From: a virus
Lineage: Duplodnaviria > Heunggongvirae > Uroviricota > Caudoviricetes
IMG/VR virus record: IMGVR_UViG_2718218453_000007
Reading direction: 5' to 3' (one strand)
Length of the DNA stretch: 46,144 nucleotides
In this document: positions 1-46,144 of the stretch, one piece after another
Position numbering within the stretch: position 1 is the stretch's first letter
How the letters are laid out: each line of letters starts with the position of its first letter
Position numbers and translations under genes: made by a program
Notes under the pieces: generated by a model
The model's database searches: none
Told to the model about the DNA's origin: nothing
Seen by the model: the letters and a program-made list of their open reading frames with translations, nothing else

Positions 1-552
1 ATGCATGACAATATTTGGTTTACATATAAAGCACGTATCCAAGCGCACCATCGACTAGAATGGCTTGAAAAACACTCTCAATTTATCCTCGTTTGGTATG
101 CTATATTGAGTGCGGTACTTTCAATTGTAACGTTGCGATTTCCAAAGGTTCTAGGAGATAATACAGATATCGTTGCGGCGATACTTTCAGTGGCTCTACT
201 GGGTATTTCTCTGATCGTATCTAACCTAGATTTTCGTGGTCGAGCAATAGCTATGAGAAGGAATTATATTGCACTACAGCGACTCTATTTTGACATTACC
301 ACCAGTCAACAGTTATCTCTTGAACAGAAAGAAAAATATTTTAATTTGCTCAATGAGGTTGAGAATCACCGTGACATAGATGATAAAATTTCAAGGGTAA
401 CTCAAGTTGGACTTAAGACGAGGATCCCCACACAAAAAGAAAAAATAATTGTTATTTTATGGATATTACTTCGAATATTTATTACTGCCGCACTTTATAT
501 ACTCCCATTAATATATCTTTGGATTGACTATGACTGCAAGCAGAATTTTTAA
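1..552 (+). CDS. Small integral membrane protein (3 predicted TM helices), first gene of the reverse-transcriptase operon; candidate effector partner
   Basis: ATG at window position 1; hydrophobic segments FILVWYAILSAVLSIVTL, IVAAILSVALLGISLIVSNL and IIVILWILLRIFITAALYILPLIYLWI; 3' end overlaps the RT ORF by 29 nt (operon arrangement); strongly AT-rich relative to neighbouring tail genes. Confidence 0.55.
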   Translation: MHDNIWFTYKARIQAHHRLEWLEKHSQFILVWYAILSAVLSIVTLRFPKVLGDNTDIVAAILSVALLGISLIVSNLDFRGRAIAMRRNYIALQRLYFDITTSQQLSLEQKEKYFNLLNEVENHRDIDDKISRVTQVGLKTRIPTQKEKIIVILWILLRIFITAALYILPLIYLWIDYDCKQNF

Positions 553-1900
553 AAAGTCATTCTCGAAAAAAAACCTTCTAAAAGTATACTCTGAAAAAAT
601 CAAAGAATCAGGAGCGATTGGCATAGATCGGATTCGCCCATCAAAACTTGATTTGACAATAAAAAATGAGATCACTTTCATTTTTGAAAAGGTTAATTCT
701 GGCAATTACAAATTTACAGCATATAAAGAAAAATTAATATCTAAAGGCGCTAACTCTACACCCAGACAGATTTCCATACCAACTGCTAGGGACAGAATTA
801 CTCTTAGAGCTCTCTGTGAATGCCTTACGGAAATATATCCTAAGTCCAGATTAAAACTACCACATACAGTAATTGACTCATTGAAAGAAGCATTAAACAA
901 CAGTCTATATGCTGAATATGCAAAAATAGATCTTAAAAGTTTCTATCCTTCAATTGAACATAAATTGATAATTAATGCAATAAAAAATAAAATTAGAAAA
1001 AAAGAAATTAGACAGTTAATAACATCATCATTAATCGTGCCTACTGTAAGTGGAACCACAGGAAGCAAAGGTATCCCTAATAATACCAGAGGAGTACCTC
1101 AGGGATTAGCGATATCAAACATTTTAGCTGAAATATCACTATCTAATTTCGATGATGAAATCAATAAAATGCATGACATATGGTACATGCGATACGTTGA
1201 TGACATTCTTATTTTAACACCAAAATATCAAGCAACAAAAATAGCTTCTCATATCATTGATAAGCTTCAATCATTAAATTTAAACCCACATCCATTAAAT
1301 GAAGAGAACTCAAAATCCAAAGTAGGCAGTTTGGATGAAAGTTTTAACTTTTTGGGATACCACATAGAAAATCGAGAATTATTGATAAAACATGAGAGCA
1401 TTCTTAGATTTGAGTCATCCTTAGCAAAAATTTTTACTGCATATAGGCACGCTCTACTACAAGCTAAAAGTAAGCGTGATAAAGAACGAGCTGTTGCATA
1501 TTGTCAGTGGAAACTAAATCTCAGAATTACGGGATGTGTGTTTGAAGGTAAACGATTGGGATGGGTATCGTACTTCTCACAAATAACCTCAACAGCTCAA
1601 CTTCGCTCTGTTAATCATACTATCAATAATCTTATCCGCCGATTCGGCCTTTCATCAGAAATAAAACCAAAATCTTTGATTAAAACTTTCTATGAACTCC
1701 GCAGAGGTAGAGCGGAGACTTTTAAATACATACCTAACTTTGACAATCTACATATATCTCAGAAACGAGAACTTGTTTCTATGTGGATAGGTAAAGAGAA
1801 GGAAAAAAAACTTAGCAATAGTGAAATAGAGAGGAAGTTTAAATTTAAAATTGCGAAATCAGTAAAAGAGCTTGAAGAGGATATTTCAGGAATATCATAG
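524..1900 (+). CDS. Reverse transcriptase, non-retron Abi/UG/DRT-like (458 aa) with ~150-aa C-terminal extension
   Basis: RT motifs visible in translation: ISIPTARDRITLRAL (fingers), KIDLKSFYPSI (motif A), RGVPQGLAISNILAEISL (motif B), RYVDDILILT (motif C, YxDD), FNFLGYHI (motif E-like); no retron VTG signature seen; AT-rich. Confidence 0.8.
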   Translation: MTMTASRIFKKSFSKKNLLKVYSEKIKESGAIGIDRIRPSKLDLTIKNEITFIFEKVNSGNYKFTAYKEKLISKGANSTPRQISIPTARDRITLRALCECLTEIYPKSRLKLPHTVIDSLKEALNNSLYAEYAKIDLKSFYPSIEHKLIINAIKNKIRKKEIRQLITSSLIVPTVSGTTGSKGIPNNTRGVPQGLAISNILAEISLSNFDDEINKMHDIWYMRYVDDILILTPKYQATKIASHIIDKLQSLNLNPHPLNEENSKSKVGSLDESFNFLGYHIENRELLIKHESILRFESSLAKIFTAYRHALLQAKSKRDKERAVAYCQWKLNLRITGCVFEGKRLGWVSYFSQITSTAQLRSVNHTINNLIRRFGLSSEIKPKSLIKTFYELRRGRAETFKYIPNFDNLHISQKRELVSMWIGKEKEKKLSNSEIERKFKFKIAKSVKELEEDISGIS

Positions 1901-1963
1901 ATATGTAATCCATTAAGTCATTAAAATATATCGCAATAAACACACTATTTAAACTCACAAACC

Positions 1964-2004
1964 AGCCGCAGTATCCTGCCATGGCAAGTTGCTGCGGCTT
2001 TTTA
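1964..2004 (+). terminator. Intrinsic terminator downstream of RT gene
   Basis: Inverted repeat AGCCGCAG ... CTGCGGCT (8-bp stem, ~20-nt loop with internal pairing) followed by a T-run. Confidence 0.5.
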
Positions 2005-2007
2005 TGT

Positions 2008-2301
2008 TCAACGGATCAACAGCCAGATCAGAAGACACGCTACCATCGGCACAGCAAAATCCATCAGGCTTGCCACATCCCATGCGCGTGGATCAAAACC
2101 GCCCCACCACGGCATGTTAATCCGCTTGCCATGCCCGAACATTTCAATCCAGCGATATTATGCTTGGGTGTGTTCGCCCGCAATGAAGAACGTACAACTG
2201 GCTATCGCTCCGTAAACCCAGTTTCCGGTAAAAAGCCCCACCAGTATCTGCGCAGCCACAGCACAAAGTGCATGAAGGAAAGGTGTTATACCCATTTTCA
2301 T
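2008..2301 (-). pseudogene. Small membrane-protein ORF interrupted by an in-frame TAA (47-aa + 44-aa halves)
   Basis: Minus-strand reading frame MKMGITPFLHALCAVAAQILVGLFTGNWVYGAIASCTFFIAGEHTQA-stop-YRWIEMFGHGKRINMPWWGGFDPRAWDVASLMDFAVPMVACLLIWLLIR is continuous except for one TAA at 2158-2160; hydrophobic helices in both halves. Confidence 0.3.
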
Positions 2302-2308
2302 CCTACCC

Positions 2309-2331
2309 AATAAAACGGGGCGCACAGCCCC
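2309..2331 (-). terminator. Intrinsic terminator just downstream of stf stop
   Basis: GGGGC-tgtgc-GCCCC hairpin followed by GTTTTATT on the minus strand, immediately after the stf stop codon. Confidence 0.5.
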
Positions 2332-2337
2332 TTAATA

Positions 2338-5300
2338 TTATTTAGAGGCAAGCGCCGCCTCAATTGCAGATAATCTTTGTTTTAATTCTGCGTTTTCTTC
2401 TTCCAGCGCGGTAACGCGACCATCTGTTTCACGGGCGACCTGAACAAGTAACCCCGTCACGGCGGCGTAGTCAACATTCAGATAACGTGTTTCTTCACGT
2501 AATTCATTGCCGTCAACCGTTGGTCCCTGCAACTCTTCACCGTAATGAGTAAACGATCCCACAGCTTCTGGTATCGCCTCCATTACTTCCTGTGCAATAA
2601 CGCCAGCATAAGGCATCCCGTTTTCCCTGAGCGTGTAGGTGTATCCGTTCATTTTACGGATTGCTTTCGTCGCGTCGCTGATAACGAGAATATCGTCTTT
2701 AAGGTCGCGGTCTGATGACTGATTCAGCGTTGTGCAATTAATAGCGCCATTTACATCAAACAACTGGCCTGCTGACGTTTTTTGCGCATAAAACAGATAC
2801 GCAGCAGACGTTCCAACCTCAAAAACGTTTTGTCGAGTACTGGAACCCCACACCCTGACAGAAAACGGTAGTTCTGCATTACCTGAGTTCTGTAAAACAA
2901 AACGATTGCCAGTCCCTGTTTGTTTTGTAAGAGTTAAATCAACAGTTGAGTTAACCTCATCCTTGTTGATAGTGAGCGCCTGCGCTTTAGCCCCGTTAAC
3001 AGCACCTGTTTTGAGTTGAACCGCGCCGTCATTACCATTTAACAGTATCTCAGCTCCGCTAAAGAAATTTTTTAGCGACAACATCTTACTTACGCCGACT
3101 GATGAACCCAACGCCCACGCGAGAGAATTACCGGTGCTATCAAACCCACGTACAAAGCAATCCATTTTGCTATAGTCTGACGTGCTTCCAAGGACATCAA
3201 TCCGCCCTCCGCCAGATTTTACCGGGTTAGATGTGGTTAATGACCTGACAGCAAGATCGGTAGATGAATTGAGATCGTCTACTGTTAATAGTCGTTTCCA
3301 TCCCTTATCAACCCCAGCCTCAAAGCTTCTTGCCCAAAATTTGGAGTTGCGACCGGCGAATTGTGTGACGTAATTACCGCTAAATTGAGCATGGAATCCG
3401 CCAACAACCATTGTTCCGTCAGGACCGCCTGCGCTCCCTGCTATTGGCTTAAACTTATTTACATTCTCTGTATGTTGAGTGCTCCAGTTTTGCCCTGTGT
3501 GAACAACCAATCCCTGATAAGAACTGAAGGTACCATCAAGGTTAAAATTAAAGAACTTACTGTTCCATGAATTATTTATATCCGTGACAACAATTTCACC
3601 AGAAGCGTTAGCGGCCCTTAGTTCAGTTTGATCGACAACCGGACCTCCTTCGGATTGTAATCTTTGAGAAACAAATGTTCTGTTTGAAACGTCCGTACCA
3701 TACGCGGTGAAAGATTGTGTTGCTTTAATCTGACCATTGTTTACAAATATAGGAATAGTGACGGTAAAATTTTTGTCAAAACTCAGGCCATTTGTTAATG
3801 CAATCCTTTCTGACACCCCTTGTCTGAACGGAAGGTTGCTGTAGAAGCCATGTTCACCGCCAGTGAAGTCAAGAACATTTTTAACAAAGTTCTTGTCGTT
3901 ATCCTCCGTTGACGTTGATACACCAAACTTATATCTAACCCCGTTGTCACCAATTACGTAGTCTTCTGTTGGAACCTTAACTTTCGCCTTGTAGCCAGTT
4001 TGCACAACGACAGGAAAAGCGCTTTTATGGATGTAGAAAGCTACATGCTGCGCATAATCTCTTTGCGACGCTTTAATGCAAAGTATCCCGAGTTCATTTT
4101 TTTCATAGCAAACAAATGACCCGTAAGCCACATCGCGAACGTCACTCCAGCCACCACATCGAATGAACCCAAAAAATGAGTTACTATTAAGCGGATTTGA
4201 TGCCGGACCTCCTGCTGTTTTTATTTCAACAGGACATAACATAGCACCGCTCCCATTCATTGCGGATGTGTCTATTATGACAGGGTAGTATTTGCCATCC
4301 ACTGCACCACCAGGGGCATTAAGGGTCATCGCTTTTGTTAATCCACCCTCAGGGATTTGCAAATTAGTTTTGGCGTCATCAAGGCTATTTGCGCCAGTGC
4401 CACCATGAGAAACATCAAGCGGTATCCATTTTTTTTGTGTGTCGCTGTAACACCCCCATGTTGATCCGGTTAAACCCAGGCGCATGGATTTATCATGGTT
4501 ATATAACCATGTTTCGCTATTCCATTGGTCAAGACGGTCCACTTCATTTTTGCGAGCGTGGCGTGTCCATTGCGGGCCTGTTGTCGGATTCCAGCGATAA
4601 GTATAAAGCGAGCGCGTAGCCCATCCCTGAAATACACCTGTATACGCTGGAGTTCCATCTACCTGACTAATAAACCCCGTAAGACTGCTTTCACCGGATG
4701 CAATCGATGGAAAGCCTTTTGCATTACTCATAATGCGCATAAATCCGATATACCCTGATGGGTTGCCGGAAATATCAGGACAATCACGCGGGGCTGAGCC
4801 AAGACCGATATTATCGCCAACAATTACTTGCGCCTGGTTGCGATAATTAAGTGCGTCCGCCGCAGATTTCGCCGCGTTTGTTTCACTGGATTTAGCATTA
4901 GTTTCGCTGGCTTTAGCGTTTGTTTCGCTGCTCTTTGCTGCTGCCTCGCTATTTTTCGCGTTGGTTTCTGATTTTTTGGCTGCTGTCGCGGAGTTTGCCG
5001 ATGCAGTTTGTGAGTCTGCTGCCGCCTGTGCGCTGTTATCCGCATTCGTCTCAGACGTTTTTGCGGCCTTCGCGGAATTTCCTGCCGCCGTTGCCGAGGA
5101 AGCGGCATTACTGGCGCTCGAGGCTGCGCTCGTTTCTGATGATTTCGCTGCCTCTTTTGAGGCCGCCGCATCCCGGGCTGAGGTGGCAGCTTCTGACGCT
5201 TTCGTGGTCGCGGTGGATGCAGAAGTGGCTGCAGATTTTTGTGACGCTGCCGCATTCGTTTCTGACGTTTTCGCCGCACCGGCACTGGTAGCCGCCGCGC

Positions 5301-5883
5301 TTTTTGAGGACTCTGCAGCGGCAGCACTTTTTGATGCTTCAGTGGCCTTTGTTGATGCCGTTCCTGCGCTGGAAGACGCCTCCTGAGCCGAAGTCGCGGC
5401 CTGTCCGGCTGACGTGCTGGCTGCACGCGCTGAGCCTGCAGCATCAGTCGCATGGGTTGCCGCCTCACGGGCAGATGTGCCGGCATCACTGGCTGACTTC
5501 TTCGCGGCTGCCGTGTTCTGTGCCACCGCGGACGCGTTACGCGTCACCTCTTCCACCATCAGTTCAAAACGGCGCAGAGCCTCCGGACGGGCATCATCCT
5601 CCGTCATGGCACCGAGAAAATCATTCAGCGTACCGGGTCGGGAATCTTCATACACGGTGATGGTCCCGGCATGTGACGGCGGGAATCCTTCCACCAACAG
5701 AATAACGCTGTACTGACCGTACTCAACGTCCATGCTGTAACGCCCGGCTTCATCCGGATTTTCTGAGGCCACCGTGTTCACCACCACCGTGGTGCTGTTA
5801 CGTTTTGCTTTCAGCTGGATTGTGCAGTTCTGTACCGGTTTACCTGCACCGTCTTTCAGTACACCTGAAATCTTTACTGCCAT
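2338..5883 (-). CDS. stf: Side tail fiber protein Stf with C-terminal intramolecular chaperone (peptidase S74-like) domain
   Basis: N-terminus MAVKISGVLKDGAGKPVQNCTIQLKAKRNSTTVVV matches lambda Stf from memory; long Ala/Ser/Thr-rich repeat region (SETNA.., KSSETN..); C-terminal ...SDRDLKDDILVISDATK...EENAELKQRLSAIEAAL resembles self-cleaving endosialidase-type chaperone domains. The ORF track start (5889) is an upstream GTG; ATG at 5883 gives the lambda-like N-terminus. Confidence 0.9.
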   Translation of the reverse strand: MAVKISGVLKDGAGKPVQNCTIQLKAKRNSTTVVVNTVASENPDEAGRYSMDVEYGQYSVILLVEGFPPSHAGTITVYEDSRPGTLNDFLGAMTEDDARPEALRRFELMVEEVTRNASAVAQNTAAAKKSASDAGTSAREAATHATDAAGSARAASTSAGQAATSAQEASSSAGTASTKATEASKSAAAAESSKSAAATSAGAAKTSETNAAASQKSAATSASTATTKASEAATSARDAAASKEAAKSSETSAASSASNAASSATAAGNSAKAAKTSETNADNSAQAAADSQTASANSATAAKKSETNAKNSEAAAKSSETNAKASETNAKSSETNAAKSAADALNYRNQAQVIVGDNIGLGSAPRDCPDISGNPSGYIGFMRIMSNAKGFPSIASGESSLTGFISQVDGTPAYTGVFQGWATRSLYTYRWNPTTGPQWTRHARKNEVDRLDQWNSETWLYNHDKSMRLGLTGSTWGCYSDTQKKWIPLDVSHGGTGANSLDDAKTNLQIPEGGLTKAMTLNAPGGAVDGKYYPVIIDTSAMNGSGAMLCPVEIKTAGGPASNPLNSNSFFGFIRCGGWSDVRDVAYGSFVCYEKNELGILCIKASQRDYAQHVAFYIHKSAFPVVVQTGYKAKVKVPTEDYVIGDNGVRYKFGVSTSTEDNDKNFVKNVLDFTGGEHGFYSNLPFRQGVSERIALTNGLSFDKNFTVTIPIFVNNGQIKATQSFTAYGTDVSNRTFVSQRLQSEGGPVVDQTELRAANASGEIVVTDINNSWNSKFFNFNLDGTFSSYQGLVVHTGQNWSTQHTENVNKFKPIAGSAGGPDGTMVVGGFHAQFSGNYVTQFAGRNSKFWARSFEAGVDKGWKRLLTVDDLNSSTDLAVRSLTTSNPVKSGGGRIDVLGSTSDYSKMDCFVRGFDSTGNSLAWALGSSVGVSKMLSLKNFFSGAEILLNGNDGAVQLKTGAVNGAKAQALTINKDEVNSTVDLTLTKQTGTGNRFVLQNSGNAELPFSVRVWGSSTRQNVFEVGTSAAYLFYAQKTSAGQLFDVNGAINCTTLNQSSDRDLKDDILVISDATKAIRKMNGYTYTLRENGMPYAGVIAQEVMEAIPEAVGSFTHYGEELQGPTVDGNELREETRYLNVDYAAVTGLLVQVARETDGRVTALEEENAELKQRLSAIEAALASK

Positions 5884-5894
5884 ATTCACCCCAC

Positions 5895-5920
5895 AAAAAA
5901 GCCCGCCTGAACCGGCGGGC
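5895..5920 (-). terminator. Intrinsic terminator after lom
   Basis: GCCCGCC-tgaacc-GGCGGGC hairpin followed by a T6 run on the minus strand. Confidence 0.55.
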
Positions 5921-5947
5921 TGTCATAACACTGTGTTACCTGGCTAA

Positions 5948-6547
5948 TCAGAACTTATAACCGACACCCACGATGAAACCGTCAGTGCGCCAGTCGCCAC
6001 TGCCGGAGCCTTCATAAGCAATATCAATGGCCACGGATTCGGTCGGGTTAAACTGCACGCCAGCCCCCCACGCCAGAGACGTGTTGCTGCGGCGACCGTC
6101 ATCACTTCCGGTCAGCACTTCGTGCGTTTTCCCCTTGTTGTCAGTTACGCGGAGATAATCCCCGGAGAAAGTCGAAATACGGCTGTAAGCCACCCCCGCC
6201 ATCGCATACGCGCTGAACCATTCATTCACGCGCACAGACGGCCCCGCCATCACGCTGAACCAGCGGTTACGCAAGGAATCTTCATGCCAGCGGGTATCGC
6301 TGTAACGGGTCAGCTGGCGATTCTTGTCTCCTGCATAGCTGAATGACGTCACCAGCCCCAGTGTGTCCGTAAACTCATAACGGTATTTCACGTTAATCCC
6401 GTTCAGTTCATCGCTGCCGGGAACGTTCGTCGAGGCATGAAGATAGCCCGCGCTCAGCGTGGACTGATGTTCAGACGCCCATGCAGGCGCACCGGATACG
6501 ACCAGACAGATGGCTGCGGACAAAATGGCTGCACAAACTTTACGCAT
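5948..6547 (-). CDS. lom: Outer-membrane protein Lom (Ail/Lom family)
   Basis: Signal peptide MRKVCAAILSAAICLVVSGAPAWA, beta-barrel-like sequence ending GVGYKF; position directly after J as in lambda. Confidence 0.9.
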   Translation of the reverse strand: MRKVCAAILSAAICLVVSGAPAWASEHQSTLSAGYLHASTNVPGSDELNGINVKYRYEFTDTLGLVTSFSYAGDKNRQLTRYSDTRWHEDSLRNRWFSVMAGPSVRVNEWFSAYAMAGVAYSRISTFSGDYLRVTDNKGKTHEVLTGSDDGRRSNTSLAWGAGVQFNPTESVAIDIAYEGSGSGDWRTDGFIVGVGYKF

Positions 6548-6570
6548 AATTACCTCTCGCTTTTCTGCAA

Positions 6571-6601
6571 TAAAAAAGGCGTCATTCCTGACGCCCTTTA
6601 T
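6571..6601 (-). terminator. Intrinsic terminator after J
   Basis: GGCGTCA-ggaa-TGACGCC hairpin followed by TTTTTTATT on the minus strand. Confidence 0.55.
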
Positions 6602-6617
6602 TGGGGTTATAACAATT

Positions 6618-9600
6618 TCAACGAATACTGATGCCGGAAGCAGCCTTTTTGGTCACAATCACCGTACAGTCGGTGATATTGCCTGCCCCCTGATTGCCTT
6701 TCTGGAAAATCTTAAACTCCAGAGTGACGCTTCCCCTGCCACTCGGCATATCAATAACCGCACTGTAACTACCGGGAATGGCCCCTTTAGTTTCTCTGGA
6801 TGCGATTAATACGCCGTTTTTGCGAACTTCAAAACCATACCCCGTGTACCTTGTACCTCCCGGGTTATCACCACTTCCCGGATCGTCATACGCTATACCG
6901 TTAAAGATAATGGGCGGAATAATGATTTGACGGTCAAAGTTATGATCATCGCTGATGGTGACTGTAACCGTCCCGTCTGGTGTTTCCGTATTACCCCACG
7001 TACCAGCCTTTTTCGGGAATGATTTGGATACTGTTTTAACAAAATCACCTCTGACCTGATTCGCCTCCAGCATGCCCTTAATCGTACAGTTTTCATTTAC
7101 CGTGACATTGTTGAGCGTTCCTGAGTTCGCATTCACACTGCCACTGATATCCGCATTTTTAGCGGTCAGCTTTCCGTCTGATGTCAGGGAAAATACCGGA
7201 GGACTGCCACCGCTGGTAATGGTGGGAGCCGTCAGGCGTTTCAGGAACACGTCATTCATGAATATCTGGTTGCCCTGCGCCACAAACATCGGCGTTTCAT
7301 TCCCGTTTGCCGGGTCAATAAACGCGATACGGTTAGCGGCAACCAGAAACTGGCTCAGCTTGCCTTCCTCCGTGTCCTCCATGCTGAGGCCAATACCCGC
7401 GACATAATGTTTGCCGTCTTTGGTCTGCTCAATTTTGACGCCCCACATGGCATTCCACTTATCGTTGGCGTCCTTCCACTCTTTCGAAAACTCCTCCAGT
7501 TTGCTGGCGTTATCCTCCGTCAGCTCAAAGTTTTCCAGCAGTTCCTTTCCGAGATGCGTTTTATTGATCAACCCTTTATAAAAATTCAGATAACCTTCCG
7601 CATCATCGCTCGCCCGACCGACGGCCTCCACAAATGCCGATTTACCAACGGTATTCACGCTGCGGATATAAAAGTAATAATCATAACCCGGCTTAATATT
7701 GCTACTGGCAGCTATCCAGTACAGCGCCGTGCCAAGATAGCGGGCTGTGGTTTCAACCTGCCTGATATCCGCAATCCGCTTTTCCGAGAACCAGAACTCA
7801 AACTGCACCGTCGGGTCATATACAGCCAGTTTCGGGACCGCTGTTATCTGAAAATACCCTGGTATCAGTTCAATAGTGACAGGCGCTGCAGGTGCGGCAA
7901 TCCGGAACGATACCGATGCAGGATCGCCCTGCTGCCCCCACGCATTTGCCGCCCGGACTGTCAGCCTGTAGTTTCCCAACGCCAGTTGCGTGAAGCGGTA
8001 TGTGGTTTCCGTCGTCCGGGCCGTGCTGACCAGCCGCTCACTGCCGTCATCGGCGGCCACGGTCAGGCGAAGCATAAAGCTCACGCCCTTCACCACCTTC
8101 GGCGTATCCCAGCGCGCCAGCACCTGGTATTCCCCGCTGTCTGCGGTGACTTCGGCGGTCAGGTGCTGCACCGCTGGCGGCGTGACACCATTCACCGTGC
8201 CGCTCTGGTCGCCGTCAAAGTGCGCCCCGTTATCCACGATGGCTTCTTTTTCCGGTACATGCTGCACGGCGGTGATGGCATACGTGCCGTCGTCGTTCTC
8301 ACGGATACTCACGCAGCGGAACAGGCGCTGGCGCAGCGTCGGCAGCTTCAGCCCCCACACGCTGTATTCAGCAACGCCGTCAGGAACACGGCTCACTTTC
8401 ACCTTCACGCCGTCGGTGACGGACTGAACCTCCACGCTGACCGGATTGCCACTTCCGTCAACCAGGCTTATCAGCGTGGTACCGGAGGATGGCAGCGTGA
8501 TTTCACGGTCGAGCGTCAGCGTCCGGGTCTGGCTGTTTACCGCCAGCACGCGACCACCGGTGCTGATACCGGCATAGTCATCATCGCAGATTTCAATGAC
8601 ATCGCCCGGTACATGGCGAAGCCCTTCAGCACCCACGCTGAAGTCCACGGTCTGCGTTTCCAGCAGTTCCGTTTTAATCAGCCACAGCCCGGCGCGGTGC
8701 GCCTGCCCCCGGCTGGTACAGCCAAAGGCATCCATCTTCGTGACGTTACGACCGTAACGGGCAATGGCCTGCGTATCTTCAACAAGCTCTGTCGCCGTCT
8801 CCCAGCCGTTATCCGGGTCAATCCAGTTCACCTCAACGGCATTATGGCGGTCCTTCAGGGCGCTGAAACTGTAGCGGAACGGCGCGCCATCATCCGGCAT
8901 CACCACATTACTACGGTTATAGGTCCACACCTTATCTGATGGTCGGTCCTGCACGAACGTCAGCGTCTGCCCGTTCCATACCGGCATACAGCGCATCGCC
9001 GAGCAGAAATCACTGAGCACATCCCACGCCTTACGCTGCGTGGTCAGGTAGGCATTACAGGTGATGCGCGGCTCCGTGCCGCCAAAACCGTCCGGCACTG
9101 ACTGGTCGCAGTACTGGCCGATGACATACAGCGCCCATTTATCCACATCCGCCGCACCAAGACGTTTCCCCATGCCGTAGCGCGGATGGGTCAGCATATC
9201 CCACAGACACCAGGCCATGTTGTTGCTGTATGCCGGTTTAAACGTTCCGTCCCAGATACCGCTGTATTGCCGCGTCTGCGGGTTATAGTTCGACGGCACC
9301 TGCAGAATGCGCCCGCGCAGATGATAATTACGGCTCACCTGCTGGCTGCCGAACTGCTCCGAATCCACCTGCACGCCGACCAGTGCCGTGTTCGGGTAGC
9401 CCTGTTTCACATCGATGATTTCGGTGTATGACGACCAGAGCGTTTTGTTCTGCAGCTGGTCTGTGGTGCTGTCCGGCGTCATCCTGCGCATCCGGATATT
9501 AAACGGGCGCGGCGGCAGGCTACCCACCACCACCGAGGCCAGATACTGCGAGGTGGTTTTGCCCTTAATGGTGATGTCTTTTTCCGTCACCCAGCCACCG

Positions 9601-10031
9601 TTACGTTGTATCTGAACCAGCAGACGGACTTCCGACGGATTCCTGTCACCCTTTGAGGTGGTTTCCACCAGTGCCTGTACACCGAAGGTAAAGCGCAGAC
9701 GGTCGATGTTTGCAGACGTAATGGTGCGGGTGATCGGCGTGTCATATTTCACTTCCGTACCCAGCACCGTCTCGGAGCCGGAGGATTCAAACCCCTCCGG
9801 CGGTGTCTGCTCCTGCTCACCGGCACGGAACACCACCGTGACACCGGAGATGTTGGTATTCCCCTCAGTGTCCAGCACCGGCGTACTGTTCAGCAGCACG
9901 CTTTTTAATCCATCCACCGGACCTTCAACCGGCCCTTCGCTGATGGCATCGATCACACTCAGCAACTGCGTGGACTTCAGGTTGTCCTTCGCTTCGCGCG
10001 GGGTATGCCCCTTACTGCTTCCTTTACCCAT
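6618..10031 (-). CDS. J: Tail tip / host-specificity protein J (central tail fiber)
   Basis: 1137-aa ORF at the lambda J position (lambda J is ~1132 aa); N-terminus [24 protein letters not shown] typical of J. Confidence 0.95.
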
Positions 10032-10091
10032 TCCTCACGCTCCATAAATGACAAAACCGCCCGCAGGCGGTTTCACATAAAACATTTTGCA

Positions 10092-10763
10092 TCAGCGACC
10101 AATCACCACAACCTGACCACCGTCCCCTTCGTCTGCCGTGCTGATCTCCTGAGAAACCACGCGTGACCCCACGCGCATTTCCCCGTACAGAACAGGCAGA
10201 ACATTGCCCTGGGCAACCATGTTATCCAGTGAGGAGAAATAGGTGTTCTGCTTACCGTTATCCGTTGTCTGTGTACGGGGAGTTCTGGCTTTCGGTGCCA
10301 GCATCTGCGCCACACCACCGAGCACCATACTGGCACCGAGAGAAAACAGGATGCCGGTCATACCACCGGCCCCAATGGCTGCCCCCCATGCTGCAAGGGT
10401 GGCTCCGGCGGTAAAGAATGATCCGGCAATGGCGGCAGCCCCCAGGACAATCTGGAATACGCCACCTGACTTGGCCCCGGCGACTCTGGGAACAATATGA
10501 ATCACAGCGCCATCAGGCAGAGTCTCATGTAACTGCGCCGTTAACCCGGACGTGCTGACGTCCCGCCCGGCAATCCGTACCTGATACCAGCCGTCGCTCA
10601 GTTTCTGACGAAACGCCGGGAGCTGTGTGGCCAGTGCCCGGATGGCTTCAGCCCCCGTTTTCACACGAAGGTCGATGCGGCGACCAAATCGTTGTAAATC
10701 CCCGTAAAGGCAGATGCGCGCCATGCCCGGTGACGCCAGAGGGAGTGTGTGCGTCGCTGCCAT
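10092..10763 (-). CDS. I: Tail assembly protein I
   Basis: 223-aa ORF at the lambda I position, overlapping K by ~100 nt as in lambda; ubiquitin-like N-terminal region and Gly-rich hydrophobic C-terminus. Confidence 0.9.
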   Translation of the reverse strand: MAATHTLPLASPGMARICLYGDLQRFGRRIDLRVKTGAEAIRALATQLPAFRQKLSDGWYQVRIAGRDVSTSGLTAQLHETLPDGAVIHIVPRVAGAKSGGVFQIVLGAAAIAGSFFTAGATLAAWGAAIGAGGMTGILFSLGASMVLGGVAQMLAPKARTPRTQTTDNGKQNTYFSSLDNMVAQGNVLPVLYGEMRVGSRVVSQEISTADEGDGGQVVVIGR

Positions 10764-11404
10764 TTGTCGGTGTACCTCTCTCGTTTGCTCAGTTGTTCAG
10801 GAATATGGTGCAGCAGCTCGCCGTCGCCACAGTAAATGGCGGCGTGATTCGGCACCGATGAACCAAAACAGCACAGCAGCACATCGCCCGGCTGTGCCGC
10901 TGACAACGGCACCTGATACAGCCCCGTCGCCTCCAGATTATCCAGATAGAGATTCTGGCCGTTACGCCACCAGTCATCCTCACGATGAAAGTCCGGCATC
11001 TCAATCCCCGCCAGATGATAAGCATCCCGGAACAGTGTGTAACAGTCCGTCACACCGTGCTCAAAGCGCCGCCCGGTGAGATGCGGCACACAGCGGAACT
11101 TATGAATCGTCCCCCGGCAGACCAGCCACCACGGCAAATCACTCTGCACCTGCAGCCGCCGGTCGGCCTCACTCAGCCAGGGCAGACCACCGGGGTGGCT
11201 GTGGACCAGCGCCACAATCTCACCCTGCATTTCTGCCTGCAGCCAGTCTTCCGGCGACATACGGAAATACGCCTCCGGCTCACCGGAGATATTCACGCAG
11301 GGGAAATATCTTTCCCCCTCCGGCGTGCTTACCACAAAGCCGCACGACTCCGCTGGCGCACATCGCCGGGCGTGCGCCAGAATCGCTGATTCTGTCTGTG
11401 TCAT
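10661..11404 (-). CDS. K: Tail tip assembly protein K (JAMM/MPN + NlpC/P60-like)
   Basis: Contains JAMM-like motif HSHPGGLPWLSEADR near the N-terminus; lambda position; the open frame is longer (247 aa) than the classical 199-aa K annotation. Confidence 0.85.
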   Translation of the reverse strand: MTQTESAILAHARRCAPAESCGFVVSTPEGERYFPCVNISGEPEAYFRMSPEDWLQAEMQGEIVALVHSHPGGLPWLSEADRRLQVQSDLPWWLVCRGTIHKFRCVPHLTGRRFEHGVTDCYTLFRDAYHLAGIEMPDFHREDDWWRNGQNLYLDNLEATGLYQVPLSAAQPGDVLLCCFGSSVPNHAAIYCGDGELLHHIPEQLSKRERYTDKWQRRTHSLWRHRAWRASAFTGIYNDLVAASTFV

Positions 11405-11409
11405 GGGAT

Positions 11410-12108
11410 TTACTGCGAAAGTTTGTTAATGGAAAGGAAGCCGCCAAAGTTGCCGACGTTATTGCGGAACTTACAACCGCTCAGGCATTTGCTGCATTTA
11501 TCCTTCGTGATATCGGACGTTGGCTGGTCATATTCATCCGCGACAGCCGGACCGCTATAACCGCACTCGTCACCGCGATAGGTCCAGGTGCAGGTGTTGG
11601 CCAGCATGATACGTCCCGGAAAAACAGCGCCATCCGTTTCCGTCGGCGTGGACAGTACAAAGGAGGCACTCACCGCGCTCAGTTCGCTGCACTGCTCGAT
11701 GCGCCAGCGGCTGATCACCTCCTGCTCCGGATCGGCGTCACTGTTTCCGTTGACGAAGTTCACCGCATCCAGAAAACGGGCGTAAACCTTACGCCGGACC
11801 ACCGTTCCGCCGACCAGACTCTGCAGATCTTCCGCCATCCCGGTGACCATACCGTACAGGTTAGAAACCGTCAGCGTGGGGCGCGTACTGGTGCCTTTGC
11901 CATTCAGTTCAAAACCGCTCCCCTGAATGGGATACGGCTGATACTGTCGCCCCTGCCAGGTGACCGGCTCACCTTTTTCGTTCTGCTCATTACAGAAAAA
12001 ATAACGTTCTCCACCGACCTCTGTCAGGTCGATTTCCCAGAGCACCACGCTGGCCGACTGCTCCGCACGGGTGCATTCATTCAGTGTTTCCTGCCGGATA
12101 TCCTGCAT
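11410..12108 (-). CDS. L: Tail tip protein L
   Basis: 232-aa ORF at the lambda L position; Cys cluster CTWTYRGDECGY and C..C near the C-terminus. Confidence 0.9.
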   Translation of the reverse strand: MQDIRQETLNECTRAEQSASVVLWEIDLTEVGGERYFFCNEQNEKGEPVTWQGRQYQPYPIQGSGFELNGKGTSTRPTLTVSNLYGMVTGMAEDLQSLVGGTVVRRKVYARFLDAVNFVNGNSDADPEQEVISRWRIEQCSELSAVSASFVLSTPTETDGAVFPGRIMLANTCTWTYRGDECGYSGPAVADEYDQPTSDITKDKCSKCLSGCKFRNNVGNFGGFLSINKLSQ

Positions 12109-12437
12109 CAGTTCACCACCTGTTCAAACTCTGCGCTGAACTCAACACGCAGCATACTGACCCGCGACGACCATTTTGCGCAGATCACCTTTATCTGCCG
12201 CCACTCATAAGGCGGCGTCCACAGAAAGGCTTTCCAGCCCCCGTGCTCTTCCAGAAACGACTCCAGTACCGTGGCCTCCTCACGGGGGACAGAAAGCGTC
12301 ACGCTGTACGTTTTCAGGTTGGCATTCAGCCCGGCAGGCGCTCGCTGAGAATAGCCATCACCAAAGCGCACCTTTCTTACAGAAGGGGCCGAAGCCACAT
12401 CCATACCGGGTTTCACTTTCCAGCGGAAGGTCTTCAT
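12108..12437 (-). CDS. M: Tail tip protein M
   Basis: 109-aa ORF at the lambda M position, N-terminus MKTFRWKVKPGMDV. Confidence 0.9.
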   Translation of the reverse strand: MKTFRWKVKPGMDVASAPSVRKVRFGDGYSQRAPAGLNANLKTYSVTLSVPREEATVLESFLEEHGGWKAFLWTPPYEWRQIKVICAKWSSRVSMLRVEFSAEFEQVVN

Positions 12438-15013
12438 CGTCCACCTCCGGAGAACAGGCCACCATCACGCATCTGTGTCTGAATTTCATCACGGGCACCC
12501 TTGCGGGCCATGTCATACACCGCCTTCAGAGCAGCCGGACCTATCTGCCCGTTCGTGCCGTCGTTGTTAATCACCACATGGTTATTCTGCTCAAACGTCC
12601 CGGACGCCTGCGACCGGCTGTCTGCCATGCTGCCCGGTGTACCGACATAACCGCCGGTGGCATAGCCGCGCATCAGCCGGTAAAGATTCCCCACGCCAAT
12701 CCGGCTGGTTGCCTCCTTCGTGAAGACAAACTCACCACGGTGAACAATCCCCGCTGGCTCATATTTGCCGCCGGTTCCCGTAAATCCTCCGGTTGCAAAA
12801 TGGAATTTCGCCGCAGCGGCCTGAATGGCTGTACCGCCTGACGCGGATGCGCCGCCACCAACAGCCCCGCCAATGGCGCTGCCGATACTCCCGACAATCC
12901 CCACCATTGCCTGCTTAAGCAGAATTTCTGTCATCATGGACAGCACGGAACGGGTGAAGCTGCGCCAGTTCTGCTCACTGCCGGTCAGCATCGCTGCCAT
13001 ATTCTGTGCAATACCATCAAAGGTCTGCGTGGCTGCACTTTTTACCTGCGACATACTGTCCGTGGCGCTCTCTTCCCACTCACTCCAGCCGGACTTCAGG
13101 CCTGCCATCCAGCTCCCGCGAAGCTGGTCTTCAGCCGCCCAGGTCTTTTTCTGCTCTGACATGACGTTATTCAGCGCCAGCGGATTATCGCCATACTGTT
13201 CCTTCAGGCGCTGTTCCGTGGCTTCCCGTTCTGCCTGCCGGTCAGTCAGCCCCCGGCTTTTCGCATCAATGGCGGCCCGTTTTGCCCGTTGCTGCTGTGC
13301 GAATTTATCCGCCTGCTGCGCCAGCGCGTTCAGGCGCTCCTGATACGTAACCTTGTCGCCAAGTGCAGCCAGCTGGCGTTTGTACTCCAGCGTCTCATCT
13401 TTATGCGCCAGCAGGGATTTCTCCTGTGCGGATAGCTGGCGACGTTGTGCCGCCTCCTCCAGTACCGCGAACTGACTTTCTGCCTTCCACAAATCCCGGC
13501 GCTGCTGGCTGATTTTCTCATTTGCTCCGGCATGCTTCTCCAGCGTCCGGAGTTCTGCCTGAAGCGTCAGCAGGGCAGCATGAGCACTGTCTTCCTGACG
13601 ATCGCCCGCAGACACCTTCACGCCGGACTGTTTCGGCTTTTTCAGCGTCGCTTCATAATCCTTTTTCGCCGCCGCCATCAGCGTGTTGTAATCCGCCTGC
13701 AGGATTTTCCCGTCTTTCAGTGCCTTGTTCAGTTCTTCCTGACGGGCGGTATATTTCTCCAGCGGCGTCTGCAGCCGTTCGTAAGCCTTCTGCGCCTCTT
13801 CGGTATATTTCAGCCGTGATGCCTCAGACTCGGCCCAGTCCTTTGCTGCCATCTCTCTGGCCTTTTCAAGATCGGCCTGCAACGTGGCGGCTGAAAGCCC
13901 AAGTTGCGCATTCGCTCTGTCCTCCCATGCTCCCCGGAGATTGGCAAGAAATGCTGAGGTTTTACCGCGCCGGTGGCTCCGGCTCTGATACCACTGCCAT
14001 TTTTTGTCCGCCTCATCAAAAGCCTTTTCTGCTTTCTCCAGCATTCCCTGGGCAGTGTCCGGGCGACCAATATCCAGCACCGAATCCCACATGGATTTGA
14101 ATGCCCGTGCTGTCCTGTCTGCCCAGGTCTCCAGCGTGCCCATGTTCTCTTTCAGGCGGCGGGTCTGGTCATCAAACCCTTTCGTTGCGGCCTCGTTCGC
14201 CGCCTGCAATGCCCCGGCTTCATCTCCGGAACGCTGCAACTGAGCAACATACGCAATCTGCTCCGCCGTCACGTTATGGAACTGACGTGCCATCGCTGTC
14301 AGTCCCGACGTCGGGTCTGTGGTCAGCTTCCCGAAGGCTTCAGCGACCTTGTCCACCTCCACGCCGGATGCAGAGGAGAAACGCGCCACACTCTGGCTGA
14401 TCGCCTCAAACTGCTCACCACCACGCACACCGGCATTCACCAGCGCCGTCAGTGACTCGCTGGTCTGGTTAAACGTCAGCCCTGCCGCCTGCCCGGCTCT
14501 GGACAGGGCCAGAATACGATCTGCCGTCAGTCCCGCCTGATTGCCGGAAAGGACCAGCGTTTTGTTGAAATCGGACAGGGTTGAGTTGCCCTGATACCAG
14601 GCATACGCCAGCGCACCGGTCGCCACCGCCAGCGAGGTGGCCCCCACCATCGGCAGGGTGATCGCACCGGCAAGCCCCCTGAACATGGGGATCATCCCGC
14701 CGAAGGAGTCCTTAACCTGACCACCCTGTTGCAGCAGGATCAGCCACGGACTTTGCCCGCCTGCAAGCTGCGTGGCCACGTCGGTGAACTGTGCAGGCAG
14801 CATACGCATGGCGGCTTTATACTGCCCGACGGAAATCCCCGCTTTCTGTGCAGCCAGCGCCTGTCGGCTCAGCGACTGTTCAACGACTGCCGCTGTTTTT
14901 TTCGCATCAGTTTCCGTACCGGAAAAATGACGCCTGACTCTGGCCATCTGCTCGTCAAATCTGGCCGCATCCAGACTTAAATCAACGACCAGATCGCCTA
15001 CCGGTTCAGCCAT
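12434..15013 (-). CDS. H: Tail tape measure protein H
   Basis: 859-aa ORF, N-terminus MAEPVGDLVVDLSLDAARFDEQMARVRRHF matches lambda H from memory; long coiled-coil region; Gly-rich C-terminal part. Confidence 0.95.
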   Translation of the reverse strand: MAEPVGDLVVDLSLDAARFDEQMARVRRHFSGTETDAKKTAAVVEQSLSRQALAAQKAGISVGQYKAAMRMLPAQFTDVATQLAGGQSPWLILLQQGGQVKDSFGGMIPMFRGLAGAITLPMVGATSLAVATGALAYAWYQGNSTLSDFNKTLVLSGNQAGLTADRILALSRAGQAAGLTFNQTSESLTALVNAGVRGGEQFEAISQSVARFSSASGVEVDKVAEAFGKLTTDPTSGLTAMARQFHNVTAEQIAYVAQLQRSGDEAGALQAANEAATKGFDDQTRRLKENMGTLETWADRTARAFKSMWDSVLDIGRPDTAQGMLEKAEKAFDEADKKWQWYQSRSHRRGKTSAFLANLRGAWEDRANAQLGLSAATLQADLEKAREMAAKDWAESEASRLKYTEEAQKAYERLQTPLEKYTARQEELNKALKDGKILQADYNTLMAAAKKDYEATLKKPKQSGVKVSAGDRQEDSAHAALLTLQAELRTLEKHAGANEKISQQRRDLWKAESQFAVLEEAAQRRQLSAQEKSLLAHKDETLEYKRQLAALGDKVTYQERLNALAQQADKFAQQQRAKRAAIDAKSRGLTDRQAEREATEQRLKEQYGDNPLALNNVMSEQKKTWAAEDQLRGSWMAGLKSGWSEWEESATDSMSQVKSAATQTFDGIAQNMAAMLTGSEQNWRSFTRSVLSMMTEILLKQAMVGIVGSIGSAIGGAVGGGASASGGTAIQAAAAKFHFATGGFTGTGGKYEPAGIVHRGEFVFTKEATSRIGVGNLYRLMRGYATGGYVGTPGSMADSRSQASGTFEQNNHVVINNDGTNGQIGPAALKAVYDMARKGARDEIQTQMRDGGLFSGGGR

Positions 15014-15440
15014 ACCGGACTCCTCCTGCGATCCCTTCTGATACTGTCATCAGCATTACGTCATCCTCCGTCATGTCCGCCACATCCGGGGAAGCGGGGA
15101 TAACTTCATTCCCGTCCGGGCCAAAACGAACGCCTCCGGCAAGCCCTGCCGCTTTCTGCATCAGCACATCATCTTCAGGCTCTTCGTCAGCCTCGCGCCG
15201 GTTCAGCAGACTGAAATCCAGCGGATGCATATCCGGATCGCTGAAAAACAGGCTGAGCACGGTGTACGTCAGCCCGGAAAAGTGCATATCCAGCAGAACA
15301 TCATGAAAATAATGGGTACTGTAAAAGCGGTGCCAGTCGGCATACTCCGTGGATGACATCCCGGCAAGCATGGCACGCCAGTCGGGTCGCCCCATCTCAC
15401 GCGCCAGTTTCAGGGCAAAACTCAGCTCACCGTCGAACAC
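15006..15440 (-). CDS. T: Tail assembly chaperone T segment (expressed as G-T fusion by -1 frameshift)
   Basis: ORF in the -1 frame overlapping the 3' end of G, as in lambda; GGGAAAG slippery heptamer present on the coding strand. Confidence 0.8.
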   Translation of the reverse strand: MFDGELSFALKLAREMGRPDWRAMLAGMSSTEYADWHRFYSTHYFHDVLLDMHFSGLTYTVLSLFFSDPDMHPLDFSLLNRREADEEPEDDVLMQKAAGLAGGVRFGPDGNEVIPASPDVADMTEDDVMLMTVSEGIAGGVRYG

Positions 15441-15844
15441 TTTCCCGCAGAAACAGGCTCTGCAGGCCCGGCGTCCTCTGTCTGTTCAGGGGCATTATTC
15501 ACCACAAACTCATACATACCGGACAGCCGGTACACCACGTTTTCAGCATGAGAAATTGCCTCCGTGGGCCAGGTGGTAAGCACTTCCTGCTCAATCTGTT
15601 TAACGGCTTCATTCATGGACGGCATCTGCGTCTTCTGCGGATGGTTATGCCACAGGGACATCGCCACCAGAAACGCGCCGGTTCTGATGGCGTCTTCCAC
15701 AGTAAACTTCCGGTTGCTGTCTGACTCCGCCTGTTCTGCCTGCCGTTTCATCAGGGCGAGATGCTCAATACGCTGCAGGGCTGACAGTTCAGAAAGCGTG
15801 ACGGTCACACCGTTATGTTCAAATGATTCGGTTTTCAGGAACAT
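15422..15844 (-). CDS. G: Tail assembly chaperone G
   Basis: 140-aa ORF at the lambda G position, N-terminus MFLKTESFEHNGVTVTLSELSALQRIEHLAL. Confidence 0.9.
   Translation of the reverse strand: MFLKTESFEHNGVTVTLSELSALQRIEHLALMKRQAEQAESDSNRKFTVEDAIRTGAFLVAMSLWHNHPQKTQMPSMNEAVKQIEQEVLTTWPTEAISHAENVVYRLSGMYEFVVNNAPEQTEDAGPAEPVSAGKCSTVS
15440..15446 (-). promoter_or_regulatory. G-T programmed -1 ribosomal frameshift slippery site (GGGAAAG)
   Basis: Plus-strand CTTTCCC at 15440-15446 is GGGAAAG on the coding strand, at the G/T overlap. Confidence 0.7.
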
Positions 15845-15859
15845 CGCTGACTCTCCGGA

Positions 15860-16600
15860 TTAACTGGCGGTGACGGTGATTTCTGCAACCGCAGCAAGTT
15901 CACCATTACCGGATACGACCGGAATGTTGACCTTGCCTGCAGCAACACCTTTCACGGTGATGGTCATACCACTGACCGACACGGTGGCTTTTGTTTTATC
16001 CGCTGACACCGCACGGAAGCTCTTGTCGGTTGCGCCTTCCGGCTGGAATGCCACGGTCAGCGTGGTGCTCTTCCCTTTCACTACGGAAGCGCTGGCTGGC
16101 GTCACGGTCATACCGGTTGCCGCTGTTACCGTGCTGCGATCTTCTGCCATCGACGGACGTCCTACGTTGGTGACTTTCACCGTGCGGGTGATCACGTCCT
16201 TCGCCGTCACAGCCTTACCGATACTGCTGACCCAGCCGCGGAACACATCGACCGTGCCGTTCGGGAAGCGGATTTTATAGGCACGGGTATCACCTTCATT
16301 AAACCACGCCAGCAGCGCCTGCTGCCCCTGCTCTCCGGGCATCCACGCCAGCGTGAAGCTGGTATCTCCGGCAGATTTCTGCCCCTGTCCGGTCGCGGTC
16401 CAGTCCGCATCTTCATCATCAAGATAACTGTCGTCATAGGACTCAGCGGTCAGTTCGCCGGGCGTCAGGTCTTTAACCTTTGCCAGACGCGACCAGTCAT
16501 TGTCTGAAAGCGGGTTTGCATAAGGGTCGCCGCTCCCGTTATAAACCCACAGTGTGGTCCCGGCCCCTTTCACCGGTGCCAGAGGATTTGGTACAGGCAT
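15860..16600 (-). CDS. V: Major tail tube protein V (with C-terminal Ig-like domain)
   Basis: Sequence [20 protein letters not shown]...EITVTAS matches lambda V from memory; track ORF extends 10 codons upstream of the likely start. Confidence 0.95.
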
Positions 16601-16607
16601 ATCGTCC

Positions 16608-17003
16608 TCACATTTCATAGGTAATGACATAAGTCAGATCGGCTGAACTCCACAGGCCCGCATCATCGTCGCGCCGGTAGTCATAGCCACTGGCCACCAT
16701 ACTGGTGATCAAATCTGACAGTGCCGGGATATCGCTCATCACCGGATAAATCCGGGACTCCATCCACGAATCCAGCTCTGAATCCGGCACCTGAGCAGGC
16801 AGGAAAACTTCAATATGCAGCTCCGCCTGCCAGGTATCGCTGTCCAGCTCTTCGCCCGTGTATTCAGCGCCGGTGAGATAAACGGCAATTGCCGGAAAAT
16901 CTTCCTCATCAAAAACAGCGGGGCGACCATCAAAAAGCGTCGCCCCGGTGTCATGCTTCTCCAGTGCATCCAGTACGGCTGCACGGAGTTCAGTATGTTT
17001 CAT
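16608..17003 (-). CDS. U: Tail terminator protein U
   Basis: 131-aa ORF at the lambda U position, N-terminus [31 protein letters not shown]. Confidence 0.9.
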
Positions 17004-17578
17004 CGCTTTATTACCATCCTCAGTTGATGCTGCAGCGCATAGCCCAGCTCTTTCGGAAGACGCTCACGCCGTATCCGCTCAATATTCTGTTTAAACGCCG
17101 TGGTCAGCGGCACCGCCATCGGGATTTTCACCACATCAATGGGGTAACGGTTTTTCCCGGCCACACGCTGCATGACATGCCAGCGGCCATTTTTCAGTTG
17201 CTGAATAAACGCGCCGGGAATACGACGGTTTCCCACCACAAGCACGCTGCCGCCACCTTTCAGGGATGAACGCTGCCCCTTTTTACGACGTCTGCGGCGG
17301 GAAAGGACAACCCGCGCGTTACCCAGCTTGATTACGGGCAAATCCCCCCGGTTAACCCTGATCCTGGCCTGCGGATTTTTGACCGTGGCCCTTTTCAGCC
17401 TGGCCCTTTCCTTTACCAGTTTCCGGCGTACCTTTGTCTCACGGGCAACCTGTGACGCAGACTGCGATATCGCGGATGACGCAACGCGGTTAATGGCCAT
17501 TGCGGCGGCACCAGGCACCGCCGTTTTGCTGATACGGCTGAGGTTTTCAATGGCCTGCTCAAGACCTTTTATGGCCAT
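17000..17578 (-). CDS. Z: Tail completion protein Z
   Basis: 192-aa ORF at the lambda Z position, overlapping U start. Confidence 0.9.
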   Translation of the reverse strand: MAIKGLEQAIENLSRISKTAVPGAAAMAINRVASSAISQSASQVARETKVRRKLVKERARLKRATVKNPQARIRVNRGDLPVIKLGNARVVLSRRRRRKKGQRSSLKGGGSVLVVGNRRIPGAFIQQLKNGRWHVMQRVAGKNRYPIDVVKIPMAVPLTTAFKQNIERIRRERLPKELGYALQHQLRMVIKR

Positions 17579-17589
17579 ACATCCCCCTT

Positions 17590-17943
17590 TCAGCGGCGAC
17601 GGTTAACGGCAGGCGGTACGCCCCGCCCAAGCCAGAGATGACAGCTTCCACCATCATCCGGCGAAACCCGGTCTATCCAGAAGTTTTCCTCACCGATGGT
17701 CAGCGTGTCTCCACGCCGCAGCTGCCGCACATCATCAGTCCGGACAAACAGGGACGGGCTGGAGCCTTCAACGCGCACGCCCTGTCCGGCATAGCTGATA
17801 TTTTCAGGGTCATCAAAAACACCACGTATTACTGCGCCGGACTGCTCACCGGATGTCATGGTGGCTGACGTTCCCATGTACCCGCGTATCGTTTCATCGG
17901 CGCGGACAATGGCAGCATCGAACAGGTTATCGAAATCAGCCAC
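17590..17943 (-). CDS. FII: Head-tail joining protein FII
   Basis: 117-aa ORF, N-terminus MADFDNLFDAAIVRADETIRGYMG, lambda FII position. Confidence 0.9.
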   Translation of the reverse strand: MADFDNLFDAAIVRADETIRGYMGTSATMTSGEQSGAVIRGVFDDPENISYAGQGVRVEGSSPSLFVRTDDVRQLRRGDTLTIGEENFWIDRVSPDDGGSCHLWLGRGVPPAVNRRR

Positions 17944-17954
17944 AGCGCCTCCCG

Positions 17955-18350
17955 TTATTGCATTCTGGCCAGGCCGCGCTCTGTCATTTCGGCTGCCACA
18001 CCGGCAGAGACACGAAACGCCGTTCCCGGCAGCACAAATGCCACAGGTTCATCCCGCGTGGCGTGAAGTGCATCGGTATGCAGCGTCACCAGTGCCACAA
18101 CCGTGACCAGAGCAGCCGTATCAGTCACGGTATCCGTCTGTGCTGATACCACCTCATTTTCATGTCCGGTCAGCGCATTTTCCGGGCTGACAGACGAGTC
18201 CTGACCGGCTCCGTCATCCGTGTCATCAAGCTCCTCTTCCAGCTCTGCCACACGGAGCGCCAGTTCTTCTTTCGTCCCCGTCAGGCTGACATCACGGTTC
18301 AGTTGCTCACCCAGCGACCGGAGACGGGCAATCAGTTCATCTTTCGTCAT
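17955..18350 (-). CDS. FI: DNA packaging protein FI
   Basis: MTKDELIARLRSLGEQLNRDVSLTG... matches lambda FI from memory; start chosen at the internal Met of the longer track ORF. Confidence 0.9.
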   Translation of the reverse strand: MTKDELIARLRSLGEQLNRDVSLTGTKEELALRVAELEEELDDTDDGAGQDSSVSPENALTGHENEVVSAQTDTVTDTAALVTVVALVTLHTDALHATRDEPVAFVLPGTAFRVSAGVAAEMTERGLARMQ

Positions 18351-18391
18351 GGACTCCTCCACAGAGAGAAAATGGCCCCTAAGGGCCATGA

Positions 18392-19417
18392 TTACGCCAG
18401 TTGAACGGACACGAACTCATCAGGATCAGCCAGCAGCATCAGCGGTGCTGACTGAATCATGGTGAACTCTCGCGCCGGATCGCCGGATGTCTTCCAGTTT
18501 TTCGGATAACGGGGAGACGCATTAATACCCTCACTCAATGCATCCGCATCCTGAATACAGCCATAGGTGCGCAGACCGCGTGCATGAGTGTTACCCAGCA
18601 CCATCGTGTTGTCCGGCAGGAAGTTCTTTTTGACGCCGTTTTCCACGTACTGTCCGGAATACACGACGATGGCCACATCGCCATACATTCCCTTATAAGA
18701 CACCGCTTTGCCCAGGTCTCTTACCGCTGTCTCCAGTTCGGAATGAGAGCCGCGACGGGTATCCAGCTTCTCCCTGACGGCTTTGAAGGAACGGAACAGC
18801 GCCCAGCCTTTCGGGTCAAACACGATGATATTCACCACGCCGCTGGCGTTCAGCGCGTAGGCTTCGATATCGTCGGTCGGGTCATACGTGGACTTGTCAC
18901 GCTTGCTCCACTCCGTGCCGCCGGACTGCGTGATGTTGTTCGCCGCACTGCGGCCCATATCCACCTCAACCGGATCGAAGGCTTCACCGGTCATGGTGTA
19001 TTTGCCCTTGAGCACGGCAGAAACTGCCTGCATCTCTTCGACCTGAGCAATGGCCAGCTCTTCGTCACGCATGTTCTGCATGATGATGCGACGGCGGCGG
19101 TAAGCCGGGTCCGCCAGATTCTGCGGATCTTCATCCGGCAGGCGACGCAGGGTCATCTGCGGATTCACTTCATGCTTGGGTTTGACATATCCCGGCGTAA
19201 ATTCAGAGGTGGAGCCGCCACGGGAACGGATAACATCACCGGAAACAATCGGCGAAACGTACAGCGCCATGTTTACCAGTCCCGGAATTTGTGAGAGATA
19301 GACTTTCTCCGTAGTGAAGGGATAGCTCTCACGGAAAAAGAGACGCAGAAACAACGGATCAAACTTAAATTTCTGCTCATTTGCCGCCAGCAGCTGGGCG
19401 GTTGTGTACATCGACAT
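18392..19417 (-). CDS. E: Major capsid protein E
   Basis: MSMYTTAQLLAANEQKFKFDPLFLRLFFRESYPFTTEKVYL... matches lambda E; start at the internal Met of the track ORF. Confidence 0.95.
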   Translation of the reverse strand: MSMYTTAQLLAANEQKFKFDPLFLRLFFRESYPFTTEKVYLSQIPGLVNMALYVSPIVSGDVIRSRGGSTSEFTPGYVKPKHEVNPQMTLRRLPDEDPQNLADPAYRRRRIIMQNMRDEELAIAQVEEMQAVSAVLKGKYTMTGEAFDPVEVDMGRSAANNITQSGGTEWSKRDKSTYDPTDDIEAYALNASGVVNIIVFDPKGWALFRSFKAVREKLDTRRGSHSELETAVRDLGKAVSYKGMYGDVAIVVYSGQYVENGVKKNFLPDNTMVLGNTHARGLRTYGCIQDADALSEGINASPRYPKNWKTSGDPAREFTMIQSAPLMLLADPDEFVSVQLA

Positions 19418-19472
19418 AAAAAAATCCCGTAAAAAAAGCCGCACAGGCGGCCTTTAGTGATGAAGGGTAAAG

Positions 19473-19805
19473 TTAAACGATGCTGATTGCCGTTCCGGCA
19501 AACGCGGTCCGTTTTTTCGTCTCGTCGCTGGCAGCCTCCGGCCAGAGCACATCCTCATAACGGAACGTGCCGGACTTGTAGAACGTCAGTGTGGTGCTGG
19601 TCTGGTCAGCAGCAACTGCAAGAATGCCAACGGCAGCACCGTCGGTGGTGCCATCCCACGCAACCAGCTTACGGGTGGAGGTGTCCAGCATCAGCGGGGT
19701 CATTGCAGGCGCTTTCGCACTCAATCCGCCGGGCGCGGTTGCGGTATGAGCCGGGTCACTGTTGCCCAGCGGCTGGTAATGGGTAAAGGTTTCTTTGCTC
19801 GTCAT
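19473..19805 (-). CDS. D: Head decoration protein D
   Basis: [41 protein letters not shown]... matches lambda D. Confidence 0.95.
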
Positions 19806-19814
19806 AAACATCCC

Positions 19815-20420
19815 TTACACTGGTGTGTTCAGCAAATCGTTAACGGCATCAGATGCCGGGTTACCTGCAGCCAGCGGTGCCGGTGCCCCCTGCATCAGAC
19901 GATCCAGCGCAGTGTCACTGCGCGCCTGTGCACTCTGTGGTGCTGCGGCCAGAATGCGGCGGGCCGTTTCCACGGTCATACCGGGGGTTTCTGCCAGCAC
20001 GCGGGCCTGTTCTTCGCGTCCGTGAGCCTCCTCACAGTTGAGGATCCCCATAATGCGGCTGTTTTCTGCCGCAACCGCAGCGGTGATCTGCGCGTTCACG
20101 TCCGGCTGCGCCGCGCTGGCGTTTTCGCCCTCCGTCGCTGGCACCACGTCAGTAACGTCAGCCTGCGAAGCAGTGGCTGAAACAGTTGTTGATTGAGTCT
20201 CTTTGGTCATTCGCCCTCCTGAGAGACGGGATTTACGTGCATCCAGTGCATCACGCATGACGGTGATCGCATCGGTGCTGTTGACAAGTTCATCAGCCAG
20301 TCCGGCATCAATGGCCTCCTGACCGCTGTACACTGCAGCCTCGGTATCCAGCACAGCCTGCACGGACAGGCCGGTATATGCCGACACCTTCTGCGCAAAC
20401 ATCTGGCGGGTTGCATCCAT
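19815..20420 (-). CDS. nu3: Scaffolding protein Nu3 (in-frame internal start within C)
   Basis: Internal ATG (plus-strand CAT at 20418-20420) in the C frame at the position corresponding to lambda Nu3. Confidence 0.75.
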   Translation of the reverse strand: MDATRQMFAQKVSAYTGLSVQAVLDTEAAVYSGQEAIDAGLADELVNSTDAITVMRDALDARKSRLSGGRMTKETQSTTVSATASQADVTDVVPATEGENASAAQPDVNAQITAAVAAENSRIMGILNCEEAHGREEQARVLAETPGMTVETARRILAAAPQSAQARSDTALDRLMQGAPAPLAAGNPASDAVNDLLNTPV

Positions 20421-21114
20421 CCGGAACTGCAGTGTCTCCCGGACGTCATCCGGAAGATGGCTGTAGGGGTTGCCATCCACCTTATGGCTGCCGCTGTAAA
20501 TCAGCGTGATTTCCACGCCCTGTTTCTCCAGCGCAGCACCGTAATTACTGTGAGCCATCATGACGCCGATGGAGCCTGTCCGGGCGGTCTGCGTGACCAG
20601 ACGCCGGGAGGCGGCGCTGGCAAGCAGCTGCCCTGCACTGCAGTTCATGTCATTGGCCAGCGCCCATACCGGCTTTATGTCACGCACACGGGCGATGATG
20701 TCAGCGCAGTCAAATGCCCCTGCCACCATTCCGCCGGGCGTGTCCATATCGAGCAGAATGCCGTCCACCATCGGGTCGCTGGCAGCCTGTTGCAGACGGG
20801 CGATAATGCCGTTGTAACCGGTCATTCCCGAATACGGCTGCAGCGCCCGCGTCCGACTGACCAGCGTACCGGACACCGGCAGCACGGCGATGCCGTTCAT
20901 GACCTGATAACTGCGGGCCTGTCGTGGTCCGTCATCATCACCGGATAACGCCAGCGCCGCGGGTGCCTCTCCGGCAGTCAGGCTGTCGCCGGATACTGCA
21001 TCCGTCAGGCGGCTGATCCCAAGCTGGCCTGCAAGCGCACAAAAGAAAACCCGCGCATAGGCGGGTTCAAGCATCAGCGGCTCATTAAAAGCCATGCTGG
21101 CAATATGCGGGAGA

Positions 21115-21134
<20 letters not shown>
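19815..21134 (-). CDS. C: Prohead protease/scaffold fusion protein C (GTG start)
   Basis: TAELRNLPHIASMAFNEPLMLEPAYARVFF... matches lambda C; start codon GTG at 21132-21134 as in lambda; overlaps B. Confidence 0.9.
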
Positions 21135-24815
<3,681 letters not shown>

Positions 24816-24841
<26 letters not shown>

Positions 24842-25361
24842 TCAGCAACCCCGGTATCAGTTCATCCAGCGCGGCTGCTTTGTTCATGGCTTTGATGATA
24901 TCCCGTTTCAGGAAATCAACATGTCGGTTTTCCAGTTCCGGAAAACGCCGCTGCACCGACAGGGGGATCCCGTCGAGAATACTGGCAATTTCACCTGCGA
25001 TCCGCGACAACACGAAAGTACAGAATGCGGTTTCCACCACTTCAGCGGAGTCTCTGGCATTCTTCAGTTCCTGTGCGTCGGCCTGCGCACGCGTAAGTCG
25101 ATGGCGTTCGTACTCAATAGTCCCTGGCTGGAGATCTGCCTCGCTGGCCTGCCGCAGTTCTTCAACCTCCCGGCGCAGCTTTTCGTTCTCAATTTCAGCA
25201 TCCCTTTCGGCATACCATTTTATGACGGCGGCAGAGTCATAAAGCACCTCATTACCCTTGCCACCGCCTCGCAGAACGGGCATTCCCTGTTCCTGCCAGT
25301 TCTGAATGGTACGGATACTCGCACCGAAAATGTCAGCCAGCTGCTTTTTGTTGACTTCCAT
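24816..25361 (-). CDS. nu1: Terminase small subunit Nu1
   Basis: 181-aa ORF MEVNKKQLADIFGASIRTIQNWQEQGMPVLRGGGKGNEVLYDSAAVIKWYAERD... matches lambda Nu1 essentially residue for residue from memory. Confidence 0.95.
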
Positions 25362-25379
25362 TGTTCATTCCACGGACAA

Positions 25380-25550
25380 AAACAGAGAAAGGAAACGACA
25401 GAGGCCAAAAAGCTCGCTTTCAGCACCTGTCGTTTCCTTTCTTTTCAGGGGGTATTTTAAATAAAAACATTAAGTTACGACGAAGAAGAACGGAAACACC
25501 TTAAACCGGAAAATTTTCATAAATAGCGAAAACCCGCGAGGTCGCCGCCC
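25380..25550 (-). other. cos region: cosN cohesive-end sequence (25539-25550) and cosB upstream of nu1
   Basis: Plus strand AGGTCGCCGCCC at 25539-25550 is the reverse complement of the lambda 12-nt cohesive end GGGCGGCGACCT, followed by CGCGGGTTTTCGCTATTTATGAAAATTTTCCGG as at the lambda left end. Confidence 0.85.
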
Positions 25551-25749
25551 CGTAACCTGTCGGATCGCCGGAAAGGACCCGCAAAATGATAATAATTATC
25601 ATCTACATGTCACAACGTGCATCTACGCCATCAAACCACGTCAAATAATCAATTATGACGCAGGTATCGTATTAATTGATCTGCATCAACTTAACGTAAA
25701 AACAACTTCAGACAATACAAATCAGCGACACTGAATACAGGGCAACCTC

Positions 25750-25983
25750 ATGTCAACGAAGAACAGAACCCGCAGAACAACAACCCGCAACATCCGCTTT
25801 CCTAACCAAATGATTGAACAAATTAACATCGCTCTTGATCAAAAAGGGTCCGGGAATTTCTCAGCCTGGGTCATTGAAGCCTGCCGCCGGAGACTGTGCT
25901 CAGAAAAAAGAGTTTCTCCTGAAGCAAACAAAGAAAAGAGTGACATTACTGAATTGCTCAGAAAACAGGTTAGACCAGATTGA
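25750..25983 (+). CDS. YlcI-like small protein (DUF3950 family), lambdoid right-end gene
   Basis: MSTKNRTRRTTTRNIRFPNQMIEQINIALDQKGSGNFSAWVIEACRRRL resembles DLP12 YlcI and the lambda right-end ORF, from memory. Confidence 0.6.
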   Translation: MSTKNRTRRTTTRNIRFPNQMIEQINIALDQKGSGNFSAWVIEACRRRLCSEKRVSPEANKEKSDITELLRKQVRPD

Positions 25984-26025
25984 AGCAATTTAGATAATCG
26001 TGCAGACTACGCCCCCTCATATCAC

Positions 26026-26451
26026 ATGGAAGGTACTACAATGGCTCAGGTTGCCATTTTTAAACAAATATTCGATAAAGTGCGAAATAATTTAAACTAT
26101 CACTGGTTTTATTCTGAACTAAAACGTCACAATGTCTCACATTACATTTACTATTTAGCCACAGAGAATATTCATCTTGTTCTTGAAAACGATAATACGG
26201 TTTTAATAAAAGGACAGGGTAAGGTTGTAAATGTAAGATTTTCAAAAAATAAATGCCTTATAGAAGCCACCTTAAAAGGATTCAAATCAGGAGAGTTATC
26301 ATTTTACGAATACAGGAAAAATCTTGCTACAGCAGGGGTTTTCAGATGGATTACAAATATCCACGAAAACAAAAGGTATTACTATACCTTTGATAATTCA
26401 TTACTCTTTACTGAGAACATTCAGAACACTACACAAATATTTCCGCACTAA
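26026..26451 (+). CDS. YbcV-like protein (DUF1398 family)
   Basis: 141-aa AT-rich ORF; resembles DLP12 YbcV family from memory; lies between cos and the lysis genes where lambda carries bor. Confidence 0.5.
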
Positions 26452-26710
26452 ATCATAACGTCCGGTTTCTTCCGTGCCAGAACCGGACTCGCTGGCATGA
26501 TGAAATATGTGTACCCGGTAACCCCGGTGTGCATCGTTTTTGATTATTCCCGCACACTCGCGCAGAAGGAGTTCCCCGTCGGGCTACGGTCTCTGTTAAT
26601 ACGGGAATACGGCGACGATACAGCGCATGATGTGTCAGGCTTGAATACCTTTATCCTTTAAAAGGGATATCAGTTAAGTTATCCCGTGTAGGGTATAAAC
26701 CATTATCAAA

Positions 26711-26740
26711 GCCACTCTGTAGGAAGTGGCTTTTGTAATG
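26711..26740 (+). terminator. Putative intrinsic terminator downstream of YbcV-like gene
   Basis: GCCACT-ctgtaggaa-AGTGGC hairpin followed by TTTTGT. Confidence 0.4.
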
Positions 26741-26942
26741 GCAATAAAAAGCCCCGCGAATGCGAGGCTAAATCCTGGTATTTGTAATGACTGGCTCTTA
26801 TCTCAACGCAGCCCCTTACCGCGCGCAAAATGCTCAATATCAAGCATCAGCAATGAGATGTTTAATCTGGATTCACTCCAGAAGTGAGCACCACCCTGTC
26901 TACAGAGCCAGATGTGAAGGATGATGAGTAAAATTATCGCTA

Positions 26943-27425
26943 TCATCGAAGGCATTGCGTCCTGATGTATTCCTGAAGCGTTCTCAGTGCTGTTTGGTCG
27001 CGGATAATTCCGTCCCGGATACCGAGAACGTTTCGTCCAGCAACTGGAGAGAGTTCGACGGTGGCATCATTGCCCATGCCGGAGGCGCTGGAGGTTTCGG
27101 CTGAGGATGGCACAGAGCATTTTCCTTTGACGAGCACCCGACCACCATTATCAAGCTTGCGCCGAAGAGCATCATTTTCAGCTTTCGCATCAGCCAACTC
27201 CTTCGTGTATTTAGCATCGAGTACATCAGCAGCACGCTGGCGTTGCTGCATGTCAGTAATGGTGGCGGTCGCCTGCTTCAGCTCACTGACTTTTTTATCA
27301 CGCTGTTCTTTGTAGGCGATGGCGTTATCACGGTAATGATTGACCGCCCACGACAGGCAGACGATGATGCAGATAACCAGAGCATAAATAATCGCGGCGA
27401 CTCTGCTCACTGATCTATCCCCCAA
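26943..27425 (-). CDS. Rz: Spanin inner-membrane subunit Rz (i-spanin)
   Basis: N-terminal TM segment [17 protein letters not shown], coiled-coil body, overlaps the endolysin 3' end; contains an embedded +1-frame lipoprotein ORF. Confidence 0.85.
26984..27190 (-). CDS. Rz1: Spanin outer-membrane lipoprotein Rz1 (o-spanin), embedded in Rz
   Basis: Embedded [24 protein letters not shown]... with lipobox VVGC and Pro-rich mature region ([11 protein letters not shown]). Confidence 0.8.
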
Positions 27426-27940
27426 CAGGCTAATGCGCTTTCCTGGTCACGACGAATAACCTGTCCATAGCAGTTATTTGAACGTATGCGGCAATCGCGC
27501 CCACCATCTTTTATCCACCAGCGAATCGCCTCGCATGCACCCTTACGATCACCGGCATTCAGCCGCTTATAAAACGTCGACGGGAAACACTTACCGGGGC
27601 CAATGTTATAGGGACAAAATGACGCTATACCCGCTTTCTGTGGTTCGGTCAGTGGTACTTTAATATTGCGCTCCACCCATGCCAGCGCCTTATCACGTTC
27701 AATAGCGTTAACCTGGTCGCATTTTTCCTTCGACAGCTTCATTCCCGGTATGACGGGCTTACCATCCACCATTATGGCACCACGACAGATGGTCCATATA
27801 CCGGAACCATCGCGGTATGCCGTAGTGTGGTTACCCTCTTTTTCATCCAGAAACTGGTCAAGGATTTGAGGAGCTGACGCGCCTGCAGCAATCAGCGCCA
27901 GAACAGCAGCTGACAGGCCGTATTTGATTTTTGCGCTCAT
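27407..27940 (-). CDS. SAR endolysin (T4-lysozyme-like muramidase with signal-anchor-release domain)
   Basis: N-terminal weakly hydrophobic Gly/Ala-rich segment [16 protein letters not shown] followed by lysozyme catalytic region (E..D..T spacing in [22 protein letters not shown]). Confidence 0.85.
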
Positions 27941-27995
27941 GGATATTTATCAGGATGCTACCAATGAAAGATACTGGAAAGCCAACTGCAAAAAG

Positions 27996-28310
27996 CTAAC
28001 AACCCGTAATCGAGTTATCAGAACTGTTAATTTTTATGGTATACCGCGCCTCTGAACAGGGGCGCGTTTCTGGCAACAGCTCGTCCCCTTCACATAACCC
28101 GGCAGCAACATCCAGGAAGACCTGTCTGATGCTCCTTCTGGCTGCTGCCTCATAAAACTCCAGCGCGGCACCTTCAACACGGTCCAGCGAGATGTCCAGG
28201 TCAAAAATTTCACCGTCAAAGCGGTTTTTGTCCCGTAACGCTAAAGTTACCGTAACTTTATTCTCAAAATTGCGGATCCCTTTCACAATCAGTTCATAGT
28301 TTTGAGTCAT
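27996..28310 (-). CDS. Hypothetical protein inserted between holin and endolysin
   Basis: 104-aa ORF with tight spacing to the holin stop; no family recognised. Confidence 0.45.
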   Translation of the reverse strand: MTQNYELIVKGIRNFENKVTVTLALRDKNRFDGEIFDLDISLDRVEGAALEFYEAAARRSIRQVFLDVAAGLCEGDELLPETRPCSEARYTIKINSSDNSITGC

Positions 28311-28314
28311 TGAA

Positions 28315-28530
28315 TTACTCTCCCCGTGCAGCCTTACGCTTGTCTTCTTTAATCTTGAAATAAAGATTTGTCAGATACGTCAGCAGGCCAAAAACCAGGC
28401 TACCCAGCACACCGATTGCAGCCCACTGTGACGGAGTTACTTTATCGAGCAACTGTAAAAACCAGTACCCGGCACTACCTGCTGAGGTGCCATAGGCGAC
28501 ACCCGTTGTTAACTTATCCATGGATTTCAT
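28315..28530 (-). CDS. Pinholin, phage-21 S21-like, with dual-start motif
   Basis: [71 protein letters not shown] closely resembles the S21 pinholin (71 aa) from memory; MKSM dual start; track ORF extends upstream. Confidence 0.9.
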
Positions 28531-28597
28531 AACCCCACCTCGCAGATGCGGGTGCTGTGTAATGGAAATAAAAAGGCCACCTGACGTGGCCACCAGA

Positions 28598-29650
28598 TTA
28601 TTTCCCCACCAGCTCGTTTATCTCTTTCACTGTCTGGTTAAACCGCTCTGACTCAAGCTCAACACCTAAGGCCCGACGCCCCAGCGCCATTGCTGCTTTT
28701 ATTGTGGAACCGGATCCCATAAAAAAATCAGCAACCAGATCACCAGGTCGACTACTGGCATTGATTATTTGCCTGAGCATATCCGCCGGTTTCTCACACG
28801 GATGTTTACCCGGGTAGAACTGAACGGGTTTATGCATCCAGACATCGGTATAAGGCACGGAGACTGATACGGAGAAATAGCGCCGGAGAGATTTAAACTC
28901 ATCCAGCAATTCAGAATATTTACGATTCAGTGAATCATAAGATGCCACCAGCTGGTGGTGTGGTTGTTCCAGTTGTTGTTCCTGAAACTTCTCTGCCGCT
29001 ATACGGGAAAACAGTGCCTGTAACTTCCGATAGTCAGCCTCATTCGGCAACTGCCACTGACTGGCACCAAACCAGTGGGAAACCATATTTTTCTTACCTG
29101 TGGCTTCGGCAATTTGTTTTGCCGTTATACCCAGTTCGGCACGAGCATCCCTGAAATACGATATCAGCGGTGCCATTATGTGCTGTTTGAGTTCCCTTTC
29201 TTTTGCTGCATAGCCGTCACTTTTGCCGCGATATGGCCCCTGGTAATGTTCAGCAAACAGAACGCGCTCTGTGGCAGGAAAATATGCGCGCAGACTTTCT
29301 TTATTACACCCATTCCAACGTCCGGACGGCTTCGCCCAGATGATATGGTTAAGCACGTTGAAACGTTCACGCATCATGATCTCAATATCAGATGCCAGGC
29401 GATGCCCACAGAACAGGTAAAGGCTTCCGGCAGGTTTTAACACCCGCCAGAACTGGGCCAGACAGTGGTCCAGCCACTTAAGGTAATCTTCGTCCCCTTT
29501 CCACTGATTGTCCCAGCCGTTGGGTTTCACCTTGAAGTACGGCGGATCGGTAACAATCAGGTCAATGGAATCATCAGGCAGGGACTGAATAAAATGCAGG
29601 CAATCAGCGTTGATTAAATCAACACTGTTTATTTTTACAGTATTTTTCAT
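28598..29650 (-). CDS. Orphan DNA methyltransferase, beta-class (N6-adenine or N4-cytosine)
   Basis: DPPY motif ([11 protein letters not shown]) near the N-terminus and AdoMet-binding FxGxG motif (DFFMGSGST) near the C-terminus; no adjacent restriction endonuclease ORF. Confidence 0.85.
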
Positions 29651-29800
29651 GGATCAGTAAGCGTAACTCTGGTAGGCTCACTCTGCTTTTGCGCTAAAGC
29701 AGTGGGCCGTGGTTCGCTTGTGACCAGTAGGCATGAGCGAATGGCTGGCAGGTGCTACCAACACCCACCAGCCGCCCATTTTCACAGCAGGAAACCGCCA

Positions 29801-30004
29801 TTACTGGCAGCGTCTGAATTTATTCCCGTACCCGCCGTTATCCTTCGCCAGACCCGCCAGAACTAACTGAGTCAGTATTAACTGGCACCGGGCTTCGCTT
29901 ACTCCGGTAGTTCTCGTCATCATGCGTGGCGTTACCCACTTGTCAGCAGGTAAGAAATGAAGGACTGCGGCGGCGGTTTCTGTCATATCTTGCTGTTTTA
30001 GCAT
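29801..30004 (-). CDS. Small hypothetical protein (possible winged-helix), first ORF after the tR'-like terminator
   Basis: 67-aa ORF from the ATG at 30004 preceded by AAGGGA Shine-Dalgarno; track ORF (95 aa) extends upstream. Confidence 0.4.
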   Translation of the reverse strand: MLKQQDMTETAAAVLHFLPADKWVTPRMMTRTTGVSEARCQLILTQLVLAGLAKDNGGYGNKFRRCQ

Positions 30005-30120
30005 GTTTTTTCCCTTCTGGTTAACATGACATACCAATAACTCTTGTCTAAAAAGCCAGCAAGATAAAAAGCCAGTATTCACGACCACCAGCGTGTTTAC
30101 TGTACTGCACCAGGTTTACA

Positions 30121-30150
30121 GGTACAAAAAAACCGCTCAGCGGCGGGTTT
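30121..30150 (-). terminator. Putative late-operon leader terminator (tR'-like)
   Basis: CCGC-tga-GCGG GC-rich hairpin followed by T7 on the minus strand, upstream of the late MTase/lysis genes; stem is short. Confidence 0.35.
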
Positions 30151-30227
30151 AAGTTGTGTGGCGAAGTAACCACTCTTAACAGATTACAATGTTTTTTGCG
30201 GACCGCGCTAATGATTTCCTCTTTTTT

Positions 30228-30257
30228 TTGTTGTATTTTTCACACGGTTGCTAAAAT
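30228..30257 (+). promoter_or_regulatory. Putative sigma70 promoter for the plus-strand accessory cassette
   Basis: TTGTTG (-35), 18-nt spacer, TAAAAT (-10), ~15 nt upstream of the ATG at 30273. Confidence 0.35.
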
Positions 30258-30272
30258 TATTTCGGATCGATA

Positions 30273-31214
30273 ATGAGTACAGAAAATAAGAATAAAACTA
30301 GGCGAGTGAGAGTTGGTTTTTTCACTGGTAATGGAAGCAAAAAAGATGGCACATCTGCTGCAAAACTAGCCTTTGAGCAAATGACCACAGCAGATACTGT
30401 AACTTTTCCAATAACTTACACAACAGACACCCCAAATCGAGGGTTAAAGTTAGTTATTCTTCAAAAAGATACCACACTGCAATGTTACTTTGGTTACGTA
30501 TCGTGGAGAAGGGAATGCCTACTACCGTTCATCGAGGATGCTACAGGTAGTGAGAGAACAATTCCTTTAAATGATAAAGATTCTGTAGTTGAAAGAACAT
30601 ATTTTATCTATTACTACGAAACGGATTTATTAGCTATGACCCTCAACCATATAGGGCCCAAAGTAAATGATCTGGCATTCATTTTGTATAACAAAACTGA
30701 TTTAAAAAGCGTCACTTTTGAAGCCATTTGGAAACAAGAGAGCATGAAGGAACTGCTTGAGGACGGAAATATCCTACGTAGTTTCGATCTTATAGTTGCT
30801 GCTCCAAGAAACTTTAACAAAGCTAATTATAAGATTAAAAACCCTTTAGCTAATGAAATTATTGACATGGTTGTTGGTATGGGCGGGTCGCATCTAAGAT
30901 TAAATATGCGAGGTCGGATTCGCCCGAAAAAACAAGGTTTTAACTATCTAAAAACTTCTGTCACCGATGCTATTAAGGAACTACTTGAACTTTTTCCAAA
31001 AGGTTCTGGAGGTCTAAAAATTAAAAAAATTGATGTAACAGAGCCATCCAATAGAACGCCCAAAAGTCTACTTGACCAAGTATTGGTCAGTACAAAGACA
31101 ATCATTGTCAAAAGCGGTTATCCATCCGATTCTGATATCAGAACGGCGATGATATCTGCTAAAATTGATAACGCGAACTATCTTGCACAGTATGAGCTCG
31201 CTAGCAGAGACTAA
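30273..31214 (+). CDS. Hypothetical cytoplasmic protein (313 aa), first gene of a two-gene accessory cassette
   Basis: AT-rich ORF, opposite orientation to flanking phage genes; no recognisable catalytic motif. Confidence 0.6.
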   Translation: MSTENKNKTRRVRVGFFTGNGSKKDGTSAAKLAFEQMTTADTVTFPITYTTDTPNRGLKLVILQKDTTLQCYFGYVSWRRECLLPFIEDATGSERTIPLNDKDSVVERTYFIYYYETDLLAMTLNHIGPKVNDLAFILYNKTDLKSVTFEAIWKQESMKELLEDGNILRSFDLIVAAPRNFNKANYKIKNPLANEIIDMVVGMGGSHLRLNMRGRIRPKKQGFNYLKTSVTDAIKELLELFPKGSGGLKIKKIDVTEPSNRTPKSLLDQVLVSTKTIIVKSGYPSDSDIRTAMISAKIDNANYLAQYELASRD

Positions 31215-31223
31215 TAACCAAGC

Positions 31224-31685
31224 ATGGAGGACACAATGAGAGAATTAGCCACTTTTCTCTGGAAATGCGTCCTCTGGATTCTGTTGACCTATGCAGCGAC
31301 AAAACTGTTTAAACCGATGAAGCATGCTGACGTACTCACAACAGCGGGGGTGCTCTCGACTATATCAGGCATCCTGTTTGGTTTTGTTCTGGCTGCAATA
31401 TCTATATTTAGTAGTGCAAACAGCGATAAGGAAGGAGCAATTAATGCCCTTAAGCAAAACAACGTGTTACCAACTCTGGTAAATCGATTACTTTCAACAG
31501 GGTTAACTCTCATCGTCGCATGTATATTTCCATTGATAGCGATGTTTCTACCAGATGATGTTATTGTTGCGGGCAAACCTATTGATTTCCTATTCATACT
31601 GTTAGGCTTATCCTCCCTTATAATTTCGCTATATACCTTCGGAAGGTGTTGGTTAGTGTTACGAAAAATCTTCCCCCACTTGTGA
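31224..31685 (+). CDS. Integral membrane protein (about 4 TM helices), second gene of the accessory cassette
   Basis: Hydrophobic segments VLWILLTYAATKLF, VLSTISGILFGFVLAAISIF, LTLIVACIFPLIAMFL, FLFILLGLSSLIISLYTF; 9-nt gap after the upstream gene. Confidence 0.6.
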   Translation: MEDTMRELATFLWKCVLWILLTYAATKLFKPMKHADVLTTAGVLSTISGILFGFVLAAISIFSSANSDKEGAINALKQNNVLPTLVNRLLSTGLTLIVACIFPLIAMFLPDDVIVAGKPIDFLFILLGLSSLIISLYTFGRCWLVLRKIFPHL

Positions 31686-31687
31686 CA

Positions 31688-31714
31688 GGTTGGCCTCATA
31701 TGGGGCCAACCTGT
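31688..31714. other. Inverted repeat between the convergent cassette and Q-like gene
   Basis: AGGTTGGCC-tcatatgg-GGCCAACCT perfect 9-bp inverted repeat; no flanking T-run. Confidence 0.4.
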
Positions 31715-31720
31715 GCAACC

Positions 31721-32089
31721 CTAAGCGTCCATTTCAAGGTTAACATCCAACATTGAAAGGCAACCATCAATAAATCCTTCGGCTAGTTGTATTTCTATGC
31801 GTACCAATTTTTCATCCTTTCCACGCACCTTTGCAATCTTACGCTTGGATATTCTGTATAAATAATGTGCCACAAGCAGCGAGTGCTCATCTGGCTTTTT
31901 TTGCTTTAGACGAGCAAGACAACCTTCAATAATTAATGCATCACTATCTGAACAAGCCTGACGTGTTTTGCTTGTGTAGGGAAGAAGCCCCTTAAACCCA
32001 GCAGCTATAGGCGAATAGTCTACTCCAGAACTATCACTCGCCGCCCATGCTCCCCAACGCTCCAGAACCATCTGAATATCACGCATCAA
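31721..32089 (-). CDS. Q-like late antiterminator (small Q family)
   Basis: MRDIQMVLERWGAWAA...GCLARLKQKKPDEHSLLVAHYLY...MLDVNLEMDA resembles the ~125-aa phage antitermination Q family from memory; positioned upstream of the late/lysis genes. Confidence 0.55.
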   Translation of the reverse strand: MMRDIQMVLERWGAWAASDSSGVDYSPIAAGFKGLLPYTSKTRQACSDSDALIIEGCLARLKQKKPDEHSLLVAHYLYRISKRKIAKVRGKDEKLVRIEIQLAEGFIDGCLSMLDVNLEMDA

Positions 32090-32103
32090 CTTTCTCCACC
32101 AAA

Positions 32104-33099
32104 TCAGGCCAACACACCAATCGCCAGCGCGCGATCGATAAAACGAAATATCAGCTCCAGTTGGGAGCCATACTTCTCTTCAAATGCCACGGTATCCGCA
32201 TGCAGCTCGTCGTGATGCTTTCTGCACAAAGGCAACACAAAGAGGTCATGCGCTTTTGTACCCATTCCACCCTGACCGTGACCTATCAGGTGGTGGGGAT
32301 CATCAGCAGGCTTTCCACAACATGCACACGGCTGTGTCTTAACCCAGCGCGTGTACTTTTCATTAACCCAGCGGCGACGTTTTGGGCGTAACATAAAAGA
32401 CTCCGGCGACTCCGGATCCACTTCCAGCGCCAGCACTTTTTTCGCTTTATCCTGGATGATGCTGGTGGCAGGAACCGAAGGCACAAGGTCACTTTCCCGG
32501 GTAACAGACGGCACAACAGGCTTCGGTAATCTCAGTGCCTTACGGGCTGCACTTTCCGGTAAGGCATCAGCCAGGTCATTACGAACCAGCCACCAGCACA
32601 GTTCCGGCATTGTCACAACGTGACTGTCATCAAAACCGAGATCCCGACGCACAACAGACAACACCCAGCGGGCACAGTTATCCGTTGCCATTGATTCCAG
32701 CCGTTCCGTGAACTGATCGCGCAGCTGGTTATCGCAGTGCCAGCACAGACGGATTGCGCCCGGAGCGTGTCGCATTGTGGTCATGTTCTCGCTGTGCCAG
32801 TCGGAATGAGGCCACTGACAGCCCTTTTCACGAAGTAACCAGCTTTCAAGACATTCCACGCCACCCGCACGACGAATAACTGCCTCATTGCGGAACACGG
32901 CCCGAACGGCAGGATCATCCGCCAGCGGTTGTGATGCCGCCGGAACGGCACCACTGGCGAAAGATGAATAACGTTCCGGCTCAGGCTCCAGCAGGACACG
33001 CCCCTGCATAAACAGGGGCATCAGCTCTGAACCTGGCCTGAACAATACGATCCCCATACGCGGGGCAATTTCAGGGGTCAGTAGTGCTCTCACGGTCAC
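32104..33099 (-). CDS. DUF968 family protein (YdfU-like) with C-terminal HNH-like Cys/His motif
   Basis: C-terminal CACCGKPADDPHHLIGHGQGGMGTKAHDLFVLPLCRKHHDELH; nin-region location. Confidence 0.6.
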   Translation of the reverse strand: MTVRALLTPEIAPRMGIVLFRPGSELMPLFMQGRVLLEPEPERYSSFASGAVPAASQPLADDPAVRAVFRNEAVIRRAGGVECLESWLLREKGCQWPHSDWHSENMTTMRHAPGAIRLCWHCDNQLRDQFTERLESMATDNCARWVLSVVRRDLGFDDSHVVTMPELCWWLVRNDLADALPESAARKALRLPKPVVPSVTRESDLVPSVPATSIIQDKAKKVLALEVDPESPESFMLRPKRRRWVNEKYTRWVKTQPCACCGKPADDPHHLIGHGQGGMGTKAHDLFVLPLCRKHHDELHADTVAFEEKYGSQLELIFRFIDRALAIGVLA

Positions 33100-33100
33100 C

Positions 33101-33943
33101 TCAATGAACGGTATCGAGCAGCTTTAACAGCTCAGGGAATCGGGATTCGAAGAAATGCGGCTGCGTCTCGCGCGGATTTGCGGGACTGGTGATGTTCTTG
33201 CCGAACATGCAGCCTTTCGCTGTCAGCGACCAGAATTTTTTGATGTTGTTAATCGCGGTACGGCTGTATCGTTCGCGCTGCTCGACGATCCCCAGCTTCA
33301 CCATCTGGTGATATGCCTGATTAGCCGTCAGGCGGATACCATACTGTTTCAGCAGTGCACTCAGTGACAGTGTCGGGCGACTTGAGCCATCGTGTGCATC
33401 AGCAGGAGCATCAATGGCATAGCGCGGTGCCAGATTCGGTAAGCCAACAGCCTCCTGGAGTTTCTGACAGGCACCAAGCACTGAAGAGTTAGACAGGTTT
33501 AACTCCCGGCGCATAAAGTCCAGCAGGATCACGCCAGCCTGCATCTTGTCAGCAGCCTGTCCGGATAATTTTTCCGGTACGCTGGTTACCATATCGAAAG
33601 TACGGATCACCTTCAGATGGAATGACGGGCTGATCCACATTGCATAAGCATACACCAGTTCCTTGCAGACATACGTTCCCCGTTCATTTCCCCCATGAAT
33701 CACACTCACCGGGTCAACACCCAAATTCTGGGTGTTGGTCAATTCATGAACAAGCTCAACAGTTTGTTGGCTGGAAAGAAACTTTCCCGGCTCCTTGGTT
33801 CTGGCATTTGCACCAGATGCTACTGCTGCGCGATGCAGATCGTTCAGGCTGTAACGCCCATAAGCATCACGACGAACTTCAATACCATCAATGACCATCA
33901 GATTATTCATACTTCGTTTCTCCTCTTGATCAGGCGGCTGCAC
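33101..33943 (-). CDS. KilA-N domain protein
   Basis: N-terminal IDGIEVRRDAYGRYSLNDLHRAAV pattern typical of KilA-N DNA-binding domains. Confidence 0.6.
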   Translation of the reverse strand: MQPPDQEEKRSMNNLMVIDGIEVRRDAYGRYSLNDLHRAAVASGANARTKEPGKFLSSQQTVELVHELTNTQNLGVDPVSVIHGGNERGTYVCKELVYAYAMWISPSFHLKVIRTFDMVTSVPEKLSGQAADKMQAGVILLDFMRRELNLSNSSVLGACQKLQEAVGLPNLAPRYAIDAPADAHDGSSRPTLSLSALLKQYGIRLTANQAYHQMVKLGIVEQRERYSRTAINNIKKFWSLTAKGCMFGKNITSPANPRETQPHFFESRFPELLKLLDTVH

Positions 33944-34319
33944 CCGCCGTTTTCTCGTACTTACTGATGGTGATCTCGACCTTCCCTTCCGGGATAACCG
34001 GTCCCCACTCCACCAGCATTCTTTTCACCTGTCTGTCGTCTTCCCACACACCCGCGTGGGTCAGGGCGTCAAACAGCGCCTTGTTATAGTTGTCCAGATC
34101 GCGGATCCGGTTATCCGGAGGAAACAACACGATCTCCACTGAAGCAGGTGCCGACGTTGGTTTTGGCAGACGACGTAACTGCTCAACTATTGCTGCGCAC
34201 GCCGCGCTCTGAAATTTTCGCCCCGCCGCGCTTATCAGGCTCTTACCAGCAAATGCCCCTTTGTTGGGGTGTCGCCAGTAGGTGTTCACGCTGGGCGGGA
34301 AAGGCAGGATCAGCTTCAT
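33930..34319 (-). CDS. rusA: Holliday junction resolvase RusA
   Basis: MKLILPFPPSVNTYWR...DLDNYNKALFDALTHAGVWEDD matches the RusA family including catalytic Asp residues. Confidence 0.9.
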   Translation of the reverse strand: MKLILPFPPSVNTYWRHPNKGAFAGKSLISAAGRKFQSAACAAIVEQLRRLPKPTSAPASVEIVLFPPDNRIRDLDNYNKALFDALTHAGVWEDDRQVKRMLVEWGPVIPEGKVEITISKYEKTAGAAA

Positions 34320-34642
34320 ACTTTCAGGCCTCTCTCATGTAACCAGTGAGTTGCACGCAGCCTTGCGTTTTCCTCACCGGCAAGCAGTGAGCGGATAATC
34401 CCGACCGCCTCGCTGTCGTCGTCCTTCACCGCGGTATGAAGCGTGATCCCCCGGGCCACACCACGCTTTATCGTGATGACGCCTTTTTTCTCCAGTGCGC
34501 GAAGATGCTCCACCGCTGCATTCACCGAACGGTATCCCAGCATGGTTGCCACCTCCTGATTGGTTGGCGGGAAGCCACGCTCTTTCTGATAAGAAATCAG
34601 CATATCCAGCACCTGCTGCTGGCATTGAGTTAACGTCGTCAT
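34316..34642 (-). CDS. LexA N-terminal DNA-binding-domain-like protein (no S24 peptidase domain)
   Basis: LTQCQQQVLDMLISYQKERGFPPTNQEVATMLGYRSVNAAVEHLRALEKKGVITI resembles the LexA winged-helix domain; protein is only 108 aa. Confidence 0.6.
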   Translation of the reverse strand: MTTLTQCQQQVLDMLISYQKERGFPPTNQEVATMLGYRSVNAAVEHLRALEKKGVITIKRGVARGITLHTAVKDDDSEAVGIIRSLLAGEENARLRATHWLHERGLKV

Positions 34643-35292
34643 GCCGCCATCTCCCTGACCAGCTTTTCCGCCTGCAGGCGAACCTGCGCCAGAAACGCCT
34701 CACCACATGCCTCAAGTTCATCGCGCCCGATATAGCTGATTGCCGGTCCCTTCCAGGTCTTGTCGAAAACAGCAATAGCACCAGCGAAGAAAGCGCCTGT
34801 CGGCACCTGCTTCTCATCCTTCGGGATAAACCAGGCAGGCAGTTCAAAACCAATACGCCCGCGAATAAAAGCAATATGATCTGCATCTTCCGGCCACCAC
34901 ACTTCGCTGGTGGCAGCTTTGATCAGGAAAACATAGCGCCCGCCCTTATCACGCATGGCACTGGCATGCTTCATGATGTAACGCATGCCGGTGATGTATT
35001 GCCCCTCATGCTGACTGGCGCGGCTGTATGGGGGATTTCCAAAGGCAGCACCTTTAAGCTCCGCAAGGCGTTCTGACCAGTCATGCGCCAGCGCGTTGTC
35101 TTCCGCCGTGTAATACGCAGCGCATTTGGCGTTATCACCGTCAGTGAACAGATCCAGAACAAACGGACCAAACAGGGTGTTAATTCCCCAGAAAATGTTG
35201 TCCGGCGTGCGCCACTGATCGCCCACTTCCTTCAGTTCATGGGCTGGTTTGTTCCGCAGTTCCACCAGCGCCTGGCAATATTTATTACTCAT
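34639..35292 (-). CDS. Phage Dam-type N6-adenine DNA methyltransferase (orphan)
   Basis: NPPY motif (FGNPPYS); stop/start overlap TAATG with the upstream gene at 35290-35294; the track ORF start (35325) is 11 codons upstream. Confidence 0.85.
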   Translation of the reverse strand: MSNKYCQALVELRNKPAHELKEVGDQWRTPDNIFWGINTLFGPFVLDLFTDGDNAKCAAYYTAEDNALAHDWSERLAELKGAAFGNPPYSRASQHEGQYITGMRYIMKHASAMRDKGGRYVFLIKAATSEVWWPEDADHIAFIRGRIGFELPAWFIPKDEKQVPTGAFFAGAIAVFDKTWKGPAISYIGRDELEACGEAFLAQVRLQAEKLVREMAA

Positions 35293-35780
35293 TAAGCCCC
35301 CACGTAATTCCCTGACAGATACCACTCATCACCCGATACAGCGCGCTTGCTGCTTTTCCGTAAACACTGCTCACGACGCGCCAGAAAATTGTTTCGTTCT
35401 GGCTGGGAGTGGCTTTCACGGAATGCAGCCATCCACACCGTTGCAGCACGACGGTATAAGCCCCTGGACTCCAGTTCTTCAGCCTGGCGGGTCAGGCATA
35501 AAATCTCCCGCGGGTCGTTAGTGCCGACATAGAAATTGCGCACAGGTCTGGTTTCACGAACTGGTTGCCGTTCCGCCTCCGGCGATATCTTTATCTGGCG
35601 CGGAAAATGTCTGCGTGTATCCCCTTCACAACGGTGAGCCACACGCCCACTCTGACGTAACTTGCTTGCTGACTGCAGAACGCGCTGCCGTGAGTAACCT
35701 GCAAAAGCATCTGCAATGTCTCCGGAAGTACACCCCGGATGGGCTTCAATGAATTTCTGAACTTCATTCAAAAGACTCAT
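35292..35780 (-). CDS. YfdN-like hypothetical protein
   Basis: 162-aa ORF between the O-like and Dam genes; same position and length as CPS-53 YfdN, from memory. Confidence 0.45.
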   Translation of the reverse strand: MSLLNEVQKFIEAHPGCTSGDIADAFAGYSRQRVLQSASKLRQSGRVAHRCEGDTRRHFPRQIKISPEAERQPVRETRPVRNFYVGTNDPREILCLTRQAEELESRGLYRRAATVWMAAFRESHSQPERNNFLARREQCLRKSSKRAVSGDEWYLSGNYVGA

Positions 35781-35782
35781 GA

Positions 35783-36601
35783 TTACCCCCTGAATCCTGC
35801 CGGGATCTGGCTGTAGTCCACGTTGTCGTAACTGGCTTTGAAGTACGGGTCCTCGCGTCTGGCTGCAGATACCGCAGGAACTTCCCAGGATTCTTCGAAA
35901 TGACGATCCGGACCAAAGAACGTGACAGCCTGTTTCACAAATTGTGTGCCGCTGTTACCCATCGCAGATACCCAGCCCGCATAGCGTTTCACACCTTCCA
36001 GCATGGTTTCGGGGTTTACCCCCTCATTCAAACGGGCTTTCCAGGCTTTGAAGGCTGCAGATTTTGAATTGCCACCAGCACGTTTGGGATATGCCAGCCA
36101 TGCCTGCTCAAACTCCGGAGAGTATTCCGGTCGGTTTGAACGAACTCGCACAGACTCATCAGCAGATGCACCAACAGCTATTGGTTCATTGACTGGTTCT
36201 TTGACTGGTTCAAAAGAGTGACTGGTTCTGGGTGAATCTCCTGCACTACCCCCTGGTGCAACTCCTGCACTACCTGGTGAATTTGCTGCACCAGATAGTG
36301 AATTATTTGCACTACCCCCTAGTGAATCTCCTGCACCATCCAGATGAAGGAGATAGATATTACTTGAGTTACCTTTTTCACCTTTCCGGGTGACTTTTTT
36401 TACCAGCCCGGACTCACAAAGGGCCGCAATATGATTCATCACAGAACGTTTGCTAATCTCGCACTGGTCAGCAATATGCTGGTAGCTGGGCCAGCACTCA
36501 CCCTGATCGCTGGCATTATCAGCCAGCTTGATCAGAACCAGTTTTCGCAATGGATTACCCACTCGAATTTTCATCGCTTTAACCATCAGCTCCATACTCA
36601 T
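35783..36601 (-). CDS. Replication initiator, lambda O-like (N-terminal HTH, repeat-encoded linker)
   Basis: N-terminal KLVLIKLADNASDQGECWPSYQHIADQCEISKRSVMNHIAAL HTH; central low-complexity linker GGSANNSLSGAANSPGSAGVAPGGSAGDSP encoded by DNA direct repeats. Confidence 0.75.
   Translation of the reverse strand: MSMELMVKAMKIRVGNPLRKLVLIKLADNASDQGECWPSYQHIADQCEISKRSVMNHIAALCESGLVKKVTRKGEKGNSSNIYLLHLDGAGDSLGGSANNSLSGAANSPGSAGVAPGGSAGDSPRTSHSFEPVKEPVNEPIAVGASADESVRVRSNRPEYSPEFEQAWLAYPKRAGGNSKSAAFKAWKARLNEGVNPETMLEGVKRYAGWVSAMGNSGTQFVKQAVTFFGPDRHFEESWEVPAVSAARREDPYFKASYDNVDYSQIPAGFRG
36180..36340. repeat. Candidate replication origin iterons inside the O-like gene
   Basis: Three copies of TGACTGGTTC (36184-36227) followed by three to four copies of a ~19-bp unit TGCACTACC(C)CCT(G/A)GTGAA (36241-36336) with internal dyad symmetry. 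Confidence 0.6.
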
Positions 36602-36834
36602 GCTGCACCTCCGAGATGCTTCATGTTTTTTCCGGAGCGAAAGGCTATAAGCGGCATACTGACGCGGTAATTACGGCCCAGCGGTTCACAAATCACCTTC
36701 TGACATTCACGGTCAACCAGGCTGACACGTAGAACATGCCCTGCTGGCGTGGTGTACCACTGCCCAACTGTGGGTGTTGATATTTTTTTACGCTGAAATA
36801 AACGGTAAATGTTGAGGAGCAACGGATTAAGCAT
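36598..36834 (-). CDS. Small hypothetical protein
   Basis: 78-aa ORF overlapping both neighbours by a few nt (operon-like); no family recognised. Confidence 0.35.
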   Translation of the reverse strand: MLNPLLLNIYRLFQRKKISTPTVGQWYTTPAGHVLRVSLVDRECQKVICEPLGRNYRVSMPLIAFRSGKNMKHLGGAA

Positions 36835-37663
36835 GACGATGCCCTCCGCTGATATTCAGGAGACGGTGAATATGAAAATTAGCCTTATCCGCCAGACGAA
36901 TACGTTCAGCTTGCAAGTTAAGAAGGGTTTCTACCAGAACCTGATGTGCCTGCGGATCCGAAAGAGTTACCTTGCGCAGAGCACGTAGTGCAGTTGTTAC
37001 ATAACTGAGTTTATGTAAGTCTTCATCATTCAGACGAGTGAGGGCTGGGACAGTAGCCATGATGGCAGCCTCCTTGATCGGTGAAATACTTCCACCACCG
37101 GAAACGCCAATTTCGCTGGTGGTGAACTGAACGGGGTTGGCGTAACCGGTGATCAAGGAAACCGGCGCATCTTTCGATGCCCCCGCCCAGCCCACCATAA
37201 CTTTGATGTGAGCAAATGCGGACGATAAAAAAGACGCTGGCGCGTCATATATCGCCTTGATCAATTCCAGGACGCCAATCCCGGCACCCGCTTTATAAGG
37301 TGCCTGAACAGTGTAACGTCCCGGAATGGCAGAATCAATGTGCTGGTGGTCCTTCACACTCAACAAAATCACGCTTGAATTTCCACAAAGGACTAAAGCA
37401 CTCATGCGGGTAGTCTTTGCGAAGATAGATAACGCGCTGTGTTTCTGGCTCCCAACGAATAACATGAACATAAAGTCCTCTTCCGTCACGAAACCAGCGG
37501 TTAAGTTCCTGCACAACTCGCCCCCCACAGTCAGGTAAAGTTCTCTGTGGTTACTTACAGCCAGGAGATTTGGTAATCTGCATTCATGCCGTAACAACAG
37601 GTGTTCAGCGACGCTGACCACCAGCTGTTGCGACAAACGGTTATTTGCCGTTAAACTGTTCAT
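36827..37663 (-). CDS. Hypothetical early protein (278 aa)
   Basis: ORF in the early-right operon between the CII-like and O-like genes; no family recognised. Confidence 0.5.
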   Translation of the reverse strand: MNSLTANNRLSQQLVVSVAEHLLLRHECRLPNLLAVSNHRELYLTVGGELCRNLTAGFVTEEDFMFMLFVGSQKHSALSIFAKTTRMSALVLCGNSSVILLSVKDHQHIDSAIPGRYTVQAPYKAGAGIGVLELIKAIYDAPASFLSSAFAHIKVMVGWAGASKDAPVSLITGYANPVQFTTSEIGVSGGGSISPIKEAAIMATVPALTRLNDEDLHKLSYVTTALRALRKVTLSDPQAHQVLVETLLNLQAERIRLADKANFHIHRLLNISGGHRHA

Positions 37664-38223
37664 GCGTTAGTTTCTCCACAGACACAAAACGCCACGACGC
37701 CCGGAGCTGCACACTCGCGGGCGTCACTCTTTTCTGGAGCGCAAAAGATTTTGTAGACCAGTGCTGCATGCTCCTGGAGCTTCGAAATTGACAGATACAA
37801 CTCATCATTAATTGCTGTCTGCTCGTGTGGCTCCACTACCCCATCTTCGATTGCCGAACGAATCTGCTTTGAGTAACTCCCGATCTGTTCGATGACTTCC
37901 AGCAGGCGCTGGTTTATATCGGCGTTCTCTACTTCCTCAATTTCAGGAAGCGATACAAACACCCCACCAGCAGACTGTGCGACAGCATCCGCAATGTAGT
38001 GAGTGCCAGCCGCGCGCTGTAAAATCATTGCCCATCCCAGCGGGAAAATCTGATCGCCATCTGCACGAAGGCGGTTGAATAAAGCGTTCTCTGTTACATC
38101 TAGCCACTCAGCAGCTTCAGCGTACCCCCCCGGCAACGCCGCGATAGTTTTTCTGACAGCTTTCACGTACCACTCAGGCTGTTTTTCTACTTTCCAGTGA
38201 TGCTTACCCACGGTTAGCCTCAT
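37660..38223 (-). CDS. CII-like / YdaT-like early regulator
   Basis: 187-aa ORF immediately downstream of the Cro-like gene; resembles the phage CII (CP76) / YdaT family by position and HTH-like segment AEAAEWLDVTENALFNRL. Confidence 0.4.
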   Translation of the reverse strand: MRLTVGKHHWKVEKQPEWYVKAVRKTIAALPGGYAEAAEWLDVTENALFNRLRADGDQIFPLGWAMILQRAAGTHYIADAVAQSAGGVFVSLPEIEEVENADINQRLLEVIEQIGSYSKQIRSAIEDGVVEPHEQTAINDELYLSISKLQEHAALVYKIFCAPEKSDARECAAPGVVAFCVCGETNA

Positions 38224-38254
38224 CGTTCTGTGGTTAAAAATTGAAGGTGTTCTG

Positions 38255-38455
38255 TTAATCTTTCGGATAGATATCCGGTCTTAAGTCAGATTTCGTAATT
38301 GCACCTGACGTGCATTGCTCAAGTTTTTTAGCCAGCACAAAACTGGCTTTTTTATAACCATTGAAAACCAGCCGTAAATAGCCTGGTGTTGAGCCAACTT
38401 TTCCGGCCAACTCGCCCTGCTGTTCTTTGGTTAAAGAGTCCCAATACGCTTTCAT
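38255..38455 (-). CDS. Cro-like HTH repressor (YdaS family)
   Basis: 66-aa ORF MKAYWDSLTKEQQGELAGKVGSTPGYLRLVFNGYKKASFVLAKKLEQCTSGAITKSDLRPDIYPKD; GGAGG Shine-Dalgarno 11 nt upstream; the longer track ORF overlaps the divergent repressor gene. Confidence 0.7.
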   Translation of the reverse strand: MKAYWDSLTKEQQGELAGKVGSTPGYLRLVFNGYKKASFVLAKKLEQCTSGAITKSDLRPDIYPKD

Positions 38456-38545
38456 ACAATATGTACCTCCGATATACATATTACATGATTGAGATGAACC
38501 TTCAAGATACTTGTACCCTATCGGTACAAAGGTTTTAATTTCTTT
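38456..38545. promoter_or_regulatory. Immunity operator/promoter region (OR-like) between divergent Cro-like and repressor genes
   Basis: Palindromes ATGTA-N9-TACAT (38461-38479) and TTGTACC-ctatc-GGTACAA (38511-38529); minus-strand promoter TTGAAG-16 nt-TAATAT (38478-38505); repressor ATG at 38546 has no obvious Shine-Dalgarno (possible leaderless mRNA as for lambda cI). Confidence 0.55.
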
Positions 38546-39220
38546 ATGAAAACAGTCCATGACATCCGGCGGTCTAACGCCAGAAAACTGAGAGATGGTG
38601 TTGGCGGGAATTCTTCCTTTGCCACCATGATTGATCGCGAGCCAACCCAGACCAGCAGGTTTATGGGAGATGGTGCTACTAAAAATATCGGTGACAGCAT
38701 GGCACGGCACATCGAAAAATGTTTCGACCTGCCTGTCGGATGGCTTGATCAAGAACACCAGACAACAAACATCACAAAAAAACCTGATGTTTCAATTACT
38801 AACAAACAAATAACGTTAGTCCCTGTCATATCATGGGTACAGGCCGGAGCATGGAAAGAAGTTGGCTATTCTGAGGTTGATTTGAGCACAGCAGAAACTT
38901 ATCCCTGCCCTGTACCCTGTGGCGAAATGACTTATATCTTGCGGGTGATTGGTGATTCAATGATTGATGAGTACCGCCCGGGAGACATGATTTTTGTAGA
39001 TCCTGAAGTCCCTGCCTGCCACGGTGACGACGTTATTGCATTGATGCACGATTCAGGCGAAACCACCTTCAAGCGGTTGATAGAAGATGGAACACAGCGT
39101 TATCTCAAAGCATTAAACCCAAACTGGCCTGAGCCTTACATTAAGATTAACGGTAATTGCTCTATAATTGGTACAGTGATTTTCTCGGGAAAACCAAGAA
39201 GATACACAATAAAGGCCTAA
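38546..39220 (+). CDS. CI-like prophage repressor (HTH + S24 LexA-like peptidase domain)
   Basis: C-terminal ...ILRVIGDSMIDEYRPGDMIFVDPE...ALMHDSGETTFKRL... with the Ser (GDSM) / Lys (FKRL) dyad arrangement of S24 autopeptidases. Confidence 0.85.
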   Translation: MKTVHDIRRSNARKLRDGVGGNSSFATMIDREPTQTSRFMGDGATKNIGDSMARHIEKCFDLPVGWLDQEHQTTNITKKPDVSITNKQITLVPVISWVQAGAWKEVGYSEVDLSTAETYPCPVPCGEMTYILRVIGDSMIDEYRPGDMIFVDPEVPACHGDDVIALMHDSGETTFKRLIEDGTQRYLKALNPNWPEPYIKINGNCSIIGTVIFSGKPRRYTIKA

Positions 39221-39232
39221 TCAATATTTATG

Positions 39233-39257
39233 AACCTGCTTCGGCAGGTTTTTTTAT
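39233..39257 (+). terminator. Intrinsic terminator after repressor gene
   Basis: AACCTGC-ttcg-GCAGGTT hairpin followed by T7. Confidence 0.7.
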
Positions 39258-39259
39258 GC

Positions 39260-39292
39260 TTGACAATGTACCCATGAGATACATAATGTATC
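39260..39292 (+). promoter_or_regulatory. pL-like early promoter with overlapping palindromic operator
   Basis: TTGACA (39260-39265), 16-nt spacer, CATAAT (39282-39287); 15-bp perfect palindrome GATACATAATGTATC (39278-39292) over the -10 element, sharing the ATGTA/TACAT half-site with the OR palindromes. Confidence 0.55.
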
Positions 39293-39738
39293 TAAAAGAA
39301 ACATAACACAGGCAAGATTAAAACAAAATTTGGTTGTAACACGGCGTATGGCACATGCGTCGTTAGCGGTCTGGTGACGTTAAAGGGGACAATCCACTCC
39401 TTGCTCGAGCAAACAAACCAGGTAGCCGGAATGTGCAAGTCAATGATGATGCTGATAAGACGCCTAACCAGCGTGGCGATTCGGTTTGACGCCTGGGAAG
39501 AGACCAGGGTGCAACGATGAGGGCATTTATGGAACCGCGACAAAGTGTGGTGCCGTAACTGGCTAAGTGCTCTCAGCGTTGTGGTAATCCGCGAAATGGC
39601 GCGGCGGTAAGTATGGCGGGGTTACTCTTTCCCCGTTGAGGACACCGGATTGTCAGGTTGACCATACGCCTGAGTGACAACCCCACCACAACAGCCACTG
39701 CTTTGGCGGTACCAGTTTGTACACTTGCTTCCGGCTGG

Positions 39739-39753
39739 TACCGCTCTTTTTAC
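39739..39753 (+). promoter_or_regulatory. boxA-like element (possible nutL component) in the early-left leader
   Basis: CGCTCTTTTTACAA resembles the boxA consensus (rrn TGCTCTTTAACAA; lambda CGCTCTTA) and lies in the long leader between pL-like promoter and the first early gene. Confidence 0.3.
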
Positions 39754-39888
39754 AAAACAGAGAAGAGCATCACCGGACGACGGGCTCATAACCCAATCCA
39801 TCCGGGCGGCTGCCACCGCAGGTGTTCTTCTCTGTTTTGTGGAGAAACCAACCGACCTTGCAGGGTCGATATGATGAGGAGCAGCAAA

Positions 39889-40251
39889 ATGGCTAGCGAA
39901 CGCAGTACTGATGTACAGGCATTTATCGGGGAGCTGGACGGCGGCGTATTTGAAACCAAAATCGGCGCAGTTCTCAGTGAAGTCGCTTCCGGTGTGATGA
40001 ACACGAAAACCAAAGGTAAGGTCTCACTCAACCTGGAAATCGAACCGTTTGATGAGAGCCGTGTGAAAATCAAACATAAACTCTCATATGTCCGCCCGAC
40101 TAACCGCGGGAAAATTTCCGAAGAAGACACCACCGAAACGCCGATGTATGTCAATCGCGGTGGTCGCCTGACTATTCTGCAGGAAGACCAGGGACAATTA
40201 CTGACTCTTGCCGGTGAACCTGACGGAAAACTCCGCGCAGCAGGTCATTAA
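39889..40251 (+). CDS. YfdP-like early protein (120 aa)
   Basis: ATG at 39889 preceded by GAGGA Shine-Dalgarno; same length and position as CPS-53 YfdP upstream of YfdQ; the longer track ORF (39658) extends into the leader. Confidence 0.5.
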   Translation: MASERSTDVQAFIGELDGGVFETKIGAVLSEVASGVMNTKTKGKVSLNLEIEPFDESRVKIKHKLSYVRPTNRGKISEEDTTETPMYVNRGGRLTILQEDQGQLLTLAGEPDGKLRAAGH

Positions 40252-40316
40252 TATCGTTCTTAATTAACTGATTATTTATCTCATCACTGAATATCTTTAT
40301 ATAGTGAGGACTTATT

Positions 40317-41141
40317 ATGTCTCAGAACTTAGACGCAACCGCAATTAATCAAATCCATGCCCTTATTTCTTCTCAGGGTGTTAATGAAATTATCAGTAAG
40401 ATTGGTGCCGATGCTGTGGCATTACCTGAGAATTTCCGCATTCATGATCTGGAAAAATTTAATTTAAATCGCTTCCGTTTCCGTGGCGCGCTTTCCACTG
40501 CCAGCATCGATGACTTTACCCGTTATTCTAAAGATCTTGCAGATGAAGGCACCCGCTGCTTTATCGATGCCGATAATATGCGAGCCGTCAGTGTGCTTAA
40601 CCTGGGCACTATTGATGAACCAGGTCACGCAGATAACACCGCCACTCTCAAACTGAAAAAGACAGCACCGTTCTCTGCTCTGTTGTCTGTTAATGGCGAG
40701 CGTAACTCCCAGAAATCACTGGCAGAATGGATTGAAGACTGGGCCGACTACCTTGTGGGCTTTGATGCTAATGGTGACACCATTCAGGCAACAAAAGCGG
40801 CTGCGGCGGTCCGTAAAATCACGATTGAAGCAAACCAGACCGCTGATTTTGAAGATAATGACTTCAGCGGCAAACGCTCCCTGATGGAGTCTGTCGAAGC
40901 GAAGACCAAAGACATTATGCCAGTGGCATTTGAATTTAAATGCGTTCCGTTTGAAGGCCTGAAAGAACGTCCATTTAAATTACGCCTCAGCATTATCACT
41001 GGCGATCGTCCTGTACTGGTTCTGCGCATTATTCAGCTGGAAGCGGTGCAGGAAGAAATGGCTAACGAATTTCGTGATCTGCTTGTTGAGAAATTCAAAG
41101 ACAGCAAAGTAGAAACCTTTATTGGTACTTTCACCGCCTGA
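40317..41141 (+). CDS. yfdQ: YfdQ-like protein (DUF2303 family)
   Basis: 274-aa ORF; length and sequence character recalled as CPS-53 YfdQ family; followed by an HD-domain gene as in CPS-53. Confidence 0.6.
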
Positions 41142-41268
41142 TTTCATTACTGCAAATGCCCCTGCGGGGGCATTTATGGAAACGTAATTTACTCAATAAT
41201 CGCCGGATGGTGAGGGATTCTTTTTACCAGAATTCAGCGCGGTGCAGCGCATATACGTGGAGAACAAA

Positions 41269-41805
41269 ATGTCATTTATTAAAACTTTTTCCGGGAAGCA
41301 TTTTTATTATGACAAGATAAATAAAGACGACATCAATATTAACGATATCGCGGTTTCCCTTTCAAATATCTGTCGCTTTGCCGGTCATCTTTCGCACTTC
41401 TACAGCGTCGCCCAACATGCGGTTCTTTGCAGCCAGCTGGTGCCGCAGGAATTTGCTTTTGAAGCCTTAATGCATGATGCAACAGAAGCGTATTGCCAGG
41501 ACATCCCCGCGCCACTGAAACGCCTTCTTCCTGACTATAAACGGATGGAAGAAAAAATAGACGCCGTAATCCGTGAGAAATACGGGTTACCCCCGGTTAT
41601 GAGTACGCCCGTGAAATATGCCGATCTTATCATGCTGGCAACCGAACGCCGCGATCTCGGGCTTGATGATGGCTCTTTCTGGCCTGTACTGGAAGGCATC
41701 CCGGCAACAGAGATGTTCAACGTGATTCCACTGTCGCCAGGCCATGCCTATGGGATGTTTATGGAACGCTTCAACGAGTTATCGGAATTACGCAAATGTG
41801 CATAA
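41269..41805 (+). CDS. yfdR: HD-domain 5'-deoxynucleotidase, YfdR-like
   Basis: HD-type metal-binding residues in ...LSNICRFAGHLSHFYSVAQHAVLCSQL...ALMHDATEAY...; ATG at 41269 preceded by GGAGAA; 178 aa as K-12 YfdR. Confidence 0.65.
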   Translation: MSFIKTFSGKHFYYDKINKDDININDIAVSLSNICRFAGHLSHFYSVAQHAVLCSQLVPQEFAFEALMHDATEAYCQDIPAPLKRLLPDYKRMEEKIDAVIREKYGLPPVMSTPVKYADLIMLATERRDLGLDDGSFWPVLEGIPATEMFNVIPLSPGHAYGMFMERFNELSELRKCA

Positions 41806-42674
41806 CTCATGTAGTTAGTTTTTCTGGCGGGAGAACATCCGCATATCTTGTTCACCTGATGGAAGAACAAAGAAAGGCTGGCAATAACGTCTGCTACATC
41901 TTTATGGATACCGGTTGCGAACATCCGCTGACATACCGCTTTATTCGGGAGGTTGTGAAGTTCTGGGGCATACCACTAACTGTGTTGCAGGTCGATATCA
42001 ATCCTGAGCTTGGGCAGCCAAATGGTTATACAGAATGGGAGCCAAAGGATATTCAGACGCGAATGCCGGTACTTAAACCGTTTATGGACATGGTTAAAAA
42101 GTACGGCACGCCATACATCGGTGGCGCATTCTGTACTGACAGGCTAAAACTCATCCCTTTCACGAAATACTGCGATAACCATTTCGGGCGAGGTAATTAC
42201 ATCACATGGCTGGGTATTCGTGCAGACGAACCCCGTAGGCTGAAACCGAAATCGGGCATCCGGTATCTTGCCGAACTGTCAGATTTTGATAAGTCGGATG
42301 TTATCCGGTGGTGGCGAAAACAACCTTTTGATTTGCAAATCCCGGAGCATCTCGGGAACTGTGTTTTCTGCATCAAAAAGTCAACGCAAAAGCTGGGGCT
42401 TGCATGTAAAGACGAACCAGGTCTGATGCGGGTTTTTAATGAACTGGTTACAGGCAAACACGTCAGGGATGGTCATCGCAGAACAGGTAAAGACGTTATG
42501 TACCGTGGTCACCTGACGCTTGACGGAATTGCCAGAATGTCTGCCAACAGCGACTACAGAAATTTGTATCAGGCGATGGTACAGGCCAGGCGATTCGATA
42601 CCGGCTCGTGTTCAGAGTCATGTGAAATCTGGGGTGATCAATTGGAATTGAAATTCGAAGAGGTAGGGGTATGA
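41796..42674 (+). CDS. PAPS-reductase-like / PP-loop ATP pyrophosphatase family protein
   Basis: N-terminal PP-loop-like motif VVSFSGGRTSAYL; C-terminal Cys cluster (CVFC...C..C). Confidence 0.65.
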   Translation: MCITHVVSFSGGRTSAYLVHLMEEQRKAGNNVCYIFMDTGCEHPLTYRFIREVVKFWGIPLTVLQVDINPELGQPNGYTEWEPKDIQTRMPVLKPFMDMVKKYGTPYIGGAFCTDRLKLIPFTKYCDNHFGRGNYITWLGIRADEPRRLKPKSGIRYLAELSDFDKSDVIRWWRKQPFDLQIPEHLGNCVFCIKKSTQKLGLACKDEPGLMRVFNELVTGKHVRDGHRRTGKDVMYRGHLTLDGIARMSANSDYRNLYQAMVQARRFDTGSCSESCEIWGDQLELKFEEVGV

Positions 42675-43018
42675 CAACCGAAATTAACTACCATGCACTG
42701 CTTGAGCGCGCACGGAATAAAGTGCAGAGCATTGAGTTCGCCTTAACACAGAGTGCATTCGCTGAGATTCGCGCTGAGCTTGAAGATGATTTAGAACTGG
42801 CACGGATTGCACTGGCATCTCTGGAAGTTGAGCCAGATGAACGCGCAGCCTATGAATTATTTATGGAAAAGCGTTTCGGTAAAACAGTCGATCGTCGGAG
42901 AGCAAAAAACGGTGATAACGAGTACATGGCGTGGGATATGGCTCTCGGCTGGGTCGTCTGGAAACAACGCGCTGGCATGAGTCTTTCAACTGCACAACCA
43001 CAGGAGGGTCAACAATGA
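42671..43018 (+). CDS. Hypothetical early protein (115 aa)
   Basis: ORF overlapping the upstream stop by 4 nt (translational coupling); no family recognised. Confidence 0.45.
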   Translation: MTTEINYHALLERARNKVQSIEFALTQSAFAEIRAELEDDLELARIALASLEVEPDERAAYELFMEKRFGKTVDRRRAKNGDNEYMAWDMALGWVVWKQRAGMSLSTAQPQEGQQ

Positions 43019-43209
43019 ACAACTTAATGACAACAAAACAAGTCGCCGAATTCTGTGGAGTTTCAATATCGACGGTGCTTCGCTGGAACAGTGTAAACCG
43101 GAGGACTGGTCAGAAATATCGGCCTGATTTTCCAGATCCTGATATTAAATCCTGCCCAAATAAATGGGCATCACGTAAGATATACAGGTTTGCAGGAGTA
43201 ATTGAGTAA
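43015..43209 (+). CDS. Excisionase-like HTH protein (Xis/AlpA-type)
   Basis: MNNLMTTKQVAEFCGVSISTVLRWNSV... HTH typical of small excisionase/AlpA proteins; GGAGGG Shine-Dalgarno upstream of the ATG at 43015; last gene of the operon facing int. Confidence 0.55.
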   Translation: MNNLMTTKQVAEFCGVSISTVLRWNSVNRRTGQKYRPDFPDPDIKSCPNKWASRKIYRFAGVIE

Positions 43210-43268
43210 CAAACATTAGCTCAAATGTGAGCTGGCACATCTATGGCACAAGCCAAACAGATCTGACT

Positions 43269-43309
43269 GTCTGCTCTGTATCAAGAGCAGACAAGCTATT
43301 TATTTTTTT
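43269..43309 (+). terminator. Intrinsic terminator ending the early-left operon
   Basis: GTCTGCTCT-gtatca-AGAGCAGAC 9-bp perfect stem followed by a T-rich run (TATTTATTTTTTT). Confidence 0.7.
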
Positions 43310-43494
43310 ACATGAAAATGCGCGCTCTTTGGACGTTAGGGTTATTCTATCCAGAGCCAGCAGCACCTCTTAGCCAAGTACATAATTGCAGGCACAATCC
43401 GGCATCGATGTGCAGCTCCGGTCGCTGAACTGCTGGAAAACCCTTCCGTTCATAAGCCAGTCTCGATACGTGGCAACAGTATCATTGATACAAT

Positions 43495-44748
43495 TTATTT
43501 TAATTTTCCCGTACCTCGAAGAAGTGATAGGTATTGATCAGTGGCAAGTAATGGTAGATTATTCTCTTGGCTAGAGTCGATATCTCTAATTAAAATTGTA
43601 CGGTTTTTTATGCTGAACTTGTATTTAGCCTCCAGCATTGCCCAAAACATTCTTTTATTTAATCTTGATAGTCTTATAAAATTTACAAGACCTTCAAGGC
43701 TCATAACTAAAACTTTCGCCCCTTTTGACTCTTTAAGGTTGCTAATTTCGTTATAAATCTTTTCAGCACCTTCTTTCTCTAAAACAAGATCTGAGATTAT
43801 CACTAAATGATAAATACCCTTTCTGCGCTTTATTAAGCATTCCCTCCCGTCATAATTAATAACCACATCATTATTTAGAATTGGGATAACGCCTTTAACC
43901 TGATCGATCCCTTGCAATGCTTTTTTCTTATACATGCTACAAAGCTTTTCATGAGATTTCAAACCCATTTCAATCAAAGATGATGCTTTAGACTGTATAG
44001 ATAATACATAGTCATTTTCTACAATAAGAATATCAACTAGTTCTCTTTTTTTATTACCCTCAATAATATCTGGAGAAAAAAACACTTCCTCCGGTGAAAA
44101 GACCTGCCGCAAAGCATGGTATATAAGAGCTTCCTGCTCATATCCCTCAGAGCCGTTTTCACTGACGCTAAATTCATATGTTAATACGGTATCGTTTGGT
44201 TCATGAACACTTGCTAGGTAAGATTTTTTATCGATTACACTTAGTGGCAGACTAATTATTTTCTCGTTACCAGTCAAAGCATTGTTGCAGAATTCATCCA
44301 TTGCTTCATTACCTTCCCTAAATCCTGAATTGAGAGAATATGAATTAGCACAAAATTTTTTTAAACATTCACACGGTAAATTTTCCGAAACTTTTATTTT
44401 CAGGTCCATAACACGCATTGTATGCGAGTCAAAAAATGATAATAGAATACCATCATAAGCGCCTGACAATAACAAATCCAGCCCTTTAATTTCATCTACC
44501 TCTCTTGGTGGATAGGCTAGTAAAAATGGATTATCGACATTATCTTCAATCAACATCCCAATCACTAGTATATTTTTAGTAGATAAACCTACCAAAAAGT
44601 GGATAGGTGCTCCTGACCAGACGGATTTAATTATAGGAAGGCTTGATTTAAGTATTATGTGGATATTACGATTTTCACTATCTACCCACACTCCATGTAA
44701 CTCATTGTTTAAATAGGCCAAAAGTTTAGTATTCATTTCAACTTTCAT
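43495..44748 (-). CDS. Hypothetical protein (417 aa), AT-rich orphan gene between Xis-like and int
   Basis: Long uninterrupted AT-rich ORF with its own upstream intergenic region; no confident domain assignment; a possible PD-(D/E)xK-like segment (VDILIVENDYVLSIQSK) is speculative. Confidence 0.6.
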   Translation of the reverse strand: MKVEMNTKLLAYLNNELHGVWVDSENRNIHIILKSSLPIIKSVWSGAPIHFLVGLSTKNILVIGMLIEDNVDNPFLLAYPPREVDEIKGLDLLLSGAYDGILLSFFDSHTMRVMDLKIKVSENLPCECLKKFCANSYSLNSGFREGNEAMDEFCNNALTGNEKIISLPLSVIDKKSYLASVHEPNDTVLTYEFSVSENGSEGYEQEALIYHALRQVFSPEEVFFSPDIIEGNKKRELVDILIVENDYVLSIQSKASSLIEMGLKSHEKLCSMYKKKALQGIDQVKGVIPILNNDVVINYDGRECLIKRRKGIYHLVIISDLVLEKEGAEKIYNEISNLKESKGAKVLVMSLEGLVNFIRLSRLNKRMFWAMLEAKYKFSIKNRTILIRDIDSSQENNLPLLATDQYLSLLRGTGKLK

Positions 44749-44920
44749 TTCCTTATTGTGATAATGATGGTGTTCAACACAAACTGGCCAGCAGTTCCAG
44801 TATAGTACATCAGTAACTTAGATTGCTTAACTGCAAATCGCGCGTTTTCTAAACATCATATATCCGCTCCTCGCTCAAAGCGGACTGTCATATTTTATTG
44901 CGTTCAAAATATGCAAACTG

Positions 44921-46144
44921 TCAGTTGGTGTCTGAACCAGAACAAGTAACAATCGATTCAACTCTCTCCCACCATGCCTGGTAGGCTTTACGCTGTTCTT
45001 CTAAATAATCACTCTTGTCATAAACTTGCCATACCCCCGGCAGTTTATGACCGAGCATTATTTCTGCGATATGAGGCGCAGTAAGATCAGAAAAGTTTGT
45101 TCGTGCTGTTCGCCTCAAATCATGCAGAGACCAATGAGGGAATTGATACCCCAAACGCCGCCATGCATACTGCATTAAATTGTAAGGCAGCGACTGCAAT
45201 GATGTCCGACCAACGGGTTCCCTGCTTCCTTCCTTAGTAAAAAGCATATCGGAACCATTGTTCATAGAAATAGCGTACTTTATAAGCTCTTCAACCGGTT
45301 CAATAATGGGCCGCTTTAGCGGTTCGCCCGTTATCTCCCCAGTCTTATGTCGTTCTGGTGGTACAGTCCATACTTTATTAATGAAATCAAAATCGTCCAC
45401 CCTGGCGGTAATTAGCTCTGAACTACGGCAGCCAAAATGCAGCAATAGTTTAATGAAGGCCCGGTATTTAGGAACCATTCGAGAACCATCGATCGCAGCA
45501 TAAAGGATTTTAATTTCATCATGTGTCAGAAACCGTTTCTTCTGACCTTTACGGATATCCATATCTTTACCCGTGATATCCGACAGCGGGCGAGTTTCAA
45601 TGAGCTTTCTCTTATACGCCCAGACATGGGCCTGCTTTGCGTTAATTAGCAATCGGTCTGCTATTGCTGGAGTCTTAGTGCTAAGAGGCTCCAGGACTTC
45701 TAACCAATCATGCAATGTAGCTGCATCGTGAGGGATATTCCCGATTTTAGAGAACAGGTGCAGCTCAAACGAGCGGAGTATCTGTTCAGAGCCTTTTTTA
45801 TTTTTTACACAATATGCTTCATACCAGGCACGGATCACAGACTCTACCGTCATGGCTTCAGTAGCTTTTCGTTTTTCAGCCTGCTTGACCAATCGTGGAT
45901 TACGGTTTGACTCGAGTTCACCACGGAGACGGATAACTTCTTCTCTGGCCTCTTTTAATCCAGTTGCTGGGTAAGTTCCGATATCAAGACGCTCACCTTT
46001 CCCTGCCCATTGATAACGATATTGGAACACTACGCGACCTTTCGGTGATACTCTGACAGACAGACCATCACGATCGGATTTAACCAAAACCTTATCACGT
46101 TCCTTTCCAACGACTGAACGCAACCACGCATCAGACAGCGCCAT
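44921..46144 (-). CDS. int: Tyrosine integrase, P4-family
   Basis: N-terminus MALSDAWLRSVVGKERDKVLVKSDRDGLSVRVSPKGRVVFQYRYQWAGKGERLDIG typical of P4-type integrases; C-terminal catalytic region with HDLRRT and LGHKL...Y; start codon is the last 3 nt of the window. Confidence 0.9.
   Translation of the reverse strand: MALSDAWLRSVVGKERDKVLVKSDRDGLSVRVSPKGRVVFQYRYQWAGKGERLDIGTYPATGLKEAREEVIRLRGELESNRNPRLVKQAEKRKATEAMTVESVIRAWYEAYCVKNKKGSEQILRSFELHLFSKIGNIPHDAATLHDWLEVLEPLSTKTPAIADRLLINAKQAHVWAYKRKLIETRPLSDITGKDMDIRKGQKKRFLTHDEIKILYAAIDGSRMVPKYRAFIKLLLHFGCRSSELITARVDDFDFINKVWTVPPERHKTGEITGEPLKRPIIEPVEELIKYAISMNNGSDMLFTKEGSREPVGRTSLQSLPYNLMQYAWRRLGYQFPHWSLHDLRRTARTNFSDLTAPHIAEIMLGHKLPGVWQVYDKSDYLEEQRKAYQAWWERVESIVTCSGSDTN

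Follow-up and report, generated by a model that had tools for sequence, protein, structure and literature searches.

A probable natural allele of the anti-phage system Eco3DRT10 (UG17) carried as cargo by a lambdoid prophage

The two-gene module that opens the window (the whole 46,144-nt stretch of Caudoviricetes DNA analyzed in this work, IMG/VR record IMGVR_UViG_2718218453_000007) is already known: it nearly duplicates DRT10 (UG17), which was described in 2025-2026 as a system by which bacteria defend themselves against phages. DRT10 has three parts, a non-coding RNA (ncRNA), a SLATT protein and a reverse transcriptase (RT). Our comparisons of these sequences indicate that the module is very probably a natural allele of Eco3DRT10 carried as cargo by a lambdoid prophage. 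The first-pass annotation had recognized a defense RT of the UG/Abi/DRT class with a SLATT-like membrane partner, which the profile searches bear out, and had suggested a possibly undescribed system that could be assigned to no named family. This last reading falls with the UG17/DRT10 assignment, in which the PADLOC profiles place both proteins with the same partner gene, and with the 98-99% identity to the tested Eco3DRT10. The latter system was characterized genetically and biochemically by Tang et al. 2025 (PMC12632851), and the UG17-SLATT pairing has been on record since 2022.

The RT gene occupies positions 530-1900 of the plus strand and encodes 456 aa from an ATG. An alternative TTG start at 524 extends the open reading frame (524-1900) to 458 aa, the form in which it had first been described; RefSeq and Tang et al. 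(PMC12632851) both place the start at ATG 530, and the latter authors dealt with the same TTG/ATG ambiguity in OKX54664, renumbering S458 as S456. The RT motifs previously read from the sequence were all recovered and, in the 456-aa numbering, PQG begins at residue 190 (nt 1097-1105), the intact catalytic YVDD covers residues 222-225 (1193-1204, plus strand) and FLGY begins at residue 274. Against the PADLOC model RT_UG17 the protein scored 526 bits (E 1.2e-158) and aligned along the whole profile (1-429 of 429), compared with 127 bits for the second-ranked PADLOC model, Drt3a, which places it in the UG17 group of the class 2 UG/Abi RTs; it also matched Pfam RVT_1 at 75 bits. It is about 99% identical to the Eco3DRT10 RT (OKX54664, from E. 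coli 703491), with 394 matches in the 399 residues of the stored part of that entry, and 5 substitutions in its 456 residues set it apart from the enzyme of strain IHE3034, itself the same as that of Eco3DRT10 over the 397 residues available. Like the window RT, the Eco3DRT10 enzyme has 456 aa, carries YVDD and ends in Ser456; changing YVDD to YVAA abolished defense and cDNA synthesis both in Eco3DRT10 (PMC12632851) and in the system of Escherichia sp. E3659 (10.64898/2026.04.29.721553). The window RT terminates in ...EEDISGIS and thus has the C-terminal hydroxyl residue of DRT10; the codon for its last residue, Ser456 (TCA, 1895-1897, plus strand), lies directly 5' of the TAG stop and encodes the predicted protein-priming nucleophile. 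The S456A substitution in Eco3DRT10 impaired cDNA synthesis and abolished defense (Tang et al., PMC12632851). The priming hydroxyl is borne by S456 in Eco3 and by Y444 in Eco1, and of the RTs encoded at 22 homologous loci from other genera, 20 end in Ser and 2 in Tyr.

The SLATT_5 membrane effector gene of the system lies immediately upstream (positions 1-552, plus strand; 183 aa). Its product matched the RT-associated SLATT model of PADLOC (RTasSLATT, E 1.3e-56) and the SLATT_5 models of Pfam (99.7 bits, cut-off 29.5) and NCBIfam (136 bits, cut-off 60), and is identical to the Eco3DRT10 SLATT at 179 of 183 residues (4 substitutions, ~98%). The three transmembrane helices that had been predicted correspond to hydrophobic segments at residues ~28-46, 57-75 and 149-174, with Kyte-Doolittle maxima of 2.1-2.6. 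The gene adjoins that of the RT on the same strand and, with its stop codon at 550-552, overlaps it by 23 nt (530-552, plus strand), in line with the translational overlap reported earlier; the native Eco3DRT10 operon likewise has overlapping genes in the order ncRNA, SLATT, RT (Tang et al., PMC12632851), and across the 22 loci from other genera the two genes overlap by up to 23 nt or are separated by up to 6 nt. The module is closed by a terminator-like element at 1964-2004 (plus strand), as had also been proposed: the hairpin at 1964-1999 folds at -21.3 kcal/mol (z -3.3, with 0 of 200 shuffles folding as well) and is followed by UUUUU, so that it presumably acts as a terminator. A simple terminator scan missed this hairpin, probably because its interior exceeds the loop limit of the scan, and it was recovered by folding the region.

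The third part of the system probably lies a short way beyond the window edge. Genomes identical to the window carry a structured ncRNA of 137 nt, 18-154 nt upstream of position 1, which is the SLATT ATG; the window lacks the RNA because it would sit upstream of this point, and a covariance model search returned no copy inside. Both genes of the previously proposed two-gene operon are real while its probable ncRNA had escaped view, and the earlier suggestion to inspect the upstream sequence for such an RNA was well placed. In the genomes that are 100% identical to window positions 1-2340, the 137-nt RNA is preceded by a promoter-like site (TTGACT, 18 nt, TG-AATAAT). The best-matching genome, that of strain a15 (99.9% identity over 24 kb), has a 100% identical ncRNA region that adjoins window position 1 directly, and the ncRNA region, with at least 95% identity, accompanies the module in every complete E. 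coli genome in which it occurs (187 of 187); these sequences suggest that the source genome would have it as well. The RNA folds at -57.2 kcal/mol (z -4.6), has the length and stems of the Eco3DRT10 ncRNA, and agrees in its numbering with the published U110, C116, A117 and U119. The covariance model also located it upstream of SLATT in all 22 homologous loci from other genera, whose RTs are 46-84% identical, and in 23 IMG/VR loci; in the 8 others, which gave no match, the sequence breaks off at the start of SLATT or of the RT, or close to it. With an alignment of 25 sequences that was fitted to the model, changes on both sides were observed at 28 of 37 base pairs and 96% of the cells were paired, against ~50% when the partners were slid. 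The ncRNA has neither an Rfam family nor a RefSeq feature, and when both strands of the locus plus flanks were compared with Rfam at permissive settings, a chance match to an miRNA (E 0.3) was all that appeared.

These data also bear on two other ways of reading the module. That the RT is a group II intron maturase, a retron RT or a DGR RT instead of a DRT is hardly conceivable: there are weak matches to TIGR04416 (144 bits), to the retron St85 RT (58.7) and to a fragment of GIIM (14.5), but the curated cut-offs are far higher (300, 235 and 23, respectively), the UG17 profile stands at 526 bits, and the Rfam scan of locus and flanks returned no intron or retron RNA. Direct repeats of at least 30 nt of the DGR TR/VR type were absent from window positions 1-6000; the earlier view of the enzyme as a defense RT, and not a retron or DGR RT, holds. 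The DRT families DRT3 (UG3+UG8), DRT2 and DRT9 were rejected as well, the NCBIfam scores being 112.6 for Drt3a (cut-off 200) and 76 for Drt2 (cut-off 390), and the PADLOC scores 69 bits for Drt9 and 86 for Drt2 versus 526 for UG17. A module reduced to a non-functional remnant, for instance to two orphan ORFs left after loss of the ncRNA or promoter, might be suspected since the window opens exactly at the SLATT ATG with the ncRNA out of view and nowhere else within it, and since a pseudogene stands beside the module. However, neither ORF is disrupted and their products share 98-99% identity with active proteins, the ncRNA region is present in every complete E. coli genome with the module, and in strain a15 it adjoins window position 1 without a mismatch, which makes this explanation highly improbable and leaves a natural DRT10 allele as the preferred reading.

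Within DRT10, the window type differs from the studied Eco3DRT10 in its template. The loop after stem-loop SL5, as read from the flanking DNA of identical genomes, is GUU-CAACGGUUC-CAAU and has the A-B-A' arrangement of DRT10; as in Eco3DRT10, the template starts at C107, right after SL5. In 24 of 25 sequences, the segment immediately after SL5 is a CAA...CAA repeat with a spacing of 9-11 nt (in two Bordetella loci it was read from the printed loop). Of the 187 complete E. coli carriers, 153 have the template CAACGGUUC, the closest matches to the window included, whereas the studied template is CAAUGAUUC; the small new point is that the majority E. coli template is CAACGGUUC, and that of Eco3 is a minority allele. 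Relative to the Eco3-type ncRNA, taken from strain IHE3034, the window type carries U110C and A112G in the template, at positions reported to tolerate substitution in Eco3DRT10 (Tang et al., PMC12632851). Since CAACGGUUC is followed by CAAU, the predicted cDNA is (GAACCGTTG)n, in place of the (GAATCATTG)n of Eco3DRT10. The A-A' homology of the window-type template amounts to 3 nt plus one G:U pair, and the two substitutions create an additional 4-nt GUUC...GUUC repeat, 8 nt apart, so that the register might move to 8 nt, with (CGTTGAAC)n as the product, or lose its precision. We regard it as distinctly unlikely that all of this applies together, namely that the commonest E. coli allele programs the different cDNA, perhaps in an 8-nt or imprecise register, and that the polymorphism diversifies the immune signal.

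How the module would act can be projected from Eco3DRT10 and the E3659 homologue, in which the steps were shown, by near-identity of the locus. The ncRNA, encoded immediately 5' of the SLATT gene, would be transcribed under a promoter of its own and bound by the RT, which would prime DNA synthesis from the hydroxyl of its C-terminal Ser456 and copy the 9-nt template (A-B) in the loop after SL5. The nascent DNA would then dissociate and re-anneal further downstream, where the first template bases recur (A'), and this A-B-A' cycling, which resembles that of telomerase, would produce long single strands of tandem-repeat DNA linked to protein. Host ExoI (SbcB) would keep the cDNA below a threshold, a control that phage SSB-like proteins may perturb, and a build-up or changed state of the cDNA would switch on membrane toxicity dependent on the three-TM SLATT, the putative effector, thereby aborting the infection; this last step was chosen among contested models. 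In Eco3DRT10, protein-primed synthesis of 9-nt tandem-repeat ssDNA by the A-B-A' route was demonstrated in vivo and in vitro (Tang et al., PMC12632851), and RT, SLATT and ncRNA were all required for defense in Eco1-3DRT10 (PMC12632851) and in E3659 (10.64898/2026.04.29.721553).

The effector step is contested in the literature, where opposite changes in cDNA upon infection have been described. The cDNA of Eco3DRT10, the closest relative of the window locus, falls on Bas18 infection, from which Tang et al. (PMC12632851) proposed that cDNA restrains SLATT; in a different subtype, the Toro group found that cDNA rises on infection and that the trigger is an SSB-like phage protein (10.64898/2026.04.29.721553). 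The opposite logic, with constitutive cDNA holding SLATT inactive until infection lowers it and frees the toxicity, is the model of Tang et al. for the same DRT10 system. Nonetheless, we consider it rather unlikely, as work on the E3659 subtype showed that RT-dead and ncRNA mutants, which make no cDNA, are tolerated and non-toxic even in an sbcB deletion strain, and that loss of ExoI, which should raise cDNA, is lethal only with RT, ncRNA and SLATT all intact: in that strain, the toxicity of DRT10 needs the three components (10.64898/2026.04.29.721553). We therefore favor activation of SLATT by accumulated or altered cDNA.

The E3659 system, a UG17-A DRT10 (10.64898/2026.04.29.721553), resembles the window locus in its tripartite ncRNA-SLATT-RT composition, with SLATT upstream of the RT, and in making tandem-repeat cDNA off a template flanked by short repeats, like the product predicted for the window type. 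Its RT (445 aa) and ncRNA (143 nt) come from another lineage, and its repeat is the 7-nt AGTAATA; the evidence for control by SbcB and for an SSB-like trigger comes from E3659 and not from Eco3-type systems. Judged by gene order and phylum, the window locus would fit UG17-A in the A/B/C scheme of the Toro group. The sbcB-essentiality locus of strain H120 is separate, being part of a P4-like satellite and assigned to UG17-B. Among the class 2 UG/Abi systems, DRT9 (UG28) and DRT2 (UG2) share with DRT10 a structured ncRNA, an internal template and repetitive cDNA synthesis, and DRT9 is also protein-primed. However, DRT9 makes poly-dA from a conserved U-tract with Tyr priming, and the window-type template loop has no U-tract, while the 120-nt template of DRT2 gives rise to concatemers encoding a toxic gene. 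Telomerase (TERT and telomerase RNA) likewise copies a short template in a separate RNA over and over, as has been argued in the literature: the product realigns by way of a template end that is repeated, and the 5' limit of the template is set by a stem. In contrast to telomerase, DRT10 primes from its own protein rather than from a chromosome end, is far smaller, has a membrane effector as partner and serves in phage defense.

The lambdoid prophage that carries the module as cargo at its tail-fiber end is integrated beside prfC. Several features of its setting had been noted before and were found again: a GC content of 0.31-0.36 over positions 1-2000 against 0.45-0.61 in the tail genes, and a convergent orientation with the 1183-aa side tail fiber ORF (stf; 2338-5889, minus strand). 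Nearly identical prophage backbones that lack the module support the view, already put forward, that it is acquired cargo. A distant blastn search of INPHARED phage genomes with the ncRNA and operon gave no match, and across our searches, INPHARED included, the module was seen only in prophages and in prophage-derived IMG/VR contigs. The small ORF adjoining it is a pseudogene, and Pfam and PADLOC searches of the neighboring unknown ORFs yielded nothing bearing on the module. A DinI-like gene was considered, since constitutive ssDNA in a lysogen might provoke RecA; as a fourth component it was rejected, accompanying the module only in close E. coli relatives and being absent from 22 of 22 loci in other genera.

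As a 98-99% identical allele of a tested and catalogued system, the locus has little discovery value. It does illustrate how prophage or window limits set at gene ends drop an unannotated ncRNA, which makes a tripartite system look bipartite, and a clone built on such coordinates would be inactive. It also shows DRT10 moving as interchangeable cargo at the tail-fiber end of lambdoid prophages. Finally, the majority E. coli allele offers a directly testable prediction of the cDNA repeat and, should SLATT gating or trigger sensing depend on the repeat sequence, natural polymorphism of the template would diversify the immune signal.

The first two genes of the window, both on the plus strand, encode a 183-aa protein (positions 1-552, stop codon at 550-552) and a reverse transcriptase (RT) of 458 aa when read from a TTG codon (524-1900). 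RefSeq and Tang et al. start the RT at the ATG at 530, two codons further on, making it 456 aa long, with an overlap of 23 nt between the genes. In the 456-aa numbering, the motifs PQG, YVDD and FLGY begin at residues 190, 222 and 274, respectively, and the 183-aa protein has three hydrophobic segments (residues ~28-46, ~57-75 and ~149-174). The GC content is 0.31-0.36 in window 1-2000 versus 0.45-0.61 in the neighbouring tail genes. The pair is convergent with a tail fibre ORF of 1183 aa (2338-5889, minus strand), and a hairpin followed by UUUUU was found by folding at 1964-1999 (-21.3 kcal/mol, z -3.3); it escaped a simple terminator scan, probably because its interior is longer than the loop limit of the scan. 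In all these features the ORF, motif, hydropathy, GC and folding results agree with the description in the first-pass annotation.

Profile searches show that the module is an already known defence system, DRT10. The RT matched the PADLOC model RT_UG17 over the whole profile (E 1.2e-158, 526 bits; second-best model Drt3a, 127 bits), and the smaller ORF matched the RT-associated SLATT model of PADLOC (E 1.3e-56) and the SLATT_5 models of Pfam (99.7 bits, cut-off 29.5) and NCBIfam (136 bits, cut-off 60). Other identities were rejected as the scores fell far under the curated cut-offs: group II maturase (144 bits, cut-off 300), retron St85 (58.7, cut-off 235), Drt3a (112.6, cut-off 200) and Drt2 (76, cut-off 390). 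Scanned permissively against Rfam, the locus with its flanks gave neither intron RNA nor retron RNA, and a search of window 1-6000 for DGR-type repeats (direct repeats of at least 30 nt) found none. The pairing of UG17 RTs with SLATT proteins was reported by Mestre et al. 2022 (PMC9226505), and the system was named DRT10 and characterized by Tang et al. 2025 (PMC12632851) and the Toro group 2026 (10.64898/2026.04.29.721553). The class-level reading of the first-pass annotation, a UG/Abi/DRT defence RT with a SLATT-like partner and neither a retron nor a DGR, was thus right. Its suggestion that the system may be undescribed has to be abandoned, since the profiles lead to a characterized family with the same partner; the group II intron that it had considered finds no support in the maturase score or the Rfam scan.

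The closest tested system is Eco3DRT10 of E. coli 703491, whose RT is OKX54664 (supplement of Tang et al. 2025, PMC12632851). In its annotation this protein has two extra N-terminal residues, so that its S458 corresponds to S456 in the numbering of Tang et al., and its gene overlaps that of SLATT (PMC12632851); the window shows the same two-codon start ambiguity and the same overlap. In a direct comparison based on the Table S1 row of Tang et al., the window RT was identical at 394 of the 399 residues of OKX54664 compared, and the SLATT protein at 179/183. The RT of strain IHE3034, which carries an Eco3-type allele, equals that of Eco3 over the 397 residues compared and differs from the window RT at five of 456 positions (S21T, T49A, K105N, N124S and K300R), none of them in the last 156 residues. 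The UG17 table of Tang et al. (PMC12632851) also has rows for sequences with these RT and SLATT proteins.

DRT10 also requires an ncRNA, whose gene precedes that of SLATT (PMC12632851; 10.64898/2026.04.29.721553). The window begins at the SLATT ATG, so this RNA must lie outside it; a covariance-model search of the rest of the window found no copy. In genomes 100% identical to window 1-2340, the intergenic spacer of 222 nt that separates the SLATT gene from a DinI-like gene contains a promoter-like site (TTGACT, 18 nt, TG-AATAAT) and a 137-nt ncRNA (5846-5982 of comparison locus L001, equivalent to window -154 to -18, negative positions being upstream of position 1). The flanking DNA of these genomes contains the structured RNA that the first-pass annotation had proposed to look for. 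It folds into a basal stem bearing four hairpins (-57.2 kcal/mol, z -4.6), and with these boundaries the positions U110, C116, A117, U119 and template A-B (107-115) of Tang et al. land exactly on the CAAU-GAUUC-CAAU of IHE3034. The spacer occurs in as many complete E. coli genomes (187) as the whole module does; none of these RefSeq genomes has an annotated feature under the ncRNA or spacer, and Rfam 15 has no family for the DRT10 ncRNA. In strain a15, 99.9% identical to the window along 24 kb, the spacer is 100% identical and abuts window position 1. The gap between ncRNA and SLATT ATG is 18 nt, including an AAAGGA ribosome-binding site, and the SLATT/RT mRNA probably arises by read-through from the ncRNA promoter.

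A covariance model built from five E. coli copies found a full-length, same-strand ncRNA in 22/22 loci of other genera (Xenorhabdus, Photorhabdus, Buttiauxella, Pseudomonas, Stutzerimonas, Stenotrophomonas, Bordetella and Paraburkholderia). In each locus an ORF of 179-190 aa begins 11-32 nt downstream of the ncRNA and abuts or overlaps an RT gene whose product has 454-457 aa, the RTs being 46-84% identical to that of the window. Among IMG/VR loci, 23 had a match and the eight without one are truncated at, or close to, the start of SLATT or of the RT. In an alignment of 25 sequences, 96.4% of cells were paired versus 50-58% with partners slid, and 28 of 37 pairs had changes on both sides versus 4-5 when slid; fitting the alignment to the model tilts these figures towards the structure, although the margin is large nonetheless. 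GUUCAA opens the loop right after stem-loop SL5 in 24/25 sequences (read from the printed loop for two Bordetella loci), with a second CAA 9-11 nt downstream, and this layout is the A-B-A' signature, A' being the downstream repeat of the first template bases. The C-terminal RT residue is Ser in 20 of the 22 loci, as in E. coli, and Tyr in two, a pattern that fits protein priming from the C-terminus. The two exceptions are Stenotrophomonas Eco3-type RTs ending in …DIVHTY, and the priming residue thus appears to switch between Ser and Tyr inside one lineage.

In Eco3DRT10, the RT binds the ncRNA and primes from Ser456, copies the 9-nt A-B up to a boundary set by SL5, and realigns the product on A' in a repeated cycle that yields kilobase-length, protein-linked tandem-repeat ssDNA; defence requires RT catalysis, Ser456, the ncRNA stems and SLATT (PMC12632851). 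Given the near-identity of the two systems, the window RT would likewise bind its ncRNA and prime from Ser456, copy nine nucleotides until the SL5 boundary, and re-anneal the product on A', so that recurring cycles would give protein-linked tandem repeats of kilobase length. How this cDNA acts on SLATT is read differently by the two groups. Tang et al. saw cDNA drop after infection and proposed that it holds SLATT back (PMC12632851). The Toro group, working on E3659, a DRT10 of another subtype, found that first-strand cDNA rises on infection, identified an SSB-like phage protein as a trigger, and proposed activation by accumulation; deletion of the host ExoI gene sbcB was lethal in a manner dependent on RT, ncRNA and SLATT (10.64898/2026.04.29.721553), which speaks against restraint. 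We favour accumulating cDNA as the signal that would activate SLATT, as the sbcB genetics are causal and the changes in cDNA abundance correlative. Restraint seems to us improbable, at roughly one chance in four, and it keeps that share because the sbcB evidence comes from another subtype.

Two template alleles account for 187/187 E. coli genomes: CAACGGUUC-CAAU in 153, including all closest matches to the window, and the studied Eco3 allele CAAUGAUUC-CAAU in 34. They differ by U110C and A112G, positions at which substitutions were tolerated and changed the product (PMC12632851). The predicted cDNA of the window-type allele is (GAACCGTTG)n, where A and A' are identical over 3 nt and the fourth position would form a dG:rU pair. 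The two changes also give rise to a repeat of 4 nt, GUUC...GUUC, with a spacing of 8 nt. Eco3, however, already has UUC...UUC at 8-nt spacing and yet makes 9-mers, and CAA is the anchor conserved across genera; for both reasons we expect the 9-nt register to be kept, a register shift having low probability. The majority allele thus offers a small, testable cDNA prediction.

The window corresponds to a whole lambdoid prophage, which lies between prfC and yjjG. Prophages with ~97% identical tail and head genes occur at another site without the module, supporting the earlier view of horizontally acquired cargo: in E. coli ET745, such a prophage at the ydfJ (Qin) site, compared with window 2392-24000, lacks DRT10 and has in its place the remnant of a tail fibre assembly gene along with pinQ, an invertase gene. 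The module also occurs at other E. coli prophage sites, e.g. adjoining yecD, and a distant blastn search of deposited phage genomes (INPHARED) gave no match. The DinI-like gene is found beside the module in close E. coli relatives but not in other genera, and is therefore a neighbour rather than a component. In E. coli HCM-28C-2 (locus positions 503-2500), two DinI-like genes, a capsid gene fragment and a DUF4760 gene lie upstream of the ncRNA, a layout suggesting that prophage ends are arranged in tandem or nested at the prfC site. In strain H120, the UG17 locus linked to sbcB is part of a P4-like satellite and is a different system.

Several other genes were inspected. A 95-aa ORF (2008-2295, minus strand) between the terminator-like hairpin of the module and the tail fibre gene is a pseudogene with an internal stop, intact in IHE3034, and had no match in Pfam or PADLOC; other prophages have a tail fibre assembly gene at its position. 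Two plus-strand ORFs of 313 aa (30273-31214) and 153 aa (31224-31685) are transcribed against the direction of the adjacent genes and lie between that of the Q antiterminator and the DNA methyltransferase/lysis genes, a classic cargo position, and had no significant Pfam or PADLOC match, the sole one being a weak, sub-threshold DUF4064. A 417-aa ORF adjoining the integrase gene (43495-44748, minus strand), with no Pfam or PADLOC match, may be a further cargo gene. An early-region gene (41796-42674, plus strand) located downstream of yfdP, yfdQ and yfdR encodes a PAPS-reductase-family protein that matched Pfam PAPS_reduct and, partially, an SspD-like PADLOC model (E 3.7e-15).

The window runs from the SLATT ATG to the integrase start codon, and several IMG/VR prophage contigs (L031, L040, L046 and L060) share its first base, with the RT match at 530. 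When prophage calls are bounded by genes, the ncRNA, which carries no annotation, is lost together with its promoter, and what is a tripartite system then appears bipartite.

Follow-up and report, generated by a model that had tools for sequence, protein, structure and literature searches.

Organization of the two-gene cassette

The window analyzed here is the whole stretch of 46,144 nucleotides of IMG/VR virus record IMGVR_UViG_2718218453_000007, in which two adjacent genes, termed A and B in this study, are encoded on the plus strand (A at 30273-31214, B ending at 31685). Both open reading frames were verified at these coordinates, as an earlier note made from the letters alone had described them: two tightly linked plus-strand genes running against the minus-strand genes of the phage. 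The right neighbor of the cassette is the minus-strand gene of antiterminator Q (31721-32089), and the left neighbors are all minus-strand late or lysis genes, namely a 95-aa ORF and the genes for a DNA methyltransferase, a holin, a DUF1327 protein, an endolysin and Rz. The reading direction of A and B therefore opposes both the late and the early phage genes surrounding them. The same note had called the cassette AT-rich, which is borne out by a GC content of 0.37-0.41 inside it versus 0.50-0.57 in the flanks. A cI-like gene is located at about 38546-39220, about 7 kb away from the cassette, and no canonical rexA or rexB was found near this repressor. Coordinates of the features are collected in Table 1.

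Table 1. Features of the A-B cassette and of its immediate surroundings in the window.
Feature	Position	Strand	Description
Intrinsic terminator	30126..30150	-	AAACCCGCCGCTGAGCGG followed by T7, predicted by terminator scan; promoter-like element about 30 nt upstream
Q-linked conserved element	30166..30211	-	Late-promoter-like, with putative Q-binding or pause region; left edge of the cargo slot
Candidate A-B promoter region	30212..30257	+	Two options, predicted from sequence
Gene A	30273..31214	+	313 aa, soluble, no TM segment; divergent DUF6731-family protein with predicted RexA-like two-domain fold; proposed sensor/activator
Shine-Dalgarno sequence of B	31226..31231	+	GGAGGA, 4 nt before ATG 31236 and 12-17 nt past the A stop
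Gene B	31236..31685	+	149 aa, predicted four-helix inner-membrane protein; probable distant RexB relative; proposed effector
Stem-loop	31685..31714		13-bp perfect stem located where the stop codons of B and Q converge; T-run absent from both strands
Antiterminator Q	31721..32089	-	PF06530 (Pfam 7.7e-52); right edge of the cargo slot

The start of B lies 21 nt behind the stop of A when the ATG at 31236 is taken. An alternative in-frame ATG further 5' at 31224 would extend the protein to 153 aa; the ATG at 31236 is the most likely start because the GGAGGA sequence precedes it by 4 nt, because it is the RefSeq start, and because the homologues are 145-149 aa in length. Two putative promoters for the pair were read upstream of A. 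In the first one, TGATTT-16-TATTTT (30212-30239), the -10-like sequence TA(G/T)TATTTT (30234-30239) is kept in the closer alleles. The second one, TTGTTG-18-TAAAAT (30228-30257), had been put forward in the earlier note as the cassette's own promoter. This sequence is indeed present, but its -35 hexamer has three of six matches and it is not conserved in diverged alleles. Neither option passed a promoter consensus scan.

Among 5426 complete E. coli genomes, 73 contain the cassette at 99% identity or more, and another 25 have a second allele, which was originally noticed in phage cdtI (orf54/orf53); the proteins of this allele share 45% (A) and 50% (B) identity with those of the window, and the allele occupies the identical slot. 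Dozens of homologues of A and B are distributed in the Enterobacterales, including Citrobacter, Serratia, Yersinia, Salmonella, Klebsiella, Proteus, Xenorhabdus and Pectobacterium, and a scan of the species genome contigs revealed only two loci. The dN/dS ratios are 0.03-0.05 (A) and 0.04-0.11 (B), synonymous sites being nearly saturated, and denote strong purifying selection on both. Given these ratios, the occurrence in 73 of 5426 genomes and the dozens of enterobacterial homologues, A and B are real genes rather than chance ORFs, and ratios so far below 1 rule out that the ORFs are non-functional.

The earlier note had proposed to check whether the two genes travel together across unrelated prophages, and they do move as a unit. 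Searching by homology to A gave 84 loci, and B directly follows A in 83 of them, the exception being a locus with A truncated at residue 209. Beyond these loci, a small partner gene adjoins the A-type gene in all eight remote loci of the family, where DUF6731 genes only 19-32% identical to A are each followed by a gene encoding 132-152 aa, often with overlap. The identities of A and B drop in step (100/100, 85/87, 62/54 and 45/50), and the flanking genes for Q, DUF968 and the methyltransferase can stay 88-100% identical while A and B diverge. Such co-divergence next to conserved flanks is the pattern of a co-evolving module which is swapped as a cassette.

The gap between Q and a putative late promoter

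The Q protein of the window is 50% identical to QuuD of the K-12 prophage DLP12 (BLASTP 2e-40), and its gene and B are convergently oriented in 77 of 84 loci. On the other side of the cassette, the Q-linked element displays on the minus strand the promoter-like sequence TTAGCG-17-TGTAAT (30211-30183), followed by CTGTTAAGAGTGGTTAC; within the element, TGCGGACCGC is located at 30197-30206 on the plus strand and is unique in the window. The conserved non-coding element 5' of A can be written as …GTAACCACTCTTAACA…TTTTTGCGGACCGCG…TAATGATTT…, and 1.83 Mb of loci contain 77 copies of its core, TGCG[GT]ACC?GC, of which 75 lie 76-133 nt upstream of A. The motif is linked to Q: of 77 loci carrying a Q of this family, 74 have it upstream of A, and all six A-B loci devoid of Q lack it. 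Locus L040, with a truncated A and no match to Q, also has the motif. Behind the promoter-like sequence lies a conserved initial transcribed region, then the terminator (30150-30126), at which the conserved block common to mEp460 and Stx2c phages ends. The arrangement resembles the pR'-tR' layout of lambda, the terminator being like tR', and it suggests that the Q-linked element is the cognate late promoter of Q.

The distance between Q and the motif was compared among 80 loci recovered with Q. In 14 of them the motif lies 29-34 nt past the Q stop, which represents the empty site. In 19 loci it is about 1.5 kb from Q with A and B in between, and in 40 the distance is 0.8-1.8 kb and the gap is occupied by other inserts. 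At least ten size classes can be told apart among these inserts, which are all AT-rich (GC 0.32-0.43) and coded against Q; searched with RexA and RexB profiles, they proved unrelated. Two kinds of alternative cargo had been read by eye as TIR-like and KAP P-loop proteins, and a PDB sequence search gave no confirmation of either. The coexistence of empty, A-B and other-insert loci places the cassette in a variable cargo slot, bounded by Q on one side and its presumed late promoter on the other.

The stx genes of Stx phages are located downstream of the late promoter and its terminator. The earlier note had assigned the cassette to this classic moron site. The assignment holds as far as the vicinity of the Q-to-lysis junction is concerned, but A and B lie in the gap between Q and the promoter, upstream of the late-promoter-like element and not downstream of the tR'-like terminator, and this is not the stx position. 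A similar general layout is found in K-12 DLP12, where the porin gene nmpC is encoded on the opposite strand between quuD and essD; the exact Q-linked motif is absent from DLP12. At the other end of the slot, the stem-loop between B and Q has a predicted RNA folding energy of -27.3 kcal/mol (z -4.5), and none of 200 shuffled sequences was as stable. It is possibly a transcript-end or insulator element.

The back-to-back arrangement with a putative late promoter raises the alternative that A and B regulate the life cycle of the phage, with B as an accessory. The start codon of A is only about 60-110 nt away from the promoter-like element, and lambda RexA, to which A is compared below, acts without RexB on the bistable switch between lysis and lysogeny according to PMC11077077. 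This second, RexB-independent role means that homology does not fix function. However, the gap is empty in 14 related loci and filled with unrelated cassettes in 40, so the phage does not need A and B for the function of Q. The pair also occurs away from this Q, in a 43%-identical clade located beside tail genes or an excisionase-like gene of other phages, and in non-enteric bacteria, and B is always kept with A. A life-cycle regulator is thus a distinctly unlikely explanation. Roles as lysis accessory or structural proteins are ruled out by the wrong strand, the variable slot and the presence of the pair beyond lambdoid phages.

Relationship of A and B to the Rex proteins

Database searches with the two window proteins in Pfam, PADLOC, NCBIfam and PHROGs returned only PHROGs of unknown function and sub-threshold noise. 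For A in particular, no match was obtained in Pfam, PADLOC (E<=1) or NCBIfam, and the only PHROGs match was phrog_7651, of unknown function. Homologues of A at 45-62% identity, on the other hand, match the Pfam family DUF6731 (PF20505) with 31-45 bits against a gathering score of 27 bits, and the cdtI-type allele of A is labeled 'DUF6731 family protein' in RefSeq. A search with the A-family profile against 1.84 billion representatives yielded 171 single-domain proteins, mostly of 280-320 aa, and 53 of 61 sampled A-family proteins match DUF6731. The window protein itself gives no match to the PF20505 model at E<=1; its membership follows from clear full-length homology to members and not from the model. 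Judged by this homology, A belongs, distantly, to DUF6731. Two stretches of A contain invariant residues, N125-H126-x-G128-P129-K130 and A177-P178-R179-x-F181.

The AlphaFold2 model of A is composed of seven strands, then four strands with helices, and then a C-terminal helix. RexA consists of a split globular domain with an inserted dimerization domain (PMC11077077), and the order of secondary structure in the model is the same as that described for RexA in this paper. As modeled, A combines a split globular domain carrying a seven-stranded sheet with a four-stranded, helical dimerization domain related to RdgC, and its predicted fold is of the RexA/RdgC two-domain type. The best structural match of A in BFVD is a protein of the uncultured phage Siphoviridae sp. 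ctylc9, and the RdgC fold is also among its matches.

At the level of sequence the relationship to RexA is far more remote. Neither A nor any of its 61 relatives matches the RexA family (PF15969 or the PADLOC RexA model) at E<=1, and RexA was not retrieved when A-family profiles were searched against PDB sequences; one profile found nothing there and another found only spurious eIF2-alpha matches (E about 0.07). Identity between A and lambda RexA is about 13-15% in the alignments, and a single-sequence hhalign comparison of the A family with lambda RexA gave E 0.05. For A as for B, signals toward Rex rose only when family profiles and intermediate alignments were used. The DUF6731 profile aligned with a profile of 23 RexA family members at E 3.9e-4, with a probability of only 36%, over 221 colinear columns covering nearly the full length of both, and the motif G-P-x(3)-D-L-x(2)-[FIY]-L is common to the two alignments. 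This profile match would not be convincing alone, but it agrees with the result from the fold.

RdgC, a recombination-associated DNA-binding protein, is among the closest known comparisons for the pair, and its fold type is common to the model of A. Its appearance among the structural matches bears on another alternative, in which the cassette is a moron for superinfection exclusion at the membrane or for host fitness: B would block DNA entry or alter the envelope, A would be a linked RdgC-like modulator of recombination, and abortive infection would not take place. The equivalent position in DLP12 is occupied by a porin gene and not by a defense gene, which also favors such a reading. We consider it improbable, the preferred reading being a Rex-like pair, for which B provides further evidence.

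The earlier note had described a 313-aa soluble protein followed by a partner with four transmembrane segments, and the second part of this description is backed by the AlphaFold2 model of B (pLDDT 81), in which four long helices form a bundle and a short one lies in the central loop. The second transmembrane segment (TM2) and the central loop are the most conserved parts of B; invariant in the family are TM2 (GILFGFVLA, G45-A53) and an A-L-K motif of the loop (A71-L72-K73, numbered on the 149-aa protein). B of the window has no match to RexB in Pfam or PADLOC at E<=1, and a direct hhalign comparison of the B family with RexB was insignificant. The connection was obtained through the partners in the remote DUF6731 loci, which are also multi-TM proteins. 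PADLOC RexB matches were found in four of the first six of them (3.1e-6, 3.8e-6, 4.6e-5 and 0.013). An alignment of the remote partners matches lambda RexB by hhalign over TM2 and the loop with E 6.7e-5, improving to 3.3e-5 with eight sequences, and the B family of the window matches the remote partners over the full length (99.2%, E 1e-19). A merged profile of window-type B proteins and remote partners matches RexB in the same TM2-loop region at E 0.013. The chain of significant steps, from the B family to the remote partners and from these to RexB, makes B a probable relative of RexB.

The best BFVD match of B comes from Siphoviridae sp. ctylc9, the source of the best match of A as well. The second-best is a 165-aa protein of mycobacteriophage Sbash (Foldseek probability 1.0, TM score 0.53). 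The product of Sbash gene 31, a validated RexB-like effector, is exactly 165 aa long, and the matched protein is presumably this gp31, to judge from its length.

Comparison with described two-component systems

In systems of the RexAB type both genes are needed for the exclusion of superinfecting phage, and the soluble partner activates the membrane protein, leading to depolarization or growth arrest. The soluble component dimerizes and binds DNA non-specifically. Lambda RexAB (PF15969/PF15968; RexA PDB 8TWQ) shares with the A-B pair its prophage location, the adjacency and common orientation of the genes, and the gene order rexA-rexB, with a soluble protein (about 280-310 aa) preceding a four-TM protein (about 145-150 aa). 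A and B also conform to the wider layout of the type (a soluble protein of about 280-370 aa, then a co-oriented four-TM protein of about 140-165 aa), and the wider family of B reaches RexB by profile methods. In contrast to lambda RexA, A is placed in the separate Pfam family DUF6731 and has no direct HMM match. The genomic setting differs too, in that lambda rexAB lies in the immunity region downstream of cI whereas A and B lie between Q and the late-promoter-like element, presumably under their own promoter; placement in an immunity region and co-transcription with CI were not found for the pair. Such placement is not universal, being seen in lambda and some homologues and not in Sbash, Butters and Rubeelu. 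RexABpp of the Pseudomonas putida prophage P1 (PP_5643/PP_5644, PMC12894663) sits downstream of a CI-like repressor, unlike A and B.

The actinobacteriophage pairs, Sbash gp30/gp31, CarolAnn gp44/gp43 and Butters gp30/gp31, likewise comprise a soluble and a four-TM protein. The Sbash pair adjoins the lysis cassette rather than the repressor, which is a further likeness, and its genes 30 and 31 overlap, as do many DUF6731 pairs. The differences are the size of the soluble protein (372 aa for Sbash gp30 versus 313 aa for A) and hosts from a different phylum, and hhalign comparison of the A and B profiles with Sbash gp30 and gp31 revealed no sequence signal.

Weak colinear matches were also obtained to PDC-M67, a computational candidate system in PADLOC with an A and a B component. 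PDC-M67A was matched by four of 61 A relatives (best 7e-4) and PDC-M67B by one remote partner (1e-3), the window proteins having no match. On these marginal matches, PDC-M67 may be another branch of the same superfamily. The loose resemblance to Kiwa pairs suggested in the earlier note found no support in PADLOC or in structural comparisons. The cassette shares with Kiwa (the membrane protein KwaA and KwaB) only the gross feature that a membrane protein is paired with a soluble one of about 310 aa; in Kiwa, KwaA comes first and KwaB (DUF4868) second, both detectable by PADLOC, and neither this order nor these proteins were found here. A Kiwa-type system is effectively refuted.

In our literature search, no report connects Rex with DUF6731 or with these E. 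coli genes, and no paper was found on DUF6731, PF20505 or the RefSeq and GenBank protein accessions of the pair; PDC-M67 is mentioned in no paper either.

Proposed function of the cassette and its implications

Taken together, A and B are very probably a distant and previously unrecognized relative of lambda RexA/RexB, Rex-like by descent and architecture. The earlier note had seen in a soluble sensor followed by a small membrane effector the common layout of abortive-infection systems, and this view gains from homology: the RexA fold of A, the path from the B family to RexB, and the co-conservation of the two genes. By analogy with described systems, the best explanation is that the pair acts as a RexAB-type two-component exclusion system in which A is the sensor and B the membrane effector, with a probability of about 0.6.

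The mechanism is drawn by analogy with lambda RexAB, Sbash gp30/gp31, CarolAnn gp44/gp43 and P. putida RexABpp. In the lysogen, A and B would be expressed from their own candidate promoter. A, probably a DNA-binding dimer, would recognize a superinfecting phage by one of its products or by a DNA-protein intermediate, and would then activate B. Activated B would compromise the membrane potential or membrane integrity, so that growth stops and the infection is aborted.

Reversed roles of the two proteins would still amount to a Rex-like defense. Here the soluble A would be the growth-inhibiting effector, and B would sequester or restrain it until infection, as in Butters, where the RexA-like gp30 is reported to act as effector and defense does not require the RexB-like gp31 (PMC12894663). 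The sequence analysis performed here does not tell the two directions apart. However, the membrane protein is the effector in four of the five described Rex-like systems (PMC12894663), and B is constrained as strongly as A according to dN/dS. Conservation in B is also highest in TM2 and the central loop, and mutations in the loop of gp31 abolish defense in the Sbash paper. Reversed roles are therefore unlikely, though among the alternatives weighed in this study they come closest to the sensor-effector assignment.

A broader reading joins the family, the slot and the orientation, and we offer it tentatively, with somewhat less confidence than would be needed to prefer it. DUF6731 proteins and their four-TM partners would form a large unrecognized defense branch of the Rex superfamily, distributed throughout the Enterobacterales and reaching Vibrio, Shewanella, Pseudoalteromonas and Magnetococcus. 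The short stretch separating Q from its late promoter in lambdoid phages that have a QuuD-type Q would be a dedicated and exchangeable slot for defense cargo, home to at least ten alternative AT-rich cassettes, all coded against Q. The opposed orientation might serve as a safety switch, with the cassettes active during lysogeny but shut off by antisense transcription running through from the early operon once the prophage itself turns lytic.

RexAB is, to our knowledge, the oldest known abortive-infection system. By January 2026 the number of Rex-like systems described stood at only five (PMC12894663, Sci Rep 2026). The pair analyzed here is a fairly widespread and useful Rex-like variant and not a categorically new system. 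Its family is highly diverged and well populated in E. coli and related bacteria, and both partners have clear invariant residues, so that it provides tractable comparative material for mechanistic studies of the Rex trigger and of how RexA activates RexB. The Q-to-promoter interval looks like a compact and easily recognized hotspot, with an empty-site reference and many cassettes, and is a practical hunting ground for prophage defense genes. If the proposed function is true, the Pfam domain of unknown function DUF6731 would gain a function, and it would become clear why these genes are missed by current defense finders.

Cargo of the slot between Q and its linked motif

On the minus strand, a promoter-like element containing TGCGGACCGC, which occurs only once in the window, is followed by a conserved GTTAAGAGTGGTTAC and then by an intrinsic terminator. 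This promoter-like element and the QuuD-type family of the Q antiterminator display an almost perfect co-occurrence, and the region is probably the late promoter, Q-loading site and tR' of this family. The gap between Q and the motif, here termed the slot, is empty in 14 Q-anchored loci, where Q family and motif lie 29-34 nt apart. Inserts of 0.8-1.8 kb, falling into at least ten size classes, were found in the slot of 40 loci; every one of them is AT-rich and coded in the direction opposite to Q. In two loci (L158 and L174) the cargo again encodes a soluble protein, of 356 aa, together with a four-TM protein of 170 aa; this pair has no sequence relation to the window's soluble protein A and four-TM protein B. 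A TIR-like protein in the cargo of L138 and L142 and a KAP P-loop protein in that of L108 were by-eye impressions and were not confirmed.

In the window, the stop codons of B and Q converge on a perfect 13-bp stem-loop, which may act as the end or insulator of the two converging transcripts. Neither side of it has a T-tract.

Coordinates of the features, in window positions unless a locus is named
Feature	Location	Strand	Details
SLATT_5 two-TM protein, 183 aa	1-552	+	PADLOC RTasSLATT, 1.3e-56
Reverse transcriptase, 458 aa	524-1900	+	PADLOC RT_UG17, 1.2e-158; Pfam RVT_1
Promoter-like element and intrinsic terminator	30126-30211	-	TTAGCG-17-TGTAAT
Slot in Q-anchored loci L105-L174	equivalent of 30212-31720
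Perfect 13-bp stem-loop	31685-31714		dG -27.3 kcal/mol, z -4.5
417-aa ORF	43495-44748	-	inside GC 0.34 island adjoining integrase
Integrase	44921-46144
Sbash genes 30 and 31	L095 6934-8509		validated Rex-like; Mycobacterium phage Sbash, KP027201

Related pairs and decayed loci

In Sbash, the Rex-like genes 30 and 31 share about 40 nt and come immediately after lysin A, lysin B and the holin, with the repressor not adjacent. Their placement is lysis-proximal, as is that of A and B in the window. A remote DUF6731 pair of 306 and 132 aa was found on a metagenomic contig (L176 662-5557), near an HTH + Peptidase_M78 (ImmA/IrrE-type) regulator. Such regulators are typical of mobile-element switch modules.

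Signs of decay or rearrangement are occasional. A stops short after residue 209 at L040 6001-6630, where B and Q are missing, and is interrupted in Citrobacter braakii (L003 6499-7416), leaving a 237-aa ORF. At L005 (about 2700-3104), A is identical and the upstream motif is absent.

Other AT-rich genes of the prophage

Two more AT-rich small plus-strand genes lie between the terminase and lysis genes (25750-26451); the annotation of the near-identical prophage of E. coli 1283 assigns their counterparts to the YlcI/YnfO family and DUF1398. The 417-aa ORF had no match in Pfam or PADLOC and appears to be an orphan piece of cargo carried at the attachment-site end. The SLATT_5 and reverse transcriptase ORFs overlap within a region of GC 0.31-0.36 that lies at the prophage's tail-fibre end. 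The SLATT_5 ORF begins at the window edge and so may be incomplete. Together these two plus-strand ORFs make up a second defence system.

Follow-up and report, generated by a model that had tools for sequence, protein, structure and literature searches.

The window examined here, by which we mean the whole stretch of 46,144 nucleotides recorded as IMG/VR virus IMGVR_UViG_2718218453_000007 (Duplodnaviria; Heunggongvirae; Uroviricota; Caudoviricetes), is a lambdoid prophage in reverse orientation. An S24-type CI repressor is encoded on its plus strand (38546-39220), and the minus strand carries, in the direction of transcription, genes for a CII-like protein (37660-38223), an Ash-family protein lying between the CII-like and O-like genes, an O-like replication protein (35783-36601), a PerC-like protein (35292-35780), a phage Dam N6-adenine methyltransferase (PF05869; 34639-35325), a protein with a LexA DNA-binding domain (34316-34642), a RusA Holliday-junction resolvase (PF05866; 33930-34319), a KilA-N protein (33101-33943), a DUF968/HNH protein (32104-33099) and the Q antiterminator (31721-32089), with the late genes downstream of Q. 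The LexA-domain gene is a complete open reading frame of 108 amino acids starting with ATG, supported by the ORF call, the profile matches and the structural model, and it occupies exactly the position given for it in an earlier note on this DNA. It is tightly packed between its neighbors: its start overlaps the dam stop codon in an ATGA (34639-34642), its stop overlaps the rusA start in another (34316-34319), both on the minus strand and suggestive of translational coupling, and a Shine-Dalgarno motif, GGGAGA, can be read in the sequence 7 nt before the ATG (34650-34655, minus strand). No sigma-70-like promoter was detected upstream of the gene on its own strand, nor any terminator separating it from its neighbors. 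Judging from this gene order, it would belong to a delayed-early, rightward operon of the "nin-region" type, and because it sits inside such an operon without a promoter-like site of its own, its product is probably a protein of the lytic phase, synthesized upon induction or infection and not in the quiescent lysogen.

Residues 1-69 (34436-34642, minus strand) make up a winged helix-turn-helix, as indicated by Pfam, by an AlphaFold2 model and by 50.7% identity to residues 1-69 of Escherichia coli LexA. The Pfam profile LexA_DNA_bind (PF01726) aligns from end to end (positions 1-65 of 65) with residues 1-65 of the protein (E-value 2.9e-19; 69 bits for a cut-off of 23.7). The match to the NCBIfam lexA equivalog TIGR00498 is confined to profile positions 1-91 of 203, with a score of 70.8 bits that stays below the cut-off of 110.95, so that the protein corresponds to the N-terminal part of LexA only. 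Using HMMER, the LexA chains 1lea and 3jso were recovered from the PDB (E-value ~1e-15), and 1jhf (LexA G85D) and 1jhh (LexA S119A) also figured among the best PDB matches. The model, computed from a 20-sequence family alignment (pLDDT 83), contains in its N-terminal part three helices (residues 6-22, 28-35 and 40-52) and a two-stranded wing (56-58 and 66-68), followed by a poorly ordered linker at residues ~69-74. Its best structural match is the LexA N-terminal domain, on which Foldseek superposes it, including the DNA-bound structure 3jso, with an rmsd of 1.1 Å over 68 residues.

The protein gave no Pfam match to the S24 peptidase domain (PF00717); its last residue is number 108, and rusA follows directly. 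This absence is not a truncation artefact, since thousands of database copies measure 104-108 amino acids and relatives at 40-50% identity keep both the length and the C-terminal tail. Since the domain bearing Ser119 and Lys156 is missing from its sequence, the protein cannot cleave itself. The earlier note had described a LexA-type winged helix devoid of the S24 autoprotease and not cleavable upon DNA damage, a description borne out by Pfam, TIGR00498, the model with its Foldseek matches and the position of rusA. Set against LexA proper, the protein thus has the winged helix-turn-helix, lacks the S24 domain and the conserved cleavage site, and scores below the equivalog threshold. A role as a component of a defense system was also considered and discarded, as PADLOC returned just a weak, generic winged-helix match (CARF3, E-value 3.6e-4).

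Beyond the linker, residues 75-103 (34334-34420, minus strand) form two amphipathic helices (75-87 and 93-103), defined by the model and the family alignment, which we consider a putative dimerization module. They are modeled as a hairpin with a pLDDT of 87-88, and their hydrophobic positions fall at A77/V78, I80/I81 and L84/L85/A86, and then at A93, L95, A97 and W100/L101. The tail consensus, EAVxxIRxLLxxExxARxRAxxWLxxxG, is kept down to ~40% identity, with A97 and L101 invariant. This conserved helical-hairpin tail of 35 residues, absent from the earlier note, probably replaces the dimerization function of LexA that the protein has lost. Because a helical hairpin of 30 residues is unlikely to be stable by itself, we infer that two tails may pair into a four-helix bundle, making up for the dimerization that disappeared with the S24 domain. 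Proteins with two LexA domains in tandem occur naturally among the relatives and appear consistent with pairs of domains as the working unit. The Foldseek search of the model matched nothing to the tail, and the tail profile had no meaningful match in the PDB and none to any LexA chain, the best one (E-value 0.0035) being an unrelated solenoid. HMMER alignments do reach weakly into the LexA linker, placing LLAGE (A88-G89) opposite VAAGE of the LexA cleavage region. A remnant functional cleavage site at A88-G89 can be rejected: these residues are VG or AN in relatives 86-88% identical and are absent in distant ones, the tail profile matches no LexA chain, and there is no catalytic domain to cut.

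As a sequence, the protein holds no novelty: it belongs fully to a prophage family that is already catalogued and routinely annotated, so that its presence here is no discovery. It matches PHROG 362, "transcriptional repressor", over residues 1-108 and profile positions 1-106 of 106, tail included (E-value 1.1e-59), and carries the RefSeq/NCBI name "LexA family transcriptional regulator". The 1.5-kb block formed by dam, the LexA-domain gene and rusA is 97-98% identical in 50 phage records, in which the protein copies are 95-100% identical; its carriers include SfV (orf42), SfII, mEp460 (mEp460_046, "LexA DNA binding domain protein"), cdtI and 15 Stx2c-converting phages. The gene was found in 2232 of 5426 complete E. 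coli genomes (~41%), with up to four copies per genome; it is intact in 2221 of them, with at least 95% nucleotide identity for almost all. When 1.84 billion representative proteins were searched exhaustively with HMMER, relatives at 40-52% identity emerged that have the same length and the tail, and Foldseek against viral models retrieved many stand-alone LexA-domain proteins in other phages. Distant relatives, such as those of mEp390, a Klebsiella phage and Edwardsiella phage EPP-1, keep to the interval between the replication genes and Q, usually near or next to rusA and/or the DUF968/HNH gene. In the searchable literature on the PHROG 362/SfV orf42 family we found no functional study, only genome catalogues (PMC8136144) and the work on phage GIL01; one such catalogue, a paper on Stx-phage genomics, lists a "LexA family transcriptional regulator" pham (237) with pfam01726 as its only domain in 15 phages, with no functional test (PMC8136144).

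What the winged helix may recognize can be approached through the residues with which LexA contacts DNA, which we took from secondary sources (PMC11442139, PMC3091678). In E. coli LexA, S39, N41, A42 and E45 read the CTGT half-site directly and their mutation alters specificity (PMC11442139); older contact lists also include E44 (PMC3091678). The recognition helix of the 108-residue protein, aligned to LexA, spans residues 39-52 (34487-34528, minus strand) and reads SVNAAVEHLRALEK (SPNAAEEHLKALAR in LexA). All four direct-readout residues are identical in both proteins, and E44 is replaced by V. The S-N-A-E pattern recurs in 75 of 84 close relatives and S-N-S-E in a further 7. Among 80 members of the mEp390-type subfamily, SNAE occurs in 50, SNAA in 19 and SNAD in 6, so that position 45 is not fixed across the family; in more distant relatives it varies among A, D, G, I and L. 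The β-hairpin wing, delimited by the family alignment at residues 54-68 (34439-34483, minus strand), reads GVITIKRGVARGITL (GVIEIVSGASRGIRL in LexA) and keeps the core G61, R64, G65 and I66, which are invariant or nearly so family-wide; in LexA, the fixed 8-bp spacer of the sites has been attributed to wing contacts (PMC8565304). Elsewhere in the domain, R7 and R28 of LexA are replaced by C and N, respectively, two basic residues, K59 and R60, have been acquired, and the domain keeps the net charge that it has in LexA, +4. With all four CTGT-reading residues and the wing core retained, a specificity for SOS boxes is plausible from the sequence. The alignment proposed in the earlier note thus found the contact residues conserved, which favors that part of its idea of SOS repression that concerns the reading of SOS boxes. 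The other part, that the protein could hold SOS-regulated genes repressed, calls for a shift: encoded in a delayed-early operon, the protein would act in the lytic phase rather than keep such genes off in a lysogen.

The window was also scanned for possible targets. The umuD operator, for reference, reads TACTGTATATAAAAACAGTA. Three CTGT-N8-ACAG sites were observed in the window for 0.55 expected, two of which, with G+C-rich spacers and located inside coding regions, are probably due to chance. The sole high-quality SOS-type box, TACTGTAAAAATAAACAGTG (29622-29641, minus-strand sequence), covers codons 3-9 of a late-region N6/N4 DNA methylase gene. Across eight methylase genes (71-99% identity) from phages of E. 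coli, Citrobacter, Klebsiella, Hafnia and Morganella, its CTGT and (A/C)CAG arms never change, and the A/T-rich spacer and adjacent codons vary, which gives this box the look of a genuine LexA-type operator. It may serve the LexA-domain protein as a cis target, but most simply it would be an operator for host LexA. The conserved leader upstream of the methylase gene had no Rfam match. An obligatory partnership between the methylase box and the LexA-domain gene can be dismissed, as the methylase module and the gene occur independently across phage groups: the module is found in Stx2a-converting, Yersinia and Citrobacter phages with no match to the LexA-domain protein, and the reverse holds for phages of Shigella, Salmonella and Proteus, which encode the protein but showed no match to the methylase region. 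Other arrangements of CTGT/ACAG half-sites (inverted or everted, N0-N20) were in no case clearly above shuffles in the window, with 0-4 occurrences each for ~0.5 expected, uncorrected for multiple comparisons.

We extended the scan to whole genomes, defining as strong a box with one perfect arm, the other being allowed to be CCAG, and at least 6 of 8 A/T in the spacer. Four carrier genomes (the window, SfII, SfIV and 2H10) contain five strong boxes for ~1 expected, and three control genomes (lambda, HK97 and P22) a single weak one for ~0.7 expected. In 80 IMG/VR loci with an identical gene we counted 62 boxes for ~7 expected, the latter value being extrapolated from the per-genome shuffles of the carrier and control genomes; these 62 reduce to three recurrent modules, and 37 of the 80 loci have no box within the fetched flanks of at most 10 kb. 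The 80 loci of the mEp390-type subfamily contain 14 boxes for 3 expected; eight of these fall within the 110 nt that separate rusA from the KilA-N gene, just downstream of the LexA-domain gene (loci L161-L175). SfIV has an unrelated box in that same gap, and one in Edwardsiella phage EPP-1 stands in front of a unit of two genes, which encode a Rha/Ant antirepressor (PF09669, phrog_63) and a 71-residue LexA-domain protein. Strong boxes at most 1 kb away from the gene are therefore found in three unrelated sequence versions, those of SfIV, of L161-L175 and of EPP-1. In SfII and mEp460 the box lies at the cI hinge, and a consensus scan found no promoter overlapping either this box or that of SfIV. 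These associations with the LexA-domain gene are suggestive and no proof, the modules being linked by descent and the control set comprising three genomes only. Host LexA alone can explain every box, since phage groups without a LexA-domain match share the methylase box and the boxes derive from few modules.

The interpretation that we tentatively favor, with somewhat less than even confidence, is that the protein acts as an uncleavable LexA surrogate during lytic growth, binding SOS boxes as a dimer held together by its tail and re-closing LexA promoters. The protein would be produced from the rightward, delayed-early mRNA, its translation being coupled to that of dam and rusA. With the winged helix it would read the same CTGT half-site as host LexA, and two copies joined through the C-terminal hairpin, and on DNA through LexA-like wing contacts, would occupy CTGT-N8-ACAG boxes. 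Lacking the S24 domain and its catalytic Ser and Lys, such a protein could not be removed by activated RecA, so it would re-close LexA promoters after the destruction of host LexA. Its targets could be host SOS genes or SOS boxes carried by phages, such as those before KilA-N/Rha antirepressor-like genes or that of the late methylase gene, and the outcome would be a timed shut-off of SOS-driven functions to the benefit of the phage. Against this reading speak the charged LexA residues that have changed (R7C, R28N, E44V), the variation of position 45 in distant relatives, the loci in which no box was seen, and the example of GIL01 gp6, the one stand-alone LexA-domain protein of a phage to have been characterized, whose palindrome is another and which activates transcription. 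A broader form of this scenario, which we regard as possible but doubtful, would have this RecA-proof mimic re-repress SOS boxes genome-wide in lytic growth, once host LexA has been cleaved, with possible targets among SOS toxins, colicins and the LexA-controlled antirepressor-like genes (KilA-N/Rha) of the same prophage or of rivals. If true, it would amount to an SOS shut-off imposed by the phage and to a means of competition between prophages.

Alternatively, the LexA fold may have been captured and retargeted to a phage operator, where the protein would activate or repress transcription with no meaningful action on host SOS boxes, a possibility that deserves attention even if we deem it rather unlikely. 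There is a precedent in the Bacillus phage GIL01, whose gp6, a truncated LexA homologue, binds GaCACAnnTGTGaC in a K38-dependent manner and activates the late promoter P3 (PMC6182141). The variation of recognition-helix position 44, and of position 45 in distant relatives, would fit such a retargeting, and both PHROG 362 and NCBI label the family merely as a generic regulator. However, all four CTGT-reading residues are kept, unlike in helix 3 of gp6 (SHKTAHRYLMQLE), no non-SOS spacing of the half-sites stands clearly above shuffles in the window, and late transcription is already handled by the Q antiterminator. A behavior like that of gp6 itself can be set aside: BLASTP gave no alignment between the two proteins, gp6 K38 was not recovered in ours, and the gp6 palindrome is at chance level in the window, with two one-mismatch matches, neither of them near the late region, for 1.8 expected.

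Less probable still, to the point that we give it little credence, is a LexA antagonist or modulator, in which a monomeric or weakly dimerizing domain would compete with LexA or bind beside it, loosening or retiming repression. The recognition residues are those of LexA and the LexA dimerization domain is missing, as this would require, and the isolated N-terminal fragment of LexA reportedly binds operators specifically, if much more weakly. Nevertheless, the conserved amphipathic hairpin argues for an oligomerization surface of its own, and a protein sitting on an operator that overlaps a promoter would still be apt to repress transcription. Finally, the weak extension of the alignment into the LexA linker might evoke a functionless, decaying remnant of a captured lexA, but this is most improbable for a gene intact in so many E. 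coli genomes and apparently coupled in translation to its neighbors at both ends, whose relatives at 40-50% identity have preserved its length, its tail and the residues that contact DNA, whose Ala-Gly pair is lost in relatives 86-88% identical and whose tail profile matches no LexA chain.

Should the protein indeed bind SOS boxes, LexA would not be the only SOS repressor in many lysogens of E. coli, Shigella and STEC: there would be a second one, insensitive to RecA. Appearing exactly at prophage induction, this repressor could influence how long the SOS response lasts and what it yields, with possible effects on mutagenesis, on toxin and colicin expression, on the cross-induction of co-resident prophages and possibly on the behavior of Stx2c phages, and would be relevant to the pharmacological suppression of SOS. 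If it has instead been retargeted in the manner of gp6, it would be an ordinary accessory transcription factor.

Compared with known systems, the protein shares with E. coli LexA (1lea, 1jhh, 3jso; TIGR00498) the winged helix-turn-helix fold, the residues S39, N41, A42 and E45 and the wing core. It differs in that LexA has an S24 domain with Ser119, Lys156 and the dimer interface, all of them absent from the 108-residue protein, which has a helical C-terminus; moreover, lexA is a self-regulated chromosomal gene, whereas its phage counterpart lies in an early operon. Like the Ind- mutants of LexA (G85D, S119A), the protein would be an SOS-box binder immune to activated RecA, and it shares with the 1-84 cleavage fragment the possession of the DNA-binding domain only, but it differs from both by having its own conserved tail. 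Ind- mutants keep the C-terminal dimerization domain; the 1-84 fragment, without that domain, binds weakly and is degraded. Among characterized proteins, the closest analogue appears to be GIL01 gp6 (ORF6, 66 amino acids), likewise a stand-alone, phage-encoded winged helix of the LexA type, without protease and expressed early in the lytic cycle, and thus of the same kind with no detectable homology. In contrast with our protein, gp6 has no tail and its helix 3 has diverged far from the LexA pattern, reading SHKTAHRYL where our protein, aligned to it by eye, reads SVNAAVEHL; also, gp6 activates a late promoter, whereas the late genes of the window depend on Q and the LexA readout residues of our protein are intact. 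With PHROG 362, SfV orf42, mEp460_046 and pham 237, on the other hand, the likeness is complete: all belong to one same family of 95-100% identical proteins and occupy the same place between dam and rusA.

A near-consensus SOS box, TACTGTAAAAATAAACAGTG, lies on the minus strand of the window at 29622-29641, inside ORF 28598..29650, the N6/N4 DNA methylase gene of the late region, where it falls within codons 3-9. We compared eight methylase genes, 71-99% identical, from phages of E. coli, Citrobacter, Klebsiella, Hafnia and Morganella. The CTGT and (A/C)CAG arms of the box are invariant in all eight; by contrast, its A/T-rich spacer and the adjacent codons vary. The box suggests that the late-operon methylase would be under LexA control, or that LexA would act there as a roadblock. 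The stretch that separates ORF 29801..30088 from the methylase ATG holds a non-coding leader of ~110 nt (about 29651-29770, minus strand), strongly conserved across all eight of these phages. A hairpin within it, GGCCCAC-TGCTTT-AGCGC-AAAGCA-GTGAGCC, shows a few compensatory changes, and an Rfam search with the leader returned no match. The leader might be a translational control element, perhaps similar to Com/mom, or an RNA.

Several related phages carry an SOS box in the gap that separates rusA from the KilA-N gene, whose product is a “transcriptional regulator” of phrog_129. In SfIV (L014) the box is at 32641-32656, and in eight loci of the mEp390-type subfamily (L161, L162, L166, L167, L169, L170, L173 and L175) it precedes the KilA-N gene by about 110 nt. 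The SfIV version and that of the mEp390-type loci are unrelated in sequence, and the presence of two such versions in the same gap suggests a putative LexA-controlled promoter for the KilA-N gene in some phages. The SfIV rusA has an in-frame stop and the gene is not annotated. In the window, the rusA and KilA-N genes overlap (33930-33943) and no SOS box occurs there.

Directly downstream of Q, the window encodes a two-gene unit on the opposite strand, composed of a phrog_7651 gene (30273..31214, plus strand, 313 aa) and a phrog_8552 gene (31224..31685, plus strand, 153 aa), the products of which had no match in Pfam and PADLOC searches. One or two opposite-strand genes occupy the equivalent position in SfII, SfIV, mEp390 and the Klebsiella phage (L003), and in the latter a strong SOS box, TACTGTTTTTTTGTACAGTA, precedes the unit near position 3996. 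These genes may represent a moron or defence cargo. Another two-gene unit (2812-3495 and 3495-3710), in the Edwardsiella phage EPP-1 (L004), is preceded by the SOS box AACTGTATGTAAATCCAGTA at 2733-2752. Its products are a Rha/Ant-type antirepressor and a protein of 71 aa that consists only of a LexA domain, devoid of the helical tail and with RSPNAAEDHLKAL as helix 3.

Two further perfect CTGT-N8-ACAG matches in the window, at 12928-12943 inside a tail gene and at 37545-37560 inside the Ash-family ORF 36827..37663, both with G+C-rich spacers, are probably due to chance.

Several relatives retrieved with the LexA-domain protein, including P0132 (222 aa) and P0133 (141 aa), contain two tandem LexA DNA-binding domains in one polypeptide and lack the S24 domain. 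They come from metagenomic data, were recognised by two matched stretches and may be single-chain pseudo-dimers. Some phages with the LexA-domain gene also possess a dinI homologue, as in the Klebsiella phage (1-234) and in phage 2H10 (L015; 26202..26450, minus strand), the latter with two SOS boxes upstream (26466-26509). dinI further ties these phages to the SOS circuit.

Finally, a strong SOS box is located within cI itself, in the hinge between the HTH and S24 domains of a CI repressor allele common to SfII (L013, 29167-29186) and mEp460 (L001, 11179-11198). A consensus scan for a promoter overlapping this box found none. The hinge box occurs 23 times among the 80 prophage loci carrying an identical LexA-domain gene, and the cI of the window (38546-39220) is a different allele devoid of it. 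The SfII 20-mer exactly matches TACTGTATATAAAAACAGTA, the operator of E. coli umuD and sbmC (PMC3009722), from which the mEp460 box differs by one base.

Follow-up and report, generated by a model that had tools for sequence, protein, structure and literature searches.

A candidate replication origin inside the initiator gene of a lambdoid phage, with type-specific dyad iterons and a conserved 37-bp block

That the initiator gene of phage lambda contains its own origin of replication is textbook knowledge. A second case is the Bacillus phage SPP1, whose host phylum differs from that of the phage studied here, and in which G38P binds repeats inside its own gene beside an unwinding region (oriL) and passes on to a loader-helicase pair. 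Such replication modules were reportedly surveyed by Weigel and Seitz in 2006 ('Bacteriophage replication modules'), and that survey may already predict origins at the position considered below. In the lambda record, four iterons at O codons 117-145 are followed by an AT-rich stretch. One account of lambda states that two iterons, when combined with the AT-rich region, suffice for unwinding, and that O binds single-stranded origin DNA, namely the AT-rich strand (PMC7466680). Among other lambdoid phages, gene 18 of P22 carries four ~20-bp repeats and gene 18 of phage L carries six 11-bp repeats, which have been taken as the origin (PMC8022706). For iteron plasmids, a further source describes sequence-specific binding of one strand of the unwinding element by the Rep initiator (PMC4081077). 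Here, we examine a repeat region within an initiator gene of the HTH_36 family. In the literature searched, we found no description of an origin, of iteron types or of the conserved block reported below for this family, nor any ori cloning, footprinting or marker-frequency studies of it, although an earlier mention may exist.

The gene lies in a stretch of viral DNA of 46,144 nucleotides, which we call the window and which was analysed as a whole. The window is a lambdoid phage genome, with ~99% identity to Escherichia phage 2H10, SfV, cdtI, mEp460 and Stx2c-converting phages over the initiator gene. The gene product matched PHROG 270 ('replication initiation protein', 1.1e-88, aa 3-271) and Pfam HTH_36 (aa 17-67, 44.1 bits against a cutoff of 25), and it is 99% identical to SfV orf39, cdtI orf46 and the replication proteins of mEp460, phage 2H10 and Stx2c phages; by these matches we assign it as a phage replication initiator of the HTH_36/PHROG 270 type. 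Its PHROG and Pfam matches also include 'DnaD-like' and 'replisome organiser' families: aa 147-249 matched PHROG 1701 ('DnaD-like helicase loader'), and Pfam DnaD_N was reached with 24.3 bits, below its cutoff of 27. NCBIfam returned weak HTH regulator matches only, and the Pfam scan gave no Rep_3 match. An earlier, sequence-only reading of this DNA had called the initiator "O-like", which is apt for role and architecture but not for descent, as the best BLASTP alignment to lambda O (E = 0.02) covered just 22 residues and paired regions that do not correspond, and the Pfam scan of the initiator showed no lambda-O family at E up to 0.01.

Structure prediction (AlphaFold2, input alignment of 26 sequences) divided the protein into three parts. 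An N-terminal domain (block-mean pLDDT 70-92) has an H-H-H-H-E-E topology, i.e., four helices and a beta-hairpin wing. It is followed by aa 91-158, a Gly/Ser/Ala/Pro-rich stretch that we regard as a disordered linker because its pLDDT is below 50, and then by a C-terminal domain that presumably recruits the helicase or its loader. Foldseek searches found generic winged-helix matches only, all with E >0.02 (DnaD N-terminal domain, 2v79, E ~0.05). No characterised relative of the C-terminal domain was found in Pfam, and the PDB sequence search returned spurious low-complexity matches only. Across the initiator family, column entropy was low in aa 1-47 (0.47 bits) and higher in aa 48-66 (1.27) and aa 67-88 (1.38), so that protein variability is concentrated in the recognition helix and wing while aa 1-47 are nearly invariant. 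On the 3' side of the initiator gene there is no P-type helicase loader; a PerC-like gene comes first and Dam-like, LexA-like and RusA genes lie beyond it, and the early region of the near-identical 2H10 record contains no helicase or loader annotation.

Two repeat families lie within this gene, as the earlier reading had claimed, and both are far beyond chance and confined to one spot of the window (Table 1). The first consists of 15-bp cores with the gene-sense consensus GTGCA-N5-TKCAC and a phasing of 24-21-21-24 bp. The self-complementary pattern GTGMA-N5-TKCAC matched five times in the 46-kb window, once at each core, compared with 0.33 matches expected from shuffles, and 0 of 100 shuffles reached five; a tandem-repeat finder (TRF), the check that had been proposed, likewise recovered the array with a period of 21/24 and 4.6 copies. 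All five units show the internal dyad symmetry described earlier. The former count of "three to four ~19-bp units", in contrast, needs revision to five units with a 15-bp core, the 19-bp unit (TGCAC-N9-GTGMA) being read out of register, across two neighbouring cores, with arms separated by 6 or 9 bp. Within the 15-bp core, the arms are always 5 bp apart, in the window as well as in every relative examined. Both in the five cores of the window and in relatives, the arms are constant and the central 5 nt vary.

The second family is a 10-mer, TGACTGGTTC on the + strand, of which the three exact copies reported before are the only ones in the 46-kb window, with a degenerate fourth copy beside them. 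The spacing in gene order is 17, 12 and 12 bp, the last interval being that to the degenerate copy, and the gene-sense order of elements is the last iteron, CC, AGAACCAGTCAC, TCTTTT, GAACCAGTCA, AA, GAACCAGTCA, AT and GAACCAATAG. The reading frame of copy 1 (AGA ACC AGT CAC) differs from that of copies 2-4 (GAA CCA GTC). As claimed earlier, the repeats encode linker of the initiator (aa 89-141), inside the stretch with pLDDT below 50. Pattern scans found no second cluster of the dyad-core or 10-mer kind elsewhere in the window. Two further candidates were set aside: an inverted 10-mer copy at 36533-36542, considered as a distal site, encodes a conserved peptide (KLVL) for which relatives choose other synonymous codons, and we regard it as a chance match, and a terminator-like hairpin at 36378 runs antisense to the gene and does not exceed chance level.

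Table 1 Features of the initiator gene and its repeat region (positions in the window).
Feature	Position	Strand	Basis
Replication initiator gene, 272 aa	35783..36601	(-)	ORF list; PHROG 270; Pfam HTH_36
N-terminal winged-helix DNA-binding domain, aa 1-88	36338..36601	(-)	AlphaFold2
Recognition helix, aa ~51-64; beta-hairpin wing, aa 67-85			
C-terminal domain, aa 159-272, class C1	35786..36127	(-)	AlphaFold2 helices aa 162-228, moderate confidence
Repeat region with both families (candidate origin)	36178-36336	(-)	
Five-iteron array	36232..36336	(-)	Pattern scan against shuffles; conserved arms; covariation with recognition helix
15-bp dyad cores, IT1 to IT5 in gene order	36322-36336, 36298-36312, 36277-36291, 36256-36270, 36232-36246	(-)	
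Conserved 37-bp block (putative origin core), CCAGAACCAGTCAC-TCTTTT-GAACCAGTCA-AA-GAACC (gene sense)	36195..36231	(-)	Conservation, position
Pyrimidine-rich spacer C-TCTTTT (gene sense), between 10-mer copies 1 and 2	36212..36218	(-)	
10-mer direct repeats GAACCAGTCA (gene sense)	36219-36228, 36202-36211, 36190-36199	(-)	Exact copies
Degenerate fourth 10-mer GAACCAATAG (gene sense; CTATTGGTTC on + strand)	36178-36187	(-)	

Absence of the repeats from orthologous initiators had been named as grounds for giving up the origin reading; ST64B, AsXd-1 and cdtI keep both families. Specifically, the orthologues of ST64B (88% identity) and Aeromonas phage AsXd-1 (69%) have the same cores at the same phasing, and in cdtI a 66-bp duplication of three units has brought the number of cores to eight. 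Close protein variants carry 1, 2, 5 or 7-9 iterons, by whole-unit changes, and five cores was the mode in a set of 71 viral contigs whose N-terminal domain is identical; the 10-mer copy number varies from 2 to 5 in phages with identical N-terminal domains. Relatives with a diverged N-terminal domain have other palindromic cores at the same position, such as TGCCA-N5-TGGCA in Klebsiella phages, GGGCA-N5-TGCCC in Stx2a_F451 and Min27, GTGAY-N5-GTCAC in Vibrio D67 and GTGAC-N5-GTCAC in Vibrio D79 and mEp013, as well as TAGGC..AAGCA, GTGTA..TACAC and others. There are at least eight such arm types, and in each of them all copies have switched together while the dyad and a phasing of 21-24 bp were kept. 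Across ~120 loci, the cores usually number 4-5 at a spacing of 21-24 bp, with 4 or 5 of 5 arm positions self-complementary. Furthermore, each arm type pairs with its own recognition-helix motif, the motifs including S[KR]RSVMNH, SK[ST]AVRxH, DRSTVR[KR]H, GRSTVKxH and DKRTAMRH; in the Klebsiella type, SKSAVRNH goes with TGCCA-N5-TGGCA. Part of this association is simple linkage, since the recognition helix and the iterons are less than 300 bp apart. The concerted change of every copy to a new dyad nevertheless points to protein-DNA co-evolution. Judged by this covariation, the dyad repeats, alone of the two families, behave like initiator-specific iterons.

The sequence-only reading had taken both families as candidate iterons, and the type-specific behaviour of the dyad family agrees with that proposal, whereas the TGACTGGTTC family is near-invariant across specificity types. 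The 10-mers belong to a 37-bp block whose start invariably lies 2 bp past the last iteron, both in the window and in the viral contigs matched by a pattern scan. That scan, in which the 6-nt spacer was left free (N6), found the block in at least 120 viral contigs, all of them within initiator ORFs of the HTH_36 family and in one frame. In species-representative genomes, the block occurs in 103 stretches, all but one of which belong to Gammaproteobacteria, and it is present in cultured phages of at least nine host genera. The GC content of the flanking coding sequence spans 0.36 to >0.6 while the block is unchanged. The free spacer was TCTTTT in 70 and TCTTCT in 17 of 100 cases, with a small number of further T/C-rich variants making up the rest; the dipeptide it encodes is variable (SF, SS, SL, PS, LS, FI, FS), and the third spacer position is T in 100 of 100.

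For a comparison of block and flank, we chose ten relatives by protein similarity only. Eight of the ten contain the block at 86-97% identity, and the N-terminal domains of these block-bearing relatives show an identity of 0.27-0.52 at third codon positions and of 55-74% over all nucleotides. In a second protein-selected sample of 54 distinct N-terminal peptides, the exact block pattern was found with 33, and most of the others have recognisable block variants in which a few positions are changed, usually non-synonymously. The most distant branches have other 10-mers with a 12-bp period, all copies being altered jointly (GAAYCTATCA four times, CCTAACAnTA two to three times, and GAACCTGTCA). 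The block is conserved by selection on nucleotides, independent of iteron specificity.

These observations bear on the simplest alternative, namely that the repeats are a slippage by-product in a low-complexity linker, arising as protein-level or neutral tandem duplications without a role as DNA. The repeats do code for a disordered linker rich in Gly, Ser, Ala and Pro, and the unit count differs between strains, as slippage predicts. However, the arms stay fixed although the bases at the centre change and so do the residues they encode, and relatives with 22- and 23-bp spacing translate the same DNA core in different frames; because cores and 10-mer copy 1 thus fall in differing frames, the repeated entity is DNA rather than peptide. 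Slippage would also have to accommodate that each lineage switched all of its copies jointly to a new palindromic arm pair, and that the block nucleotides were kept far past synonymous saturation across the whole range of flanking GC (0.36 to >0.6). We consider this explanation extremely improbable.

Since the block has a composition of ~58% A+T (GC ~0.42) and the least stable 30-mer of the gene lies elsewhere, at 36347-36376 (gene nt 226-255), upstream of the iterons and outside the block, the block is not a classical AT-rich unwinding element. The upstream AT-rich stretch was rejected as a conserved unwinding element, as it codes for the wing and is not AT-rich in GC-rich relatives, although it may serve as an unwinding element in the window phage specifically. 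The internal repeats of the 10-mers, their fixed spacing and their concerted change in distant branches suggest that they are read sequence-specifically, and the 10-mer family probably serves in unwinding or helicase entry rather than as a specificity iteron. The 10-mers may be read as single strands, by analogy with plasmid Rep proteins and with lambda O on the AT-rich strand. In functional terms, the 10-mer array is best compared with the unwinding element of iteron plasmids: the plasmid systems (RK2 TrfA, F RepE, pPS10 RepA) resemble the window in having winged-helix initiators, phased iterons and an unwinding element made of short direct repeats (13-mers), and differ in their intergenic origin, monomeric WH1-WH2 Rep, non-palindromic iterons and DnaA boxes.

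Taken further, the GAACCAGTCA array could be a new, sequence-specified and non-AT-rich unwinding or helicase-entry element, most likely read single-stranded by aa 1-47 and common to very many gammaproteobacterial phage origins whatever their iteron type or helicase module. We put this forward as a tentative proposal, with the odds against it in this full form. If it were true, the origins would form a combinatorial system in which the address (iterons plus recognition helix) and the recruiter vary around a melting site that stays constant. A competing account, which we find rather doubtful, holds that the 10-mers are not a melting region at all but duplex sites, bound either by a host protein conserved in Gammaproteobacteria or by a second surface of the initiator. 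It would fit the near-complete restriction of the block to Gammaproteobacteria and its indifference to the helicase-delivery module that follows; the invariant aa 1-47 offer a candidate reader, and the different 10-mers of distant initiators are also in its favour. On the other hand, the 10-mers match neither the DnaA-box nor the IHF consensus, no factor is known for GAACCAGTCA (a literature search with the string returned unrelated primers only), and a 12-bp period would place the sites off one helical face.

What follows the block is far more variable. Block-bearing proteins fall into nine C-terminal classes that are freely combined with iteron types. Class C3 shares 51% identity (E = 1e-34) with lambda O aa 159-268 and is followed by a lambda-P homologue, and lambda O aa 159 is the domain start directly past the lambda AT-rich region. 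In class C2, a DnaT-like domain just under the Pfam cutoff occurs with a P-like neighbour; classes C4 and C9 have a DnaB-type helicase gene next, and class C8 has a DnaC-like or P-like gene. Class C1, that of the window protein, is found beside a P-like gene in some cases, together with DnaC and DnaB in phiP27 (where the homologue L17 is followed by DnaC-like and DnaB genes), and alone in others. Additionally, three chimeras (P0064, P0069 and P0072) combine a foreign N-terminal domain and its own iterons with a C-terminal half that matches the window from the block onwards. Since some relatives have a lambda-O-type C-terminal domain attached directly behind this N-terminal domain, its iterons and the block, the repeat region occupies the slot of the lambda iterons and AT-rich region; and because classes and chimeras join at this place, the unit of winged helix, iterons and block is interchangeable with the lambda O N-terminus, its iterons and its AT-rich region.

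The same modularity raises the possibility that the 37-bp block is a recombination junction, i.e., a shared linker for exchanging the module of N-terminal domain and iterons against that of C-terminal domain and loader, instead of an unwinding element. Relatives that share only the N-terminal part lose homology directly past the block, the three chimeras change parent exactly there, and the free combination of the nine C-terminal classes with iteron types is what such a junction would produce. A length of 37 bp is short for efficient homologous exchange, however, and a junction leaves unexplained the fixed 17/12 spacing of the 10-mers, the 2-bp distance to the last iteron and the concerted replacement of 10-mers in distant branches (GAAYCTATCA four times, CCTAACAnTA three times). 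As a replacement for an unwinding role we judge this reading unlikely, while a junction role is compatible with origin function and both may well apply together.

The winged-helix sites could instead serve autoregulation or copy control, through a roadblock in the initiator's own gene or through handcuffing, with the true origin elsewhere. Dyad sites bound by winged-helix dimers are typical operators, and in plasmid Rep systems the repeats do serve autorepression and handcuffing. Against this stands the one-to-one mapping onto the lambda origin in chimeras that carry the lambda O C-terminal domain and lambda P. Moreover, no promoter-like site occurs in or near the array (a promoter scan found no sigma-70-like promoter in 35700-36900), an adjacent ultra-conserved element of non-coding type would be unexpected beside an operator, and the window has no other repeat cluster of this kind. 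A purely regulatory role is therefore quite improbable in our view.

Overall, we propose that 36178-36336 is the phage's origin of bidirectional (theta) replication, situated where its own initiator gene codes for the linker, and from the sequence evidence we assign this reading a probability of roughly 0.78. Three steps would be involved. First, dimers of the winged-helix domain would bind the five dyad iterons, as the covariation with the recognition helix implies; the two arms of a core are one helical turn apart, and as the sites are phased about two turns apart they would stack along a single DNA face and assemble into an O-some-like nucleoprotein complex. Second, strain from this complex would open the adjoining 37-bp block, a role suggested by its position and conservation, in which the 10-mers with their 12-bp period would probably work as a sequence-specified element for unwinding or single-strand binding, and the block replaces the lambda AT-rich region. 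Third, the C-terminal domain would deliver a DnaB-type helicase, as the neighbouring genes in relatives imply; since the window phage encodes neither a loader nor a helicase, the host DnaB-DnaC complex would fill this role. A disordered linker leaves the DNA free to be selected for origin function at little cost to the protein. Near the array, we found no DnaA-box or IHF consensus beyond chance-level one-mismatch DnaA-box matches, which is neutral for a lambda-like model.

Under the proposed model, the window shares with lambda an origin inside the initiator gene, in the interdomain linker, and with the lambda-type group (lambda, phi80 and 82) dyad iterons, four to six in number and about two helical turns apart, to which the N-terminal domain binds. 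Further points in common are a distinct element directly 3' of the iterons and a C-terminal domain that recruits a helicase loader, the latter being a proposal for the window. The differences are in the core length (15 bp in the window against 18-19 bp in lambda), in the P-type gene that lambda has and the window phage lacks, and in the conserved 10-mer array with ~58% A+T that stands in place of the ~40-bp strongly AT-rich region of lambda. The lambda-like organisation asserted in the sequence-only reading is thus supported by the iterons in the linker-coding part of the initiator gene, but does not extend to a strongly AT-rich region downstream of them. Gene 18 of P22 and L resembles the initiator gene of the window as a lambdoid initiator gene with type-specific repeats in its coding region, although the repeat sequences are other ones, and P22 and L are absent from the block matches listed (60 of 139 records).

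Iterons in such a gene are unsurprising in themselves, and the noteworthy part is the ultra-conserved 10-mer block. Sequence similar to the initiator gene is present in 2717 of 5426 complete E. coli genomes, with most of the gene in 896, and the same replication module occurs in Stx2c, some Stx2a, cdtI, SfV and ST64B phages. How much toxin Stx phages yield depends on their replication (PMC7466680). If our model is right, it would provide a precise, testable origin for phages of the Stx2c/cdtI/SfV/ST64B type, at least eight natural pairs of recognition helix and DNA site for the study of winged-helix DNA reading, and, in the 37-bp block, a marker with which origins of this class can be recognised in any genome. 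That the block hardly varies between hosts while flanking GC spans 36% to >60% points to a sequence-specific initiation step that is undescribed for lambda-like origins.

Remote members of the initiator family carry other 10-mers in place of GAACCAGTCA, which recur with a 12-bp period (loci L300, L302, L306, L296-L298, L310 and L216/L217). The replacements comprise GAAYCTATCA in four copies, CCTAACAnTA in two to three copies, GAACCTGTCA, and TAACCAGTCA/TAACCAGTAA. The change is concerted, every 10-mer copy within a locus being altered together, and this joint switching suggests that the reader of the 10-mers co-evolves with them. Among 103 matches to the conserved 10-mer block in species-representative genomes, the only exact one outside Gammaproteobacteria lies on a contig of a Pirellulaceae MAG (L373), which is probably mis-binned.

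Two further repeats lie within the initiator gene outside the array (see the table below). The perfect inverted copy of the 10-mer was considered as a possible distal site; it is most likely a chance occurrence, because relatives use other synonymous codons at KLVL. At the peptide level, the 21-nt direct repeat, which is also found in ST64B, cdtI and PhiR63_1, reads HIADQCE in one copy and HIAALCE in the other. It is probably not a DNA site but a consequence of two helices within the protein resembling each other.

Features in and around the initiator gene, in window coordinates
Feature	Position	Strand	Remarks
78-aa ORF	36598-36834	-	PHROG 1153; ATGA overlap with the initiator start codon
Perfect inverted 10-mer copy (CAGAACCAGT)	36533-36542		300 bp from the array; within conserved KLVL codons
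21-nt imperfect direct repeat	36413-36433 and 36458-36478		Within the sequence coding for the winged helix; copies 76% identical, at a spacing of 45 bp
PerC-like (YfdN), Dam-like methyltransferase, LexA-like 108-aa protein, RusA	33930-35780	-	Downstream of the initiator

In public databases, the N-terminal part of the initiator is also found fused to RusA, PerC or Dam domains (fusions and variants P0025, P0027, P0039, P0040, P0047-P0050 and P0076), and the P0039 variant lacks the last iteron together with the entire 10-mer block. The fusions and P0039 appear to be products of deletion in prophages that are decaying. In the CPS-53 region of E. coli K-12-type strains (matches H48-H58), the match is limited to the last ~74 nt of the initiator gene, beside yfdN, so the cryptic prophage there carries either another initiator gene or just a remnant in that place.

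The overlap between the 78-aa ORF and the initiator suggests translational coupling, and the product of the small ORF may be a replication accessory protein. In cdtI (orf45), PhiR63_1 and ZF40 (gp13), a small ORF likewise occupies the position directly upstream of the initiator. No helicase or loader is annotated anywhere in the early region of the near-identical 2H10 record; the replication module of the window is therefore initiator-only and would have to rely on host DnaB and DnaC.

Follow-up and report, generated by a model that had tools for sequence, protein, structure and literature searches.

The immunity type represented by this locus is a known one, with earlier annotation in both the e14 prophage of E. 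coli K-12 and Shigella phage SfV. Earlier descriptions are said to include work on SfV by Allison and colleagues in 2002, on e14 by Mehta in 2004 and on RNA-immunity in SfV by Roberts in 2007. The GenBank record of SfV (U82619) carries a 'putative operator region', which maps to positions 38461-38529 of the window (the whole 46,144-nucleotide stretch of viral DNA analysed here), that is, to the segment from OR1 to OR3 in Table 1. Genes of e14 have been found to be stress- or SOS-responsive (PMC10602906, PMC8249747, PMC6206680), and differential RNA-seq in E. coli K-12 placed the e14 gene ymfK among five leaderless mRNAs (PMC4681348). Phages of the SfV type have been described, in the SfIV paper, as lacking both N and CII (PMC3851460).

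Compared with these systems, the region 38456-39292 and its flanking genes very probably constitute a bistable immunity switch of the lambda type that belongs to the e14/SfV class. Its DNA is 96.5-99.7% identical to that of SfV (96.5%), cdtI, Ayreon and Stx2c phages; it was found in 1,323 of 5,426 complete E. coli genomes, and the two genes are annotated as ymfK and ymfT. A three-way alignment of the window, K-12 e14 and SfV gave a mean column identity of 98%. The two relatives share with the window the gene pair (ymfK/ymfT in e14, cI/cro in SfV), all five predicted operator dyads, the terminator and pL, with near-identity of repressor, cro and operator DNA, and the N-terminal domain of the repressor is 100% identical to that of SfV. 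They differ from it by point differences only; in the control regions most of these fall in dyad spacers or at permitted Y/R positions of the half-sites, and two lie between OR3 and the cI ATG. Homology to SfV and e14 ends just past OL2, at approximately 39305-39317. The pL leader beyond this point, with its structured RNA, is shared with the cdtI, Ayreon, 2H10 and Stx2c phages, whereas that of SfV and e14 differs.

Table 1. Features of the switch region and the adjoining leader, in window coordinates.
Feature	Position	Strand	Description
Cro-like gene	38255-38455	-	66 aa; ymfT of e14, cro of SfV; YdaS-family HTH
OR1	38461-38479		ATGTACC-TCCGA-TATACAT; matrix score 17.6, window rank 3
pR (predicted promoter)	38478-38505	-	-35 TTGAAG (reverse complement of 38500-38505), 16-bp spacer, -10 TAATAT (reverse complement of 38478-38483)
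OR2 (weak)	38494-38512		ATGAACC-TTCAA-GATACTT; two dyad mismatches; matrix score 15.7, rank 4
OR3	38511-38529		TTGTACC-CTATC-GGTACAA; perfect dyad; matrix score 18.8
Putative pRM	38511-38546	+	-35 TTGTAC (38511-38516), 17-bp spacer, -10 TTTAAT (38534-38539)
CI-like repressor gene	38546-39220	+	224 aa; ymfK of e14, cI of SfV
Intrinsic terminator of cI	39232-39258	+	Stem 39232-39251, followed by T-run
pL-like promoter	39260-39287	+	TTGACA (39260-39265), 16-bp spacer, CATAAT (39282-39287); 11/12 match
OL1	39266-39284		ATGTACC-CATGA-GATACAT; perfect dyad, fills pL spacer; matrix score 20.6, best in window
15-bp palindrome GATACATAATGTATC	39278-39292		7-nt arms around central A
OL2	39286-39304		ATGTATC-TAAAA-GAAACAT; one mismatch; matrix score 13.7, rank 5
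Structured leader RNA	39336-39512	+	~170 nt (nhmmer span)

The initial annotation had placed divergent Cro-like and CI-like genes across a 90-bp region, and both genes were recovered with a spacing of exactly 90 bp (38456-38545). The C-terminal domain of the repressor is a Peptidase_S24 domain (Pfam PF00717, E 2e-26) that matches structures of the lambda CI C-terminal domain (E 1e-9), and it is the only part of the protein that aligns with lambda CI. A cleavage site at Ala100-Gly101 and the Ser/Lys peptidase motifs are present, and VQAG, GDSM and TFKRL could be aligned to lambda. The N-terminal helix-turn-helix carries the recognition segment T-Q-T-S-R, and T-Q-x-S-R is invariant in all four aligned repressors that are accompanied by these dyads (window, EPP-1, Pseudomonas and Vibrio). 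The Cro-like protein, named ymfT in RefSeq, matched Pfam YdaS_toxin with an E value of 1.5e-5, short of the curated cutoff. Downstream of cro lies a gene of the CII family (Pfam family CP76), contrary to the published statement that such phages are without CII (PMC3851460), while neither the open reading frames nor Pfam revealed an N-like protein downstream of pL, and no antitermination of the N/nut or put type was recognised. The S24 repressor, the YdaS-family Cro-like helix-turn-helix and the CII-family gene together bear out the proposed lambdoid CI/Cro switch.

The operator unit predicted from sequence comparison is a 19-bp dyad, ATGTAYC-N5-GRTACAT (7-5-7), and not the 15-bp palindrome of the initial annotation. 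Five such dyads are present, three between cro and cI and two at the leftward promoter, in regions each shorter than 70 bp. The earlier parse had found the correct half-site, and its claim that this half-site is common to the rightward and leftward control regions is upheld by the dyad matches, the weight matrix and the relatives; the dyad unit itself had been misparsed, and the third, weaker site over the pR -35 (OR2) had been missed. Both palindromes that it reported in the 90-bp region do exist, one with 14-nt arms (38452-38465/38475-38488, 86% complementarity) and one with 7-nt arms (38511-38517/38523-38529, 100%). The window-wide search for ATGTAYC that it suggested returned 9 matches against 8.5 expected, four of the nine within the two short control regions; the 7-mer alone is thus not enriched, and only the dyad and its clustering are significant. 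When approximately 46,000 window positions were scored with a weight matrix trained only on Edwardsiella (EPP-1) and Pseudomonas phage sites, the five dyads took the top five scores, with 0.37 expected at that threshold. Furthermore, 32 distinct sequences from many genera (N-terminal domain identity 55-99%) have the same three-site OR arrangement ahead of the repressor gene, with conserved half-sites and free spacers.

At the rightward end, OR1 takes in the final 2 bp of the pR -10 together with the predicted start of pR (~38471) and the Shine-Dalgarno sequence of cro (GGAGG, the reverse complement of 38466-38470), and its position is unchanged in the 32 distinct relative sequences. The promoter that had been proposed for the Cro-like gene, TTGAAG-16-TAATAT, is present on the minus strand and would presumably be used as such. 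It matches the consensus at 8 of 12 positions, which is below the threshold of the generic promoter scan, so that the scan did not list it; outside the operators, its TTG, -11A and -7T rank among the best-conserved positions of the same 32 relatives. OR3 covers the -35 and spacer of the putative pRM, and on a 0-9 information scale over the 32 sequences its half-sites score 7-9 and its near-random spacer 1-2. The scan also flagged OR3 as terminator-like; this was dismissed as an artefact, since the operator is palindromic and a T-rich -10 comes after it.

The centre of OR2 coincides with the pR -35 and lies 43 bp upstream of the cI start, and whether the site belongs to the operator at all is the point on which an alternative fares best. 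OR might be bipartite, consisting of OR1 and OR3 only, with the conservation at OR2 belonging to the pR -35 region. It is indeed the weakest OR site, with two core mismatches and a poorly conserved right half that overlaps OR3 by 2-3 bp, and its spacer holds the pR -35 TTG, which would be conserved in any case. Its left half (ATGAACC or ATGTACC), however, is conserved from Escherichia to Halomonas, although promoter spacers, such as that of pR in which it lies, do not normally show conservation; its information scores (0-9 scale) are 4-8, compared with 0-5 (mostly 0-3) for the adjoining linker. In addition, the externally trained matrix ranks OR2 fourth of ~46,000 positions, and its centre at -43 from the cI start is the position that OR2 of lambda occupies relative to pRM. 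We therefore regard a two-site OR as unlikely and favour three sites.

The putative pRM would start transcription at the A of the cI ATG (38546), yielding a leaderless mRNA. Its A-A-T at -9 to -7 is -10-like and conserved among the relatives; the -11 position is not A, which would make it a weak promoter. The repressor ATG had been noted to have no Shine-Dalgarno sequence, and this holds more widely, with a Shine-Dalgarno-like 4-mer preceding the ATG in only 2 of the 32 relatives and absent from the other 30. The further proposal of a leaderless cI transcript, as from lambda pRM, is probably correct, given the leaderless ymfK of the near-identical e14 copy (PMC4681348), the missing Shine-Dalgarno sequence and the conserved A-A-T.

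At the leftward end, the near-consensus promoter reported immediately after the repressor terminator was found as described (Table 1). The terminator is kept in enterobacterial relatives, which show the same order of terminator, TTGACA directly after it, OL1, 1 bp and OL2. OL1 is conserved with a variable spacer. OL2 covers the pL start site together with the end of the -10, and has a strong, conserved left half and a right half that is weak, or deleted in some relatives. The 15-bp palindrome GATACATAATGTATC is also present as reported; it is very probably not a recognition unit, since it consists of the OL1 right half and the OL2 left half with a single base between them, and marks only the junction of two abutting left operators. 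The opposite reading, that GATACATAATGTATC is itself the left operator and binds one dimer on everted half-sites, with the N5 dyads incidental, can appeal to its perfect 7-nt arms, to its overlap with the pL -10 and to a palindrome of the same form, GGTACATAATGTACC, that is perfect in several relatives. Nevertheless, nothing comparable to the palindrome exists at OR, while the N5 dyad is present at all five positions; the palindrome is also imperfect in e14, SfV, EPP-1 and the relatives L008, L016, L025 and L026, with no compensating change to restore symmetry. Adjacent dyads that end in consensus half-sites yield such a palindrome automatically, and inverted and everted arrangements could not be read alike by one protein. 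We consider this reading highly improbable and retain the 19-bp dyad as the unit at both ends.

A separate question is which protein reads the dyads. If they were read only by the Cro-like YdaS-family protein (the YmfT homologue), the S24 repressor would recognise something else. Cro homologues adjoin the repressor in nearly all dyad-carrying loci, so that the phylogenetic profile is equally compatible with Cro and with CI and cannot tell the two apart. Two Morganella loci (L033 and L034), however, keep dyads and repressor with no match to Cro, the recognition segment tracks the operator type (T-Q-x-S-R with TGTAC dyads, SQLTQ with the different operators of H-19B), and no other repeated motif that the repressor could use was found in the 90-bp region. 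To our knowledge, the operators of all characterised lambdoid switches are common to both proteins, which likewise counts against a site set reserved for Cro. A role for Cro alone is accordingly given very little credence, and by analogy with lambda both CI and Cro may read the dyads. The weakest alternative, that the motifs cluster by chance or through promoter composition with no dedicated operator system, has the unenriched 7-mer in its favour and is refuted by five dyads in two short regions against 0.37 expected and by position-specific conservation with free spacers across many genera.

With the dyads as operators, a working model of the switch can be outlined. The CI-like repressor (YmfK homologue) would probably bind the 19-bp dyads as dimers, as their conservation suggests. 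It would block pL through OL1 in the promoter spacer and OL2 on the start site, and pR through the weak OR2 on the -35 and through OR1, which extends from the edge of the -10 across the start site to the ribosome-binding site of cro. Lambda CI activates pRM from OR2 at about the same distance from the cI start; positive autoregulation from OR2, 43 bp upstream of the presumed leaderless start, is therefore plausible here. The overlap of OR3 with the pRM -35 and spacer might provide negative autoregulation at high repressor concentration; alternatively, the Cro-like protein could shut off cI from this site. Induction would follow DNA damage through RecA-stimulated self-cleavage at Ala100-Gly101.

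The sequence features, the homologies and the conserved layout are observed; which protein occupies which site, in what order and with what cooperativity, and whether OR2 serves for activation, is inferred, and several observations speak against the model. The matrix ranks OR3 above OR1 and OR2; taken literally, OR3 would be the strongest site at OR and pRM would be repressed early, unlike the order of occupancy in lambda. Lambda-style cooperative pairs do not usually have the spacing seen for OR2 and OR3, whose centres are only 16-17 bp apart (~1.6 helical turns). Finally, the proposed pRM -10 (TTTAAT) is without the usual A at -11, and OL2 has a weak right half that some relatives no longer possess.

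The resemblance to lambda is thus one of architecture. Both systems have divergent cI and cro genes, a tripartite OR, a CI with an S24 self-cleaving C-terminal domain, a leaderless cI mRNA (probably so in the window), one site centred ~42-43 bp upstream of the cI start and a leftward promoter under the same operators, the last suggested for the window by the OL dyads. The half-site and its geometry differ. Lambda operators are 17-bp sites, and the combination of such sites with the lambda CI recognition helix that marks imm-lambda was not found in the window, which has ATGTAYC dyads in a 7-5-7 arrangement. Lambda has three OL sites and the window two; OR1 of lambda lies between -35 and -10, whereas that of the window covers the start of pR and the ribosome-binding site of cro; and OR2 and OR3 of the window abut, unlike those of lambda. 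Also unlike lambda, Cro is of the YdaS family and CII of the CP76 family, no rex genes, N or nut were recognised in the window, and OL lies only ~0.8 kb from OR. The expectation of an immunity specificity other than lambda's is therefore supported by the dyads and by an alignment to lambda CI that is confined to the C-terminal domain.

Outside the immunity group, the closest named lambdoid repressor is CI of H-19B and Stx1 phages, with the same general architecture and 41% identity in the N-terminal domain. Its recognition segment, SQLTQ in place of TQTSR, and its operators, of the TTTATC...GATAAA type, both differ, which indicates a different immunity specificity. Among solved structures, only that of Rep from Salmonella phage SPC32H (PDB 5D50) showed detectable similarity to the N-terminal DNA-binding domain, and this is remote (E 7e-4, residues 1-75). 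Rep is inactivated by an antirepressor, according to the PDB entry and the title of its paper, whereas the window repressor has an S24 self-cleavage domain.

A side observation, outside the operator system, concerns a structured RNA in the pL leader. It comprises five helices, with compensatory double changes in 11 of 29 pairs and near-invariant unpaired junctions; 97.5% of the alignment cells are paired, against 30-40% in slid controls. Its thermodynamic stability is not exceptional (z = -0.3), so that the case rests on covariation. The RNA is conserved in three settings: several lambdoid phages whose repressors differ have it in their pL operons, P1/P7-type phage-plasmids (593 plasmid records) in the leader of the ban operon, and phiV10-type podophages beside a tRNA. 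No Rfam 15 match was obtained at E<=1 over 39250-40350, the only matches at gathering score in the whole window being C4 and isrK, and the RNA could not be identified as a tRNA or tmRNA. An HK022 put-like antiterminator was considered for the pL leader and rejected, since the leader does not resemble the pL region of HK022 in sequence; a search for a further copy on the R side, as is the case for nut and put, found none, each genome carrying one copy. Tentatively, the RNA, which would be the first element transcribed from pL, could be a phage regulatory RNA of a new class that targets early transcripts, for instance as a protein-independent antiterminator or a processing element in N-less phages. 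If so, the left arm of the switch would differ mechanistically from that of lambda.

As a locus, the switch adds little to an immunity type that is already very common in enterobacteria and that about a quarter of complete E. coli genomes carry. In the literature searched, no footprint, EMSA, ChIP or SELEX data were found for YmfK, SfV CI or close relatives, and no comparable operator map for repressors of this type was found in the accessible literature. What the present analysis contributes is such a map, established by comparison, in which five 7-5-7 dyads are placed relative to the promoters of YmfK/SfV-CI-type switches. It supplies targets for footprinting and can help to predict which of the Stx2c, Cdt-I and serotype-converting phages are heteroimmune and to interpret the induction of e14 in K-12.

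The switch is another copy of an immunity type that is already known and annotated. Its DNA is 99.7% identical to that of Stx2c phages, 98.7% to cdtI, 98.3% to Ayreon and 96.5% to SfV, and an alignment of the window with K-12 e14 and SfV has a mean column identity of 98%. RefSeq E. coli annotation names the two genes ymfK and ymfT, which in the e14 cryptic prophage form the repressor/cro pair, and the ‘putative operator region’ of the SfV GenBank record maps by coordinate to 38461-38529; it is this identity, naming and annotation that make the switch a further copy. The region is present in 1,323 of 5,426 complete E. coli genomes. The initial annotation had proposed an immunity specificity different from that of lambda, and this interpretation holds overall, the specificity being of the e14/SfV type, although the operator unit had to be re-parsed.

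The described layout was also borne out. The ORF listing places exactly 90 bp between the divergent Cro-like and CI-like genes, a repeat search recovered both palindromes within this gap, and the TTGAAG-16-TAATAT predicted promoter of cro (pR) was found on the minus strand. The repressor terminator and the TTGACA-16-CATAAT promoter behind it (pL; 11/12 match) were returned by a mechanical scan. A second promoter-like site, TTAAGA-16-TATAAT (10/12), inside the repressor gene at its 3′ end and ∼65 nt before the terminator, probably matches by chance. A Peptidase_S24 domain (E 2e-26) was identified in the repressor, whose C-terminal domain is homologous to that of lambda CI (E 1e-9) and has kept the VQ-Ala-Gly cleavage site as well as the serine of G-D-S-M and the lysine of TFKRL. 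The match of the Cro-like protein to the YdaS HTH family is weak. On every point testable by sequence, the switch belongs to the lambdoid CI/Cro class. As the gene adjoining cro is of the CP76 (phage 186-type) CII family (E 8.5e-15), the statement that CII is absent from SfV-type phages, made in the SfIV comparative paper (PMC3851460), looks outdated.

Features of the immunity region and of the e14-type leader in relatives (window positions unless a relative is named)
Feature	Position	Strand	Sequence or basis
C4 antisense RNA	37115-37202	minus	Rfam, 82 bits
isrK	37227-37303	minus	Rfam, 64 bits
CII-like gene	37660-38223	minus	
Cro-like gene, 66 aa	38255-38455	minus	ORF listing and reading of 38200-39600
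OR1	38461-79		19-mer dyad, ATGTACC-TCCGA-TATACAT
OR2	38494-512		19-mer dyad, ATGAACC-TTCAA-GATACTT
OR3	38511-29		19-mer dyad, TTGTACC-CTATC-GGTACAA
Repressor gene (CI-like), 224 aa	38546-39220	plus	ORF listing and reading of 38200-39600
Promoter-like site	39141-39168	plus	
Repressor terminator	39232-39251 plus T-run		mechanical scan
pL	39260-39287		mechanical scan
OL1	39266-84		19-mer dyad, ATGTACC-CATGA-GATACAT
15-bp palindrome	39278-39292		GATACATAATGTATC
OL2	39286-304		19-mer dyad, ATGTATC-TAAAA-GAAACAT
Leader element	39336-39512	plus	nhmmer profile
e14-type leader element	L041 (K-12 e14), ∼2640-2700	minus	
e14-type leader element	L008, L009, L012-L016, L018, L020, L022, just after pL		

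The proposed half-site ATGTAYC is not enriched by itself in the window (nine occurrences, 8.5 expected), with four of the nine in the two control regions. The 17-bp pattern TGTAYC-N5-GRTACA, allowing up to two mismatches, has eight matches across the 46 kb. Five lie at 38462, 38495 and 38512 (OR, between the cro and cI genes) and at 39267 and 39287 (OL, at pL). The 15-bp palindrome does exist, but not as an operator unit: an independent repeat search paired the two OL 19-mers as inverted copies separated by a single base, and the palindrome is therefore the junction of the OL1 right half, that base and the OL2 left half. Some relatives have it in perfect form; in e14, SfV, EPP-1, L008, L016, L025 and L026 its symmetry is broken, with no compensating changes to restore it. 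We thus reject it as a selected unit and regard it as a by-product. No binding experiment on the repressor or operators was found in the literature searched. Nearly every locus with the repressor also has a Cro, hence CI and Cro are not separable as readers of the dyads.

Diverged relatives were found by tblastn with the repressor N-terminal domain. Edwardsiella phage EPP-1 (62% identity) has three OR dyads and two abutting OL dyads within a TTGACA promoter, as in the window, and the three OR dyads recur in a Pseudomonas phage (58% identity). A half-site weight matrix trained exclusively on these external sites ranks the five proposed sites as the top five of the window (20.6, 18.8, 17.6, 15.7 and 13.7; next 12.0), with 0.37 expected at the same threshold in shuffled sequence. 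Scanning one genome per species yielded 31 more loci, from Escherichia, Pantoea, Klebsiella, Serratia, Proteus and Morganella to Salinicola, Halomonas, Pseudomonas and Vibrio. In the 32 distinct upstream sequences compared, the start of OR3 precedes the repressor ATG by 35-39 nt, OR3 combines nearly invariant half-sites with a nearly random 5-bp spacer, the OR2 left half is conserved despite its position in the pR spacer, and the cro Shine-Dalgarno lies within the OR1 spacer. On the left side, enterobacterial relatives keep the order terminator, TTGACA, perfect OL1, one base, ATGTACC and a weak right half; the OL2 right half of the window is weak. All four aligned dyad-bearing repressors (window, EPP-1, Pseudomonas and Vibrio) share the recognition segment T-Q-x-S-R, and the H-19B repressor (41% identity) differs both in this segment and in operator type. 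Downstream of the repressor of Pseudomonas phage vB_Pae_CF60a (L005, ∼2330-2400) there are no 7-5-7 dyads and instead two copies of another palindrome, CTGTATATACAG, indicating that leftward control is different in the Pseudomonas/Halomonas branch. In EPP-1 (L003, 1435-1500), the deposited repressor CDS begins 66 nt before the conserved ATG and reads through OR2 and OR3, likely a start-codon misannotation.

A mosaic breakpoint lies directly after OL2, at ∼39305-39317. The immunity module is common up to there in SfV, SfIV, e14 and PhiR29/49, which then diverge; cdtI, Ayreon, 2H10 and Stx2c phages continue past OL2 with the leader of the window. The stretch 39300-39870 is a patchwork, with 39578-39700 matching PPompW/Evi-type phages and 39704-39870 matching SfV again. 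The e14-type pL leader has its own conserved ∼60-nt element, GCAGGACGCCCACGAAGTAGCC-hairpin-GATGATTCG, whose stem changes in a compensatory manner between genera (CCCGG/CCGGG, CCTGG/CCAGG, CCGGT/ACCGG) and which is possibly a second small RNA motif in pL leaders. In the pR operon, C4 and isrK lie downstream of the CII-like gene, inside a 278-aa ORF (36827-37663) called ‘immunity region’ in the SfV and Ayreon records. Roberts et al. are said to have described in 2007, to judge by their title, termination-mediated immunity in SfV, an RNA-based second immunity system, and the C4/isrK region is probably that system. The ORF annotation may be spurious.

The leader element of the window spans roughly 170 nt, and the nhmmer profile found two further copies in relatives L020 and L017. 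RNAalifold on 11 sequences gave five helices with double compensatory changes in 11 of 29 pairs; pairing holds in 97.5% of cells, compared with 30-40% in slid controls, and the covariation was reached by 0 of 500 shuffles. Unpaired junctions are near-invariant (e.g., GAAUGUGCAA at 39429-38), indels between helices are not multiples of three, and conserved G-U pairs assign the RNA to the plus strand. The element, annotated in some records as a hypothetical protein, also occurs unannotated in the ban-operon leader of P1/P7/SJ46 after tRNA-Ile, in phiV10/SPN1S-type phages adjoining a tRNA, after a different repressor gene in phiSTEC1575-Stx2k, in pL operons of other lambdoid prophages (L017, L020, L044) and in 593 plasmid records, to judge by the search summary mostly P1-like phage-plasmids. 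It occurs once per genome, with no second copy, and gave no Rfam match at E ≤ 1, no tRNA-like call, no similarity to the HK022 pL region and no literal match in the literature text searched. On this comparative evidence it is a structured RNA, and the sole part of the locus that looks undescribed.

The dyads overlap the promoters. On the right, OR1 runs over the final two bases of the pR -10 and takes in both the predicted start (about 38471) and the ribosome-binding site of cro, and the centre of OR2 falls on the pR -35. At pL, OL1 occupies the spacer, with OL2 lying over the start site and the last part of the -10. Outside the operators, conservation in the family logo is highest at the pR TTG, -11A and -7T. 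The suggestion of a leaderless repressor mRNA gained experimental backing from the e14 sister copy, with ymfK among only five leaderless E. coli mRNAs in K-12 start mapping (Romero et al., 2014; PMC4681348); given the near-identity of the two in alignment, the cI mRNA of the window is probably leaderless too. An SD-like motif precedes cI in just 2 of 32 relatives, and the logo keeps A-A-T at -9 to -7, counted from the A of the start codon. A putative cI promoter, pRM (-35 TTGTAC, 17-bp spacer, -10 TTTAAT without an A at -11), would start on that A, placing OR3 at -26, within the pRM core, and OR2 at -43, the position of lambda OR2 relative to pRM.

Repressor on OL1/OL2 and OR1/OR2 would then silence both early promoters and at OR2 may activate cI, OR3 would provide autorepression or Cro-mediated shut-off, and RecA-stimulated cleavage at Ala100-Gly101 would lead to phage induction. 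Weak points of this logic include the OR3 matrix score, which exceeds those of OR1 and OR2, the OR2-OR3 centre spacing of just 16-17 bp, the pRM -10 with no A at -11, the weak OL2 right half and the near-constant pairing of Cro with the repressor. As far as sequence allows inference, the switch would work like that of lambda. It differs from lambda in having operator dyads of 7-5-7 form, two sites at OL, an OR1 that covers the start site together with the ribosome-binding site, an OR2 that abuts OR3, a YdaS-type Cro and a CP76-type CII, and in that no N or nut was recognised. The e14 literature fits SOS or stress control: YmfK appears among SOS-sensitive repressors (PMC8249747), the SOS-inducible sfiC is located in the ymfN-ymfK region (PMC6206680), and activity of the e14 ‘YmfT iModulon’ is reported under oxidative stress (PMC10602906).

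Follow-up and report, generated by a model that had tools for sequence, protein, structure and literature searches.

DicF, a small RNA (sRNA) that regulates cell division and is encoded by the Qin prophage of Escherichia coli K-12, base-pairs with the ftsZ, xylR, and pykA mRNAs. The nutL-N leader of phage lambda carries an RNase III-sensitive hairpin, and the tRNA cluster of phage T4 includes the species 1 and 2 RNAs, which are stable and of unknown function. In Qin, RNase III and RNase E excise a 53-nt DicF and a 190-nt RNA; the 190-nt species is RNase III-dependent and accumulates in stationary phase (PMC10448788). RNase III is also reported to cut downstream of DicF, making the 3' end of a 72-nt DicF (PMC5069750). 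Phage HK022 has two put sites, putL and putR; put is ~70 nt long with two stems, and putL starts near its promoter (PMC9378689).

We compared these systems with an early-operon leader in a Caudoviricetes genome (IMG/VR record IMGVR_UViG_2718218453_000007; 46,144 nt, referred to as the window). The leader extends from a promoter to the start codon of yfdP and contains no conserved ORF. The features of the locus are listed in Table 1.

Table 1. Coordinates of features in and around the leader
Feature	Position	Strand	Sequence or structure	Basis or remark
cI (Peptidase_S24; ymfK-like) gene	38546-39220			Directly upstream of leader promoter
Intrinsic terminator of cI gene	39232-39258	+	8-bp stem GAACCTGC/GCAGGTTT, then T-run	Terminator scan
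pL-like sigma-70 promoter	39260-39287	+	TTGACA-16-CATAAT, 11/12 matches	Promoter scan
Operator-like palindrome	39266-39284		ATGTACCCATGAGATACAT	Between -35 and -10 hexamers
Module A core, conserved structured RNA	39329-39515	+		50-homologue alignment
Module A hairpin H1	39341-39363	+	Loop UAUGGCACAUG	Loop invariant or nearly so
Module A candidate pseudoknot	39351-39356 with 39431-39436	+	GCACAU with AUGUGC	
Module A helix H2	39370-39374 with 39418-39422	+		
Module A invariant stretch	39421-39439	+	GGUAGCCGGAAUGUGCAAG	
Module A helix H3	39439-39441 with 39475-39477	+		
Module A H4	39460-39474	+	T-arm-like hairpin	
Module A H5	39492-39508	+	Hairpin, GAAGAG loop	
Module A 3' extension	39516-39577	+	Stem GAGGGCA (39519-39525)/UGCUCUC (39568-39574)	Variable insert inside stem
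Module B, stem-closed multi-hairpin RNA	39578-39692	+		Homology and covariation
Module B closing stem P1	39578-39585/39685-39692	+	GUUGUGGU/ACCACAAC	
Module B P2	39589-39604	+		
Module B P3	39617-39635	+		
Module B P4	39647-39682	+		
Module B candidate pseudoknot	39611-39616 with 39662-39667	+	GUAUGG with CCAUAC	
Intrinsic terminator at DicF position	39705-39752	+	13-bp stem GGCGGUACCAGUU/GGCUGGUACCGCU, 15-nt loop, then CUUUUUA	
Long inverted repeat	39752-39840	+	~22-bp stem around branched insert	Candidate RNase III site before yfdP mRNA
Small hairpin	39853-39868	+	CGACCUUGCAGGGUCG	Sequence
Shine-Dalgarno of yfdP	39876-39881	+	GAGGAG	Sequence
yfdP, first annotated downstream gene	39889-40251			PGAP annotation; PHROG 204 match

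The 19-bp palindrome in the promoter, ATGTACCnnnGAnATACAT, occurs exactly twice in the window, the other copy being located at 38461-38479 in the cI/cro intergenic region. Approximately 0.04 matches to this pattern would be expected by chance, and two matches were obtained in 0/100 shuffles. Because the palindrome is common only to the promoter and the cI/cro region, the leader promoter is very probably repressor-controlled. The sigma-70 match and the shared palindrome bear out the label "pL-like" given in an initial annotation of this DNA. The preceding terminator is found at the same place as the cI terminator annotated in the SfV and Ayreon records, and the Ayreon record also has an annotated promoter at the corresponding position. 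The leader transcript is predicted to start near 39294. No Pfam family was found for yfdP. In a Citrobacter homologue, the entire leader is retained in front of a different first gene, so it is a self-contained module. At least 80% of the leader is present in ~890 of 5,426 complete E. coli genomes. Since Stx2c and Stx2a converting phages are among the carriers, any function of the leader would bear on toxin-phage induction.

The initial annotation described the leader as unusually long (~600 bp), non-coding, GC-rich, and dyad-rich, with no ORF of meaningful length. The long leader, which belongs to an N-less lambdoid early-left operon, is genuine, conserved, and structured, and the dyads are reflected in the fold of the 607-nt RNA (-230 kcal/mol; z = -4.5 versus shuffles). 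Its G+C content is high relative to its neighbours (52.2% versus 45-46% in cI and yfdP-yfdR) but equals the median for windows of the same size. The statement on ORFs holds only approximately: ORFs can be called mechanically on both strands (48 and 66 aa, +; 83 and 64 aa, -), none with a Pfam match, and PGAP calls no gene in this stretch of a leader-identical genome. A 29-codon ORF (39431-39520) had been named as an example of a possible small protein. Across 50 homologues, it falls in three frames and ranges from 5 to >36 codons, and we rejected it as coding. The 64-aa minus-strand ORF was likewise rejected, its frame being lost across the terminator loop in the Citrobacter homologue. Some phage records have small ORFs annotated here, two of which are matched by PHROGs 3651 and 33599; the most plausible reading is that these families arose from gene calls over conserved non-coding DNA.

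The leader was also searched for known RNAs. With Rfam 15 at the gathering threshold, only C4 and isrK pass in the whole window, both outside the leader, and at E <= 10 over 39100-40000 no family was found in the leader. Weak matches to STnc50, STnc370, and rsmX only reflect the cI terminator. In homologous loci, Rfam detected only tRNA, DicF, C4, and isrK. ARAGORN found no tRNA or tmRNA gene in the window, and the Rfam tRNA model (RF00005) had no match at E <= 10. The "small RNA" and "cis-acting RNA element" suggested initially are nonetheless the right categories, and the conservation and covariation across related prophages, whose absence had been named as refuting the idea, are clearly present in both modules described below. 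Judged from its sequence, the leader is a chain of separate conserved folded RNA modules containing a terminator.

Module A was aligned with 50 homologues, each at <90% identity. In the resulting structure, 95.8% of cells were paired, compared with 28-44% with slid partners, and both sides had changed in 15 of the 29 pairs, a level reached by 0/500 shuffles. The structure has at least five helices over ~190 nt. RNAalifold replaced H1 with a nested long-range helix joining two invariant strings. This solution was set aside and H1 was kept because its closing pair covaries (AU in 27 sequences, GC in 23). The long-range pairing is retained only as a candidate pseudoknot, since the pair never varies. 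Thirty-eight columns, including stretches of ~20 nt, are invariant across Escherichia, Salmonella, Klebsiella, Kosakonia, Citrobacter, and Erwinia prophages and three unrelated phage types; homologues were found in P1, P7, phiV10, SPN1S, and Klebsiella phages. Matches to the invariant 18-mer in bins labelled Bacteroides, Dysgonamonadaceae, and Oscillospiraceae, and in Azonexus, were discarded as chance because none has a further motif of module A. The start of module A lies within ~10-25 nt of a promoter in many prophages. Its 3' extension ends in the junction CAGC ahead of module B. Among phages the stem arms of the extension are retained (GAGAGCA/UGCUCUC; pairing read from the sequences) while the insert varies, containing T-arm-like pieces in SPN1S and the L097 class. 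Module A is a structured RNA with good support, missing both from Rfam and from the phage records whose annotation was read. In full-text literature searches covering dicF-like elements, yfdP with sRNA, and the invariant strings, neither module was described.

Module B connects the leader to Qin. By megablast, 39578-39684 is 93.5% identical to the K-12 Qin sequence just upstream of DicF, and a covariance model of module B (R1) gives 134 bits for the window sequence, compared with 95.7 bits for P1. In module B, 95.8% of cells were paired, compared with 33-56% with slid partners, and double changes were found in six pairs, including a pair of the candidate pseudoknot (UA in nine sequences, CG in three). 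In Qin, the position 190 nt before the 3' end of DicF (~3189 in L004) is ~3000, the first base of GGUUGUGG, which is the 5' arm of the module B closing stem. Because the computed end falls on this base, the 190-nt DicF RNA appears to be module B plus DicF, with module B forming its 5' two-thirds. If so, this species would be a conserved RNA domain with a candidate pseudoknot fused to an sRNA.

The arrangement of the DicF locus, in which a conserved upstream element is followed by a Rho-independent terminator and an RNase III-type repeat, is also found here. However, the 53-nt DicF is not conserved: neither its seed regions nor its RNase E site AAUUUUCUGG is present, and stem and loop differ. 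For this reason, an sRNA of the 53-nt type is not expected. The Rfam DicF model (RF00039; criterion of at least 48 bits) had no match in 39100-40000 even at E <= 10, whereas it scores 76.7 bits on Qin. The RNA of module B plus terminator, or a shorter 3' piece of it, could still act in trans as a DicF-type sRNA by pairing with a different set of host mRNAs. Its position and flanks are those of dicF, it would end in a Rho-independent terminator hairpin typical of Hfq-binding sRNAs, and the single-stranded spacer before the hairpin varies between variants as a seed region would. This spacer is only 12 nt long, however, and its predicted pairing with the ftsZ translation start reaches -24.8 kcal/mol, worse than 96% of shuffles, whereas DicF itself reaches -38.5 kcal/mol, within the best 9% of shuffles (both by a crude duplexfold test). 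A DicF-like action on ftsZ was therefore rejected, and a trans-acting role on other mRNAs seems to us quite improbable.

The hairpin at the DicF position is G+C-rich, is followed by a U-run, and folds at -21.2 kcal/mol (z = -3.65), as expected of a Rho-independent terminator; a simple terminator scan missed it because of its 15-nt loop. A hairpin and T-run occupy the same spot after module B or a tRNA in Qin (DicF), phiV10, P1, and ST64B. The stems differ yet stay complementary (GGUGG/CCACC in L129; GGCGGGUAUC/GAUACCCGCC in L187). The inverted repeat that follows has 25-nt arms with 84% complementarity and folds at -47.8 kcal/mol (z = -6.6). ST64B keeps it with one G-C to A-U change (read by eye), and Qin has a comparable long repeat in the interval separating dicF from dicB. 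The terminator and the long hairpin are predicted to be thermodynamically strong and are positionally conserved in the sequences compared.

This terminator also accounts for the boxA-like string reported in the initial annotation. The string CGCTCTTTTTACAA is present at 39742-39755 and includes CGCTCTT, which matches seven of the eight bases of lambda boxA, but its bases are paired in the 3' arm of the terminator or belong to the U-tract, and the near-identical variant L090 has CGTCCTTTTT instead. The analyses, which were not aimed at boxB specifically, turned up no boxB hairpin, and an annotated N gene is lacking. It is barely conceivable that the leader serves as a lambda-type nut site (boxA plus boxB), for which the string itself would speak, or that it encodes a small protein in the 29-codon or minus-strand ORFs, for which the annotated small ORFs and the two PHROGs would speak; the shifting frames, the break in Citrobacter, and the lack of Pfam and PGAP support described above count against a protein.

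The position of module B is a slot that other phages fill differently. In epsilon15-like phages, a bona fide tRNA-Arg(UCU) lies in this slot directly downstream of module A and is followed by the same kind of terminator; the tRNA-Arg was found at the homologous slot of phiV10, SPN1S, and a Klebsiella phage. Its acceptor stem overlaps GUUGUGG, the junction shared by these loci, and many unrelated cassettes are found between the same GUUGUGG...CCACAAC arms. The cassettes of the mEp460, ST64B, and P1-plasmid types were considered as diverged forms of module B, but model R1 gave no match at E <= 1, and neither ARAGORN nor Rfam called them tRNAs. A tRNA and terminator in the slot is the layout of a stable-RNA transcription unit. 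One plan recurs in lambdoid, P1-like, and epsilon15-like early operons: a closing stem, an exchangeable cassette or tRNA, a terminator, and an RNase III hairpin. This modular tRNA-slot organisation, as well as the homology to the Qin dicF locus and the P1 ban-operon leader, had been missed in the initial annotation.

The tRNA-Arg in the slot, the junction overlapping the acceptor stem, the T-arm-like fragments in some inserts, and the many unrelated cassettes might also be expected of a decaying stable-RNA or tRNA operon, whose modules would be relics of tRNA genes and spacers, moved by recombination at the junctions and functionless beyond the terminator. This is very unlikely, because compensatory substitutions keep the helices of both modules, module A has its 38 invariant columns across six genera and three phage types, and ARAGORN and the Rfam tRNA model detect no tRNA in the window.

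On balance, and with restrained confidence, we consider that the leader probably is the non-coding head of a repressor-controlled early-left operon and acts as a stable-RNA-producing attenuator. When a cI-type repressor leaves the operator in the promoter, RNA polymerase would transcribe modules A (~250 nt) and B (115 nt), each of which would fold independently. A large share of transcripts would stop at the terminator, yielding a primary RNA of ~460 nt. By analogy with the excision of the 190-nt RNA and DicF in Qin, this RNA would be cut at the module-closing stems, with RNase P also acting in relatives whose B slot holds a tRNA. This would leave one RNA consisting of module A and another, of ~175 nt, made up of module B and the terminator. 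In read-through transcripts, RNase III would cut the 22-bp hairpin, freeing the yfdP-yfdQ-yfdR mRNA and setting its 5' end. Leaky termination is assumed here, as yfdP and the downstream genes lie past a strong terminator. Termination efficiency, processing sites, product stability, and the roles of modules A and B are what we infer in this scheme, with termination and cleavage transferred from Qin, whereas the sequence comparisons establish the anatomy, the homologies, the covariation, the repressor-type operator, and the lack of a conserved ORF. The attenuator leaves the cross-genus invariance of the ~20-nt stretches in module A unaccounted for.

Such invariance suggests binding to a conserved host machine, and it would fit put-like antitermination, in which module A and/or B, once transcribed, would bind in cis to the elongating RNA polymerase, enabling it to run through the terminator at 39705-39752 and later ones and so replacing N. 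Such a role is attractive because these phages lack N. As the initial annotation had noted, no N-like gene is evident; the annotations read for the leader-identical prophage and for relatives list none, and each lambdoid carrier among these has the cI-leader-yfdP layout. A put-like RNA has been guessed by specialists for phages with a yfdP-yfdQ-yfdR early-left operon (PMC12315714). Module A starts near a promoter in many prophages, as putL does (PMC9378689), and an intrinsic terminator directly follows module B in Qin, P1, and the window. HK022 itself resembles this locus in having a structured RNA just downstream of pL, with terminators ahead, in a lambdoid phage without N.

The resemblance suggested by the initial annotation does not extend to sequence or architecture. 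Local blastn of the leader against HK022 22000-30000 (cI-pL-nun) gave only chance matches of 10-23 nt (E >= 0.66). Compared with the two stems of put, module A is much larger, and module B has four helices and a candidate pseudoknot over its 115 nt. HK022 has a site on each side, whereas modules A and B are present here as single copies, and neither has a counterpart on the pR side. Searches of the window with the invariant 18-mer of module A and with model R1 gave a single hit each. The module B motif occurs once exactly and twice with three mismatches, the latter matches being no commoner than in shuffles, and a search of 36000-41000 revealed no repeat common to the leader and the pR side. 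Module A of P1 is placed immediately ahead of ban, 2.4 kb away from the promoter, and no terminator is seen behind it. The terminator, moreover, belongs to the slot and not to module B, because it also follows tRNA-Arg and unrelated cassettes. We therefore regard put-like antitermination as rather unlikely.

A broader proposal, which we put forward only tentatively, is that module A, perhaps with module B, represents a new class of functional phage RNA in three unrelated temperate lineages of Enterobacterales phages (N-less lambdoid, P1-like, and epsilon15-like), acting either as a cis read-through RNA or as a stable RNA that, once excised, would bind or mimic some conserved component of the host. 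In the former case, it would be an analogue of put and would answer how N-less lambdoids of the yfdPQR type run their early-left operon; in the latter, it could be, for example, a decoy for RNA-targeting defence. For the passage of early terminators in N-less yfdP-yfdQ-yfdR phages, the leader supplies defined candidate elements with deletion boundaries.

Among the known systems, the lambda nutL-N leader has, like this locus, a long stem immediately ahead of the first pL gene's ribosome-binding site. However, the present leader is ~3 times longer, has an intrinsic terminator inside, and has neither a boxA/boxB pair that survives comparison nor an N protein. The T4 species 1 and 2 RNAs are similar: structured but not tRNAs, they are transcribed together with phage tRNAs, and tRNA-processing nucleases presumably free them, much as module A adjoins tRNA-Ile in P1 and tRNA-Arg in epsilon15-like phages. 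The unit described here, however, is embedded in the early operon of temperate phages. We know of no sequence relationship between these RNAs and the leader modules.

In the P1 ban operon, both modules are non-coding as well and lie in a repressor-controlled early operon, module B and its terminator ~40-200 nt downstream of a C1-controlled promoter and module A just after tRNA-Ile, before ban. The order is B...A, unlike that in the window, and a 2.3-kb interval holding tRNA genes and tciABC separates the two modules. The blastn match of module B falls under the P1 feature "dicF-like region"; of the two modules, only this part is annotated in the P1 record, which has no feature for module A.

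The Qin dicF locus is likewise a pL-equivalent operon under a cI-like repressor (DicA), in which module B is followed by a terminator hairpin and then by a long RNase III-type inverted repeat before the next gene. It differs in that ydfABC and a different upstream module, not module A, precede module B, and in that the downstream gene is dicB instead of yfdP. Through module B, an anonymous 600-nt gap is now tied to dicF, among the oldest known prophage sRNA loci.

The ~600-bp non-coding leader (39293-39888) between the promoter and yfdP lies downstream of a promoter that contains a 19-bp palindrome, ATGTACCnnnGAnATACAT (39266-39284). The only other copy of this pattern in 46 kb, against 0.04 expected by chance, lies in the cI/cro intergenic region (38461-38479). 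The promoter is therefore very probably repressor-controlled, i.e., pL-like, and the two sites probably serve the cI-type repressor as operators, one at pR/pRM and one at pL. A palindrome related to ATGTACCnnnGAnATACAT, TTGTACCCTATCGGTACAA, was observed at 38512-38530.

The initial annotation described a GC-rich, dyad-rich leader lacking any meaningful ORF, and a real, conserved and structured non-coding leader was confirmed. Folding of positions 39294-39900 as RNA gave -230 kcal/mol (z = -4.5), in agreement with the dyads. The GC content of the leader (52.2%) is higher than that of the flanking genes (45-46%) but equal to the window median (52.2%). No gene was called by PGAP from the promoter to the next annotated gene, yfdP (39889), and although mechanical ORFs of 48-83 aa are present, conservation as proteins is absent. 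PHROG 3651 and 33599 match mechanical ORFs at 39622-39816 (-) and 39674-39874 (+), over three successive parts of the leader: module B, the terminator, and the long hairpin. The frame of a 64-aa ORF is lost across the terminator loop in Citrobacter, and both families probably derive from gene calls over conserved non-coding DNA. The reported boxA-like CGCTCTTTTTACAA (39742-39755) comprises the last three paired bases of the terminator stem and its U-tract and then runs into the next hairpin. In a near-identical relative, CGTCCTTTTT occupies this position. A nut site or small proteins, both proposed earlier, are essentially excluded.

Features of the leader and of the surrounding prophage regions
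Feature	Position	Strand	Details
C4 antisense RNA	37115-37202	-	Rfam, 82 bits
isrK RNA	37227-37303	-	Rfam, 64 bits
CII/CP76-like gene	37660-38223	-	Immunity region
cro-like gene	38255-38455	-	Immunity region
cI gene, LexA/S24 family	38546-39220	+	Immunity region
cI terminator	39232-39251		Promoter lies downstream
Near-consensus promoter	39260-39287		TTGACA-16-CATAAT; promoter scan
Module A	39329-39577
Module B	39578-39692		Closing stem GUUGUGGU/ACCACAAC
Intrinsic terminator	39705-39752		13-bp stem, 15-nt loop, then CUUUUU
Long hairpin	39752-39840		25-nt arms, stem about 22 bp, -47.8 kcal/mol, z = -6.6
Start of yfdP	3' of long hairpin		Small hairpin, Shine-Dalgarno GAGGAG, start codon
292-aa ORF	41796-42674	+	PAPS-reductase domain; hypothetical gene and DUF551 gene there in CFSAN061770
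Xis-like HTH ORF	43015-43209
417-aa ORF	43495-44748	-	Without Pfam family
Integrase	44921-46144	-

The lambdoid prophage adjoins prfC/osmY and carries lambda-like tail and head genes and a Q-type antiterminator. By BLAST, its leader was 100% identical to that in Escherichia coli CFSAN061770 and 97.6-99.6% identical to those in Stx2c-converting phages and phages Ayreon, cdtI, and 2H10. Of 5426 complete E. coli genomes, about 890 contained at least 80% of the leader and 4766 some part of it. In BLAST searches, the leader separates into blocks of differing distribution, a mosaic of modules. In Citrobacter, the whole leader is kept ahead of another first gene, indicating that it travels as its own unit. 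The window and the leader-identical CFSAN061770 diverge past about 41.8 kb.

Scans of viral contigs yielded 176 distinct copies of module A, and a scan of one genome per species placed it in about 22 Enterobacterales species, including Kosakonia, Citrobacter, Klebsiella, Phytobacter, and Erwinia dacicola. Outside Enterobacterales, the scan gave four matches to the module A 18-mer GTAGCCGGAATGTGCAAG, in Azonexus and in three bins labelled Dysgonamonadaceae, Oscillospiraceae, and Bacteroides (L420, L424, L430, and L440). All four lack every other module A motif, and the flanks in the three bins look protein-coding; they were treated as chance matches rather than homologues. The module A core directly follows pL in N-less lambdoids, directly follows tRNA-Ile and precedes the helicase gene ban in P1, P7, and P1-like plasmids, and lies between a promoter and an adjoining tRNA-Arg(UCU) in epsilon15-like phages (phiV10, SPN1S, and a Klebsiella phage). 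An alignment of 50 copies of <90% identity contained 38 invariant columns. With the hand-drawn structure on which the pair counts rest, 95.8% of cells were paired, compared with 28-44% with slid partners, and both-side changes occurred in 15 of 29 pairs, a level reached by 0 of 500 shuffles. Hairpin H1 was closed by A-U in 27 sequences and by G-C in 23. Its loop, UAUGGCACAUG, is invariant or nearly so and is the perfect complement of an invariant AUGUGC 75 nt downstream; the two form a candidate pseudoknot, whose pairing never varies, so that no covariation signal is possible. Rfam 15 returned no family for module A or for the leader, and the invariant strings were not found in the literature searched. 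Judged by Rfam, the phage records read, and this literature, module A represents a structured RNA motif not described before, one common to lambdoid, P1-like, and epsilon15-like temperate phages; older work on dicF and the P1 genome may cover part of this.

The most interesting rival to the attenuator model proposed below is that the leader RNA acts as a put-like antiterminator. No N gene is annotated in the lambdoid carriers whose annotation was read; module A often lies close to a promoter, and its long runs without variation point to a conserved partner. The authors of a 2025 survey also guessed at a put-like RNA for phages with the yfdP-yfdQ-yfdR operon (PMC12315714). However, similarity to HK022 was not found, no copies lie on the pR side, the size and fold are unlike put, and module A of P1 lies at the far end of its operon. 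The earlier interpretation was supported in part.

The slot, i.e., the contents between the constant arms GUUGUGG...CCACAAC, differs among phages. In phiV10, SPN1S, and the Klebsiella phage, the slot holds a genuine tRNA-Arg, with overlap between its acceptor stem and the arm. Unrelated 100-130-nt cassettes are found in mEp460-type phages, ST64B, P1-like plasmids, and various Enterobacterales prophages; these gave no tRNA calls and were not recognized at E ≤ 1 by R1, a covariance model built from 12 module B copies. This organization, a tRNA or cassette between fixed arms, appears to be undescribed. In every context examined, a hairpin and U-run follow the slot, with differing stems but maintained complementarity. 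R1 scores were 134 bits (window), 123 bits (Citrobacter), and 95.7 bits (P1). In the proposed module B fold, 95.8% of cells pair, compared with 33-56% when slid, and both-side changes occur in six pairs. One of these is within a candidate pseudoknot, in which GUAUGG:CCAUAC is replaced by GCAUGG:CCAUGC in copies of the P1 type and, as a separate case, in one copy that is otherwise of the Qin type. Covariation support for this fold is moderate owing to the low diversity of copies. The covariation check suggested initially thus gave compensatory changes above controls in both modules. Such changes, with invariance across genera, are hard to reconcile with the leader being "junk" remaining from tRNA operons. 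The 3' arm of the module B closing stem (within 39685-39699) reads CACAACA, a sequence noted in work on the prophage anti-sRNA AgvB as the consensus targeted by the GcvB R1 seed (PMC4104026). The 5' arm, GUUGUGG, is similar to the GcvB seed; the match may be coincidental.

The order of parts (regulated promoter, independently folded stem-closed RNAs swappable with tRNA, intrinsic terminator, long duplex, and first ribosome-binding site) is that of a stable-RNA transcription unit heading an mRNA operon. On this basis, we propose that the leader is an attenuator that also yields RNAs at the head of the early-left operon. The anatomy, homology, and covariation of the leader are established by the sequence data; termination, processing, and RNA stability are transferred here from experiments on Qin. 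Induction would be followed by termination of many pL transcripts at 39746-39752 (terminator, -21.2 kcal/mol, z = -3.65), giving a primary RNA of about 460 nt, and its cleavage at the closing stems would yield a module A RNA and a module B/terminator RNA. In transcripts that pass the terminator, RNase III would cleave the long hairpin and so define the 5' end of yfdP mRNA. In the pR operon, C4 and isrK lie back to back within a long ORF (36827-37663) that has an Ash-family Pfam match and is annotated "immunity region" in SfV and Ayreon. SfV, ST64B, and an mEp460-type contig have the same pair. Both early operons of this phage type therefore carry an sRNA-plus-terminator element.

Module B is 93.5% identical to a stretch of K-12 Qin that ends about 25 nt upstream of DicF, and matches the "dicF-like region" of P1, just downstream of the C1-controlled ban promoter. 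A 190-nt DicF species with an RNase III-dependent 5' end builds up in stationary phase (PMC10448788). In Qin, a distance of 190 nt upstream from the 3' end of DicF leads to the first base of the GGUUGUGG arm of the closing stem, from which we infer that this species is module B plus DicF; the module B/terminator RNA, of about 175 nt, would be its counterpart. The 12-mer ATTTTCTGGTGA, which marks the region of the RNase E-generated DicF 5' end in Qin (L004, 3124-3141), also occurs 3' of module A in the P1 ban leader (L224, 2695-2712) and may be a common processing site. A further conserved element, a long-range stem GCGCAC...GUGCGC around a variable hairpin with the motif UGUCGUUA, lies 5' of module B in Qin-type prophages (L004, about 2930-3000), at the mapped RNase III-dependent 5' end of the 190-nt RNA, and 5' of module A in the Klebsiella epsilon15-like phage (L226, about 1920-1990). 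The module B, terminator, and hairpin part qualified as a "dicF-like region," whereas tests for DicF itself failed, and the evidence does not support DicF-like action in trans on ftsZ. The terminator occupies the place of DicF in Qin, where RNase III cleavage downstream of DicF reportedly produces a 72-nt form (PMC5069750) and an analogous long repeat lies between dicF and dicB. Module B, the terminator, and the hairpin are a new form of the known dicF-type prophage locus.

Follow-up and report, generated by a model that had tools for sequence, protein, structure and literature searches.

Among the closest described relatives of the genes considered here are those of CPS-53 (KpLE1), a cryptic prophage of Escherichia coli K-12 integrated at argW. 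K-12 YfdR binds domain I of DnaA in a Phe46-dependent manner (Noguchi and Katayama, 2016; PMC4776307), and initiation at oriC is inhibited when yfdQ and yfdR are supplied in multicopy together with yfdS or yfdT (PMC4776307). The effect required multicopy, deletion produced no phenotype, and the authors noted that the effect "might be an artifact"; YfdQ, YfdS and YfdT did not bind strongly to either YfdR or DnaA (PMC4776307). A sequence-only reading of the present locus had described this literature as reporting inhibition of initiation upon overexpression and DnaA binding by YfdR, and the description was accurate.

Lambdoid phages of the LLS type (also ST64B and phiNP; Zheng, Casjens et al., 2025) carry early-left genes of the yfdP/yfdQ/yfdR type, have no recognisable recombination genes and are rich in Chi sites. 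A further body of work concerns Vibrio phages and a roseophage. Transfer of p0018 and p0019 of Vibrio phage 44E38.1 into a sensitive phage allowed escape from host Dnd (Piel et al., bioRxiv 10.1101/2021.05.05.442762), and this work on p0018 has been cited as that of an anti-Dnd PAPS reductase (PMC13551039). The transferred fragment also held p0019 and the Dam domain fused to the C-terminus of p0018 (bioRxiv 10.1101/2021.05.05.442762), so the share of the PAPS domain in the anti-Dnd effect was not isolated. For coral Vibrio phages with a PAPS gene, one study saw no dependence of infection on host Dnd status (PMC10945359). The YfbR-family HD enzyme of roseophage DSS3_VP1 is a dTMP phosphohydrolase (PMC12697855), which sets a precedent for the remodelling of nucleotide pools by phage dNMP phosphohydrolases.

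Organization of the prophage and its early-left operon

The window, a stretch of 46,144 nucleotides from an IMG/VR virus record (IMGVR_UViG_2718218453_000007), holds a largely intact, lambda-like prophage that retains a full set of structural, lysis and regulatory genes and lies between prfC and yjjG in the E. coli chromosome. It matches E. coli strain a15 at 100% identity, and the RefSeq annotation of that strain already carries these gene names. A SLATT and RT_UG17 pair occurs at the left end of the prophage, and a Dam-family methyltransferase with 28% identity to the Dam domain of p0018 is encoded separately at 34639-35292. Positions 39889-42674 form the body of a repressor-controlled early-left operon, which we took as six open reading frames: yfdP, yfdQ, yfdR, a PAPS-reductase-like (PAPS-like) gene, a YfdT-like ORF and xis. 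The features of the operon are as follows.

39232..39251, + strand: terminator-like hairpin with a T-run (8-bp stem, 4 GC pairs), from a consensus scan
39260..39287, + strand: promoter-like site TTGACA-16-CATAAT, an 11/12 consensus match; candidate early-left (PL-type) promoter
39696..39888, + strand: structured leader 5' of yfdP, fold z-score -6.9 against 200 shuffles
39889..40251, + strand: yfdP, 120 aa, 98% identical to K-12 YfdP; phrog_204
40317..41141, + strand: yfdQ, 274 aa, DUF2303 (PF10065, E 5e-92), 270/274 residues identical to K-12 YfdQ
41269..41805, + strand: yfdR, 178 aa, HD-domain protein, 175/178 residues identical to K-12 YfdR; phrog_318, E 1.5e-111
41796..42674, + strand: PAPS-reductase-like PP-loop protein, 292 aa; PF01507, E 1e-8; phrog_424, E 8e-92
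42671..43018, + strand: YfdT-like ORF, 115 aa, 72% identity to K-12 YfdT; phrog_660
43015..43209, + strand: xis, excisionase, 64 aa; phrog_1553 (excisionase), E 2e-35
43268..43293, + strand: terminator-like hairpin (10-bp stem, T-rich tail) from a consensus match, 3' of xis, closing the operon

The sequence-only reading had placed a DUF2303 gene, an HD-domain gene and a PP-loop gene within 39889-42674, and all three are there; the family-profile E-values of these genes are far beyond chance. The first hairpin directly follows the cI-like repressor gene ymfK (38546-39220), and an operator-like palindrome at 39266-39285 overlaps the promoter-like site and has a second copy in the cI/cro intergenic region (38461-38480). 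From these sites we infer a promoter, an operator and an early timing of expression for the operon. The leader, which matches no Rfam family, consists of a 13-bp hairpin, a U-run, a 25-bp hairpin that pairs with that U-run, a short hairpin and the yfdP ribosome-binding site, in that order. At the far end, the xis product gives weak profile matches to HTH_17, MerR and Xis_Gifsy_1, and no CDS is annotated at its position in the RefSeq record. An alternative, longer yfdR with a GTG start at 41242 is possible.

A conserved block is followed by a hypervariable slot

Alignment to the K-12 proteins bears out the proposed kinship with CPS-53 for part of the operon. YfdP, YfdQ and YfdR are 98-99% identical to their K-12 counterparts and match them in gene order and spacing, and a YfdT-like ORF is present downstream in both. 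The gene that follows yfdR begins in both prophages at one common ATG inside the yfdR 3' end, but it is yfdS (DUF551) in CPS-53 and the unrelated PAPS-like gene here, whose product has no similarity to K-12 YfdS. The YfdT-like ORF, whose start overlaps the stop codon of the PAPS-like gene (ATGA), is 72% identical to K-12 YfdT over 79 C-terminal residues (of 101), while its N-terminal third differs, and it finds no match in Pfam or PDB. The integrase shares just 22% identity with IntS, Xis has no similarity to TorI, and the integration sites differ (argW versus prfC/yjjG), as does the state of the elements, CPS-53 being cryptic and the present prophage having its full lambda-like structural, lysis and regulatory genes. 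The label "CPS-53-like" thus suits yfdPQR and the C-terminal part of the YfdT-like ORF and does not extend to the remaining genes.

The operon region is a mosaic, in which a conserved block at about 39700-41805 (leader, yfdP, yfdQ and yfdR) is followed by a hypervariable slot. The block is essentially the same in K-12 CPS-53 and in thousands of E. coli prophages. On its left, 70 of 118 related loci show homology 5' of yfdP only from about 39680-39700 onward; on its right, most E. coli genome matches end at query position 304, that is 41803, the yfdR stop codon. The PAPS-like ATG sits within the last codons of yfdR, at the same ATG as K-12 yfdS, and similarity stops at the yfdR stop codon. Through this embedded ATG the PAPS-like gene is translationally coupled to yfdR.

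All 80 of the nearest IMG/VR loci keep yfdP, yfdQ and yfdR, and the slot content of these loci varies: YfdS/DUF551 in about 50, a 296-aa membrane protein in eight, the PAPS-like gene in four, and Ead/Ea22-like proteins, a methyltransferase-like gene and others elsewhere. Part of 39600-43300 is present in 3148 of 5426 complete E. coli genomes; an intact yfdPQR block in a prophage is therefore not unusual, given that more than half of complete genomes have part of the region. The PAPS-like gene itself is found in 430 of the 5426 genomes, with 72 of its places on plasmids. When 80 of its loci were compared, it followed yfdR in 49 and followed yfdQ and another gene in eight, and 23 had no yfdPQR gene within 5 kb; in other phages its neighbour is NinB or a DNA methyltransferase. 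It is a single-gene cassette that moves independently and is not a partner of YfdQ/YfdR. The sequence-only reading had joined it to a YfdQ/YfdR module, and the genes do adjoin, but the PAPS-like gene is one of many alternative occupants of the slot.

The PAPS-like protein resembles SspD, BrxP and DndC

The Pfam match that gives the PAPS-like protein its name (PF01507) covers residues 5-71 only. Its PP-loop, SGGRTS (S10-G11-G12-R13-T14-S15), varies little or not at all among 41 homologues, and across the homologue alignment the invariant positions are S8-x-S10-G11-G12-R13-x-S15 of the loop together with Cys113, 126, 189, 192, 272 and 276. An AF2 model (pLDDT 86.8) matches the folds of CysH, APS reductase, GMP synthetase and LarE; CysH and APS reductase are the best PDB folds, at TM-scores of only 0.38-0.5, and no solved DndC or SspD structure is among the matches. 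The N-terminal SGGxxS loop and the Rossmann-like alpha/beta fold of the model place the protein in the PP-loop ATP pyrophosphatase superfamily.

CysH-type reductases carry a C-terminal catalytic ECGLH cysteine motif. This motif is absent from the PAPS-like protein, as read directly from its sequence, and the identification as a CysH-type PAPS/APS reductase was rejected, with the NCBIfam model PRK02090 scoring 20.2 bits against a cut-off of 154. The PADLOC profiles matched are those of SspD (E 3.7e-15), BrxP (3e-4) and DndC (6e-3), the PP-loop subunits of systems that modify DNA with phosphorothioate, and among the 41 aligned homologues SspD is matched by all 41, BrxP by 37 and DndC by 10. By these profile matches, the weaker ones to BrxP and DndC included, and by its PP-loop motif, the protein appears to belong to the SspD/DndC/BrxP branch and not to the CysH type; its richness in cysteine would fit Fe-S or persulfide chemistry. 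The SspD match spans profile positions 2-123 of 277, the N-terminal half only, and the partner genes DndD/E or SspB/C were not found in the window. Full membership in a DndC/SspD modification system was rejected on this partial match and the lack of partner genes in the window. A further difference is one of setting: those systems lie in chromosomal defence islands, and the PAPS-like gene is carried by a phage within its early lytic operon.

Vibrio phage 44E38.1 offers a closer comparison, its p0018 being the nearest homologue that has been studied. The PAPS-like protein is 55% identical to p0018 over 283 aa (E 9e-110, query coverage 96%), and the homology spans the whole PAPS domain of p0018, including the PP-loop and all six invariant cysteines. 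In both phages the gene lies in the early region. The E. coli protein stands alone, ending after the PAPS domain, whereas p0018 continues into its Dam domain; p0019 (DUF6475) has no counterpart here, the upstream yfdR being unrelated to it. Since SspD, BrxP and DndC are the closest of the defence-system profiles and its homology to the anti-Dnd-linked p0018 is full-length, a role in counter-defence is probably the best reading of the PAPS-like protein, by analogy. The sequence-only reading had suggested that the PP-loop enzyme might act in nucleotide or DNA modification, which is the better-supported half of that interpretation, although not as part of a YfdQ/YfdR module. The enzyme would be produced immediately after infection or induction and would shield phage DNA from phosphorothioate-dependent (Dnd-type) restriction. 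Its likely chemistry would be ATP-dependent adenylation and sulfur transfer on DNA, with host sulfur-donor or Dnd partner proteins as possible helpers.

YfdR is a putative HD phosphohydrolase, and YfdP-YfdQ a conserved pair

YfdR retains an intact HD metal-binding motif (H50, H69-D70, D78 and D119, as read from its sequence), which places it in the HD superfamily, and it matches PDB 2gz4 (Atu1052; E 6e-14) with the HD motif residues aligned. RefSeq annotates it as a 5'-deoxynucleotidase. This name does not rest on PF12917 or PRK03826, because YfdR scores below both cut-offs: 24.2 bits against 25.9 for the YfbR-like family PF12917, and 19.8 bits against 122 for the NCBIfam 5'-deoxynucleotidase model PRK03826. 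YfdR thus shares the HD fold and motif with the YfbR-family 5'-deoxynucleotidases, with a Pfam score just under the cut-off, but falls below the curated cut-offs, and DnaA binding is known for YfdR only. We consider it a putative HD phosphohydrolase whose substrates would most likely be deoxynucleoside monophosphates. Homologues occur in 324 phage genomes, including virulent jumbo phages of Caulobacter, Stenotrophomonas and Bacillus, and this breadth indicates a general HD phosphohydrolase role.

YfdQ is a clear member of its family, scoring 308 bits against PF10065 (cut-off 26.6) over profile positions 2-269 of 269. For a homologue there is a solved structure (PDB 9o7m, 36 chains, E 2.5e-44); the AF2 model of YfdQ (pLDDT 76) had no fold match in the PDB library searched, from which 9o7m was absent. 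The yfdP gene is always immediately 5' of yfdQ, distant phages included, and in both Vibrio phage 44E38.1 and Xanthomonas phage Sopo the gene before the yfdQ homologue encodes a protein with 39% identity to YfdP. No yfdR lies next to the pair in Vibrio and Xanthomonas phages. It is flanked by a strand-annealing protein, exonucleases and SSB in 44E38.1 and lies near a recombinase and an exonuclease in Sopo. The YfdP-YfdQ pair is the evolutionarily conserved core of the block.

The prophage lacks a Rec module and is rich in Chi sites

It had been proposed that the operon carries these genes in place of lambda-type recombination genes, and this is correct for the six operon ORFs and for the RefSeq annotation of a15. 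Profile searches found no match to recombinase, exonuclease or Gam families among the six ORFs, and the RefSeq annotation of the identical a15 prophage lists RusA, in the nin region, but nothing from a Rec module. Chi sites number 16 where 1.6 are expected, a count reached by none of 100 shuffles, and cluster in one terminal third of the virion map. With no strand-annealing, exonuclease or RecBCD-inhibitor genes and many Chi sites, the phage falls among the lambdoid phages with high Chi content and no Rec module. The LLS-type phages described above share this pattern as well as the yfdP/yfdQ/yfdR-type genes, but their proteins share only about 57-67% identity with those described here.

Discussion

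We favour an explanation, to which we assign a probability of roughly 60%, in which the locus is a mosaic early-left operon that joins a conserved yfdPQR block to a counter-defence PAPS-like cassette, with YfdR acting as an HD phosphohydrolase. The sequence-only reading leaned instead toward takeover of host replication. Of the inhibitory set defined in K-12, yfdQ and yfdR are present, yfdS is absent and a YfdT-like ORF is there with 72% identity over 79 of 101 residues; a yfdQRT set is arguably present because near-identical yfdQ and yfdR are accompanied by a YfdT-like ORF in the window. Upon derepression, YfdR, YfdQ and the YfdT-like protein would then bind DnaA domain I and shut down initiation at oriC as the selected function of the block, conjecturally by blocking the DiaA and DnaB interactions of DnaA and freeing replication resources for the phage. 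The near-identity of YfdQ and YfdR to the proteins tested experimentally (98-99%), the sufficiency of yfdQ, yfdR and yfdT in K-12, the strong expression expected of an early operon upon induction and the precedent of lambda P for phage inhibition of DnaA (discussed in PMC4776307) all speak for it. Takeover is nevertheless doubtful: the K-12 effect was confined to multicopy, without a deletion phenotype and possibly artefactual by its authors' account, competition of YfdR with DiaA and DnaB was moderate, and YfdQ, YfdS and YfdT lacked strong binding to YfdR or DnaA (PMC4776307). The N-terminal third of the YfdT-like ORF departs from K-12 YfdT, YfdR homologues are spread across virulent phages of Caulobacter, Bacillus, Stenotrophomonas and other hosts, and YfdP-YfdQ occurs without a neighbouring yfdR in Vibrio and Xanthomonas phages. 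The position of the block, where lambdoid phages have their Rec modules, in a phage without one, and the company of the pair among recombination genes in 44E38.1 and Sopo raise another thought, that yfdP-yfdQ(-yfdR) serves recombination or replication as a hitherto unrecognised module, replacing one of the Red/Erf type; speculatively, the 36-chain YfdQ homologue would suit a ring or filament former. This is quite unlikely. Casjens and co-authors judged a recombination role unlikely because the pair coexists with complete Rec modules, as in phage ArgO145 (PMC12315714), and it does so too in 44E38.1; no solved annealing protein resembles the YfdQ model in fold, and the tenfold excess of Chi (16 versus 1.6) fits reliance on host RecBCD instead.

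For the PAPS-like gene, one alternative is an auxiliary metabolic gene, a genuine PAPS/APS reductase enhancing sulfate assimilation in infected cells or in the lysogen, and the PF01507 match, the PHROG label ("phosphoadenosine phosphosulfate reductase", category auxiliary metabolic gene) and the CysH and APS reductase folds are in keeping with it. We find it extremely improbable in view of the confinement of PF01507 to residues 5-71, a CysH equivalog score of about 20 bits versus 154, the missing ECGLH motif, the low TM-scores, the SspD match in all 41 homologues, the cysH gene that E. coli already has and the placement in a repressed early lytic operon. The resemblance to SspD, BrxP and DndC modification subunits could also point to an enzyme of phosphorothioation, acting alone or with help from the host, whose marking of lysogen DNA would protect the lysogen against other phages, and prophages often carry defence genes, as this one does in its SLATT and RT_UG17 pair. 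Yet DNA-recognition, ATPase and restriction partner genes are absent from the window, homologues occur in virulent Vibrio podophages, and the gene is not an independently expressed moron, because it lies inside a repressor-controlled operon and is coupled to yfdR; defence of the lysogen is very unlikely. A composite explanation, which as a whole we hold to be improbable, combines a self-sufficient DNA or nucleotide sulfur- or adenylyl-transferase that marks phage DNA early with a YfdP-YfdQ oligomeric module of new fold. The enzyme might, for example, introduce phosphorothioate, or modify the backbone or the bases in another way, with host IscS as the sulfur source, and the sensors of Dnd, Ssp or type 4 BREX would then not recognise the disguised DNA. 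A common nucleotide-level pathway might be the reason for the coupling to the dNMP phosphohydrolase YfdR, and YfdP-YfdQ would form large oligomers acting on replicating or recombining phage DNA.

The stretch is ordinary, widespread, already annotated and not new. With its genes in RefSeq and in most E. coli genomes, the finding matters little at present; it has already been pointed out that lambdoid early-left operons commonly carry the yfdP/yfdQ/yfdR-type cluster, and phage PAPS-reductase-like genes are already known to be linked to Dnd evasion. What our analysis refines is the picture of the operon. The hypervariable slot has sharp boundaries, and the PAPS-like gene that occupies it here is a mobile cassette that should not be taken for a sulfate-assimilation gene. 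The conserved core is YfdP-YfdQ, which in Vibrio and Xanthomonas phages lies beside genes for recombination and replication. Should the E. coli cassette prove to defeat phosphorothioate-based restriction, it would provide a tractable model for this anti-defence mechanism.

A mosaic early-left operon in a lambda-like prophage

The best-supported reading of this region is a mosaic early-left operon that joins a conserved yfdP-yfdQ-yfdR block to a swappable cassette, and sequence relationships make it likely that the cassette carried here is a counter-defence PP-loop enzyme acting against phosphorothioate-based restriction. The genes and signals on which this reading draws are as follows.

Genes and sequence signals of the early-left operon
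39232-39251: terminator-like hairpin, 3' of the cI-like repressor gene ymfK (38546-39220)
39260-39287: near-consensus promoter-like site (consensus match)
39266-39285: palindrome ATGTAC-N8-ATACAT inside the promoter-like site, recurring at 38461-38480 in the cI/cro intergenic region
39889-40251: YfdP, 120 aa
40317-41141: YfdQ, 274 aa, DUF2303 (PF10065, E 5e-92)
41269-41805: YfdR, 178 aa, HD domain
41796-42674: PAPS-reductase-like (PAPS-like) protein, 292 aa; Pfam PAPS_reduct at N-terminal residues 5-71, phrog_424 over the whole length (E 8e-92)
42671-43018: YfdT-like protein, 115 aa, 72% identical to K-12 YfdT over the C-terminal 79 residues
43015-43209: excisionase (xis), 64 aa, phrog_1553 (E 2e-35)
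43268-43293: strong terminator-like hairpin after xis

The sequence-only reading had recognized DUF2303, HD-domain and PAPS-reductase-like genes here. These ORFs are real, and alignment to the K-12 cryptic prophage CPS-53 gives 118 of 120 identical residues for YfdP, 270 of 274 for YfdQ and 175 of 178 for YfdR. The genes are ordinary, widely distributed and already annotated. E. coli strain a15 carries the window in its chromosome at 100% identity, and in its RefSeq record the genes are named yfdP, “YfdQ family protein”, yfdR “5'-deoxynucleotidase” and “phosphoadenosine phosphosulfate reductase family protein”; xis is left unannotated there. Some part of 39600-43300 occurs in 3148 of 5426 complete E. 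coli genomes, and at least 80% of the stretch in 270.

With a promoter-like site upstream and a terminator-like hairpin after xis, the six genes form an early-left operon, as had been proposed. Judged by consensus matches, the promoter-like site and palindrome 3' of ymfK look like an OL/PL arrangement, and the two palindromes suggest OR- and OL-type operators of an e14/ymfK-type immunity region. The leader upstream of yfdP (39696-39892) folds far more strongly than shuffled sequences (z -6.9), with a 13-bp hairpin and U-run and, beyond them, a 25-bp hairpin pairing with this U-run. The leader accompanies the yfdPQR block and may serve as a terminator/antiterminator or as a processing element; an Rfam search assigned it to no family, returning just one sub-threshold chance match.

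The prophage is flanked by prfC and yjjG, and its structural, lysis and regulatory genes make up a complete lambda-like set in which the RefSeq annotation of a15 marks one pseudogene. Its recombination module departs from that of CPS-53: xis shows no relationship to TorI, and the integrase is only 22% identical to IntS. The claim that lambda-type recombination genes are missing also held, as none of the six operon ORFs matches a strand-annealing protein, an exonuclease or a RecBCD inhibitor, and RusA, in the nin region, is the sole Rec-type gene in the RefSeq annotation of the prophage. Chi (GCTGGTGG) occurs 16 times, against 1.6 expected from shuffles, always within 27515-37971 (10.5 kb) and 11 times on the - strand. 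Chi abundance and the missing Rec module fit the LLS class of Chi-rich lambdoid phages that have no Rec module (PMC12315714).

Additional cargo and RNA elements

Other parts of the prophage carry accessory sequence of their own. At its left end (1-1900), a SLATT-domain gene (1-552) precedes a UG17 reverse transcriptase gene (530-1900), and PADLOC matches them to RTasSLATT (E 1e-56) and RT_UG17 (E 1e-158); these profile matches indicate a moron-borne pair of anti-phage defence genes of the DRT type. Two hypothetical genes of 313 and 149 aa (30273-31685, + strand), neither with a PADLOC match, occupy a low-GC island (~38-41%) with the Q antiterminator gene on one side and the DNA-methyltransferase/lysis genes on the other; they probably represent a further pair of morons. 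Between xis and int, a 417-aa ORF (orf417; 43495-44748, - strand) lies in a stretch of 36-39% GC and looks like a horizontally acquired moron; searches of Pfam, NCBIfam and PADLOC returned nothing for it, and its sole match is phrog_30399, of unknown function. Rfam gave two matches that exceed the gathering score, C4 antisense RNA (37115-37202, - strand, 82 bits) and the Hfq-binding sRNA isrK (37227-37303, - strand, 64 bits), both in a region annotated with “ash family” and DUF4222 genes.

A variable slot begins at the yfdR stop codon

Both edges of the yfdPQR block are visible in related genomes. On the left, homology 5' of yfdP starts at ~39680-39700 in 70 of 118 related loci. On the right, when window 41500-43300 was used as the query against E. 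coli, matches from the great majority of 3021 genomes end at query position 304, which is window position 41803, in the yfdR stop codon. Direct alignment showed that the PAPS-like gene and K-12 yfdS start at the same ATG, which lies within the last yfdR codons (CGC AAA TGx GCA TxA; 41796-41805 here, 11512-11521 in K-12 locus L002), and that similarity stops at the stop codon. Since different cargo genes begin at one ATG in the end of yfdR, whichever gene occupies the slot takes both its start codon and its translational coupling from yfdR.

The slot's contents vary widely. The 80 IMG/VR loci nearest to YfdQ all retain yfdP, yfdQ and yfdR, and their slot holds YfdS/DUF551 in ~50, a 296-aa membrane protein in eight and the PAPS-like gene in four; the remainder hold Ead/Ea22-like coiled-coil proteins, a methyltransferase-like gene, a DnaQ-like exonuclease and others. 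K-12 YfdS was considered as a remnant of the PAPS-like gene, but it is a DUF551 protein with no similarity to it. The PAPS-like gene itself is found in 430 of the 5426 E. coli genomes, with 72 places on plasmids. In 49 of its 80 closest viral contigs it comes after yfdR, in eight after yfdQ and a different gene, and in the other 23 yfdPQR genes are absent within 5 kb; in isolated phages it adjoins NinB (phage O276) or a DNA methyltransferase (phage Oslo). The variable slot and the yfdPQR-free occurrences therefore identify the PAPS-like gene as a mobile single-gene cassette and not a functional partner of YfdQ/YfdR.

The PAPS-like protein resembles phosphorothioate-system enzymes

The PAPS-like protein is a PP-loop ATP pyrophosphatase. 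The motif S8-x-S10-G11-G12-R13-x-S15 and six cysteines (113, 126, 189, 192, 272 and 276) are invariant in 41 homologues, and a confident AF2 model (pLDDT 86.8) finds CysH and APS reductase as its best PDB fold matches, then GMP synthetase, LarE and TtuA (TM 0.38-0.5). CysH-type reductases have a C-terminal ECGLH motif, which a direct reading of the sequence found to be absent. The NCBIfam equivalog for such reductases gives 20 bits where 154 are required, and the Pfam match is confined to the PP-loop region, so a CysH-type reductase was rejected. Profiles of defence systems place the protein closest to SspD (E 3.7e-15), with BrxP and DndC weaker, and among the 41 homologues SspD matches 41, BrxP 37 and DndC 10. 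All three are PAPS-reductase-like subunits of phosphorothioate DNA-modification systems (PMC12707154; PMC12914056). The window contains no partner genes of such systems.

A counter-defence role is suggested by a Vibrio phage. The PAPS-like protein is 55% identical over 283 residues (E 9e-110) to p0018 of phage 44E38.1, in which a PAPS domain is fused to a Dam domain. When p0018 was moved together with the neighbouring p0019, the related phage that received them was able to grow on a Dnd-protected host, so the PAPS domain acted there only in that combination (Piel et al., bioRxiv 10.1101/2021.05.05.442762). A 2026 NAR paper cites this result as a phage PAPS reductase promoting Dnd evasion and lists PAPS reductase genes in Aca-regulated anti-defence operons (PMC13551039). 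Against this, one study of coral Vibrio phages found that infection did not depend on host Dnd status (PMC10945359). We considered p0019 as a YfdR homologue, but it is a DUF6475 protein with no similarity to YfdR, and thus there is no HD-plus-PAPS two-gene module. The other known anti-Dnd protein, JSS1_004, is a T7 gp0.7-like kinase and is likewise unrelated. Whereas the PAPS and Dam domains are fused in p0018, the E. coli prophage has them as two separate genes, the second being a Dam-family N6-adenine methyltransferase in the nin region (34639-35292, - strand; 28% identity to the p0018 Dam domain, E 7e-14). Dam-family methyltransferase genes are common in lambdoid phages.

YfdR, DnaA and the YfdP-YfdQ pair

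The region had also been proposed to serve host-replication takeover through YfdR and DnaA. The proposal described the published work correctly: YfdR binds DnaA, and multicopy yfdQRS or yfdQRT inhibits initiation. The same study found that deletion had no effect and that YfdQ, YfdS and YfdT did not bind strongly to YfdR or DnaA, and its authors noted that the inhibition may be an overexpression artefact (PMC4776307). We regard host-replication takeover as possible but weakly grounded. The HD motif of YfdR is intact, and among solved structures Atu1052 is the nearest relative (2gz4, E 6e-14). Homologues were found in 324 phage genomes, and many of these belong to virulent phages that infect distant hosts. 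In Roseophage DSS3_VP1, an HD enzyme of the YfbR family acts as a dTMP phosphohydrolase (PMC12697855). The motif, the broad phage spread and this precedent together make a nucleotide phosphohydrolase role the general expectation for YfdR, with the reported DnaA binding as a side activity. Its scores against YfbR-type models fall under the curated cut-offs, and a literature search retrieved no primary biochemical evidence for the name “5'-deoxynucleotidase”.

Two distant phages carry adjacent homologues of YfdP and YfdQ (39-40% identity). In Vibrio phage 44E38.1 the pair follows a strand-annealing protein, an exonuclease and an RNase T-like exonuclease and directly precedes SSB; in Xanthomonas phage Sopo it is near a recombinase and an exonuclease. 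Neither phage has an HD gene adjoining the pair, which argues that the conserved core is YfdP-YfdQ, associated with DNA-transaction genes. Zheng, Casjens et al. (PMC12315714) had described genes of the yfdP/yfdQ/yfdR type as common in lambdoid early-left operons and, given their coexistence with full Rec modules, considered a cryptic recombination role unlikely. A YfdQ homologue has been solved (PDB 9o7m, “YfdQ Protein”, 36 chains; E 2.5e-44), for which a literature search found no paper. The YfdQ model matched nothing below E 0.09 in a PDB fold library running to April 2026 that did not include 9o7m, and in BFVD it matched other DUF2303 proteins and nothing else. Neither YfdP nor the YfdT-like ORF has PDB relatives, and a PADLOC scan gave no matches for YfdP, YfdQ, YfdR, the YfdT-like ORF or orf417. 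In an operon of otherwise familiar genes, what remains novel is the chemistry of the stand-alone PAPS-like enzyme and the function of YfdP-YfdQ.
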